64,000 bases of DNA, taken from NCBI GenBank assembly GCA_964247055.1, contig OZ176051.1, forward strand, positions 11,718,001 to 11,782,000, given 5' to 3'. Positions 1-64,000 of the stretch are shown piece after piece. The notes below the pieces were generated by a model. It made no database searches. It saw only the letters and a list, made by a program, of their open reading frames with translations, and was not told the origin of the DNA. Source of the DNA: Paragordius varius. Taxonomy: Eukaryota > Animalia > Nematomorpha. The translations under genes were made by a program, and so were the position numbers. Numbering within the stretch: the first letter of the stretch is position 1; every line of letters starts with the position of its first letter.

Positions 1-169
1 TCACACGGGGTGGGCCCGAACTGGGAGCCTAATTCAAAAAAAGGGCGAAGCTATTGTCGGGGCATTCATTAATGATTATATTTTTTCGATATTTGGATTT
101 GAATGGGTTTACCTGTTTTCCGTAAACAGATAACAAAGCCAGCACTTTCCATTTTTATAAATATATAGA
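1..169 (-). mobile_element. Non-autonomous Helitron family, copy 1 (5' end; runs off window start)
   Basis: Reverse complement reads A|TCTATATATTTATAAAAATGGAAAG... and aligns by eye to 6398-6590 and 13908-14090, including the GC-rich block CCCAGTTCGGGCCCACCCCGTG. Confidence 0.75.
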
Positions 170-1196
170 TTAAGACATTATTACTTATAGATCTATTTTA
201 CAGAAGAATTATTCATTTCATAAGTGAAAGTAAATCGTCCCTTTTTCATGCGATATCTTAGAAAAATTATACATTGAAAACCAATAAAAAACAGTAATTT
301 GAAGCATTTTTCTAATTTGACGTCTAAATTGCTTTTAAAAATGTTCTGATTAAGATTATCACCTCTTCGCTAAATTGTGTTTTTAATTTTCTGTTTATAA
401 TATTCTTTTTGTCTTCAGAATTTTAAGACAATAGAGAAGCTTTACGGAGCTTCTTACAAATTTGTCCATAAAAAGATTTGTTGTTTTTTATTACCATTTC
501 CGATATTTTGAAGGTGCGATTAATTAATTTGCTGTAATTTTACAATGCAGTGTTTCTGGGCACTTTGAGCCTATCAGAATCGTATTTTTATAATTCATGT
601 TAATAAAATGTGTTTGGATATTTGCCTTTTTAGGCAAAGTCACGGTTAATTTACAAATCAAACAAGTAATTTATCATCATTGAAAAAAAACCCATTCATT
701 TCTATAACGATATATTTAGCATTTTCTAACTTGGATTATTGATCATATTATATTATAAGTTTGAAGGATACCTCCTTATGTTTTTTCGCTAAATTTAAAC
801 TATTTTTCAAGCAATTTACGAATATATTTATAAATAAATTGCTTAAAATAAATTTTAACAATACAAAATAAAAATATACGAATAAATTATAATTTTGTGG
901 AGAAAATATTCTATGCATAAATATTTTATGCATTTTTTTAAAAATTTTCAGACGGTCAAGCTCTGAAATTTCGCGGTCACGAAAATAGATAATAACTTAA
1001 TCAAATTATGTAGAATAACGGCAACCCGAAACTAGTATATTATTATTTAATAGAGATGTTTATATATGATCGTCATCATATCAATGAAATCCTTCATTAT
1101 CATTTGAAAATGTTATAGTTGTGACTATGATATCGACTCACTATTTGTATTATCTTAGTCGATTGATATATTTGAAAACTATTAGTTTGTTTACAG

Positions 1197-1484
1197 CAGT
1201 TCCCAAAAGTGGGCAACGCCCCCTGCGCGAAAAATTTGGAGAAATCAATTATAAGATAAAACTAGAAACAAATTAGAGTTTAATAAGGATCTTAAAAATT
1301 TATCAATATTTGTCCCCGATATGCAGATAATATTTCAACAATGGCAGATATAAGGATCTAATTGATAATCATTTTTATAATGTTATAATAAGATTTGCAT
1401 TTTTATTTTTTGGGGGAGGGGGGGACGCAAGAAAATTTTTAATTTATGGGGAGGTGGGGAACGAAAACAGGTTAGTAACCACTG
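1197..1484. mobile_element. hAT (Buster/Charlie-type) MITE
   Basis: Ends CAG(---)TTCCCAA ... TTAGTAACCACTG. Perfect 8-bp TSD GTTTACAG (1189-1196 / 1485-1492) with central TA. Inverted homolog at 1847-2135. Confidence 0.85.
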
Positions 1485-1846
1485 GTTTACAGAATCGTTT
1501 TTATAAATTAATTGTATTTAGTTACATTTACCATAGATGGTCTATTGTGACTTATTTGTCATTGTATATAATAAAGATAAAACAGAGATAAAAACGGAAC
1601 AAATACCTTTGAATATAATTAACATTCCATTACCTTTTAGAGTAGTTTTATTTCCAATTAAAATTTGAATACCTTAAAAAGTATTTAAGGTAAATTAAAT
1701 ATGCTTACCTTAGTCTTTAGGAACATTATACAATTTTTTTTTAAAAAAATGCAAAATTCAAAGTTACTCATTTTAAACTTCGCGTCATTTATTTCTATTA
1801 TATAATGTATGTTATAATTATAAAATGTAAATAATTAACTTTAAGA

Positions 1847-2135
1847 CAGTGATTCCCAACCTTTTTTTGCTCACGTCCCGACAAATTGAAAATAAAAATT
1901 CTTGCGCCTCCCTCTCAAAAAAATCAAGATAAACATGTAAAATATATTATATTATGAAAATCCCAAACAATGATATCCTCATATCTGCATTTTTTATATT
2001 TTTCCCATATCGGTGACAAACAATAATTCGCATCTGATATCCCTAAATTTGTTTCTAGTTTTATTTTTTAATAAAATTCTCCAAATTTTTTGTGACCCCT
2101 TAGATTTTTATATGCCCTCCTTTTGGGAACCACTG
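1847..2135. mobile_element. hAT (Buster/Charlie-type) MITE, same family as 1197-1484, opposite orientation
   Basis: TIRs CAGTGATTCCCAA / TTGGGAACCACTG. Perfect 8-bp TSD CTTTAAGA (1839-1846 / 2136-2143) with central TA. Confidence 0.9.
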
Positions 2136-3190
2136 CTTTAAGAAGCTAAACTAAATTTAACCAGCAAAATCTTGATTTTTGATTATAACAGTTCGCTTCC
2201 ATCGTGTTTTGAAGCTGTCAATTTTAGACTCAAGTCACAAAACTGTAAAAAAATAGCTTGTTTTATCTAATACATACTTTAACTAAAATAACTTTAAAAA
2301 CCGTAGTTATACAAAATTGAGCTCTGGTATATAAAACTACCCCAAAGTCTAAACTAGCACATAAAAAAGAAAATTTAATGAAATGCTAAGTCATTTAGCA
2401 TATATATTTTTAAATATAAAGAATAAGATTTCCAATACAAATATAATACGGATATGATGATATGGGAAAACATCAGATAAATCTTATATTAACAAATCAT
2501 GAATTGAGAATAATTAACTAATATTTCTACAAAACTCAATGATAAATGAAACTGGCTTTATCTCACAAAATTTACTTAGCCAACTTTTAATATCGTGTTA
2601 GTTTGGAATCATTAATCATGTAAAAAAAGTGTTTGTATAGTTGCCATTATGCTTCAAAAGACCAAAAATATTGAAATAGCGTCAAAATAATTGAAAGCAA
2701 CGCATTTAAAAAATACAATAAATACCCATCCACTGTCTCGTTCACCTTTTTTTAAAAAGACTACGCCATTTTAACAGTTTATACAAAGTAATTTTAAAAG
2801 TCGCTCTATAAAACTCATTACTATCTCATATATTTTATAATATCACTTATGTACTGATAAAATAAATCAATGTAATTAATTCAGACAACATTAATTTTGG
2901 TTTTAGTAATTTGTACAATTTAAAGACCTGGATGTAAAACCGTAAAAAATAATTATAATTTTAAAATCCATGTTAGATAATAGTAACGAAACCTAATGAC
3001 GTGTTGGTATTATTAATTTCATTTTTTATATAGGTTTTGTAATTGTTATCTAAATTCATATAATAGTTTTTTACATACTGTGGACAAATATACCCAATTA
3101 GTAATCTTAATTAAATTATATACAAAGAAGTGTTGAAAGAATCAAACAATAAATATTTATAATTTATTATATGTTGTAGTTAGAATTTTA

Positions 3191-4208
3191 TTATTTCTTT
3201 TTGGAATATTTCATCATAATATTTCGATACTTTTCGTCGCTTTTATACCAAAAGAGAAACGGTATCACAAGAGATGGTAGAGTCATAATTGCAAAAGTTA
3301 TCCAATCCATCTAAACAAAATAAATTGTGTGTTAAAATCATATGGACAAAAAATAATTATATTATAGGGTTAATTTAAGTCGGTAAAATTAAAGGAATAA
3401 TTAATTAATTTTACATGCAAATACATGTTAGAACTAGTTAAAACAAATTAAATCAAAACATTTAACTAAGTTTTGGTAATGTATTCAAGAATTATTTACT
3501 TTTTGACTAATTTTTTTAATACACATACTATATCGATATCATTGATCGGAAAATTTATTTAGATGTGTATAAATTACCAAAATCAAACATAAAAAAAGCT
3601 TAAATTAAGCGCAAAAAATAAATTTATAACACAGAAAAATTTAAATTTGTATATACCAAATGGTGGGAATACAGTTTATCAAAATTTTTGGTGGTCATTA
3701 TATTTACGATACCAGGGAAACTTGAGTAGAAATGCTATTTTATAAAATATTCAAACTTTGTGTTTTGGCGAAGACAAAGATTCCAAATAATAAACGTCGG
3801 CTGAAGTTGCATTATATTTTCCAGAAGTTTTTGGTTTTAAAATTACGGAATGTGAAACATTTGATTTACTGAGAAATATATTTAATAATAGAAATAAGAT
3901 AAATAAAATTTACCCATCAATTTTATTCCATTTAACATCAACCAATCCATGTTCCACTGAAAACATTTCGGTATCATATTTATCTTTCAGAGTTATATCA
4001 TAGGCCGGCCTTATGTATATTGTATATTTTAATACTCATCTCCGATATTGAAGATAGTGTATGTTACAACAAAATCTTTGTCTACTGTGAGCAATTTATT
4101 ATGGGAAACTTTGGAGGCTAAAAGATATGGGGGATTAGTTTTGTCGGTTTTTTCTCCGTAAACCAAGTATAACCAAAATAATAAACACGTACGCGTTAAC
4201 ATGTACAT
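3191..4208 (-). CDS. SSR2: Translocon-associated protein subunit beta (TRAP-beta), 5 coding exons: 4208-4036, 4009-3914, 3868-3757, 3734-3657, 3310-3191; 192 aa
   Basis: Manual splicing at GT-AG sites gives one open frame: MYMLTRTCLLFWLYLVYG (signal peptide) ...YLLASKVSHNKLLTVDKDFVVTYTIFNIGDEPAYDITLKD...GLVDVKWNKIDGKSNVSHSVILKPKTSGKYNATSADVYY...HFYSSFPG...FDKLYSHHLMDWITFAIMTLPSLVIPFLFWYKSDEKY...KKK*. This matches TRAP-beta hallmarks (LLASK, NVSH, DW..F..MTLPS..IP...W transmembrane segment). Introns are 26, 45, 22 and 346 nt. Confidence 0.95.
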
Positions 4209-5859
4209 TTTAGCTTATAAAGGTTAGAACACTGTTAAATTAATACTCATGCACAATTGACACTTTTAAAAAATATTATTTAAAATTTTTAGTAAAGTAA
4301 ATAAATTATTTTAAATATATATTTAAAATTACATGTGACCTCCAAAAGTTTCTAACCCAAATATACTAGTTTTCTTAACATAAGCAAGGGTCAAGTGACA
4401 GATAAATAGGTAACTTTGCGAGAAACAACTTTGTATATATTGTTATTAGGCATAGTTAGTTTTACATGATGATAACGGAATTTCCCATAAAATCAGGAAA
4501 TTAGATTAAATTATTATATAATTTTAATGGTGCTTTTGGTTTTCATTAGGTTGCTATAATAAATTCATTTTTATGTTGTATTATTGATATTAAAAATTGC
4601 AAAACAATCGTTGTTTAATTTAAATACCTCTAAATAATATCAAAAATTATAACAGAGATTTATATTTATTTTAATTTTAAATTGGAGGTTGACCCCGAAA
4701 ATTTCGTTTCGATAAACGGAAAGCCACGATTGCGCTAAAAATACATGCAATATTTCATGGTATTTTGAAACATACTGAACCGCAAAAAATGTTTTGAAAT
4801 ATTTTAAAACATTTTTTCTATATATTCAAAAAATCAGGGGTTATATCAGGATCCCAAGATGCGGTTTGGGTCTTACGAATTTAAATAATAACTTTGGTGG
4901 TTATAAATTAAAAAACACACAATTTGCCCACATTACACTGAGTCCGAAATCGGTGATAACATGAACTATGAAATACATATTCTGATTGATAAAAATATTA
5001 GTATTTTCATGGTGATTTTGGGTTTGGGCCTCACAAGACACATTGCATTGTTGCGATAATTGCTCAGTATCGAAATATCATAATCAGTGCATATTGCCCA
5101 ATGTTAAAGTGACCAGATAGGTTGTTTTTCGCAGTACAGTACTGGGTTTTTGAAAAAAAACCTCGCCTGTACTGCCCTGACTTTTGTGCTGCTTTTTGAA
5201 ATTTTTTTTATAAATATGTTTTAATTACCATTTATTTATACAAGTTTTGTTTGTAGAATTCGATAGAGTACCCTTAGTTAAAATAAATAAGTGTTTTTTT
5301 TTAACTGTAAAAAACTATGGCCTTTAATTTTAATATTTTATTTTCTGCTCTAATTATACATGGAGTTGGGTTTTGGACCGGTCAAATCGCTTATAAATGC
5401 AGCCATTCGCGAAGTGACGGAACTATCAATATAAGACTCCAGATTTAGGCCAACCTTTCAATCAGGGCTTCCGCAAAAGCGACCTCAAAAATAAACATAA
5501 AATAAATTAATATTTCAGTAATTTTATCTTTTGAAAATTCATCTTGTTTCATATAAGTTTCAGTTAAATTAAATTTATTTGAGTTTACTTTAATTATAAT
5601 TATCAAACGAAAAATTTTTATATTACCGCAACATATTATTTTTAAAATTCATTATATTTGGTTTCGATATAACCTTTTTTTTCTAGGAATAAAATAACTT
5701 TTTTTATGTTTTGGGTGGGAGGTATGTTCCTTATTTTTTTGCTTCCTTAAACTTTAATTTTAGCCAGTCTTTTCATTCTTTTGTGCATAAACAAATTTAT
5801 AGACCTATTTTAACACACAATAATTTTTTCATTAATTCCATTTTAATTTTCTTTTCCGT

Positions 5860-6023
5860 ACCTTTTCCTATAAACAAAATATGGACTACGGAAAAACACA
5901 ACTCACAATATATACTTTGAAAGCAAAACAGTCAAAAATACAGAAGAAAATTGTGAAGCTTCTTTAGACAAAATTTCGCAAAACCATAAATTATTGGGAC
6001 AAATACATAAATCTGAAAAATAT
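5860..6023 (+). pseudogene. hAT transposase C-terminal remnant
   Basis: Frameshifted translation INKIWTTEK / TQLTIYTLKA / CEASLDKISQNHKLLGQIHKSEKY resembles the end of the hAT dimerisation region (W..E...L....LKA ... LL..IH.SEKY). It lies inside the 5105-7097 TIRs. Confidence 0.75.
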
Positions 6024-6397
6024 ATATAATTTATTATTTTTACATATTATTACTATTATAAAAAAATAATTATTTATTAATAATTATGTCACGTCATATA
6101 CCATTGATTGGGTAGAATCAGAACTATTTGAATTATTTTTGAATTTTACACTGTAGCAAAGTCGGCATTTGAATAATTTTCTATCCATTCACCTATCTTT
6201 TTTTCATCTACGCATAGTTTTACCTGCTGTCAAATAGTAATTTTTTCTAAAAAGCTATGGAACAGAACTTTCATAAGATCGTGTGTGAATGATTTTATCT
6301 GCACGGCAACATCTTATAAAATATTTTTATTATCATATATTGGTAATTATATTGTTTTTGACAATTAGCATTTTTTAAAACAAACATACCATTATAA

Positions 6398-6912
6398 TCT
6401 ATATATTTATAAAAATGGAAAGTAGTGGCTTGGTGATCTATTTCCGGGAAACCGGTAATCCATTCAAATCCAAATGTCGAAAAAATATAATCTTTAATAA
6501 ATGCCCCGACAATATCTTCTCCCTTTTTTAAATTAGGCCCCCAGTTCGGGCCTACCCCGTGTAAAAAACGGGTTTTTTTGAAAACAGAAGTCCACAAAAA
6601 TCGTGTCTTTGAGAGAATTTTCTGGAAAACGTGTTGGACTATTCAATTATAAATATGATTTTTGTTTACTCATATTCGATTGCGCCGAACATAATCCGCT
6701 CGCTTTTTAATTAAGGCCCTCTATTTACCCGCTCCTCCCGTAAAATGCCATTTTTCCAAAAAATTTAAATTGTTAGAATCTATTTTTCGCCCAAGTAAAC
6801 AATATATTAGTATAAATGCACCCTTTTGAAATTCCTCTGAGATGATAGCTAATAATGTTTAGAAATAATCCACATATGTGGATCTTTTATTGTACCTTTT
6901 TTCAAATAACCC
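6398..6912 (+). mobile_element. Non-autonomous Helitron family, copy 2 (3'-truncated, nested in the hAT)
   Basis: Starts A|TCTATATATTTATAAAAATG. Colinear with 13908-14298 plus 16065-16190. Lacks the 3' hairpin and CTAG. Confidence 0.75.
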
Positions 6913-7105
6913 CACTGTACATACATTTATATTAAATTTTTTATAAATTTATTGTTGGATATTTTAATTGTTACTAATGAGATAAATAGTAACGAACAAT
7001 ATCATTTAATATAAAACGCCAAAAATCCGGTTAAAAAATAGGCAAATTATGTTTTAATTTTGTACTGCGCCAGGGTTCTAAATATCTGGTCACATTACCC
7101 AATGT

Positions 7106-7440
7106 GCATAAAAATCACCTGATCAAAATATATTTAAATGGGAAAGGGTATCAGGATTATCATGGTACTTTTAAGTTTAACCCTTGCAAGAAAATTATGA
7201 TAATTTCATTTATTGAAAAGGGCAAAGTTTGCGCACATAAATAAATTTTTTTGGTTAGAGCTAAATGCTTCATTCCATAAAATATTGAATTATATCATAC
7301 ACATAAAAAGCAAAACAATGATTTGAAAAAATCTTATTTTAAAATGTGGGCTTCCAAAGTACCAAATTTTTCTCTCACTTCGAAATAGACGCAAAAATGT
7401 TGAGATTGCGCTTAAAATTTTAAATATATGCATTTTATAC
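7106..7440 (-). repeat. Inverted partial copy of the CACAGTG-ended interspersed repeat (continues at 5085-5104 across the hAT insertion)
   Basis: Reverse complement aligns by eye with 7890-8297 (motifs TTTTGGAGCCC, TGCGCAAAT, AAAAGCAC/AAAAGTACC). Confidence 0.6.
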
Positions 7441-7456
7441 CAACTAAAACTATTCT

Positions 7457-8297
7457 CACAGTGCATAATTTTTCCAAAATAATTTTAGCAAAATTTTGTT
7501 GAAGCCTCCTTCATACTATTTTTACCTTTCTGAGGCATAATGGAAACGGCATAAATACGCCTTAGACATTATCAAATCAATTTAACATTATAATTCGGTG
7601 ATGAACATTCCTATCACCTCAGAAATTTGATAAAATTATCTGTTTATCTTCAAACTTATCTTAAATATAGAGTCATTTTTTACATAAATCTTCGAAACAT
7701 GAAAACAAACGAATTTTTAAATTAAATTTCTGTAGCGAAAATATTCAGCATCAAATTATATAGAAAAGCGTGTTTATTATCTTAAAGCGTTTTTAACTGT
7801 TTCCACGAGGCCTCAAAATAGCATGTACGCTTCAACTAATTTTCGCTAAAAATTGAATTTTGAAAAAAGTATGTTTTTTAAAAATTATTTTTATACCAAA
7901 ATTTAGCCTATATTTAACCTTATTGTCGCGCAATATCGTAATTTTTAAGTCTATTTTAAAAGAACTAGACCATTACAGGCAAAAAAGTTGCGACTTTTGG
8001 AGCCCCTATCTAAAAATTAAATTTTTTTTAAAAAAATAGTATTTTGTTTTTTATATGTAGTTTATAATGTAATTTAGTGATATTTTTGAAATTAAGCATT
8101 TTTTCACCAAAAAAATTCATTTAAAAAAATGTGCGCAAATTTCACCATTTGATATGTAACACTTACCAATGTGTAAAAAACTTTCTTTAAGGCCTCGTTA
8201 GGGTCAAAACCAAAAGCACTCTGATAATCTTGATACATATTTCTAACAGAATCTATATATCAGGATATTTTTTATACCCCCGATTTTGTACACTGTG
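7457..8297 (+). mobile_element. Interspersed repeat / putative MITE with CACAGTG...CACTGTG termini
   Basis: Heptamer inverted termini at 7457-7463 and 8291-8297. Homologous copy at about 20400-21256. Fragments with the AAACCAAAAGCACC motif near 4530, 5020, 13475 and 13695. No TSD seen. Confidence 0.6.
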
Positions 8298-8608
8298 AAA
8301 GTAAGAATTTTGCAATAATTTTTATTATTTTTATATTTTTGAAATATTTAATTTAAAGTGGCCTGGGGTCATTAACCATCCCAATTTGAATAGACAGACT
8401 GAAATTGTTTGTATCCAAATAATAAGCAAAATATCTATTTATCCAGAAAAAATTTTTTTGATATTAAAATTCAGCTAACAATATTGAGCAATCTCGGCGT
8501 TTTCTTTTTTGTATGTATTACTAGAACTCACCCATTTTGGAGGGTCCAAAAATTTGAGACTTCATTAAAGACATCTTAAAATAAATATTTTATGAAATTA
8601 TTTTGAAA

Positions 8609-9668
8609 TGTAGTTATGATATATATTTGATAGACTTGAATACATACATGAGCCAACTTTAGACTAGACAATTATATATTAGGTTTCGAATACATTTTTG
8701 ACCAACTATATTTTTAAATTGTATCACTTTGGTATGTAACCTGCACACGTTATTTCACCTTGGTTTAAACATACATTTGGCGAGGTCTTTTGTACATTAC
8801 ATTCGCGCATGGAGAAATTAAGTCTAGAAGCATATAATCCCGCAACTAGCTTTGATGACTATATCAATTATATAAATAGAATGTCAAAAGTGAAATTAAT
8901 TCAAGGAAATGATAAAACAAAAAAAACTTGTCATTGGCCTACATCGGTCTATCCCATATTCCAAAGTTGAAGAAATTCTTTTCCTTACTGTTAGAGGAAG
9001 TGGGGTGGGAGGCTTTGGTAGCAGCTGGAAAAAAATATTTGCTCCGACATACCATGTGTTTGCATTGAAGTTCCAGTTAACGCAACTCCGCAGGGAAGCC
9101 ACGGAATCAGTAATGGATTATTTGATTCGGGTAAAGGGATGTGCTCTCTAGTGCAACTTTGGGCAGATGCTATGATAAGAGTCAGAGATGGGTTTGTTGG
9201 ATGGTTACAACTCAAGAGATTGAAAATAGATTTGTTCACGAAATATCCAGATGCAATGTTTGTTGGAAAACCTGTTACGTTGGAGATGGTGGCAAAAACG
9301 GCCATGGCTACGAAAAAGCGGATAGTTGTTAGATTGAACAGGGTTCTGACAATAGGCAGTTGATGATAATAAAAAAGAAGTGTGGAAAGTGTGGGTACGT
9401 GCATGTGATCAACTGGTGTCCCGCTTCAAAAAAAGAATGTTATCGATGCAAAGGACGAGGTCATTTTGGCGGGTGTTGCTGGCGAGTTAATAATTTGAAT
9501 GGTAATAGTTAATAATGAAGCCCGAACGCAAGCAAGTCTGAATGGCCATTGGGTGAGGATGGTGTACGATACCGGAGCTCAATTATCATTGATTGGGAAA
9601 AGCACGTGGATGGAAGGCCGACGCGGGTCCAATAATTGGGTTCAACCATCAAGGTGTGGAGGCTGATG
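8609..9668 (+). mobile_element. Ty3/gypsy (Mag-like) LTR retrotransposon D, 5' part: putative LTR 8609-8775, PBS, gag, N-half of protease (decayed)
   Basis: TG...CA segment followed by TGGCGAGG (8778). ATG at 8809 gives MEKLSLEAYNPATSFDDYINYI, homologous to gag at 47478. Twin zinc knuckle CGKCGYVH...CPASKKECYRCKGRGHFGGCC and protease VYDTGAQLSLI. Frameshifted. Confidence 0.85.
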
Positions 9669-11354
9669 TACTCAAATCTATCATATCTCCTTATCCGATT
9701 CTGAGTCGATCTGGTGCTTTTCTTTCCCTAGGAGGATATCTTCTTTCAGGTTCTTTCTCAGTTGTCGTTTCCGTTTTCTTTTCAACCTGGGTATCTTTCT
9801 CGTTTTCTTTTTCTTTGCTTTGATTTGTTCCTCCCCACTTCCTGATTATGGGTTGTAATATTACATTCATTAGTTTGGGTTATTGTTGGACCCCCATCAT
9901 CTCCCTCTCCGCCCTTCTTGACGCCGGTCGGCCGTAATTGATCCGCATGTTTGCGAAGGGTTCGATTTCCATTTTTTACCGTGTACGAGAGTACCCCTGT
10001 TCTCTCCAAAATTGAACCTTTTCTCCACCTAGCATTAATTTCATTCTTTATCACCTCTTCGTCCAATGTGAAAACTTGATTGGGTATGATGTGGTCATCT
10101 AATTGTTAAGAGGGTGTTTCCCTAGCCCAGGAGAAAGGGGTATTAATATTTCTTTTGGCGGAAAAAGTTATACGGCACTCTTTTGTGGCGCTATGTACGG
10201 CGGAGCGATAACCCCATAGCACTTGATTTATTTTTTAGTCAGGAGGGAGCTTAGAATCCGTTAGCGATTTATAGTGTGCTTTTAAGGTGTAAATGACACG
10301 TTCCTACAGCCCATTTGTTCGTGGATGATAGGGGGCACTAGTGACATGTTTGATGTTTGCTGGTTGCAAGGTATCTTTAAAATCCTTCAATGCAAAATAT
10401 GATGCATTATCGGTAACTATCATTCAGGGAACCCCGGACCTTACACACCAAATTTCTAACCAATGTAATATGTTTGCGGAATTAACATTTCTTAGCAACG
10501 CGACTTCAACACATCTGGAGCTACTATCGATCCAGATATATCCGTTCCCAGATACCCGTATTAAAATTCCATTTGTACGTGGGATTGCTTTTTATGTTAC
10601 TCCGGTTTAACTGACACCCCATACAAGATCTCACATAATTTTCGATATCTTGGTTTATACCTGGCAAGTAAACCCTAGCCTTGGCAGGCGTTTTCATTAC
10701 ATTTGCCCCGGAATATCCAACATGCAAAAATTTTAACGTTTCATTGCGCAAAGCCCTGGGAATAAAAAGACGATCGCCTCAATATAACAAACCATATGAT
10801 TATTGTATTTCGTTTCTTATACTCAATATTGAATTCAAAATTGGAGCTGATCAATCATTATGATTAGCGCTTTTAATGTCATCAAAAACTCATCTCGTAA
10901 ATTTTCTTTAATTCACTGTACGAAGTTGTCTGTGCAAAGTTGATTTGCCTGCTGATTGCTTGCTCCTTAACCTCCTCAGTCGGTTCTTTATACGGTAGAC
11001 GAAATAACCAATCCGCCAAATTTTCAGAACCATTAATATATTGTATATTAAAATTATAATCGGCTGTTCTGAGTAACCATCTTAATGATCTACTATTGTT
11101 AATATTACTCAGAGCTCTCTTAAAGCCAAACAACCTGATTAGAGGTTTATGATCGGTTAATAATACGAACTTTTTGACATACACAAACATTTTAAACTTT
11201 TCCAGCGCACATAAAATTGCCCTAGATTCTTTTTCAATCACCGAGAATTTTTGTTCTGTTCGCACATTTTCGAGACGCAAAACTATCGGACGTTTTCATC
11301 ACTTGACATATGTGATAAGACTGCTCTGAATCCGTCATTCGGAGAGTCTGTTTC
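9669..11354 (-). pseudogene. Ty3/gypsy pol 3' half (RNase H, integrase zinc finger, core and C-terminus), probably of element D, inverted
   Basis: Motifs ETDSP..GFRAVLSH, FSVIEKESRA, LLTDHKPL, H.G....MK...CMGCQ, IVTDNASYF...HVTSAPYHPRTNGL*E and RKHADQLRP, with several stops and frameshifts. Confidence 0.92.
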
Positions 11355-13083
11355 TGTTATGTATTAATTGTTTTTGTTAACTTAATTTAATTGACCTTAT
11401 ATTAGTTAACTTATGAAAATATAATATTATCCTTCTCTCTTACCTTAGTGCATAATATACCTTTGTCCTTGTTACGCTAAAAATATATATTATCTTGGTT
11501 GTGAATGCTTTCACCTAAATACTGTAATATTAAACCTTATGCATATATATAACTTGGTTGTGAATGCTTTCATCTAAATATTGTAATATTTAACCTTATG
11601 CAAAAATGCAACCTTGTCTTAAAACTATATATAATGCAATATATTTTATACACGATATAATAATTCTCTATTCTATAATAAATTCTTTTCGCTTTTTACA
11701 TTGGCGCGGTCATTTATTTGTCGATATTCATTATTATGGAAAAATAATTATTGAGAGTTATAAAATCAAAATAATTTTACGGAATATATTAAATATTTAC
11801 GAAGAAATTTAGTAATTAAAGGAATACAGGATAAAAATGAAAATATTAAAGCCATCTTTCTTGCCCAATTCGGTATTGATAACATTTCTAAAATGAAGCA
11901 ATTCTTTTACCCGCTTAACATTGAAAACATTTCTTGGGAGGAGACTTATGAAGCTGGGGTGAAAATATTTCAACCAACCAAACATACCTTTTTAGCCCGA
12001 TTCGATTTTTTTAGAGCGGAACAATTAGTGGGTGAAGGATTCTTAGAATTTTTAATAAGACTCAAAAATTTAGCCGCCGCATGCGAGTTAAAAGGGAACA
12101 TTGACGAGCTCATACGGGGGGACGTATTTATATATGGGTTGAAGGAAAAAATAGAGACCGAATTACTTAACAGGTACTCGAGGGCACTAGACAACGACAC
12201 ATCAGTGGGATTAAATAAGTTTCAAAATTTGGCTCTAGCGTATGAAAATTCTCGCCTGGAAGCGATCTCAGTGAGGATATATAATAATGATAATATAGAA
12301 AATAATAATAATGATAATAATAATGTTAATAATAATAAAGTTATAATGATGTATTAAAATGAGAGATAATAATGAAATATTTCTGGTTAGACGCAAATCC
12401 AGCGTAAAATCGTGTTTCAAATGCGGTCGCACCCACAAATACGGATACTGCCCAGCTTTTGGGAAGGAATGCTTCAAATGTCACGGAATCATTTTGGAAG
12501 CCAATGCCAAAACAAATTCGCAGGCAATAACAGGTATGTGAATAATATAGTAAAAAAACCTAAAATAAATGTAAAATTACACTCGACCCACGTCAAAATG
12601 TTATTCGACACGGGGGCCGACATATCGTTAATAAGTTTTAGCATGTGGTCTAAGATAGGAAGCCTAAAATAAAACCCATTAATTTTTAAGATAAACACAT
12701 ATGATAATAATCCTTTGCACATAATAGGAGAGACTACTGTAACTCTTGAATTAAATAAAATAACAAAGTGCTTTATTACAAAAAGACATCTTCCTCTAAT
12801 ATTTGGCATGGATTGGATCCAGCTATTCAATATACCATTGCCTAACGAATTATATATTAATGAATTATATCACACAACCGATATTTACAATAAATTTAAG
12901 TCTTTATTTGATAACAAATTGGGTTGTTGGAAAGGGAAACCCATAAAGATATTTTTAGAAAACAATAGTAGGGGCCGGGTATTTCCGGCTACAAGGGTTC
13001 CCTTGGCCTTACAAGAGAAATTAAGTGAAGAGATTAAAAGGCTAGTATCCTTAAAAATTATTGAAAGGGGTTTATGGCCTCAA
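11355..13083 (+). mobile_element. Ty3/gypsy (Mag-like) LTR retrotransposon B, 3'-truncated: 5' LTR 11355-11700, PBS, gag, protease, RT start
   Basis: LTR runs TGTTAT...TTTACA with an internal 59-bp tandem duplication and is homologous to the LTRs at 44022 and 47480. PBS TGGCGCGG at 11702. Gag, knuckles CFKCGRTH...CPAFGKECFKCH, protease LFDTGADISLI. Ends at IKRLVSLKIIERG. Confidence 0.9.
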
Positions 13084-13418
13084 TGATTCCCAGATTTTCA
13101 AGCCTTTTTAATTCACTCTCCACCTTAGACTGGGGGTACCCTCCTAGCTGCTAATCTTTTGGGGATACAACTTTTTTTTGAGAAACAACTTGATGGGTGT
13201 TCCCGTTTAATACCAATACCCTCACAAAATAAATCCTTAAATTTATTTAAATCCACACAACTAACATTCTTTACACAGACAGCATCTGGAAGTTTACATT
13301 GAAATTTTTTTATCCATGGTAACCCAAAAATGTTACCCCAATCCTCCCTGGTAACCATACATTTCAGCTGCTGCTTGACCATACCATTCCATTTAACATC
13401 CACCACGCATTGCCCCAT
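13084..13418 (-). pseudogene. Ty3/gypsy protease C-half and RT N-terminus, probably of element D, inverted
   Basis: MGQCVVDVKWNG...NIFGLPWIKKF...ARRVP / KVESELKRLENLGII. It continues the protease that stops at 9668. Confidence 0.85.
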
Positions 13419-13907
13419 GAATATTATTAATATAATTTGGAATTTTATTCTTATTTCAGTAAGGCCTAAACCCAAAAGCACCGTGAGAATATTACATAAA
13501 TCTATCAAAATATTTATATTTCATTGGAATATTTTTTGTGTGCCGTGTGATTCTATTAACTCTCTCAAAAAGCACCATGGTAACCTTAATATATATTATG
13601 AAGAACAAACATATTTTAGTCTTTTTTACAATGCGTATATTTTAATTATATTTTAGACAGCTAAAATAATATATTTATTCGTAAGCCCAAAACCAAAAGC
13701 ACCATGAGAAACCAGAAATATTTTCTTATAGAATATATATATATATGTATATATTTATCAATATTTTTTTGTGCAAATATTGATGTGTTTTTTGACGTTT
13801 TTTATGTTTGTTAAATATTTTTACAAATAGTTATTGATATTGTAAACTAAAAACAAACTGATTAGATAATATCAAGTATAGCATCCGTTGATTAAAACAG
13901 TGTCTAA

Positions 13908-16255
13908 TCTAATAAAAAATAGAAAATGCTGGCTTTGTGATCTGTTTCCGGAAAATCGGTAGACCTATTTAAATCCAAATGTCAAAAAAATATAATCATT
14001 AATGAATATCCCGATAGCTTCGCCCATTTTTCGAAATAGGCCCCCAGTTCGGGCCCACCCCGTGTAAAAAAAGGATTTTTTTTGAAAACAGAAGTCCACA
14101 AAAATCGTGTAGACAATTTTCCCGAAAACGTGTTGAACCATTCGATTTTAAATATAATTTTTTTTTCGATTGCGCTGAACATAGTAGGCTCGCTTTTTTA
14201 ATTTAGGGCCTTTTTTTACTCGCTCCCCCTATATAATGCCATTTTTTGAAAATACCAAGTCCACAAAAATAATTTTTTGAATCTATTTTTCGCCCAAGGT
14301 ATAAGACCGTATTAATGAAGATTCCAGGCATTCCCTGTTAAAAGGCAAGATTTTTAGTCGTGTGTTTCTTTTATATTGGCTGCTGGGTAAGGAGATACCC
14401 ACTAAAAACTCCCCCGTCATATCGAAATAGCGTGCCTTTGGGGGCTAATATATGAGTTCAATAGCTGTTTAAAATATTATTCGTAACCTGGCAAAAATTT
14501 ATGCCGTGCTATAAAATTAGCCGTTAATAAGGCCCTTGGCGCCCTTAAAAGTGCACCACCATAGAATGATTTTTTATTAAGGCAATTTTTCCAAAAACTA
14601 ATGAGAGCATATGGAATCAATCATGATTCCAGCTATTCTCCATTAAAAAGGCAAAAATTTAATCAAGCGCTTTTTTTGTATCAGCCTCTGGGTAGGTAGC
14701 CGCATAAAACTGCGCCACCATATCGGAATTGCGTTGTTTAGGAGTAAATTTTCAGAAAACTTATCAGGCCATATAAGTTCAATAAGGGCCTGAAATATTA
14801 CCCGTAAAAAGGCAAAAATTTAAGTCGAGCCGTTTTTTGAGCCGTTAATTAGGCCCTTTAGGCCCTAAAAACTGCGCTATCATTGAACTATTATTTAGTT
14901 TTGAAGCCATTCTAAAACTATTAAGAACATATGGAATGAATGATAATTCCAGATATTCCCCTATTTTATCGAACGTTTTATCTATATTTACCTCTGGGTA
15001 AGTGGCTACACGCCTACAACTGCGCCACCATATCAATAGAGCGTGACTTTGGAGGCAAATTTTAGAAAACCTATCAGGCCATATGAGTTCAACAAGGGCT
15101 TGAAATATTACCCGTAAAAAGGCAAAATTTTGGTAGAGCGGTTTTTGAATTACGCCCATGCCCCAATGAGACTCTCTTTTTGGTTTGGAATTTTTCTTAA
15201 ATGCTGCGACAGCATATGGAATTAATCATGAATCCAGGTGTTACCCGAATTAGGCAAAAATTTTAATCGAGCGTTTTTGTTTCTCCCCTGGTTGGGGGGG
15301 TACCCGCGTAACACTGCGTCACATATCAATACAGAATGCCATAGGAGCCAAATTACAGAAAACCTATGGGACTATGTGAGTTCAATAAGAGCCTAAAATA
15401 TTTATCACTCCTTAAAAAAAATATTTAAGTAAAGGGGATTACAATAGTCGCTAAGTAAAATTTTACGCCCTGAAAAATGCGCCGCCATAGAAAAATTTTT
15501 AGTTTTGAAGCAATATTTCCAAGATCATATAGGAACATATGAAATCCATGATAATTCCAGATATTCCCCATATAAAGGCAAAAATTTTGCCTGACGCTTT
15601 TTTATTCCTGCCTCTGGATAAGGAGCTACCCGCCAAAAAATGTGCCACTTTATAAAAATTGTGTTATTTTGGAGCTTATTTACAGAAAATTTATGAAGCC
15701 ATGTGAGCTTATGTAAAGCTTGAAATATCACTCATAACTAGGTAAAAATTAAGGTCAGGCGTTTTTTATCAGCTGTTAATTTGGGGCCTTTATGCCCTAA
15801 AAATACGCCATCATATAACGATTATTTAATGTTAAGGTACCCATGAGACGATGGTATCAAAGATGATTCCAAATAATTGCCCTCTAAAGGCAAAAAATTT
15901 ATCTCAGCGCTATTTTCATATAGGTCTATGGGTAGGGTACCGGTTTAAAAGACGCCATACAACAATGGCTTGTTTTGAAGCTAGTTTTCAAAAAATTTAA
16001 GAAGCCATACGAGTTCAATAAAGGCTTTAAATGATACCCATAAATAAAAAGTTAATTCACACCAGTAAACATTATATTAGTATGAATGCACAGTTTTGAA
16101 AATCCTATGAGATCATAACTATTATTAAATGTTTCGAAATAATCCACATATATGGATCCCAATTTTGTTGATCCCTGTTTTCAAATAGCGACCTCCCCTC
16201 CCAAGAAGTCCGAAGGACTTCCTCGGGCTGCGTAGCAGCACGTGATTTACGCTAG
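13908..16255 (+). mobile_element. Non-autonomous Helitron, full-length copy 3
   Basis: Starts 5' A|TCTAATAAAAAATAG. The 3' end has hairpins GAAGTCC-GAA-GGACTTC and GCTGC-GTA-GCAGC, then ...GCTAG|T. It sits between A and T with no TSD, as is typical of Helitrons. Confidence 0.82.
14299..16064. repeat. Diverged tandem array, unit about 285-320 bp (about 5.7 copies, each with two related halves), inside the Helitron
   Basis: ATGGAAT..ATGATTCCAG landmarks recur at about 14611, 14931, 15216, 15539 and 15851. AGGCAAAAATTT recurs about twice per unit. Confidence 0.85.
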
Positions 16256-19200
16256 TATTATACTAAATGCTGAGTTGAATCATTGACAAGATTTAAATAC
16301 CATTGCATTTTATATAATTATACAATCTTTTCATTCAATAACAGTTTAAAACGAAGTTAATGCTTTTTAAAAATTAATATTAAATTCAACAAATAATTAA
16401 CGGAATGTTGACTTCGATTGCAAAAATTTTAAGATTATTAAACAACATAGTTTGGTTAATAAGGATTGATTTAAAAAAATGCAATTAACCCCAAATGTCA
16501 TTGCGCTATATTGATTATCGTTTTTTTACATTTTTGCACTACTCATAAATTGTTTTTGTATCTTTCTGAATTTTACCTGAAAATATCTTCAAAAATGGAG
16601 AATATACCTAAAAATATTATGTTTGAGCGCTATGTACGGTTTGATGTCACTGTCACATCTTTCAATGAGACATTTTTTAAAACTACTAATTTTAATCCAA
16701 GTCTCAATTAAGCATGCAGACTTCCCTGTTTAATCGGCGCGGATAACCTTTAGAGCGGATACCAACTTGGTTTCTTAGGCGCGTTTAGAACTTCTAGTCA
16801 TCGCAGTTAACAACTTAATTGATATTGACCAAATTTTTGGCATAATAAAAAATATGAAAAATAAGTTGTTTTTATTCATTTGATATTTGGGGGTTACGCC
16901 ATAAAATGGCGTTTTTTTTCGATTAAGAACTTTGGGATAGCACCTCGGCGTAAATACAAAAGAGCCTCTTAAATTAAAAAAGGCAAAAAATAGAAAGGGC
17001 CGTTTTATAAAGCGGGACCTCCCACATGCTTTCCTCCCTTCCGTTATTACAATCTAGAAATTAATGCAAATATGTTGGTAATGGAATTTGTAAAAATATT
17101 TATATTGATTATGATTAATAATATTGCAAACCCATGCATAATCAATTATTCACCGTTAGCTTATATATTAGATAAATTTGCTTCATTATTTTTGTGTTTA
17201 AACATTGATATCAAATATATAAAAACTAAAAGTGATTTTCGGTAAAAGATATAATCCATAAAAATAGATTACTTTTCAATTTAGATTGGGAATATATTTG
17301 CTCAAACCTAAATGACTAATTATTAAAACAATGCATTAAGCCAAAACCATTTAAGCAACTATTTTTTACGATTGATTAATTTTAGAGTTTCATTATTAAC
17401 AAAAAGTCAAATATTTTAAATCCCATTTAACTATTTACATAGTCGTGACATTCGGTAAATTAATCCAGACCAAGAGTATTTAAAAAAATCAATACTGAAT
17501 TTTTCAAAAAAAAGGATTTTGTTTCAATATATTGTTTTAAATTGTAGTATAAAGGAATTATATAGGTAATAATTATTTTATCTTCAACGAATATTCATAT
17601 TCTAGAAAATAAAATTATATTAGATGGGCACTTATATTATTTAATCATTAAATCGATAAGTTTAAATCGGTTTCCATACTGTTCACAGGTGACCATTTTA
17701 TAAAAGCCCGCTTGATTCAAACCTAAATTCATTTATTTTTTGTAAAGGTCTTCATATTTTTATTATTTATTTTATAATTAAAAGATTATATAATAATATA
17801 TAGATTTCTTTGAATAAAAGATTTTTACCTAAAAAGATTTTTGCCATATGACATTGACCAAACCATTTCGCATTATAAAAGTTTCATCAGAAAAAAGCAC
17901 AGATAAAACAAATTATTCGATATTTTTATATTATTATGTAATAGCCAAAGAAAGTAATATTAAATATTTGATAATTAAAATATGTGAGAAATTATTACGC
18001 CATACATATCCATTATGTAATGTGGTGACTAAAAAATCGATTTTCATATTTTAATATTTTGAAATAAAGTTTTAGAATCAAACAAAACGAAAACAAACCT
18101 TAAGCAATGCTATTAATGTCGAAAGATAATATAGGTTGGCGTATAGCCATGTAAACTTAGAATTTCATAGTTAATTAATTAAAAAATACCGCTTTGCATG
18201 TCAAAATAACTCTTTTATGATAAATGTATGATAAAGAGAATATCTAGATTAGTTTTAATCCATTAGTTTTAAAATTTAAGGACCATACTTCAAAAATTTA
18301 AGCGCCATTAATGGTCGGTGGTTAGTATAGTTAAGTAATTCAAAAAGGCAACGTAATTATTTAATTTTATATCAAATAGATGATATAATAAAGATTTAAT
18401 AACAAAACGTTGTACATTATTGTAAAAATATTGATTCTTATTGTAGCAAAAACTTTTTGTTCACTTCTTTGACTTTTTTACAACTGTCCTTATTTTATCA
18501 TTATGGGCATAATCTTTATAGTGCTCTACACACTACACACAGCAAATAATTTTATTAATTATATATTTTGATTATAAAATTAGTATTTTTGTAGTGTTTT
18601 TGGTGATGAGTTTTATGAGGTTAAAAGATTTTATGCAATCGCTCCATATATCATTTAAGCAGAATATTTTTACTGGAGCTCTATATTGAAATAATGTGTA
18701 CACTAAATCTATCAATAATTATGAGTGTATATTTAGAAGTCAAATTTTAATTATTGAGTTTTCAAATAAACGCATATATGCCGAAATTGCTTGATAAAGT
18801 CAATATAAATTTTGATGTGCTGACCTTTAGTCAAATTTGAGCCCTATAGGGTAGTTTTAAGCAGAATTGACATAATATTTCATACTCCCCTAGGTACAAA
18901 AACACATTTTTACATTGAGCCGACCTAATGTTAAAAAAATGAAGTAAATGAAATGTATGCCCCATAATTTATGAAATTTTAATATTTTACAATAATATAT
19001 ACCGTTTCACCTCCTTTAAAATCCAATACGTTTCAATAAAATTCACAAATTATAAATCATAAAGTGTATTTAATTATATTATATTGTCATAATCTAGCAT
19101 ATGTTAATTTTTGCGCTCTCGGCTATTTCCCGATAGTCAAAAACTGCCATGAAGCCAAATATAGAATTTTAATTTATGTGATCGTTTTGCTTTAAAAACT

Positions 19201-19747
19201 CCTTTGACCCTTTTTGTAATGGATATTGTTCTATCCGGCTTAAGAAGTACACAAACTACTGTATTTATAGTTTTTGGTTAAAATTAATCAAACGCTTTTT
19301 CCTAGGTAGATAAAAAACTTTGAATTTTACTTTTCTTATATCCCGAAGTCGCTCCAAAAATTGATTGAAACGGAACTGATATTAAAATCAATAAATATCA
19401 AAAATTTCCTTGCCAGTAATATGCAATTTAAAAGCTTTCCGAAGTTAATTATTTATATTTTTCAACCATAATTTACATTTATTTGCCGGTTGTAGTATTC
19501 ACGATTTAAAATTTTAAAGAAAAAATGGCGGCGAAAAAATTTGAGATTAATATTTTTACAATATTACATTTTTGAAAAATTTTCTATCATCACCCAAAAG
19601 GTTAGAGAAATCATATTTTTATATCCAATGCTAGAAATATTTTTTTGAGATGTTTATTAGAATGGCCATCGTTAAAACTACACAAAAAATCAAGAAGAGT
19701 AGAATAGTTTGTAATATATTTTAATATTTTTGTAAATAAATCATTTT

Positions 19748-20056
19748 TAGGGGTGTCCAAAACAAGTATTAAGCGGGCCGCATTTTACGCGAAAAATCTG
19801 ACGGGCCCTATTCGAAAATATATATAAGCAATACAAGTTTAATAAACTTGTAACATAAAACTGTAAAATAAATTACGAACACTTTATTAGAACATATCGC
19901 TACTTTATTGCCAAAAAAAAGCGTATCAAGAAAATTTTTTAATTAATATCAATTTTTTATTTAGATATCGTAACTTTTTTATAAAATTCGTAATTGGCAT
20001 TTTTGTAAGTTTATCGCAGGCGAAAAAATATTTCGGGCAGGGTGTTAACACCCCTG
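19748..20056. mobile_element. hAT Charlie-like MITE (degenerate)
   Basis: Termini TAGGGGTGTCCAA ... GTTAACACCCCTG and subterminal GCGGGCCGCA. No intact TSD. Confidence 0.6.
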
Positions 20057-20399
20057 ATTTATACAAACAAAAATTTAATTTGCATAATGTGTTCTAAATT
20101 AATTTTTCGACGTATTGAAAAAGGATCTTTCTTAATTGTGAGTGTCCAAAAGCACCTAATAACTGTTACGCTTCTCTAGCCACTCTGCAAATGTATTGCA
20201 GTTTGGAACAGGGTTGTCCAACATGGCCCTCATATATAGTTTTGCAGCTGGGAAACAATTTGAAATACAAAATTAAATTTCAAAAAGGCGTTTTGCTTGA
20301 TTCTCTTGGCAGTTATGTGGTTTGATAGTTTAAATATGTTTCACATGTTTTAATCGATGGAACATGTTCACCATGTGTCTCTATCAGAAAACGATAAAT

Positions 20400-21256
20400 T
20401 ACAGCCATTAGTGAAATAAAATAGCAATTGACGCAAATTTTTTAAGTAAATTCGACATGATTACTGAATGATATAAAAGACGCTTTTTAGCGGATTAATT
20501 ATGTGTATATGACGTTATATTCCGATGAACAAAATATATGTATCATTTATCGTCTCCGTACTTTTCGCCGTCTTTTGATAGTTAAACTGGCAACGTATGA
20601 CTATACCTGTATATATTATATGATGATGATGGATATATTTTGGATACAAACTCCATAACGTTCTGTTGTTAGATATCTGTGCGAGTTATTGGATCGTTAA
20701 ATATAAATAGATTTTTTACAATCATCAAATTTTTTAGAGCAAATAAAACTTAAAATTAAAATTCTGAAGCGAAAATGTTTAGCATCATCGTCATTATAAT
20801 GTCTTAAAGCGTTTTTATACCGTTTCCAGCATGCCTTAAATTATGAAGTACCTTCAACAAAATTATGCTAAAAATTAAATTTTTGAAATAAGTATCATGT
20901 TAAATTTTTTAGTTGATATCAAGTTTATAATATATTTATCGTGCAATCTCGGCATTAAATTAATATTAATAGAAACATCTCATGTTAAGTGAAAAAATTG
21001 GAACTTTCGGTCTTATCTAAAAATTAAAATAAAAATTTGTTTTGCTGTATATGTAGTTTAGGGTATTGTCAGGAAGCATAGTTCTCACCAAAAAAATTTT
21101 TTTACAAAATGTGCCCAAATTTTGCCATCTTCTAAGTAAAATAACTTTCTAGAATACTAGTGAGGCCAAACCCTAAAGCACCATATAAATCTACATTCTC
21201 CTATCACTAGATATATATTATCAGGTTTTTTATATTTCCCGATTTTGGACGCAGTG
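20400..21256 (+). repeat. Diverged copy of the 7457-8297 interspersed repeat
   Basis: Colinear similarity by eye (CTTAAAGCGTTTTT, GCTAAAAATT, TCACCAAAAAAA, AAAGCAC, CCGATTTTG). Boundaries are approximate. Confidence 0.65.
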
Positions 21257-21288
21257 AATTAGTTTAAATTAATTAACAAAATTATCGT

Positions 21289-22272
21289 ACTTTGGGCAAG
21301 GAGTCATATTTCATTACCGGTTTAACTTAGAGAGCTGGCATTGATAAGTATGTAGCCGATGAATTTCCACATAGAGGCCATTTTGTTCATATGACATTTA
21401 ACAAACACAATTGCCCACTAAAAACTAGCATCTTATTTTAATCATTCATTAATCATGTGGAATTTTGTGACTGAGAGAAACACAATCTAACTATTGCATC
21501 AGAGGAATAATGCTGTTAAACATCAACGTTTGCTGGCAACATATAGTAAGCTTATATCTAAATATTTATCATGTGAAAAATGGTTTAGAAAGTTTAAGAG
21601 TTCAGAGGCATTGTATTTCAAAAAAAAATTAGGTTTTGGGAAGGACTAATAAAGTCGAAAATGGGTTCCAAAACAATTTGAATGAACAATTGATAGCAAA
21701 TGTTGTGGATTGCTTGAAATCTCGAAAAAAATAATTTTGTGATGGATGATAATATTTTGTCATTCGCAAGCGGAAAAAATAAGTTTCACCTTGCCAAGCC
21801 GATCCCTCAACATCAAGCTCAAATTATTTGCCTGGTGAGGGACTGGTATTGTGTATTATGAACATTTGAATTTTGATGAAACCGTTGGATCGCTATTGCG
21901 CACAAAAGATGAGTTTAAACCATGAATATTCAAAACACTACAGGAATTGGCCAGAAGACATGCCACAATCATCTTACTACATGACAATGATCCGTCTCAC
22001 AGAGCGAAACCAGTCGAAAACACCTTAAAATCAATTTGATGCCAAATTCGTCAGCATTACTCTTTTGTCTTGGCGCCATCCTCTTGCCATCAATGGGGAA
22101 TGCGCTCGCATAGAAGCAATCGTTGAACTAAGGGTTTTTAGGAAAAGACAATCAGTTTCTGTTATATTTTAAATTACATGGCACCAATTAATTGAGATGG
22201 GGGAATGTAGAAGCCGAAAAACAATTGAATAAAATTCAATGATACCAACGTTCTTTTATCATTTAACTAGTA
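21289..22272 (+). mobile_element. Mariner (Tc1/mariner) relic with decayed transposase
   Basis: Fragments MWNFV (21455), AVKHQRLL, SCEKWFRKFKS, VYYEHL...ETV, IILLHDNDPSHRAKPVENTL (21968) and a C-terminal HG...RWG, matching Mos1-type motifs. Many stops and frameshifts; ends approximate. Confidence 0.88.
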
Positions 22273-22875
22273 AACATTGATGCACTCATTATTTAAAAAT
22301 CGATTTTCAAAATAAGCGCCGACTATGAGCCGCGCCTTAGAATGTAAAATTATCCTACCAAATTTAATGGGTGCTTGTTTTGAGTCACCTTTTTTATGAG
22401 GGGGAGCGTGCTGTACATTTGATGGGGCTCTACCAAAGGAGTTATACACAAAGGCAATCCACTAGAATATAAGAATTATAATACCACTATCGAATATCAA
22501 CCCTCCTTTCCGAAAATGTGTTAAGAAATATTTTTTGGAGTCAGATGTACCACTAATTTCCAGGAAGTCAAAAAAAAATATAATTGATATAAAACTATTG
22601 AATTTGATGATTCGTTTTCTGGATAATTTTTAGCAATTACATTGTTCATAAAAAAAAATTAAGTATTAAAAATCAGGCTCGGAAAAATTTCAGTAATTGA
22701 CAATAAAACTAGTTTAAAGTATAATGAACTCAAAGACGATTTGTAAGGGGTATAAACAATGGGATTTAAAACAGGCTGTATTTTTGAAGAGGGTTTATTA
22801 TCATCTATAGATGGTGTCCAATACAAATGGCTTAAAGAGCCACATTTCTTAAAAATCCAAAGAGCCACATTTGAA

Positions 22876-22878
<3 letters not shown>

Positions 22879-22922
<44 letters not shown>
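22879..22922. repeat. (AT)n microsatellite
   Basis: About 22 perfect AT units. Confidence 0.95.
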
Positions 22923-22924
<2 letters not shown>

Positions 22925-25030
22925 AGACATCAGTATCAAATAAATTTATTATATAAACATATATATAGATGTGCTTATTTTCATATTAATAACAAAATAG
23001 TAAAATGTTAATCTGTTAAATAAAAAAAAATATGATGAAATGCATGGACAAATTAAACTTAATTCTTTAAATATATTCGCCATTGATAAAAGCATAAATG
23101 TAGAAATTAAATAACTCAAGTCATTGATAAAATTTAGTCTCACATCTAATATGGCTTTCAATATACTTGTTAGAAATTATTTTTGGTAAAAAACGATAAA
23201 TTACAGATGGGGCTAGACACTTTAACTATGCTCATATTAAAGAATTATAAGGAATGAATTTAAATGGCCTTCTACTAAAATATAATTAATGTCTAAAATA
23301 TGCGCTATTTGTTCAGATAATTTCAATAAATCTAATATATTAATAGGTTAAATTGATTATGATTAGTGTTAGAAATGCAAAATGGAAAATTTTATTGTTT
23401 TTTTTCTGAAAAATTTAGTTGATAAAATTTTATTATAGAAGCTATTTAATTTAATTTTTTATGGTATAAAAAAAGGTAATTGGTGAATAACCCCTTTTTG
23501 ACCCCATTTTCTATCTATAATAATTTAACAAATATTCTCTTATAAAAGTATGAAAGATGTGTAACACTTAGTCAGAATAAAGAAATTTATATACAAAATC
23601 AATATATACATATATTATATATATTTATATGCTATGTATTGTTTGTTATATAATAAAATTCTACCACATTTCCAATCAAAATTCCTCATATTTTTTTATT
23701 GATCTTATTATGCATTATGTATGTGTTATTACTGAAGCACTTTTTAAGCCTTACAAATTTTACAAAATTTTTATCATAGGAATTATGAAAAAAAAGTATG
23801 GTTGGTTATATGCAACCAAAATGCAACGCCTGCCTTTCTTTATTGCATTTTATTTTTGTCATATCATCTTATAAAAATGTGACGCTTAAAAGAACAGATA
23901 ACCAAAAATATAAGAATCCCTTTTTAGATCATATCAATATATTTATACGAGTCTATGAAGTTCCTAAAGAACAAGTAAATATAATTACGATAACAAAACA
24001 AAATTATACCCTATAACTAATATAACTCTATTTAATTGGAAAATTATATATAAATATAATTAGATGATTCTAAGTCTAATCACATTGGCGCCTTTGTAAT
24101 ACCAGCTAATGCTTTTGTGTAATCGCATCAAGGTATTACTTTTTCTACAATAAAATCTTAATTGAAAAATTTATCTCAAGTATCTTAATCACTAGATGCG
24201 GGTTTTGATTTACGTAAATCGAGAGTTTAAATTTTATCGTATTAAATATTATCAATAAAAACGAATAAATTTAAAACGAATTCGTAAATTTTTGAAAATT
24301 CATTAACAAATTTTGTTTTTGTCTTAAACCCCCATAAAAAGAGATTGGCGGAAGAAACATAAATAATTATTTTAATACATTTCATGAGATAAATGTTTGC
24401 ACATCGTTTTCTGTACACAAAAATCCATATATTTTAAGCATTTCCGTTTCCTAAAGGCGTCTAAGGCAAAAAAATTAAAACGTAAAAACCACTAATTTTA
24501 CACATAGAGCAATGGAGTGTCTCCTTCCACTTGTATTTGTCTCATAAAACAAACTATAAAAGCGCATATTATAAATATATTGACAAAATTATACTGCTTT
24601 TAGATACTATACATCTCTGGACTTTAACTGTTTGCACAAAGCATGAAAGGGATTCTTTTTAAAATAATCTTTCTTTCACACTACTTTTTATAATTACACA
24701 ATGCTTGTATAAAACTAACTAAATATGACAAACAAACATGCAGGAATAAGCTAAAAATTATTTTGTCAAATGTCCCAACAAACCGTACTACAACAAATAA
24801 ATTGATGTGATAATATTAATATCGTGTATTTGTGTATTTTTTACGGCTCACCAATATTTCTACTAAAGTAGGGGAAAAACTGAAAATTTTAAGACAATTT
24901 CTAGCTATAACCAACTACTATTTATTTTACACTCTGTATTTGGTGTTACATATGCGTATGTAACTTTAATGGAACATCGCATAACATGTAAGCATGCACA
25001 AGGGAAACATCTTCTTATACATCTACATTC

Positions 25031-25035
<5 letters not shown>

Positions 25036-25073
<38 letters not shown>
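25036..25073. repeat. (TA)n microsatellite
   Basis: About 19 TA units upstream of the NALF-like gene. Confidence 0.95.
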
Positions 25074-25074
<1 letters not shown>

Positions 25075-26361
25075 CTTAAAAAAATAACCAATAAAATAAC
25101 AAAAACAGCAAGCAATAATATCTTATAGTTATATTAATTTGGTTATACATTGCTAAAACTACTAACTCTTCTCATCATTATTTTCCGTTTCAGTTATTCC
25201 AATTGTATTCCATTGCCTGCATAAAGTGGTGGTATAATGTAAATGGTGTGAGATTTCATAATAATAATAATACAAACTAAAACCTTCTTCTCTGCTCTAA
25301 ACACATACATACATATACACACACTTAACAAATTGGTAAATTATCTCTTTTAGAAATCTTATATATATATATTATATATATATAAATAATATCGATAAAT
25401 TTTTATCATATAGTAATTAATAGCGAGGAGAAAGCTCTGTACGTTTAATTATCTTTGCCATTATTATTATTATCCAAATTTTTTTTTGAATGCATTGGTG
25501 GATGACCAGACCGTTCCGCTCCTCTCTTCCTGCAATTATCAAAATTATCATTTTTTTTCGTTTTTTACTCATTTTAATATGATATTTAAACCAAATTCGT
25601 CGGAATGGATATATTTATACACAGAAACAAGCCGTTTTATCTGCATCACAGAGTAGCTCATTAGCGCACGCGGAACAACCATAAAAACTATCAATCCACT
25701 TACTTTTACATTATAATAAAATTAAAAACAGATTTTTATAGCCTCTCTTTCTCTCTCTTACACTCTCACATATACAAACACCGAGTGTTGGTTTGTATTC
25801 AACTGCTATTCTATACTTATCCAACACTTAATAGATATAAATGAGTTAGGTATATTTTCGCATTTTATTTGATATAAACCAATAATGAATAATATTTAAT
25901 AATTGCTGATTCTAAACACATACACCACCTACTTAATTTTCTGTGAATGCGGTGGTTTTCGCTGCTCGTTAAATGAACCTTGCCTAACAAACAAATATAT
26001 GTGTATATGCCGAATTTTTTTAAAATTTCACCTAAATATATTTTATGATAGGACCAGGTCAATTTATCCAAATCCATTTTTTATTTACCATATTTCCTAT
26101 CTTTTTTCAATAATTATCAAAACAATCAGTAAGGTTTGAATTAATCATGCAAAGCAAACATCTATCACCAATTAACCAAATTAGTTATCTGTCATACCAC
26201 CTAATATGAAACAAACAGTGTATCATTAGTTCAACATCCTAGAATTTTTCTCACATCAAATAAATTGGGCCAAAATTTGAATTTTTCTCCCGTCTACTTC
26301 TCCGTTCTGAGTCTTTTAACCTCTACCTTGCCCATGAACGTGTATGTTGTGATGATTGACT

Positions 26362-28476
26362 ATGATATATACATGTTATTACCATGAAGATACAGCAAAG
26401 AAAACTACATTTACTCCTGTTGAGATTGATAAATCCCCACATAACACATATTTTAAACATTTTTCAACTCAAAAGCTTGATAAATTACTTTTAAAATTCA
26501 AAGAGTCTGAAAAAACTCTATATTTAGACACATCTAACATCTCAAATTTATCAAAACTCTCAGACCATCAAATCCTTTATACTGATAAACTAAGCGTACT
26601 ACCTCTACCCCATACAAAAAATTATTTGGGTACAAATAATTCTCAACAAAAATATCTCGTAACTAAAACTGAAAATAAAAATAGGGTTATTTCACTTGTC
26701 CTCCTAATTGCATTGTTTAGTCAATCTTTCTTTGTGCCAATGGTCAACGCATTTAATCATACTTCCCGTAACAAACCCTCACTACCACCGTTTAATAGAA
26801 AACCCACCTCTACTTTCATAATAATCGTAGAGAAAGGGTTTGGGATACAACCATTTTTAAACAGGCATTACCATGGTCACAGTGACTTATTTTACTTCAT
26901 TTTACCGCATAGGTTAAAAGGCATTGTGTTTCCTAGAAATCGAGCATATTCGAAGATTCGACTCAAAAATTTTAATAATTTTTTCTACGAAAAACAGAAT
27001 TTAATGCAAATTGATATCCATGATGTTAGGGAGGGAAAATATATAGCAAACCTAATAATTTGTAATGTATGTGAGGTCCTATCGCAAAAACCCTACTCAA
27101 ACTGTGTCTTCCATAAATCTAACTATCCAAATCGAAACGGAAAAAATATTTTTATCTGTAGAAGTATAGCTTGGAACGTCCTAAATAATGATCTATCCCC
27201 AATACCGCTATCGATATATACCGTTACATTAGTGAAAAATAGTATGGAGGCCGTGAATTATGGTCCAAAATCGCATTTACAAAAGTACCCTTACATAACC
27301 TACTATACTAAACAGACTGATGATATTTACTCCCTAACAAGACTTCGCGATCAAAACTTTTATTCACCCAGCTCAAAGTTTAACAATCTTTTTTATACAA
27401 AAAACCGATACACGGGGCCACACATATTCCATTTTTGGAATTGTGATCAGCATAAGCATAACACGGCGAATCAATATCAACCTAAAACACAAAAAATTTT
27501 AACGTATAATATACCTTGGAAGAAAATTTTTCTGGTTACCAAATATGGCACCACCTATGAAGATGAAAGTATTGATAAAATCATTTCAAAATCTTCATAT
27601 CCTGATAATAATGAGGAAATGTTTGGCGCAATGATGTTGAAAAGAGAATATGATTTTATTTCAAAATTAAAACATAAATGGCCCAATAATATAAAACAAC
27701 AGTTACTCTGCATAGCTAATTTAGAAAAATCAAATGCATATGCACCCACTAAGCTAGGTTTGAGAAAAGCACACAATGCATCAAATATATTGAATAATTT
27801 TCCTCGATCTAAAAGACACATGTTACATTATTTTAAACAACAAATGACCATTGATCAAAACTATCCGGAATATGGTATATCGTATCCATATTATAATTAT
27901 CCCATGAGGAGTTACGGAAAACGCGCTTATGTTAATAAAACAATTTCGACATTCAGTACCGCATCAAAGTTAGTTAATAGTCAAGAAACAACAACCACAT
28001 CCCCACCTTTGTCTAAATTTCGAATCAGTGAATCGACTATAAATGCTTTTTGTCATTATATCGGCCAGCAATCTAATGTTAATCAAAATAATTTGGGTAC
28101 TCCAACAACCTTATCCGATGAAGCCCTTGTATATCTCAAAAATGTCAAACTTTCATACTGTGATCGTATACCGATTACTCTTCTTATTCAGGGAATACTT
28201 TCGTCAAATAAACCATACCTATCCACAAATCAAACAACACAAAACGATTATACATCATTGGTTAATTCATTCAATAATTCCAACGAAAGCGAAATCGAAA
28301 ATGACACACCATCTAAATTGGATTTTGAATGGGTTAACGCTTGCATCCACCACATGACAAAAATTAATGAAAATGATCTAGCTATCAAACAATCCATACA
28401 ATCAATTCAAAGCATAATGAGTCGAACAGATTGCATAGATGGGTACTCTATCACATCAAAATGCAATGATTGTGAG
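26362..28476 (+). CDS. NALF1: NALCN channel auxiliary factor (NALF/FAM155/Mid1-like), coding exon 1 of 3
   Basis: 705-codon open exon from the first in-frame ATG (26362). Hydrophobic anchor RVISLVLLIALFSQSFFVPMVNA near aa 109-130. The end, LSYCDRI...ACIHHM...DCIDGYSITSKCNDCE, matches the first half of the FAM155 cysteine-rich domain. Donor GAG|GTAATT at 28476/28477, phase 0. The symbol denotes the family; orthology to NALF1 versus NALF2 is not resolvable. Confidence 0.88.
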
Positions 28477-28590
28477 GTAATTAGATTTAAATTTTTTAAA
28501 TAACACAGTGCGCACATAAATTCAGGATAAATATATTTATAAGGAAAATGGTTAACCGTTTCTTTCCATAAATTTAAATATATCATAAAT

Positions 28591-29498
28591 TATCAGGTGA
28601 AATGGCTTTACTGTTTTTTTCCAAAACATGTAATATGACAAAAAATTAATTATTTTCTTATCAATTGTCTACCGGTTTCTACACATTTTGCCTATCTCTC
28701 AGGTATATGGATGCCATGCAGAAAAACTGAATTTCTATGGCCAACCATTTATTAAGGCATTTTCCAATTTCCATGCCATATTTTCTGAATCATTCCGGAT
28801 GTTTTCCAATTAATGCATGGTTTTAATGCATTTGTTAGCGATAATGTTGTGTATTGACAATTTTACCGGACCTCAAAAATTCATATCGCTTGGTTCCACC
28901 ACATATGATTTTGTTGGCGAAGCGATTTGGACTTGTTGTAGATGGAACGGCAAAAAAGTTCCACACGATGTTCCGCTTTGAAATCACAAAATAAAGCCAT
29001 TTCTCATTACCCGTTTCAATTAGATGCAAAAATTTTGTGTCGCTACGTAGCCAATTCGCATTTTACAATTTGACTTTCAAAATTGTAGATCCATTTACGA
29101 AGCTTATTTTCTTGCTGGTCAACATATATTGATCCTTTTAAAATACATTAATTTTTTTGCCAATCGTGGAGTTTTAGTTGGTTTTTCATCCCGTTTTCAC
29201 TTGACCATATATGTTTTGTGGTTTACTAAAGCGCCCATCTTTCACAATAATTGGAAACTTACTACATAATCGATCAAGCCTATTCACCATGTGTTTATTA
29301 TAGGCTATTTTTTTTGTTCTTAGAAAAGATATGCGTTAATGTACTTTTTCAGGCATAAGACGTTAGCTTTGGCGTATTTGAATTGTGAGTATTTGGAAAA
29401 TGTCAGATAAACATGGCGCCTGTATCAAAATAGTTGTCTGCATACTTTTCGCTAACGTCTTTTCTTAGTTCGGTAATGACTTATGACCACACCTGTAT
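28591..29498 (-). mobile_element. Mariner relic in NALF intron 1
   Basis: Fragments YCERW, FLHLIETGNEKWLYF...PSTTSPN...YEFLRSGKIVNTQHYR and HGIHIPER*AKCVE, matching the mariner TGDEKW and C-terminal motifs. TA-CAGGTG-like ends on both sides. Confidence 0.88.
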
Positions 29499-32422
29499 TT
29501 GTAGATTTTAACCTTGTATATTGTATAATACCCAGTATAATAAGGTTTTAAAAAGTAATTAAATATTCCGATCAAGAATAGGAATATGAATAACACCATT
29601 GGATTTCTACGGTTTACGTTGCATTTAAAGGCAATCATTGTTTTATTTGTTATAATTTTTTTATTATAAATAAATTGGCAATCATGGATTCAAAAAAAGA
29701 CTTTGAAAATAAATAAATATACTTAAATGGGTTTAATCGACGTTTCCTGAAAAATGGTTGCAGATAAACGTTTGAATCGCGCTGGAACATAAATATTTTA
29801 CTTGTTTTTTGAACCAATTACCATTTTAACTTCTTTGGGCCATGCTATATTGAAATAATTTTATCCCGTCATCTTTGTCCAAGAAAATTATTGATGAATT
29901 TTTATGGTATTAACCTTGTGAAAATATGAGATTCGCGGGTTTTACCTTAGCTCTCAAAACAAATTTAGAGTTTAAAATTTTTACTGATATTGATTATTTG
30001 GATTTGGTATGAATCAATAATATCTTATTTTGATAGTAGCCATGCATTAACAATGCCTGTTTAATAATATGTTAAATTATGAATTCGAATATACATTTTT
30101 CGTAATCATTGGTCAAAACCCTATTGCGTTATTGATTAAATGTCCGACTATTATTTAAACTTGTGTGTCGTTTTGAGATATAAATATATAAATATTAAGT
30201 ATTAAATATGTTTGGCATGTTATTGACTTGAACAATTCTCTTTTATTGGATATTGTTTACGCTGAAATATTATTGTATTATAATTGCAATAATAATTCCC
30301 TTTTAGCCATTTGAAATTGTTATAAAGATAAAAAATATGTATATATCTACAAATAACTAAAGCCTTGCCTCAGCCCTCTCTGAGTTAATTTGTATTGCAG
30401 CCAATCACCTTTCTTAAAAGTATCGACTAGTAAATTAGTTTAATCTGTTCTATCGTTTTATGCTTTTTAAGCGATTTAAAAGTCTTTAATATAAATGATC
30501 CTTTCGATTTTCAAAGTTTACTATTTAAATTATTACTTGCGTGTGAGTTTTATGTGAAAAAATATATATTTGATCGAGGTTTTTATTTTAATGTTTAACT
30601 TTTCAGTTTTTTAAGTATATAAAACGCTCTGACCATTATTTATGAGAGGCTTGAAACAACATAAATTATAGTGTTTGAAAAATGGGATTTGAAAGGTTTT
30701 TTTTTGTTAATTAAAAAGTTATTTTATCATTATTATTTATATACTATGTTTCATGTCATTAACACTATTTACGTTTATTTACAATTTTATAAAATTGAGT
30801 TTTGTCATATTTAGCCCTATTTGCAAACTAAATTATTTATATTATAAGTTTTCAAATCTTTCAAAAATATTAATTGTATTTGAGCCTTTTTTTGAATTTT
30901 ATATGTGATAAAAAATTTAGAGGTTCAAATTAGTTCGAGATATATTGCATCAAATATTAAATTTTTGGCTATATAAATATTTCAAGATCAAACTAAATAA
31001 GGTATATTTAATAACTTTTAAATTAAATTTAATTATTATTTAAATGATCTGAATTAGTACATATGTTGGCACCTGATATAATTAAATGACTTTTAATGAC
31101 CGCATAAACGTCAAAAATCCATTCCAATTTAATTTTTTGTTTACTGCTCCTCAACAACTTTTATATAAATAATTTGTTATTTCCTAATCAAATAGTTTTT
31201 TTAGCAACTAAATGAATTTGTAAGATCTTCATTTCGGCACAAATGCTTTGAGTGGAATGCAAAACGCAGTTCCTCAAAAATAACTATTTTATATATTATT
31301 TTAAACCTTTGAATAGTTTATTTTCGATATATCTAATTAAGACATTATTGAGAAGTCATTCTTCTAGCTTATTTTGTCAAAAATCAGGTATTGCTTTGTA
31401 AACAACATAAGCAAAATTGTTTAAATAGGAACCCCTTCTCCATAATTACAAGATGCGGGAATATAAAGATCATTTTCCACATCATGATCTTTTTTAAATA
31501 TACACATATATATATCTAAATTTTGTACAATAAATTTAATTATATATAAAAAGATGCATCCTAATTAATAATATTCTCTAGATTTTGAAAAAATAGATAA
31601 AAAATGTCTTATTTTTTACTTAATATTGGTATGAGTGTTTTATAAAATCCTAGAAGGTTGTGATTTTCTTGGAAATGTTTTATTAACATTAAACAATTTA
31701 AATAATTTAAAAATTAAGGGCATATTTATAATCGGAGATTGCATATAGTACCAGCAGAGGCGAATTAGTTTAGTGGCTGTTTTTAAAAAAGAAATGAATC
31801 ATACATATACCCATAAGATAGATCTACTATAAATTTTACTTGGAAGTGCCTAAGTTAGACTATTTATTAAAATTTATTAATATCATAAACATTATATCGA
31901 TTATACTAGCAAATGTCTATAGATCTAGATCTTTTAAGTCACCAAATTTTTTATTATGGAATATTTTGACATATGCAATATATTATGGAATCTTTTATTT
32001 TTCATTTCTAGCATACTCAGGGGTTAGTCTCATGATTTATTGATCTTATATATAATATTTTAGAAGCTTGATTCTCTCGTCCTTTTTTTGTATTTTTAAC
32101 ATTTTACTGTGGTATATAAATATTAGGATTTTTCACAAAACATTTTATAATAATATCTGTTATACGCTGGAAATATATATTTTGAAATAAAATATTAACA
32201 CTTGGATACAATAGTTGTTAGAAAATTCAAATGCGTTACAAATTGTACTGTGAAAACATTTCATAGTTAAGATTTAGGAAAATCCAATACAAATTTTTAA
32301 CGGTTTTTTCAAATCAAAATGTTTAAGAAATGACAAAACCGTTAAATCCAAAACGGTTCCCAAAAATATTTTTTTCCTTTAAATTTATTCATAATGATCA
32401 ATTTTAATGATAGAAGTATATT

Positions 32423-32682
32423 CATTGGCGTAGCTAATGGGGGAAAAGGGGGGCTGATGCACCAGGGGCCATAGTTGAAGGGGCGCCGGATTTTAAATAT
32501 TTTTAATTTTATTTCAAAAAAATAGGTATTTAAATTTTAAATAATACATAAAAAACTCCCATTTATGAGTGGTCATGACCACGGTTTGAATCTAATTATT
32601 TTTTTGAAAGGAAAGGGGTTGATTGGAGGGGGCGACATCATGGATTTAAACACTGGGCACCAGAACTGCTAACTACGCTTTA
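32423..32682. mobile_element. hAT (Tip100-like) MITE in NALF intron 1
   Basis: Termini CATTGGCGTAGCTA ... TAACTACGCTTTA. 8-bp TSD AGTATATT / AGTATGTT (one mismatch). GC-rich interior. Confidence 0.72.
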
Positions 32683-35600
32683 AGTATGTTGACCGATTTT
32701 CTGAGAGAGCAGTTATTCTAAATTCAGTTATATTTTTGTAGATAGGTATCAAAATGATTCCCGTATAAAAAATAGGGACCAAAATCAGATTTTTTTATAT
32801 TTTTATTACATTGTCTTGTTATACAGTTTTTATGTTAAAATATTAAACCTAACTGATGATCGATTTTAGCAACAACAATAATATAACTTATACCAACATA
32901 TAATAAAAAGCTGGTCAGATCTGTGAAAGAGAAGGGAACAATTTTTTTATTATGACATCATAATTTACATCGAAATAATGATAACTTTTTGTTTTACAAA
33001 GTCGTTCAAAAAATAGCGATTAATTTTAACTATTTTTTATTGTTGCATCTGAATGGGACAAAGAACATATAAAGAGATGCAAATTACTCTGTGCCATTTT
33101 TATATGTAGTCAGTAGCTACTCATCAAAAAAAGTGTTTTAATTTTGAATAAATCTTTTTGAAGGCAAACTACTATTACAAATAACAAGATTTTTTATGAC
33201 CACATAGATAGATACTAAAAATTATTTTTAGTTATAAATACAATTATACTAATATATAAAAATTATATTTTCTATGAAATTGTAATTAGAAAATATATTT
33301 AAAAAATTTCATTTGTTTAAAAAAATAAAGGGACACTTATAAGGCAGGGTTCTTCTCTTTTGACTCTTCTTTGATTGAGATCATATTTTTATTCTTATTT
33401 GTGATTTTTTGATCGAAATGTGTGCTTTCATAAAAAATATACTTTCGATGGTCTTGATACCATCTTAAAATTTTTTATATTTATATTTTAAACACTTAGG
33501 GCTGTTGGGTCAATGGTAGTTTTAGATTTGGTAATATGATAAAGAAACCGTGACTTGTATTGATCATAATCGTCGTTTTGGGAACTGGTTTTTTTGATTA
33601 TGAAATTGTTAATTAAATTACATATTATGGATAATTCACACTATTTAAGTATCATTAAGCTTCTATATTATGTATAAAATGTTAATCGCGGTTTTTAAAC
33701 ATATTTTTCCTAAAATAGTGTAACTGGACTAAAGTTTTTGATTATGAAATATTTTACAGTATTTTAGAAGAAGGATTGTCAATAGCTGTGAGCAAGTTTT
33801 GCAAAATAATTTTTGTTTAGTTTTGGATTGGAATCATCAGCTTTCAGGGGCTGAAAAATGGAAATTGTGCTGCATTTTAGAAATTACCATCAAAAAATCA
33901 GTTTAAGGGTAGGTTTTGAAGACTTTTTTATCTATGATTAAAGTAACTGAAAATTTTCAATTTATAGTTAAGAATGGAAAACTTATATAGGCTTGAATTT
34001 CAAATTGACGATTATGAATAAAGTTAAAATGCAACAATGGGATTTTTTTATATAAGATCATAACTTTATATTTCGTAAAATATTGTTTATAATGTGAAAC
34101 ATAACGTGATTAATCGTTCGGCTAAATACATATGAATTATACTTTAAATCATACACAAAGGGTATATAGTAAAGTCTAGTTTAACATCGGTATTTTACCA
34201 TAAACTTATTAAAGTTTTTATTTGTTCATCTCAGATACCGAACGGGTTAATCACATGTAATAAAAGATTAAGGAGCTATGTGCTAGTAAAAAAATCCAAA
34301 CCCCTTAAACAACTTAAAAAAGGAAACACTTATTTTCCAAATATTGATTTTAACTTTTAAGACGCTTTACTTATAAGTGTCGTTGGATATTGAAACACAA
34401 ATTTGCTTATAATGCATTTTACTACTAATTTATATGGTTTATCAAATCGATCTTTTCTTTAACAACACCTGTGAGCTAGTTTCCGGATTTTCAAAACTGT
34501 TTGGGGCATATGGAAAAATATTGGGAACCACTACTTAAAAGTGGTCTATTTTTAAATATATTCATAAAAATATTTTAAACATTTATTTTTTTATGTTTTC
34601 TTTTCTTTTTATATTCAAAAAAGTTTGATTTGAAGATTCATATTATTGCTGATTTATCTATGATGAATCTTTTATTTGTTGGTTATGAAAACTCTCCTAT
34701 TTTTTATATTAACGGACTAATTAAAAATGCAAATTTTTTTGTTACAAAAATTTAAACAATAATATATTTAACGCTAATTAAAATAATTTTTCCATTTGCT
34801 ATTTACGAGTTTTTGTGTATAGCTTGTTGTATAAAGTTAATTGTTTTTTTATAAATCATAATTAGGATCGAAATTTTTACCACTATTAAAAACTCACACA
34901 ATTGTTTGGTCATTCATGAGACCAATTAAATACCTTTTTTAGGTTATAAACTTCATATTTACACTCATTCGAAAAATTCCTAACAATGATGTCGGAAATT
35001 ATATAGGCGGTATTGATGTATTAGCTTACTTGGATTCCCAGCGCTTTGTTTAAGGTTGTACTAAAATCTAACCTATAAATTAAAGTAAAACAACATTTTC
35101 GGTTAGTTGTGATTATTATATATATTTTTAATCAAATTGATACAAAATGATTCTTTACATAATAAATATAAATAATAAGTACCTTACAATAATTGTTTCC
35201 CAAGTAATTTACCTTTTGTATCCGCTCTATTACTGACCTGATCCCTCTTACTCTTTCAGTTGGAGTTGACGGATTTTAACTATTTTCTTCTTTTAAAATA
35301 TATATTTTTAACCTAAAAATATAATCACGAATAGATCATATAAAACAGATGTAAATAAAATAGAGTTTTGAGAACACGTGAAATTAAAATTAATTATTTA
35401 ATTTTTAAAGCTTATGGTTTGATGAAAAAAACGGTATTCAAGGATGCATTACTTCCCTAATGGACTACTAGGGCATTCCAGTCCGTTTAATCCATGGATA
35501 TAATTAATTATATTTATATTCGATTCGTCCTTTCACAAATATTTCTATAAAAATGAATCCAATTTTCAGCAGAAACTAATAAGGTATGGATAGAGATGAG

Positions 35601-36899
35601 GTTTCATAAGAATGATAATGAAAAAATAAAGCTTTTTTCGAACATAAAATTTGGTCAATAGCTAATTTTAATATAAGCCTGTAAGAAATTGTTTAATCTG
35701 TTTGATGATTTCGGTTTTTTTAATAATCATTGATTATACATTGTCCGAATTTTAACGTTTCTTATATTTTCAAGGGTTTTTCATTTATTACACATCCTAT
35801 ATTAATTATTTTCAATTTAGACCTTATGCATAAAATTAATATTTTCAAGAATTTTTATCCTGAATCTTAAATTGCAAAAAAATACTTGGTCAATAATAAT
35901 CATTACATAATTAAGCTCATATAAAAAAGGGGCGACGAGAGCTTTTTGAAGTTCCCAGGATTCTGTATTCATTTAATAGATTGTACTTTATTTCGATAAT
36001 CAATTATAATAACTTGTGGTTAACTTGTTATGTGATATTTAATTTATCCTTATATCCTTATTAATTATACCATTTTGGGGTATGCTATTTTTTCATTTTT
36101 AACATATATATAAATTATGGCGTGTTAAGCTCAATATTTTATTTTCATGATTTCACAAATTCGTCCACCTCTTTTAAGGCAATTAAAGTATTTTCTTTGA
36201 AATTTATTCCCATGAGATGATATTGAGTTAATTAAATTAAAGATATCGTTTATTATTTGGTTTTTACTTAACAAAAAAACCGTAAACGTTTAAAATTTAA
36301 TTATTTTATATAAAGTATTTTGTGGGTATTGGACATCGGATTTCTAATTCTATTAAAAATGCTAAAATTTAACCAAAATTATGAGATAAAATATTTTTAC
36401 ATCCTATTATTGATTTTCATACAGACTGCTAACTCAAATATATTATTATTAACTTGGTCATAACATATTTATTAATAGACATAATGATGTGGTATAACTA
36501 ATACATTCATTAAATTACATATATATATATATATTTATTAATACTATAATTAAAAAATTAATTAAATGAAAAGTTTTTTCACCAAATTGTATTTACATCA
36601 TACATATAATGACTTAGGTTATTAATAATTTTTTTCCCAATATTTATGAAATGACAAAGTAATTTACTATATATATCATGTTAGAAAACAAGAAAAATAG
36701 TATTTTTCATCCAAAAAATGGACATCAGCTTATATCAAGAGATTAAATGCATATAATTAAGTATTCTTATTTCATTTTTTTAGCAACCAGGTCTAAATTA
36801 ATACCAAAATATGATTTCTTATTTTATTTTTCACAATTTTTCTTATTAACGGCTTAAGTTTAAAACTGATTTTACATTTTATTCAATTTATTTTACTAG

Positions 36900-37254
36900 C
36901 AAGCTTACAAGCTTTGGCTCTGTAGTTCCTTGGTGCCAATGTTCTATGATCCTGGGTCCCAACCTTATCAATCTCAATTTGACTTGGATACTCAAAAATT
37001 TATAAAGCCTGTAAGGTCTAATGTGTCAAATTACAGTCATAACAAAACCATAATAGGCTCTGAGCCTTCATCAGCTCTTAAAGATGAAAACAAAATTGCG
37101 AAACCGCACACCATTCAAGTTTGCAGAGATTTTTGCGATTTAGTCCTAGCAAAATGTCCATATTTTCTCCCAAATGTGGAATATGGCGGCGATCCAACCT
37201 TTCTTTGCACCGATTACCCATACCAGCAAAACCCTTTCATAGGTGAAAATCAAG
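36900..37254 (+). CDS. NALF1: NALF/FAM155-like gene, coding exon 2
   Basis: Acceptor TTTTACTAG| then QAYKLWLCSSLVPMFY...IQVCRDFCDLVLAKCPYFLPNVEYGGDPTFLCTD, matching FAM155 YKAWLCS and C..YC..V...CPF.LP....YGG...FIC. Donor CAAG|GTAGAT, phase 1 (37242 is an alternative phase-1 donor). Confidence 0.92.
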
Positions 37255-37327
37255 GTAGATATATTTTGGAAAAATCATAAGTATATACACGGTGTTATTC
37301 ACAGATAATCAGCTCAGATATTAATGC

Positions 37328-37762
37328 CACAGTGAGAAATTTAAGTAGTAATTTAAATTTGTATAAATCAATAAAAATGAATTCGATAGCGTTAATTTAA
37401 AGAGGAATGAAAAATTTTAAAAAAATTGATGAAAGTTTTACAGTCATTACATTAACTCTTGGGATTTTTACCAATATATACCAATTTGTTCAAATTCACC
37501 CTTAAATTAAAATTCACTTTCGAACAATTTAAATTTACCATAAAATAAATGATCCTTTTTAAGATAAAAAATTACTTAAATTTTTTATATTGAAAATGGT
37601 TAAAATAAAATTGATATTGAACTAACAATAAACTATTCCGTAAAGATATATTTCTTTTAATGAGGAGTTATATTCCCGAAAAACATTATAATATAGTGAA
37701 TTAAATGTTCAAGGGTAAATTTGAATTGTAAATGGTATATTATGAATTCAGTTCTCACTGTG
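37328..37762. mobile_element. Putative MITE with CACAGTGAGAA / TTCTCACTGTG termini in NALF intron 2
   Basis: Perfect 11-bp TIR plus an internal inverted repeat (about 37489-37517 versus 37697-37726). No TSD detected. Confidence 0.6.
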
Positions 37763-38481
37763 TTCAATAGATTTTAAATATAAGGGACCTGAACTCAATA
37801 GCTAAATTTGACAATATAAATGTTATTTTTCTCCTAATACCAATCATGTCATATATAAAGGTATTTTGTTGTTTAAATTAACAATTTAAAAACTAAAACC
37901 GTTAATATAATAAGATATGATTATATTTAAATAAAAAAAAGTATAAGTCAGATTTTATATTAAATTATAAAGGCTTCTACATAAAGTTTGAAATCTGTCT
38001 GAATGAAATTTTTTTAATTAGTAAATCCCATCAATGAATGTATGCATAACACATGAGAATACGACAATATTTGTTATAATTTTAGGATTATGTGCTGTAT
38101 ATATAAATTTTTATTCCAGACAATCCTACTAAAAACTTTTAAATAATAGTTCAGTTTAAATATTCTTTGGTTTTTAAAGTGCTATTTTATTTGTATTCAC
38201 CCTATAAGAAAACGCATTTTAAATTTTTCTGCTTAATTTAAAGCAAAAATCGAATAGTGTTTTGGGAACAACCGTTTAAAATTTTTTTTGCATAAAATTT
38301 ATAACGGTTATGTTCAAGAGCATTTAATTATCTTTAATTCATCTAAAAATCGAAAATTGGTTAAACAGAGTTATTATTATTTTTAAAACACAATTAATAT
38401 CATTTTTTATCCTCTCTCTCACAATTTTGTAACAAAGTTTTATAATTTATTTTGTTTGTATGTAATATTGTTCCATTTCAG

Positions 38482-38681
38482 AATTAATCATTGATCCTAC
38501 ATGTTTCTCAATGTGCCAAATCACACATTTTAAATCTGGTGAGGCAACTTCCATAGACACATACATTAAGGAATATTGCAGTTATCAAAAGCAAGTCTCC
38601 AAACGGAACGCGTCTTGTTCAAGGCCAATGGCATATAGCCACATATATTTTAACAACAACAGTAATAAAAATAACAGTTAG
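38482..38681 (+). CDS. NALF1: NALF/FAM155-like gene, probable last coding exon 3
   Basis: Acceptor TTCCATTTCAG|, phase-1 compatible. Reads (E)LIIDPTCFSMCQITHF...EYCSYQKQVSKRNASCSRPMAYSHIYFNNNSNKNNS*, supplying further cysteines. Confidence 0.7.
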
Positions 38682-39076
38682 TTTATTATGATTATAATAG
38701 TTTTAACTAAAGGATAATAGACAAAAAAATGACTGCTCTGTACACAAGGATATTATATGCCAATACAAGATTAGTTCTTACATCGTATAATATGTTGTGT
38801 ATTAAAACAATTTTAAAGAGATGGATAGATATGCAATCAAACATAACATCAAAATTTCAAATCTATTTAAGATTTATACTATTATTATTAATAATAATAA
38901 TAGTATCGATAATTATTATAGTATCTTGTCAAATTATACAATAAAAATGACAGAGTTTCACATTCACAAAATTTTTATATTAGATATGTTTATAAACAAT
39001 CATTTTAAACAACCAAATATTAAAGAGTTAGTTTTTGATCATTAGGATGATATGATGTATTTAGTGAATTATATGA

Positions 39077-39113
<37 letters not shown>

Positions 39114-40574
39114 CTATTGTATTTATGTAAAATAATGTAAAATAATTCATGCATTAATTATTTTCAGCATTTATATTAATATGAATATTATGATTGTATA
39201 ATTAATTAAATAATAAAATTTTGCAATATCTTATCTGTACTACCTTCTTCAATAAATTTAATTTCAATTAAAACAAATACGATTAAATTATTTTATAAAT
39301 TATTTAGTAAATAATTAAATTTAAGGCATATATATATATATATATTAAGGAAAAAAATCTGTTTCACTGTGCCAAAAATGAATATCTAATAATAAATGTT
39401 TATAAATCATATCTCAGAAAAACTTCAAGTTACTGACCACAAAATGATAAAAGGGGTAAAAATAGGAAAAAAAGTTGGATTTTTCCGCTATAAAATAATA
39501 TCAAAAAATCGCATTTATCAAGCACATCTGGTCATATAAAATTTATACAATAGAATACAACGCGTGAACTAAATTTTATTTGCAACTATGTAACATAAGC
39601 ATAATCCCCTTAACGAAAACTATATTCCTAGAAATATTTTAAAATTATGGTAAATAACGCACTTTGGCCTCAAATTGCATCATAGAAACTTATATACGAT
39701 AAAACTTTTATTTTAACTCACATATATTTACCATATATTTAGAAAGTTTACCCAATATACCGTGTTTAAAAAATGTAACTTTTTTAAAGCAGGAATAGCT
39801 TTAAATTTTTTAAATTATAAAATTGATTCTTTGATTAAATATTTTCCATTTTATTTAATCTGTATTTTGGACAAAACGGAAATTAAAAACATAGTCGATA
39901 AATATTATTTCTTCGATTTTGAAAGTATTTGTATTATTCATATAGTATCTAACATTATACGATATTCCGTTTTGGTAATTACTAACAATTTTTTTTAAAA
40001 AGGCCAAATCATTAATTAAATGGGTATATTGGATAAGCTTTATATCAAATAAATTATATTAGATAAATAAAAGTAAAAAATTTTACCGCAAAATAGCAAG
40101 TTAAATTTCAAATTTCTTACGTACGGTTTTAATTCTTGTAACTTTTTATTGAAACTTCTAAAAAACATGTAAAAAATCTTCAATAGCTTCTAGGATTTTT
40201 GTTTACTAACAATATAAATTATATTGACGCGTTAACCTCTATTATATTTAATTTTCTTCAACCTAATGTATAAAAATGAGATTTTTTGATTGTTACTAAT
40301 AGTAAAAAAAGCTTTATAACTTGATCTAGCGCCTTAATCAGTTTGATGTTCATCTGAACCTTTAAGTTCTTGAATATATGATCCAATTTTTATTTCTCTG
40401 TGCCCGTCGTTTAAAAAAGCTATAGAGATATCTATTGATGACATATAAATATTGAATAGGGTATCACTCTAATAGAAACATATCTGTCAATTTATAGCAT
40501 GTGTAATGGCTATGTAGTTTAGAGGCAGATCCCTTATAACAGAAATTTAAACGTTTTATTATAGGGTATCATAT

Positions 40575-41205
40575 TATGATTGTTGGAAATATTAATTGAG
40601 GGTGAAAATATATGGTTAATTTTTGAAAACATCAAGATGTTATTCAGTATTTGATTTTGGAAATATTATTTGATTTTTGAAAACATATAATTTTATTGTT
40701 TAAAATATTATTTGATTGTTGAATACGGTTGATTTTTGAAAACATTAGGATGTTATTGAGTAATATATTTTGATTTTGGAAATATTATTTATTGTTGAAA
40801 AAATATGGTTTCTTGTAAATACTAAAATATTATTGGGAATAAAATTTATTTGTTGGAAATAGTATTTGATGTTGGATATATTATTTGATAGTTGAAAAAA
40901 TATGATTGATTGTTGGATATACAAAAAAATTATTGTGTAATAAAATTTGTTGTAGGAAATATTATTTATTGTTGAAAAAATATGGTTTCTTATACTAAAA
41001 TATTATTGAGGAATAAAATTTGATTGTTCGAAATATTATTTGATAGTTGAAAAAATATGATTGATTGTTGGATATACTAAAATATTATTGGGTATTATAT
41101 ATTTTGATTGTTAAAAATATTATTTTATTGATGAAAATTTAAGAATGATTTGGAATAATATATTATATGACATAATATTTTAATTGTTGGAATTGTTGGG
41201 ATAAT
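40575..41205 (+). repeat. AT-rich satellite, degenerate edge block (GATTGTTGG orientation)
   Basis: Degenerate GATTGTTGGAAATA / AAAAATATGGTT subunits. Confidence 0.85.
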
Positions 41206-44021
41206 TTAGTTTTCCAACAATTATTCATAATTTTTTCAACAATCAAATAATATTTAAACAATCAAAATATATTACCTAAAAATATTTTAGTATTTCTCAA
41301 GCATATTTCTTCAATAATTAAATAATATTTTGAACAATAAAAATTTATTACCCAATAATGTTTTAATATTCCCAAAAATCAACCATATATTTTCAACAAT
41401 TAAAATATATAACCCAATAATATTTTAGTATTCGTAACAATCACACATATTTTTACAATCAAATAATATTTCCAACACTCAAATTTCGCAATAATATTTT
41501 AAGATTTCCAACAATCAACCATATTTTTTCATCAATCAAATAATATTTCCAATCAAAACATATAACCTAATAATATTTTATCATTTCCAACAATCAACCA
41601 TATTTTTTCAACAATCTAATAAAATTTTTAACAAACAAAATTTTATACTCAAAATTTTTGCATTTCGAACAATCAACCATATTTCGTCAACAATCTAATA
41701 AAATTTTGAACAATCAAAATATATTACCCAATAATGTTTTAGTATTTCCAACATTTAACCATATTCTTTCAACAATGAAATAATATCTCCAACAATCAAA
41801 ATATATTAGCCATTATTTTTTAGATTTCCAACAACCAAATAATATTTCCAACAAATAAAAGTATTATTCAATAATATTTTAGTATTTCCAACAATCAATT
41901 ATATTTTAACAATTAACCAACAATCAAAATATATTACTAACAAATTTTTATATTCCCAACAATAAACCATATTTTTTCAACAATCAAATAATATTTCCAA
42001 CAATCAAACATTATTACCCAATAATATTTTAGTATTTCCATCAATCAACCATATTTTTTAACAATTAATATTTCCCCATAAATCAACCATATTTTTACAA
42101 CAATAAAATAATATTTAAAACAATCAATTTTTATTACCCAATAAAATTGAAGTATATCCAACAATCAACCATATTTTTTAACAATCAAATAATATTTCCA
42201 ACAATCAAATTGTATCACTCAATAATAATTTACTATTTTCAAAAATCATATTTTAAATCAAACATTATTACCCAATAATATTTTAGTATTTCCAACAATT
42301 AACCACATATTTTTAACAATCCAATAATTATCCCAACAATCAAAATATATTAACCATTATTTTTTATATTTCCAAGATCAACCATATATTTTCACCAATC
42401 AAATAATATTTAATCAAAATATATTACCCAATAATATTTTAGTATTTGCTAGAAACCATATTTTTTCAATAATCAAATAATATTTCCAACAATCAAATTA
42501 CCCAATAATGTTTTAGTATATCCAACAATCAACCATATATTTTCAACAATGAAATAATATTTAAACAATCAAAACATATTACCCAATAATATTTTAATAT
42601 TGACAAGAAACCATATTTTTTCAACAATCAAATAATATTTTCAACAATGAAATATTATTAAGCAATAATATTTTAGTATTTACAACAATCCACCATATAA
42701 TTTCAACATGCAAATTATATTTACAACAATCATAATATATTACCCAAAAAATTTTGGTATATCCAACAATCAACCATATTATTAAACAATGAAATAATAT
42801 TTCTAACCATAAAAATATATTATCCAAGAATATTTAAGTTTTTCCAACAATCAACCATATATTTTCAAAAATCAAATAATTATCCCTACAATCAAAATAT
42901 ATTACTCAAAATCTTTTTGTATTTCCAACAATAAACCATATTTTTTCAACAATCAAATAAAATTTCCAACAATCACATCTTTATACTCAAGACTTTTTAG
43001 TATTTCCAACAATCAACCATATTTGTCAACAATCTAATAAAATTCCGATCAATCAAAATATAATACCCAAGAATAATTTAGTATTTCCAACAATTAACCA
43101 CATATTTTTAACAATCAAATAATAAATCCATAAATCAGCCATATTTTTACAACAAAAAAATAATATTAACAATCAATTTTTATTATCCAATAAGATTGAA
43201 GTATATCCAACAATCAACCATATTTTTTAACAATCAAATAATATTTCTAACAATCAAATTTTATTACCCAAATAACTTTAGTTTATCCAACAATCAACCA
43301 TATATTTTCCATAAACAAAATTTCCAACAATCAAATTGTATCACTCAATACTACTTAGTATATTTCCAACAATCAACCATATTTTTTCAACAATCAAATA
43401 ATATTTTCAACAATCAAATTTTAGTACCCAATAAAATTTAAGTATATCCAACAATCAACCATATTTTTTAACAATTAATATTTCCATAAATCAACCATAT
43501 TTTTACAACAATAAAATAATATTTAAAACAATCAATTTTTATTACCCAATAAAATTGAAGTATATCCAACAATCAACCATATTTTTTAACAATTAAATAA
43601 TATTTCCAACAATCAAATTGTATCACTCAATAATAATTTACTATTTCCAAAAATCATATTTTTTCCACAATCAAATAATATTTCCAACAATCAAACATTA
43701 TTACCCAATACAATTTTAGTATTTCCAACAATCAACCATATTTTTTCAACAATCAAATAATATTTCCAACAATGAAATTTTATTACCCAATAATATTTTA
43801 GTCCCTACAAACAAAGTTTTTTTAACAATCAAATAATATTTCCAACAATCAAATATAATTTCTTATGAATATTTTAGTATTTCCAACAATTAACCACATA
43901 TTTTTAACAATCCAATAATTATCCCAACAATCAAAATTTATTAACCATTATTTTTATATTTCCAACGATCAACCATATATTTTGAACAAAAATAATATTT
44001 CCAACAATCAAAATATATTAC

Positions 44022-47000
44022 TGATATAAAAAATGATGTATATATTTATTTACTATAATAAAAAAACTGAATAATATAATATGATCTGCGTGTTACAATG
44101 ATTTCTTATATACATTAGGAAATTTGATTATTGCATTCACAAGGATAAAGTTGTCTGATTTAAACGTTGTTAAAGATAATAAGTATAAATAAAATAATTT
44201 GCATTCACAACCAAGGTAATATATATTTTTAACGTAACAAGGACAAAAGTGTATTATGCACTAAAAAAGAGAAGGATAATTTGCGTATGATGATAACCCT
44301 TTTAACATACCTTCTTTTTTAAGCTTGATATCGGTCGGGTGGCTTTCAATATCGAATCGGGTACCGGCGAGTCGTAGTAGGAGAAGTGTCACTTGTTTAC
44401 ACGGGAGTATTCTCACTTGAAGGCGCACTTTCTGATTCCGGATTCTCCTCGATGTTTTCAGGGGTTCTTATTTCATGTTTCGTGGGATGTTTTCGGAGGT
44501 TATTATCATTGTTGTTAAAGTTTGCGGATGATGAGTTAGGAATGCTGATTGATACTTCCGGGTTATCTAGATTTTTAGTCTTTTCCTCACTTCTCCCGTC
44601 TTCTCCTTCGGCCGACAAATCCCTGCGATTCCTTAATTGATCAGCATGTTTGCGGATAATTTTGCCATTGTCGTTGACATTGCACGATAACCATCCCGTT
44701 CTGTCGACGATTTTCCCCTCCTCCAACCAGAACACAATTCATTCTTGATATATACCTTTTGCCCCTTTTCAAACTCCTACGAATGTCGGGAGTATCCATG
44801 AATTCGTTGGGTTTCGTTTTCATCTATGTAAATGGGCTTTGCATAGTTCTTTTAAAAACAAATGCGCGGGGGTCTCCTTCGTGGAACTGTGATGCGTGTT
44901 TCGGTAAGCCCATAAGATTTGGCTTAATTTTCGCACTGGATTTGCGGAAAGTGGGGTTCACTTTGAATAATGATTTTTTAGAGTGTAAATTACCCTCTCT
45001 ACCAACCCATTTGTTCGGGGGTGGTAGGGAGCTGATGTGACGTGTTTTATTTTAGAGGAAGCTAAAGTTCCCTCAAACTCCCCCGATTTAAAATAAGAGC
45101 CGTTATCAGTAACCACCACTTTTGGGTACCCATACCGGCAAAAACAGGTTTCTAAAAACTTTAGAATATTACCTGTATTCACAGAGCGTAACGTCTCTAC
45201 CTCAACCCAGCGGGTGCAATGATCAATTAGTACCACCCAGTATAAATTGTCAATGGGTCCGGCGATATCTAGGTGGCCGTTCCCATATGGTTGTATTTTC
45301 GTTCCATTGATAGGTGGGATTTTCGGGTACATTTGGGCGCAGCCTTTGGCAATTTTGGCAACTACGCACCCATTTTTTGATATCTTGGCTCAAATCGGGC
45401 CAATAAACCTTTTCACGGCTTAATAGTTTCATGGTTAGTATTCCCGGATGGCCACTATGCAGGTATCTTAAAATATCTGGCTTAATTTTTTTCGGGATTA
45501 TTACCTGATCTCCCACAAATAATAGATCTTATGCATCCTCAATTTCATTTTTTATTGCGATGAAAGGCTTGACCAGGGGGTCCGTCCAATTATTAGACCT
45601 TAGGACTACTCTTAATTTTGCTATCGTAGGATCCTTTATATACTCTTGATAGATAATTTCTCTATTTAAATATAATTCGTTGGACCAAATCAAATGAACA
45701 TTGCTACTTTCATCGTCTTTCTCAAAACCCATCGGCTCCTGGTTTTCAATGGGTAGTCTCGATAGGCAGTCAGCTATGTTTTCTATACCAGGCTGATATT
45801 CTATGTTAAAATCGAATATCGATGTTCTAGTTATCCAGCGTACTAGTTTACAATTATTAATTTTACTTAGATCTCTTTGTGGCCCAAATAGTTTCACTAA
45901 AGGTTTGTGGTCCGTTTGTATTATAAATTTTCTGCCATACAAAAAGGTTTTAAACTTCTCTAACGCTATTAGGATAGCTTTTGCTTCTCGCTCAATTACT
46001 GAATAGTTTTCTTCAGCCTGAGAGCATTTTTTTGACGTGTAGCCGATCGGGCGATTACCCGCTGTTGTTCTATTTGATAAAATAGCACCGTATCCCGACA
46101 TTGACGCGTCGGTTTCCAAGACTATAGGTAGTTTGGGATTATACGGATGCAAGGAACTACTCTGGCAGATCAAGTCTTTAGCTTTTTTGAATATCGAATC
46201 ATGCGTTAGCGTCCAACACCATTTTTGTTTGTTACCTGCTAATTTATGTAGTTCTCCCATTGAAATGCTTAGGGAAGGGATGAATTTTGCATGAAAATTA
46301 AGTAAACCCAAAAATGATCTAAGAGTGGTTTTGTTGGTCGGGGTCGGGCACTCTTGGATGGCTTTAATTTTATTTGGGGAGGGTTTAATGCAATTTTCAG
46401 AAATAATATGACCAAGATATTCCACAGATGGTTGAAAAAGTTTTATTTTATCTTTGCGCAATTTTAATCCCATTGTACGATTAATATTGTATGCATGTAT
46501 GAAAATATTATTGTTATGAAAATCTAGTGCTGGTTTGCCTAGACGGCACCAGTTTTTATAATTTATGATTGAAATATCGGCACCCGTATCAATAATCATT
46601 TCAATAGGAAAATTATTTATTTTAGGAACGATTTGGGTTTTTTTTGTCTTATTAAAAAGGGAATATGCTTTAAACGTTACCTTACAACATCGAGCAAAGT
46701 GGATTGAACGATGGCATCTATAACATTCTTTCCCATAGGCAGGGCAATGTCCCAACGTATGAGTCCTCCCACATTTTGTGCAGGTTCGTCGGTTATTATT
46801 ACTATTGTTGCTTTTTGATTGGTGAAGTGTGGCTATTTCGTTTATTTCACCATTACTACTGTGGTTCTTATTATTGTTACTTTTATTATCATTATCAATA
46901 TTGATGGACAGCACTTCTGTATTCGTTAGTACATTTCGTGCCTTCTCATGTGATAAAGCAATATTTACCACAGTGTTTAGAGAAACGGGAGCCCCGTTTT

Positions 47001-47765
47001 CTAAAGCCTCCGGGAACCGTGTAAATAGCTCCATCTCCACTTCTTGCTCATCTAATCCCGCGATGAATACATCTCTGATGTGCTCGTCAATGTTTGACGA
47101 GAACCGGCAGTGGATGGCCATTTGTTTAACTCTTAACAAGAATTCTGTGAACGTTTCCATTCTCCCTTTCTTCATTTTAATTAAAACAAAACGCGAAGAA
47201 AAAATATTCCTTGAGGGGGAGAAGATTTTTATACCGGCGTTTAATAGATCTGGGAATGGTATGTTGTCTATTGCTTGTGGATAGAAATAATTTTAAATTT
47301 TATTAATATTTTCGATTTCACCGAAAGCCAACAAACATGCTTTCATATTTTCATCGGTGGCTGCGACATTCTTGACCTCCAAATTGCGTTTAATATATGT
47401 AATATAATTTGTAAACTCAACATTTGGATTAAAACATGATAAATTAATTTTTTCCATAGCCTCGAATAGCCGCGCCACTTTATATAAAAAAGGATATATA
47501 TATTTATTTAGTATAATAAAAAAACTGAATAATATAATATGATCTGCGTGTTACAATGATTCCTTATATACATTAGGAAATTTGGTTATTGCATTCACAA
47601 GGATAAAGTTGCCTGATTTAAACGTTGTTAAAGATAATAAGTATAAATAAAATAATTTGCATTCACAACCAAGGTAATATATATTTTTAACGTAACAAGG
47701 ACAAAAGTGTATTATGCACTAAAAAAGAGAAGGATAATTAGCGTATGATGATAACCCTTTTAACA
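44022..47765 (-). mobile_element. Ty3/gypsy (Mag-like) LTR retrotransposon A, both LTRs intact, RT core deleted, non-functional
   Basis: 286-bp LTRs at 44022-44307 and 47480-47765 (8 differences counted by eye). 5-bp TSD ATTAC, PBS TGGCGCGGCTATTCGAG, PPT AAAAAAGAAGGTA. Gag, twin CCHC, protease IIDTGADIS, RT thumb, RNase H ETDAS...TDHKPL and integrase HHCC plus LDIAG...TDNG...NGLVER. Confidence 0.96.
44397..47478 (-). pseudogene. gag-pol pseudogene of element A
   Basis: One gag-PR-RH-IN frame broken by in-frame stops (47293-47295, 45529-45531, 44958-44960 and about 44825) and frameshifts near 45275 and 44750. Confidence 0.92.
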
Positions 47766-48494
47766 ATTACCTAATAATATTTTAGTATTCCCAACAATCA
47801 ACCATATTTTTTCAATAATTAACTAATATTTTTAACAATCAAATTTTATTACCCAATAATGTTTTAGCATTTACAAGAAACCATATTTTTTGAACAATCA
47901 AATAATATTTCCAACAATCAAAATATTTATCCAATAATATTTTTATATTTCCAACAATCAATTATATAATTTCAACAATATAATTATCTCAACAATCAAA
48001 ATATATTACCCAACAATTTTTAATATTTCCAACAATAAACCATATTTCAACAATCAAATAAAATTTCCAACAATCAAAAATCTTTACTCAAGAATTTTTA
48101 GTATTAGCAACAATCAACCATATTTAGTCAACATTCTAATAAAATTTTGAACAATCAAAATATATTACCCAATAATATTTTAGTATTTCCAACAATTAAC
48201 CACATACTTTTAACAATCCAACCAACAATCAAAATATATTAACCATTATTTTTATATTTTCAACGATCAACCATATATTTTCAACAATCAAATAACAACA
48301 ATCAAAACATATTACTATTTTAGTATTTACATAAAACCATATTTTTTCAACAATCAAATAATATTTCCAACAATGAAATTTTATTACCAATAATATTTTA
48401 ATATTTACAACAATCAACCATAATAAAAGCAAATATTATTTCCAACAAAAAAATATATTACCCAAGAATTTTTGAGTATTTCCAAAATTTCAAC

Positions 48495-51400
48495 TTGGAA
48501 ATATTATTTGATTGTTGAAAAAATGTGGTTGATTGTTGATAATACTAAAATATAATTGGTTAAAAAATTTTATTGTTATAAATATTATATTATTGTAAAA
48601 ACATATCGTTGATTATTTAAAATACTAAAATAATATTGGGTAATAAAATATGTTGTTGGAAATATAATTTGATTGTTTATAAAATATGGTTGTATGTTGG
48701 AAATACTAAAATATTATTGGGTAATAAAATTTCATTTAAAATATTATTTGATTGTTAAAAAAATATGGGTGATTGTTGGAAATACTAAAAAATTCTTGGG
48801 TAATATATGTAGATTGTTGGAAAACTAAAATATTATTGGTTAATATATTTTGATTGTTGGGAATATTATTTGATTGTTTAAAAAATATGGTTGAGTTTTG
48901 GAAATACTAAAATATTCTTAGGTAATATATTTTGATTGTTGGAAATAATAAAATATTTGTGGGTAATATATTTTGATTGTTGGGAGTTTTATTTGATTGT
49001 TGAAAAAATATGGTTGATTGTTGGAAATACTAAAATATTATTGGTTAATATATTAAATTGTTGGGAATATTATTTGATTGTTTAAAAAATATGGCTGATT
49101 GTTGGAAATACTAAAATATTCTTGGGTAATATATGTTGATTGTTGGAAAACTAAAATATTATTGGGTAATATATGTTCATTGTTGGAAAACTAAAATATT
49201 ATTGGTTAATATATTTTGATTGTTGGCAATATTATTTGATTGTTTAAAAAATATGGGTGAATGTTGGAAATACTATAATATTATTGGGTAAGTTAAAAAA
49301 ATATGGTTGATTGTTGGAAATACTAAAATATTCTTAGGTAATATATTTTGATTGTTGGAAATAATAAAATATTTGTGGGTAATATATTTTGATTGTTGGG
49401 AGTTTTATTTGATTGTTGAAAAAATATGGTTGATTGTTGGAAATACTAAAATATTCTTGGGTAATATATGTTGATTGTTGGAAAACTAAAATATTATTGG
49501 GTAATATATGTTCATTGTTGGAAAACTAAAATATTATTGGTTAATATATTTTGATTGCTGGTAATATTATTTGATTGTTTAAAAAATATGGGTGAATGTT
49601 GGAAATACTATAATATTATTGGGTAAGTTAAAAAAATATGGTTGATTGTTGGAAATACTAAAATATTCTTAGGTAGTATATTTTGATTGTTGGAAGTACT
49701 AAAATATTCTTAGGTAGTATATTTTGATTGTTGGAAGTAATAAAATATTTGTGGGTAATATATTTAGATTGTTGGGAATATTATTTGATTGTTGAAAAAA
49801 TATGGTTGATTGTTGGAAATGCTAAAATATTTTTGGGTAAGTTAAAAAAATATGGTTGATTGTTAGAAATAATAAAATATTTATGGGTAATATATGTTAA
49901 TTGTTGGAAAACTAAAATATTATTGGTTATAATATTTAGATTGTTGGGAATATTATTTGATTGTTGAAAAAACATGGTTGATTTTTGGAAATACTAAAAT
50001 ATTCTTGGGTAATATATTTTGATTGTTGGAAATAATAAAATATTTGTGGTTAATATATTTTGATTGTTGGGAATTTGATTGTTAAAAAATATGGGTGATT
50101 TGTTGGAAATACTAAAATATTCTTAGGTAATATATTTTGATTGTTGGAAATAATAAAATATTTGTGGGTAATAAATTTTGATTGTTGGGAGTTTTATTTG
50201 ATTGTTAAAAAATATGGGTGATTGTTGGAAATACTAAAATATTCTTAGGTAATATATTTTGATTGTTGGAAATAATAAAATATTTGTGGGTAATATATTT
50301 TGATTGTTGAAAGTTTTATTTGATTATGAAAAAATATGGTTGATTGTTGGACATACTAAAAAATTCTGGGGTAATATATGTTGATTGTTAGAAAACTAAA
50401 ATATTATTGGTTAATATATTTAGATTGTTGGGAATATTATTTGATTGTTGAAAATATATGGTTGATTGTTGGAAATGCTAAAATATTTTTGGGTGAGTCA
50501 AAAAAATATGGTTGATTGTTGGAAATAATAAAATATTCATGGGTACGTTGAAAAAATATGGTTGATTGTTGGACATACTAAAAAATTCTTGGGTAATATA
50601 TGTTGATTGTTGGAAAACTAAAATATTATTGGTTAATATATTTAGATTGTTGGGAATATTATTTGATTGTTGAAAAAATATGGTTGATTTTTGGAAATAC
50701 TAAAATATTCTCGGGTAATATATTTTGATTGTTGGAAATAATAAAATATTTTTGGGTAATATATTTTGATTGTTGGGAGCTTTATTTGATTGTTGAAAAA
50801 ATATGGTTGATTGTTGGAAATACTAAAATATTCTTAGGTAATATATTTTGATTGTTGGAAGTACTAAATTATTTGTGGGTAATATATTTAGATTGTTGGG
50901 AAAATTATTTGATTGTTGAAAATATATGGTTGATTGTTGGAAATACTAAAATATTCTTAGGTAATATATTTTGATTGTTGGAAGTACTAAATTATTTGTG
51001 GGTAATATATTTAGATTGTTGGGAATATTATTTGATTGTTGAAAATATATGGTTGATTGTTGGAAATAATAAAATATTTGTGGGTAATATATTTTGATTG
51101 TTGAAAGTTTTATTTGATTATGAAAAAATATGGTTGATTGTTGGACATACTAAAAAATTCTGGGGTAATATATGTTGATTGTTAGAAAACTAAAATATTA
51201 TTGGTTAATATATTTAGATTGTTGGGAATATTATTTGATTGTTGAAAATATATGGTTGATTGTTGGAAATGCTAAAATATTTTTGGGTGAGTCAAAAAAA
51301 TATGGTTGATTGTTGGAAATAATAAAATATTCATGGGTACGTTGAAAAAATATGGTTGATTGTTGGACATACTAAAAAATTCTTGGGTAATATATGTTGA

Positions 51401-54400
51401 TTGTTGGAAAACTAAAATATTATTGGTTAATATATTTAGATTGTTGGGAATATTATTTGATTGTTGAAAAAATATGGTTGATTTTTGGAAATACTAAAAT
51501 ATTCTCGGGTAATATATTTTGATTGTTGGAAATAATAAAATATTTTTGGGTAATATATTTTGATTGTTGGGAGCTTTATTTGATTGTTGAAAAAATATGG
51601 TTGATTGTTGGAAATACTAAAATATTCTTAGGTAATATATTTTGATTGTTGGAAGTACTAAATTATTTGTGGGTAATATATTTAGATTGTTGGGAAAATT
51701 ATTTGATTGTTGAAAATATATGGTTGATTGTTGGAAATACTAAAATATTCTTAGGTAATATATTTTGATTGTTGGAAGTACTAAATTATTTGTGGGTAAT
51801 ATATTTAGATTGTTGGGAATATTATTTGATTGTTGAAAATATATGGTTGATTGTTGGAAATAATAAAATATTTGTGGGTAATATATTTTGATTGTTGAAA
51901 GTTTTATTTGATTATGAAAAAATATGGTTGATTGTTGGACATACTAAAATATTCTTGGGTAATATATGTTGATGGAAAACTAAAATATTATTGGTTAATA
52001 TATTTTGATTGTTGGGAATATTATTTGATTGTTAAAAAATATGGGTTTGGAAATATTAAAATATTATTGGGTAATATATGTTGATTGTTGAAAAACAAAA
52101 ATATTATTGGTTAATATTTTTTGATTGTTGGGAATATTATTTGATTGTTCAAAAATATGGGTGAATGTTGGAAATAGTATAATATTATTATGTAAGTTGT
52201 AAAAATATGGTTGATTGTTGGAAATACTAAAATATTCTTAGGTAATATATTTTGATTGTTGGAAATAATAAAATATTTGTGGGTAATATATTTTGATTGT
52301 TTGGCATATTATTTGATTGTTCAAAAAATATGGGTGATTGTTGGAAATATTAAAATATTATTTGATAAGTTGAAAAAATATGGCTGATTGTTGGAAATAC
52401 TAAAAAATTCTTGGGTAATATATGTAGATTGTTGGAAAACTAAAATATTATTGGTTAATATATTTTGATTGTTGGGAATATTATTTGATTGTTTAAAAAA
52501 TATGGTTGAGTTTTGGAAATACTATAATATTATTGGGTAAGCTAAAAAAATATGGTTGATTGTTGGAAATACTAAAATATTCTTAGGTAATATATTTTGA
52601 TTGTTGGAAATAATAAAATATTTGTGGGTAATATATTTTGATTGTTGGGAGTTTTATTTGATTGTTGAAAAAATATGGTTGATTGTTGGAAATACTAAAA
52701 TATTCTTAGGTAATATATTTTGATTGTTGGAAATAATAAAATATTTGTGGGTAATATATTTTGATTGTTGGGAGTTTTATTTGATTGTTGAAAAAATATG
52801 GTTGATTGTTGGAAATACTAAAATATTATTGGTTAATATATTATATTGTTGGGAATATTATTTGATTGTTTAAAAAATATGGCTGATTGTTGGAAATACT
52901 AAAATATTCTTGGGTAATATATGTTGATTGTTGGAAAACTAAAATATTATTGGTTAATATATTTTGATTGTTGGGAATATTATTTGATTGTTTAAAAAAT
53001 ATGGTTGAGTTTTGGAAATACTATAATATTATTGGGTAAGCTAAAAAAATATGGTTGATTGTTGGAAATACTAAAATATTCTTAGGTAATATATTTTGAT
53101 TGTTGGAAATAATAAAATATTTGTGGGTAATATATTTTGATTGTTGGGAGTTTTATTTGATTGTTGAAAAAATATGGTTGATTGTTGGAAATACTAAAAT
53201 ATTCTTAGCTAATATATTTTGATTGTTGGAAATAATAAAATATTTGTGGGTAATATATTTTGATTGTTGGGAGTTTTATTTGATTGTTAAAAAAATATGG
53301 CTGATTGTTGGAAATACTAAAATATTCTTGGGTAATATATGTTGATTGTTGGGATTATTTGATTGTTTAAAAAATATGGGTGAATGTTGGAAATACTATA
53401 ATATTATTGGGTAAGTTAAAAAAATATGGTTGATTGTTGGAAATGCTAAAATATTCTTAGGTAATATATTTTGATTGTTGAAAATAATTAAATATTTGTG
53501 GGTAATATATTTTTATTGTTGCGAGTTTTATTTGATTGTTAAAATATATGGGTGATTGTTGGAAATACTAAAATATTCTTAGGTAATATATTTTGATTGT
53601 TGGAAATAATAAAATATTAGTGGGTAATATATTTTTATTGTTGCGAGTTTTATTTGATTGTTAAAATATATGGGTGATTGTTGGAAATACTAAAATATTC
53701 TTAGGTAATATATTTTGATTGTTGGAAATAATAAAATATTTGTGGGTAATATATTTTGATTGTTGGGGGTTTTATTTCATTGTTAAAAAATATGGGTGAT
53801 TGTTGGAAATACTAAAATATTCTTAGGTAATATATTTTGATTGTTGGAAATAATAAAATATTTGTGGGTAATATATTTTGATTGTTGGGAGTTTTATTTG
53901 ATTGTTAAAAAATATGGGTGATTGTTGGAAATACTAAAATATTCTTAGGTAATATATTTTGATTGTTGGAAATAATAAAATATTTGTGGGTAATATATTT
54001 AGATTGTTGGGAAAATTATTAGATTGTTGAAAAAATATGCGTGATTGATGGAAATACTATAATATTATTTTATAAGTTGAAAAAATATGGTTGATTTTTG
54101 GAAATACTAAAATATTCTTAGGTTATATATTTTGATTGATGGAAAACTAAAATATTATTGGTTAATATGTTTTGATTGTTGGGATTATTTGATTGTTTAA
54201 AAAATATGGTTGAGTTTTGGAAATACTAAAATATTCTTGGGTAATATATGTTGATTATTGGAAAACTAAAATATTATTGGTTAATATATTTTGATTGTTG
54301 GGAATATTATTTGATTGTTTAAAAAATATGGTTGAGTTTTGGAAATACTAAAATATTCTTAGGTAAATTTTGATTGTTGGAAATAATAAAATATTCTTAG

Positions 54401-57400
54401 GTAATATATTTTGATTGTTGGAAATAATAAAATATTTGTGGGTAATATATTTTTATTGTTGCGAGTTTTATTTGATTGTTAAAATATATGGGTGATTGTT
54501 GGAAATACTAAAATATTCTTAGGTAATATATTTTGATTGTTGGGAATATTATTTGATTGAAAAAATATGGGTTTGGAAATATTAAAATATTATTGGGTAA
54601 TATATGTTGATTGTTGGAAAACAAAAATATTATTGGTTAATATATTTTGATTGTTGGGAATATTATTTGATTGTTTAAAAATATGGGTGAATGTTGGAAA
54701 TACTATAATATTATTATGTAAGTTGAAAAAATATGGTTGATTGTTGGAAATACTAAAATATTCTTAGGTAATATATTTTGATTGTTGGAAATAATAAAAT
54801 ATTTGTGGGTAATATATTTTGATTGTTTGGCATATTATTTGATTGTTCAAAAAATATGGGTGATTGTTGGAAATATTAAAATATTATTTGGTAAGTTGAA
54901 AAAATATGGCTGATTGTTGGAAATACTAAAATATTCTTAGGTAATATATTTTGATTGTTGGGGATATTATTTGATTGAAAAATTATGGGTTTGGAAATAT
55001 TAAAATATTATTGGGTAATATATGTAGATTGTTGGAAAACTAAAATATTATTGGTTAATATATTTTGATTGTTGGGAATATTATTTGATTGTTTAAAAAA
55101 TATGGTTGAGTTTTGGAAATACTAAAATATTCTTAGCTAATATATTTTGATTGTTGGAAATAATAAAATATTTGTGGGTAATATATTTTGATTGTTGGGA
55201 GTTTTATTTGATTGTTGAAAAAATATGGTTGATTGTTGGAAATACTAAAATATTCTTAGGTAATATATTTTGATTGTTGGAAGTACTAAATTATTTGTGG
55301 GTAATATATTTAGATTGTTGGGAATATTATTTGATTGTTTAAAAAATATGGTTGAGTTTTGGAAATACTAAAATATTCTTAGGTAATATATTTTGATTGT
55401 TGGAAATAATAAAATATTTGTGGGTAATATATTTTTATGGTTGCGAGTTTTATTTGATTGTTGAAAAAATATGGTTGATTGTTGGAAATACTAAAATATT
55501 ATTGGTTAATATATTAAATTGTTAAGAATATTATTTGATTGTTTAAAAAATATGGCTGATTGTTGGAAATACTAAAATATTCTTGGGTAATATATGTTCA
55601 TTGTTGGAAAACTAAAATATTATTGGTTAATATATTTTGATTGTTGGGAATATTATTTGATTGTTTAAAAAATATGGGTGAATGTTGGAAATACTATAAT
55701 ATTATTGGGTAAGTTAAAAAAATATGGTTGATTGTTGGAAATACTAAAATATTCTTAGGTAATATATTTTGATTGTTGGAAATAATAAAATATTTGTGGG
55801 TAATATATTTTTATTGTTGCGAGTTTTATTTGATTGTTGAAAAAATATGGTTGATTGTTGGAAATACTAAAATATTATTGGTTAATATATTAAATTGTTG
55901 GGAATATTATTTGATTGTTTAAAAAATATGGGTGAATGTTGGAAATACTATAATATTATTGGGTAAGTTAAAAAAATATGGTTGATTGTTGGAAATACTA
56001 AAATATTCTTAGGTAATATATTTTGATTGTTGGAAATAATAAAATATTTGTGGGTAATATATTTTTATTGTTGCGAGTTTTATTTGATTGTTGAAAAAAT
56101 ATGGTTGATTGTTGGAAATACTAAAATATTCTTGGGTAATATATGTTGATTGTTGGGATTATTTGATTGTTTAAAAAATATGGGTGAATGTTGGAAATAC
56201 TATAATATTATTGGGTAAGTTAAAAAAATATGGTTGATTGTTGGAAATGCTAAAATATTCTTAGGTAATATATTTTGATTGTTGGAAATAATAAAATATT
56301 TGTGGGTAATATATTTTTATTGTTGCGAGTTTTATTTGATTGTTAAAATATATGGGTGATTGTTGGAAATACTAAAATATTCTTAGGTAATATATTTTGA
56401 TTGTTGGAAATAATAAAATATTTGTGGGTAATATATTTTGATTGTTGGGAGTTTTATTTGATTGTTAAAAAATATGGGTGATTTTTGGAAATACTAAAAT
56501 ATTCTTAGGTAATATATTTTGATTGTTGGAAATAATAAAATATTTGTGGGTAATATATTTTGATTGTTGGGGGTTTTATTTCATTGTTAAAAAATATGGG
56601 TGATTGTTGGAAATACTAAAATATTCTTAGGTAATATATTTTGATTGTTGGAAATAATAAAATATTTATGGGTAATATATTTTGATTGTTGGGAGTTTTA
56701 TTTGATTGTTAAAAAATATGGGTGATTGTTGGAAATAATAAAATATTCTTAGGTAATATATTTTGATTGTTGGAAATAATAAAATATTTGTGGGTAATAT
56801 ATTTAGATTGTTGGGAAAATTATTAGATTGTTGAAAAAATATGCGTGATTGATGGAAATACTATAATATTATTTTATAAGTTGAAAAAATATGGTTGATT
56901 GTTGGAAATACTAAAATATTCTTAGGTTATATATTTTGATTGATGGAAAACTAAAATATTATTGGTTAATATGTTTTGATTGTTGGGATTATTTGATTGT
57001 TTAAAAAATATGGTTGAGTTTTGGAAATACTAAAATATTCTTGGGTAATATATGTTGATTATTGGAAAACTAAAATATTATTGGTTAATATATTTTGATT
57101 GTTGGGAATATTATTTGATTGTTTAAAAAATATGGTTGAGTTTTGGAAATACTAAAATATTCTTAGGTAAATTTTGATTGTTGGAAATAATAAAATATTC
57201 TTAGGTAATATATTTTGATTGTTGGAAATAATAAAATATTTGTGGGTAATATATTTTTATTGTTGCGAGTTTTATTTGATTGTTAAAATATATGGGTGAT
57301 TGTTGGAAATACTAAAATATTCTTAGGTAATATATTTTGATTGTTGGGAATATTATTTGATTGAAAAAATATGGGTTTGGAAATATTAAAATATTATTGG

Positions 57401-60400
57401 GTAATATATGTTGATTGTTGGAAAACAAAAATATTATTGGTTAATATATTTTGATTGTTGGGAATATTATTTGATTGTTTAAAAATATGGGTGAATGTTG
57501 GAAATACTATAATATTATTATGTAAGTTGAAAAAATATGGTTGATTGTTGGAAATACTAAAATATTCTTAGGTAATATATTTTGATTGTTGGAAATAATA
57601 AAATATTTCTGGGTAATATATTTTGATTGTTTGGCATATTATTTGATTGTTCAAAAAATATGGGTGATTGTTGGAAATATTAAAATATTATTTGGTAAGT
57701 TGAAAAAATATGGCTGATTGTTGGAAATACTAAAATATTCTTAGGTAATATATTTTGATTGTTGGGAATATTATTTGATTGAAAAAATATGGGTTTGGAA
57801 ATATTAAAATATTATTGGGTAATATATGTAGATTGTTGGAAAACTAAAATATTATTGGTTAATATATTTTGATTGTTGGGAATATTATTTGATTGTTTAA
57901 AAAATATGGTTGAGTTTTGGAAATACTAAAATATTCTTAGCTAATATATTTTAATTGTTGTAAATAATAAAATATTTGTGGGTAATATATTTTGATTGTT
58001 GGGAGTTTTATTTGATTGTTGAAAAAATATGGTTGATTGTTGGAAATACTAAAATATTCTTAGGTAATATATTTTGATTGTTGGAAATAATATAATATTT
58101 GTGGGTAATATATTTTGATTGTTGGGAGTTTTATTTGATTGTTGAAAAAATATGGTTGATTGTTGGAAATACTAAAATATTCTTAGGTAATATATTTTGA
58201 TTGTTGGAAGTACTAAATTATTTGTGGGTAATATATTTAGATTGTTGGGAATATTATTTGATTGTTGAAAATATATGGTTGATTGTTGCAAATACTAAAA
58301 TATTCTTAGGTAATATATTTTGATTGTTGGAAATAATAAAATATTTGTGGGTAATATATTTTTATTGTTGCGAGTTTTATTTGATTGTTGAAAAAATATG
58401 GTTTATTGTTGGAAATACTAAAATATTATTGGTTAATATATTAAATTGTTAAGAATATTATTTGATTGTTTAAAAAATATGGCTGATTGTTGGAAATACT
58501 AAAATATTCTTGGGTAATATATGTTCATTGTTGGAAAACTAAAATATTATTGGGTAATATATGTTCATTGTTGGAAAACTAAAATATTATTGGTTAATAT
58601 ATTTTGATTGTTGGGAATATTATTTGATTGTTTAAAAAATATGGGTGAATGTTGGAAATACTATAATATTATTGGGTAAGTTAAAAAAATATGGTTGATT
58701 GTTGGAAATACTAAAATATTCTTAGGTAATATATTTTGATTGTTGGAAATAATAAAATATTTGTGGGTAATATATTTTTATTGTTGCGAGTTTTATTTGA
58801 TTGTTGAAAAAATATGGTTGATTGTTGGAAATACTAAAATATTATTGGTTAATATATTAAATTGTTGGGAATATTATTTGATTGTTTAAAAAATATGGCT
58901 GATTGTTGGAAATACTAAAATATTCTTGGGTAATATATGTTGATTGTTGGTAATATTATTTGATTGTTTAAAAAATATGGGTGAATGTTGGAAATACTAT
59001 AATATTATTGGGTAAGTTAAAAAAATATGGTTGATTGTTGGAAATACTAAAATATTCTTAGGTAATATATTTTGATTGTTGGAAATAATAAAATATTTGT
59101 GGGTAATATATTTTGATTGTTGGGAGTTTTATTTGATTGTTAAAAAATATGGGTGATTGTTGGAAATACTAAAATATTCTTAGGTAATATATTTTGATTG
59201 TTGGAAATAATAAAATATTTGTGGGTAATATATTTTGATTGTTGGGAGTTTTATTTGATTGTTAAAAAATATGGGTGATTGTTGGAAATACTAAAATATT
59301 CTTAGGTAATATATTTTGATTGTTGGAAATAATAAAATATTTGTGGGTAATATATTTAGATTGTTGGGAAAATTATTAGATTGTTGAAAAAATATGCGTG
59401 ATTGATGGAAATACTATAATATTATTGGATAAGTTGAAAAAATATGGTTGATTGTTGGAAATACTAAAATATTCTTAGGTAATATATTTTGATTGATGGA
59501 AAACTAAAATATTATTGGTTAATATGTTTTGATTGTTGGGATTATTTGATTGTCTAAAAAATATGGTTGAGTTTTGGAAATACTAAAATATTCTTGGGTA
59601 ATATATGTTGATTATTGGAAAATTAAAATATTATTGGTTAATATATTTTGATTGTTGGGAATATTAGATTGTTTAAAAAATATGGGTAAATGTTGGAAAT
59701 ACTATAATATTGTTGGGTAAGTTGAAAAAATATTGTTGATTGTTGGAAATACTAAAATATTCTTAGGTAATATATTTTGATTGTTGGAAATAATAAAATA
59801 TTTGTGGGTAATATATTTTGATTGTTGGGAGTTTTATTTGATTGTTAAAAAATATGGGTGATTGTTGGAAATACCAAAATATTCTTAGGTAATATATTTT
59901 GATTGTTGGAAGTACTAAAATATTTGTGGGTAATATATTTAGATTGTTGGGAAAATTATTAGATTGTTGAAAAAATATGCGTGATTGTTGGAAATACTAT
60001 AATATTATTGGATAAGTTGAAAAAATATGGTTGATTGTTGGAAATACTAAAATATTCTTAGGTAATATATTTTGATTGATGGAAAACTAAAATATTATTG
60101 GTTAATATGTTTTGATTGTTGGGATTATTTGATTGTCTAAAAAATATGGTTGAGTTTTGGAAATACTAAAATACTTGGGTATGTTGATTATTGGAAAACT
60201 AAAATATTATTGGTTAATATATTTTGATTGTTGGGAATATTAGATTGTTTAAAAAATATGGGTGAATGTTGAAAATACTATAATATTATTGGGTAAGTTA
60301 AAAAAATATGGTTGATTGTTGGAAATACTAAAATATTCTTAGGTAATATATTTTGATTGTTGGAAATAATAAAATATTTGTGGGTAATCTATTTTTATTG

Positions 60401-63400
60401 TTGCGAGTTTTATTTGATTGTTGAAAAAATATGGTTGATTGTTGGAAATACTAAAATATTCTTAGGTAATATATTTTGATTGTTGGAAATAATAAAATAT
60501 TTGTGGGTAATATATTTTGATTGTTGGGAGTTTTATTTGATTGTTGAAAAAATATGGTTGATTGTTGGAAATACTAAAATATTCTTAGGTAATATATTTT
60601 GATTGTTGGAAATAATAAAATATTTGTGGGTAATATATTTTGATTGTTGGAAATAATAAAATATTTGTGGGTAATATATTTTGATTGTTGGGAGTTTTAT
60701 TTGATTGTTGAAAAAATATGGTTGATTGTTGGAAATACTAAAATATTATTGGTTAATATATTATATTGTTGGGAATATTATTTGATTGTTTAAAAAATAT
60801 GGCTGATTGTTGGAAATACTAAAATATTCTTGGGTAATATATGTTGATTGTTGGAAAACTAAAATATTATTGGGTAATATATGTTCATTGTTGGAAAACT
60901 AAAATATATTGGTTAATATATTTTGATTGTTGGTAATATTATTTGATTGTTTAAAAAATATGGGTGAATGTTGAAAATACTATAATATTATTGGGTAAAT
61001 TAAAAAAATATGGTTGATTGTTGGAAATACTAAAATATTCTTAGGTAATATATTTTGATTGTTGGAAATAATAAAATATTTGTGGGTAATATATTTTTAT
61101 TGTTTGGCATATTATTTGATTGTTCAAAAAATATGGGTGATTGTTGGAAATATTAAAATATTATTTGATAAGTTGAAAAAATATGGCTGATTGTTGGAAA
61201 TACTAAAAAATTCTTGGGTAATATATGTAGATTGTTGGAAAACTAAAATATTATTGGTTAATATATATTGATTGTTGGGAATATTATTTGATTGTTTAAA
61301 AAATATGGTTGAGTTTTGGAAATACTAAAATATTCTTAGGTAATATATTTTGATTGTTGGAAATAATAAAATATTTGTGGGTAATATATTTTGATTGTTG
61401 GGAGTTTTATTTGATTGTTGAAAAAATATGGTTGATTGTTGGAAATACTAAAATATTATTGGTTAATATATTAAATTGTTGGGAATATTATTTGATTGTT
61501 TAAAAAATATGGCTGATTGTTGGAAATACTAAAATATTCTTGGGTAATATATGTTCATTGTTGGAAAATTAAAATATTATTGGGTAATATATGTTCATTG
61601 TTGGAAAAAAAATATTATTGGTTAATATATTTTGATTGTTGGTAATATTATTTGATTGTTTAAAAAATATGGGTGAATGTTGGAAATACTATAATATTAT
61701 TGGGTAAGTTAAAAAAATATGGTTGATTGTTGGAAATACTAAAATATTCTTAGGTAATATATATTGATTGTTGGAAATAATAAAATATTTGTGGGTAATA
61801 TATTTTGATTTTTGGGAGTTTTATTTGATTGTTGAAAAAATATGGTTGATTGTTGGAAATACTAAAATATTCTTAGGTAATATATTTTGATTGTTGGAAT
61901 AATAAAATATTTGTGGGTAATATATTTTTATTGTTCCGAGTTTTATTTGATTGTTGAAAAAATATGGTTGATTGTTGGAAATACTAAAATATTATTGGTT
62001 AATATATTATATTGTTGGGAATATTATTTGATTGTTTAAAAAATATGGCTTTATTGTTGGAAATACTAAAATATTATTGGGTAATATATGTTCATTGTTG
62101 GAAAACTAAAATATTATTGGTTAATATATTTTGATTGTTGGTAATATTATTTGATTGTTTAAAAAATATGGGTGAATGTTGGAAATACTATAATATTATT
62201 GGGTAAGTTAAAAAAATATGGTTGATTGTTGACTAAAATATTCTTAGGTAATATATTTTGATTGTTGGAAATAATAAAATATTTGTGGGTAATATATTTT
62301 TATTGTTTGGCATATTATTTGAATGTTCAAAAAATATGGGTGATTGTTGGAAATATTAAAATATTATTTGATAAGTTGAAAAAATATGGCTGATTGTTGG
62401 AAATACTAAAAAATTCTTGGGTAATATATGTAGATTGTTGGAAAACTAAAATATTATTGGTTAATATATTTTGATTGTTGGGAATATTATTTGATTGTTT
62501 AAAAAATATGGTTGATTGTTGGAAATACTAAAATATTCTTAGGTAATATATTTTGATTGTTGGAAATAATAAAATATTTGTGGGTAATATATTTTGATTG
62601 TTGGGAGTTTTATTTGATTGTTGAAAAAATATGGTTGATTGTTGGAAATACTAAAATATTCTTAGGTAATATATTTTGATTGTTGGAAGTACTAAATTAT
62701 TTGTGGGTAATATATTTAGATTGTTGGGAATATTATTTGATTGTTGAAAATATATGGTTGATTGTTGGAAATACTAAAATATTCTTAGGTAATATATTTT
62801 GATTGTTGGAAATAATAAAATATTTGTGGGTAATATATTTTTATTGTTGCGAGTTTTATTTGATTGTTGAAAAAATATGGTTGATTGTTGGAAATACTAA
62901 AATATTATTGGTTAATATATTAAATTGTTAAGAATATTATTTGATTGTTTAAAAAATATGGCTGATTGTTGGAAATACTAAAATATTATTGGTTAATATA
63001 TGTTCATTGTTGGAAAACTAAAATATTATTGGGTAATATATGTTCATTGTTGGAAAACTAAAATATTATTGGTTAATATATTTTGATTGTTGGTAATATT
63101 ATTTGATTGTTTAAAAAATATGGGTGAATGTTGGAAATACTATAATATTATTGGGTAAGTTAAAAAAATATGGTTGATTGTTGGAAATACTAAAATATTC
63201 TTAGGTAATATATTTTGATTGTTGGAAATAATAAAATATTTGCGGGTAATATATTTTGATTGTTGGGAGTTTTATTTGATTGTTGAAAAAATATGGTTGA
63301 TTGTTGGAAATACTAAAATATTCTTAGGTAATATATTTTGATTGTTGGAAATAATAAAATATTTGCGGGTAATATATTTTTATTGTTCCGAGTTTTATTT

Positions 63401-64000
63401 GATTGTTGAAAAAATATGGTTGATTGTTGGAAATACTAAAATATTATTGGTTAATATATTATATTGTTGGGAATATTATTTGATTGTTTAAAAAATATGG
63501 TTGATTGTTGGAAATACTAAAATATTATTGGTTAATATATTATATTGTTGGGAATATTATTTGATTGTTTAAAAAATATGGCTGATTGTTGGAAATACTA
63601 AAATATTCTTGGGTAATATATGTTGATTGTTGGAAAACTAAAATATTATTGGGTAATATATGTTCATTGTTGGAAAACTAAAATATTATTGGTTAATATA
63701 TTTTGATTGTTGGTAATATTATTTGATTGTTTAAAAAATATGGGTGAATGTTGGAAATACTATAATATTATTGGGTAAGTTAAAAAAATATGGTTGATTG
63801 TTGGAAATGCTAAAATATTCTTAGGTAATATATTTTGATTGTTGGAAATAATAAAATATTTGTGGGTAATATATTTTTATTGTTGCGAGTTTTATTTGAT
63901 TGTTAAAATATATGTGTGATTGTTGGAAATACTAAAATATTCTTAGGTAATATATTTTGATTGTTGGAAATAATAATATATTTGTGGGTAATATATTTTG
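48495..64000 (+). repeat. Homogenised AT-rich satellite array (41+41+20+21 = 123-bp and 82-bp monomers, with higher-order repeats); runs off window end
   Basis: For example GATTGTTGGAAATAC at 52558, 52681 and 52804 (period 123). Variant markers repeat at 794, 2804 and 583 bp. Confidence 0.97.

Follow-up and report, generated by a model that had tools for sequence, protein, structure and literature searches.

Positions 3191-4208 of the window, by which we mean the whole 64,000-nucleotide stretch of DNA analysed here, hold on the minus strand a five-exon TRAP-beta (SSR2) gene that reads from an ATG at 4208 to a TAA at 3191. We consider it very probable that this gene is intact and the only TRAP-beta gene of the genome, and that the 26-nt and 22-nt segments interrupting its frame are genuine U2-type GT-AG introns, and that the same is true of its 45-nt and 346-nt introns. 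As to whether the tiny introns are real, we are more confident of the 26-nt segment and somewhat less so of the exact boundaries of the 22-nt segment. Judged from the genomic sequence, the segments would be removed at the RNA level.

The SSR2 gene model and its match to TRAP-beta

The exons of the SSR2 gene (Table 1) add up to 579 nt, which corresponds to 192 codons and a stop, and all five are free of stops and frameshifts. An in-frame TAA lies 9 nt upstream of the ATG. The predicted product is a 192-residue type I ER membrane protein; by eye only, exon 1 shows a hydrophobic N-terminus and exon 5 a hydrophobic stretch with a KKK end. The introns are distinctly poorer in G+C (13-19%) than the exons (30-34%), and nothing notable was seen in the way of repeats within the gene. 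Retaining any one of the four introns would lead to a stop, namely a TAA after 2 codons for intron 1, a TAA after 1 codon for intron 2, a TGA after 1 codon for intron 3 and a TAA after 10 codons for intron 4. A sequence-only reading of this DNA had given the sequences and coordinates of the 26-nt and 22-nt introns, which are exact on the minus strand, and it was also right that keeping either of them ends the frame early. The 346-nt intron (3656-3311) did not figure in its description.

Table 1. Features of the SSR2 gene in the window and short introns of the BiP-type HSP70 gene, with the single-exon matches to PF05753
Feature	Location	Strand	Length (nt)	Description	PF05753 match
SSR2 exon 1	4036..4208	-	173	ATG 4208-4206; predicted signal peptide and start of lumenal domain; ends in phase 2	positions 10-48; 24.1 bits, E 2.6e-5; above cut-off alone
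SSR2 intron 1	4010..4035	-	26	GT..AG, phase 2, 15% GC; sequence (4035-4010, minus strand) GTATTAAAATATACAATATACATAAG	
SSR2 exon 2	3914..4009	-	96		positions 50-81; 15.7 bits, E 0.01
SSR2 intron 2	3869..3913	-	45	GT..AG, phase 2, 13% GC; ends TTTCTCAG	
SSR2 exon 3	3757..3868	-	112		positions 84-116; 27.3 bits, E 2.8e-6; above cut-off alone
SSR2 intron 3	3735..3756	-	22	GT..AG, phase 0, 14% GC; sequence (3756-3735, minus strand) GTTTGAATATTTTATAAAATAG	
SSR2 exon 4	3657..3734	-	78	26 codons; placed by frame, length continuity and 33% GC	
SSR2 intron 4	3311..3656	-	346	GT..AG, phase 0, 19% GC; ordinary size	
SSR2 exon 5	3191..3310	-	120	predicted transmembrane helix and lysine-rich tail; TAA 3193-3191	positions 147-176; 26.3 bits, E 5.6e-6; above cut-off alone
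BiP intron	L025:1224-1246		23	splits the Cys codon of the near-invariant GIDLGTTYSC/VGV motif	
BiP intron	L025:1479-1506		28	after FPYT	

The SSR2 exons were searched singly and unjoined against Pfam and against solved structures, and the frames across the junctions were tested by script. For PF05753 (TRAP_beta) the curated cut-off is 22.4 bits. The order of the profile positions is kept along the exons, far beyond chance, and the positions skipped at the exon 1/2 and exon 2/3 joints correspond exactly to the codons that the introns split. Thirty positions lie between the anchors 116 in exon 3 and 147 in exon 5, and the model supplies 30 residues for them, of which 26 are encoded by exon 4, 3 by exon 3 and 1 by exon 5. 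Exon 4 alone gave no significant match, either in Pfam or in a separate single-exon search.

The solved structures give the same picture. Residues 2-30 of exon 2 align with residues 54-83 of mammalian TRAP-beta, residues 2-31 of exon 3 with residues 87-116 (E 4.5e-4), and residues 1-30 of exon 5 with residues 148-177 of the human protein (E 1.1e-6), and this alignment leaves exactly the split codons between exons, with none to spare. Across intron 1, both the profile (48/49/50) and the human residues (51/52/53) are continuous. In human TRAP-beta numbering, intron 1 falls in codon 52 in phase 2, intron 2 in codon 85 in phase 2, intron 3 after about residue 122 in phase 0, and intron 4 at 147/148 in phase 0. 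The alignments to Pfam and to the structures and the enumeration of frames thus agree with the earlier claim that this is an intact TRAP-beta gene which needs both the 26-nt and the 22-nt segment removed.

A profile search of the genome found this locus, which lies at C2:11721191-11722208, as the sole TRAP-beta match in the 110.6-Mb assembly. TRAP-gamma is clearly encoded (117.1 and 80.6 bits), and TRAP-alpha yielded a weak match of 21.8 bits, which is under its cut-off. An exact-sequence look-up of the exon-1 ORF returned no record, and a large protein search with exon 1 (57 aa) returned 0 matches at E<=0.001, with no TRAP-beta of the same species or a close relative. Queries with SSR2 exon 1, BiP and PSMB6 found no protein of this species in public collections.

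These results bear on the reading in which the gene is a decaying pseudogene and the short segments are small insertions in it, or in which the segments are assembly errors. Many universal genes are reported lost from hairworm genomes, and the weak TRAP-alpha match also speaks for this reading; against it, the five exons have kept an undamaged frame and still resemble TRAP-beta, the genome has no second TRAP-beta locus, and each segment opens with GT and closes with AG at the very points that restore the frame. The same pattern recurs in CCT3 and in the near-invariant motif of the essential BiP (see below), and insertions of 22-26 nt with GT..AG ends are not among the known types of assembly error. 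We regard this reading as very improbable, and the segments are treated below as introns.

Splice junctions and the boundaries of the 22-nt intron

All GT/GC..AG pairs around each SSR2 junction were enumerated, and those that preserve the frame and introduce no stop were retained. For intron 1, a single GY-AG solution of this kind exists within about 60 nt, and it is the 26-nt intron. Intron 2 likewise has one solution nearby, of 45 nt. Intron 3 has three, of 22, 49 and 55 nt. The two rival junctions share the acceptor AG at 3721 and differ in the donor, which is a GT at 3775 for the 55-nt intron and a GC at 3769 for the 49-nt intron. A 36-nt version of intron 3, already rejected in the sequence-only reading, fails here as well, as the AG at 3722-3721 gives it no stop-free frame.

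An alternative for the SSR2 gene keeps all the other junctions and has an intron 3 of 55 or 49 nt, which would make the protein 11 or 9 residues shorter. What is removed in addition would be part of a poorly conserved linker, and exon 4 gives no significant match when searched alone. The 22-nt intron is nevertheless preferred on four grounds. It supplies exactly the 30 residues that fit the 30 positions of PF05753 between the anchors 116 and 147. The longer introns would take away residues 31-34 of exon 3, and these fall within both the Pfam and the PDB alignments. The extra pieces that they take up have 42% and 36% GC, as exons do, compared with 14% for the 22-nt segment. Finally, the donor of the 22-nt intron, GTTTGA, resembles those of the other verified tiny introns, while the rival donors, GTCTTC and GCCAAA, differ from all eight verified donors, each of which starts with GTA or GTT and continues with A or T. 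A 55-nt or 49-nt intron 3 is on this evidence unlikely, and we retain the 22-nt intron in the gene model.

Short introns elsewhere in the genome

Micro-introns characterise this genome and are not confined to SSR2, as two further genes confirmed. In the BiP-type HSP70 gene (locus L025, C4:12481068-12485117), introns of 23 and 28 nt interrupt the coding sequence (Table 1), and a 69-nt intron follows further downstream. In a CCT3-like gene that starts at L015:4458 (C2:9804458), introns 1-3 are 27, 28 and 36 nt long and all in phase 0, and the later ones measure hundreds of bases. The Pfam profile runs unbroken across the 36-nt intron, with positions 17-37 before it and 38-69 after it.

Eight short introns were verified in this way. 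At the 5' end they have GTA or GTT and then A or T, with G at +5 in none of the eight, and at the 3' end [A/T/C]AG; their interiors are very A+T-rich. Each of the eight either has a length that is not a multiple of three or carries an in-frame stop. A TAAT- or CTAAT-like element lies 6-12 nt before the AG in five of them, which is weak evidence against a background of 75% A+T, and this element may be the branch site.

The tiny introns of SSR2, BiP and the CCT3-like gene all lie within the first ~400 coding bases, and the later introns of these genes are longer. In the Pfam-covered body of nine CCT-type genes, a single gap of about 26 nt occurs between exons, most of the gaps being 50-1200 nt; the exon gaps in proteasome and HSP70 genes are similar, mostly 50-1200 nt. 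Because these tables begin at the start of the Pfam domain, they miss the extreme 5' ends of the genes, which is where the tiny introns of CCT3 are found. Tiny size is not the genome-wide norm here, unlike in genomes with a median intron of 22-27 bp. Short GT..AG segments that bridge open reading frames were counted over 264 kb (the window and C2:9.70-9.90 Mb). Whether 25, 35 or 40 open codons were required, they were no more frequent than control dinucleotide pairs, and the counts are uninformative in that chance and transposon ORFs swamp the signal. Within the 64-kb window, a search for other genes with tiny introns met junk-like frames only, and there were no Rfam or tRNA matches.

The positions of the two BiP introns are shared with distant animals. 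The 23-nt intron has the same codon and phase as a 1869-nt intron of the spider Stegodyphus, with the Cys codon split after TG, and Trichoplax sp. H2 has a 507-nt intron at the identical point. The 28-nt intron has the same codon and phase as a 1215-nt Stegodyphus intron, the K/V joint there being T/I here. Because long introns stand at these positions in the spider, and at the first of them in Trichoplax too, both BiP micro-introns are ancient introns that have shrunk. The SSR2 introns may, by analogy with those of BiP, likewise be ancestral introns in a shrunken state, and their positions would then be ancestral too. Tiny introns of this genome are most likely ancient introns that deletion has cut to near the minimum that the spliceosome tolerates. 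The SSR2 micro-introns would belong to a genome-wide class of 21-28 nt, found mainly among the first introns of genes, which would occur alongside ordinary introns that measure hundreds to thousands of bases.

The BiP positions also speak to a different kind of removal, in which the segments are excised from DNA as germline-limited internal eliminated sequences (IESs) that are lost in the soma, as in ciliates. In size (22-28 nt) and A+T richness the segments resemble the shortest Paramecium IESs, and programmed DNA elimination occurs in certain nematodes, which are relatives of the present lineage. The boundaries, however, are GT..AG and not TA..TA, and neither SSR2 segment is spanned by two TA dinucleotides at a spacing of 26 or 22 nt. 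Known DNA elimination in animals takes large blocks and not segments within genes, and the BiP segments match ordinary spliceosomal introns of other animals in codon and phase. Excision from DNA is in our view scarcely credible here, and splicing from RNA is the reading that we keep.

The assembly comprises 110.6 Mb in 44 contigs with ~27% GC, and it is rich in retrotransposons (Ty3/gypsy-type elements) and in large satellite arrays. The single-exon gene PSMB6 has its best match in the nematomorph Gordionus sp. m RMFG-2023, with 76% identity and 368 bits, and all other animals reach at most 57%. The BiP protein is 80-85% identical to those of many phyla and too conserved to place the lineage. 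For comparison, the Gordionus genome has 288 Mb and ~27% GC (bioRxiv 10.1101/2023.06.26.546503). The genome analysed here is accordingly that of a nematomorph or of a near relative of the group, and of a species other than this Gordionus. An origin from a ciliate or another protist was rejected, since the SSR2 gene ends in a standard TAA stop, the proteins are of animal type and the best match is to Gordionus.

Splicing signals and known short-intron systems

The sequence-only reading had raised the possibility of a spliceosome adapted to micro-introns. The U1 snRNA (124.3 bits) has an intact 5' end, ACTTACCTG, and the U2 snRNA (177.7 bits) has an intact branch-site-pairing box, GTGTAGTA, both of which are canonical. 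The U2AF2 exons are collinear on contig C8 and SF1 is encoded (74.9 bits). Nothing points to a remodelled spliceosome, as U1, U2, U2AF2 and SF1 appear canonical, and the proposed adaptation is not supported. A test for U12-type introns was negative, in that the SSR2 5' ends GTATTAAA and GTTTGAAT do not have the form [AG]TATCCTT and the branch site TCCTTAAC is absent. Because the machinery looks ordinary and the 5' ends are unlike those of U12-type introns, ordinary U2-type splicing by intron definition is favoured.

The earlier observation that the introns have no clear polypyrimidine tract holds for the 26-nt and 22-nt introns and does not hold for the 45-nt intron, which has a short pyrimidine run, TTTCTCAG, at its end. 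Recognition of the tiny introns would probably proceed by intron definition with minimal signals, comprising GTW at the 5' end, WAG at the 3' end and, 6-12 nt upstream of the latter end, a candidate branch element that is A-rich or TAAT-like, with no pyrimidine tract. Within the SSR2 introns the branch site is a candidate read from the sequence alone. Intron definition with minimal signals has been proposed for myxobolids and Dicyema (PMC13644364).

In a 2026 survey of 51 animal genomes, introns below 30 bp were found only in Myxobolidae and Dicyema; the survey predicts further such cases in parasites, and its main text does not mention nematomorphs (PMC13644364). The list of groups with introns this small given in the sequence-only reading (ciliates, nucleomorphs, microsporidia and dicyemids) includes the dicyemids correctly and is out of date in lacking the myxobolid Myxozoa (PMC13644364). 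Our search for literature linking hairworms with short introns found no paper.

The myxobolids Henneguya, Thelohanellus and Myxobolus have introns similar in size to those described here, with a median of 22-27 bp, and these lie at conserved positions between conserved exons (PMC13644364); in the present genome, conservation of position is shown for BiP only. Myxobolidae also keep a canonical U2 snRNA and U2AF (PMC13644364), as U1, U2, U2AF2 and SF1 are kept here. The two cases differ in that the tiny size is the median of the whole genome in Myxobolidae, whereas the tiny introns here seem to be a minority near the starts of genes. Because the phylum is a different one, the tiny introns here would have arisen independently of those in Myxobolidae.

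Nearly all introns of Dicyema are tiny, while the genes examined here also have introns that run from 346 nt to over 1 kb. The present genome, of 110 Mb, is in addition rich in retrotransposons and satellite DNA and belongs to a different lineage, whose nearest relative among the matches found is a nematomorph. Intron positions in dicyemids are reportedly conserved despite the shrinkage. Dicyema japonicum is like the present case in being a parasitic animal with GT-AG introns below 30 nt that have no pyrimidine tract, and also in the signals themselves, the 5' signal being reduced to approximately GTa and a few A residues standing before the AG (PMC13644364).

A likeness in distribution is found in parasitic flatworms (Gyrodactylus salaris and tapeworms), in which intron lengths are bimodal and a discrete, very short mode stands beside long introns. 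In Gyrodactylus salaris, the short mode of ~32 bp prevails among the first and second introns of genes (PMC4040987). As in that species, the short introns here come first (introns 1-3 of SSR2 and introns 1-3 of the CCT3-like gene) and the later ones are long. The flatworm mode of ~32-36 bp lies above 30 bp, whereas the verified examples here measure 22-28 nt, and the phylum differs.

Outside animals, introns of Paramecium are about 25 nt and those of Stentor 15-16 nt long, and the introns of the Bigelowiella nucleomorph are also tiny. Introns of ciliates and of this nucleomorph resemble the present ones in size range, in their GT..AG ends and in their A+T-rich interiors. Their lengths are mostly not a multiple of three, or else they contain an in-frame stop, as do the eight verified introns here. 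These organisms are protists with uniformly tiny introns, in contrast to the animal genome studied here, in which the stop codons are standard and intron sizes are mixed.

To our knowledge, introns below about 30 nt were long deemed impossible in animals. We propose tentatively, as a possibility that falls a little short of an even chance, that hairworms (or a close relative) are a third independent animal lineage with introns below 30 nt and that they have arrived at a different design, in which a discrete class of 21-28 nt is found only among the first few introns of each gene and stands beside kilobase introns in a repeat-rich genome that is not compact. The SSR2 gene is one well-supported instance of a probably unpublished feature of the lineage and not a separate discovery. 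The myxobolid cnidarians and the dicyemid of the 2026 survey both have compact genomes (PMC13644364). Introns of 22-28 nt at ancient positions, beside long ones, in a 110 Mb genome filled with transposons and satellites would separate shrinkage from compaction. If the proposal is true, introns would not be miniaturised as a side effect of genome compaction, and their miniaturisation would be a position-specific process, for example one in which cap-proximal introns are spliced by intron definition with no need of a pyrimidine tract.

Animals that carry such introns would offer a natural system for studying the minimal signals of U2-type splicing. The minimum intron sizes set in standard gene finders and spliced aligners would break genes of this kind, and the broken gene models could inflate the 'rampant gene loss' and the low BUSCO scores that have been reported for hairworm genomes.

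Short introns in BiP and the CCT3-like gene

In the spider Stegodyphus, the BiP gene contains introns of 1869 and 1215 nt whose codon and phase are identical to those of the 23- and 28-nt introns of the Paragordius varius gene, and a 507-nt intron of Trichoplax sp. H2 shares the position of the 23-nt one. The deposited BiP model of Trichoplax (P0116, NOWV01000026.1) lacks the exon encoding VGVFKNGRVEII; this skipped exon is nevertheless found in the DNA, from L035:1136 on (L035, the Trichoplax BiP locus), so the published record contains an annotation error.

The three short introns of the CCT3-like gene are consecutive and all in phase 0, while the later introns are hundreds of bases each. 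Further along the gene, several pieces matching Pfam share a single open frame of 590 codons and overlap in their profile coordinates, a pattern that may reflect repeated exon edges within the introns.

Features in the window and elsewhere in the assembly (G000, P. varius; C2, the contig of the window; C3, C4 and C6, further contigs; L015, L025 and L032, loci of the named genes)
Feature	Coordinates	Strand	Description
BiP introns	L025:1224-1246 and 1479-1506 (G000:C4)		23 and 28 nt
CCT3-like gene start	L015:4458-4852 (G000:C2:9804458-9804852)		introns 27, 28, 36 nt
PSMB6	L032:1444-2118 (G000:C4:8319802-8320476)		one uninterrupted exon
U2 and U1 snRNA gene clusters	G000:C3:257000-528000 and G000:C6:565000-634000		dense
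LTR retrotransposon remains	window 44397-47284 and 8800-15200		
548-aa ORF	window 45529-47175	minus	protease and RT-RNase H domains
Integrase fragment	window 44958-45332		accompanies 548-aa ORF
Older broken LTR element	window 8.8-15 kb		gag zinc knuckle, protease motif, RNase H
715-codon open frame	window 26356-28503	plus	
A+T-rich satellite, large	window 40600-44020 and 47770-64000		two blocks, opposite orientation

Repeats, open frames and snRNA genes

The GC skew of the satellite blocks (-0.75 and +0.78) shows them inverted relative to each other, with nested periods of ~20, 41, 82 and 123 nt and a GC-richer Ty3/gypsy-type pol remnant between them. The 715-codon open frame, which lies in 27% GC surroundings with few genes otherwise, gave no Pfam match. 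The snRNA clusters hold ~30 copies of U2, many of them degenerate, and ~13 of U1; two further U2 groups are located on C2, 170-270 kb past the window.

An uninterrupted PSMB6

In the Gordionus ortholog of PSMB6 (L033:3001-5019), 246 codons are spread over ~2 kb. Compared with this gene, the single-exon structure in P. varius points either to a loss of introns or to the gene having been replaced by a retrocopy in this lineage.
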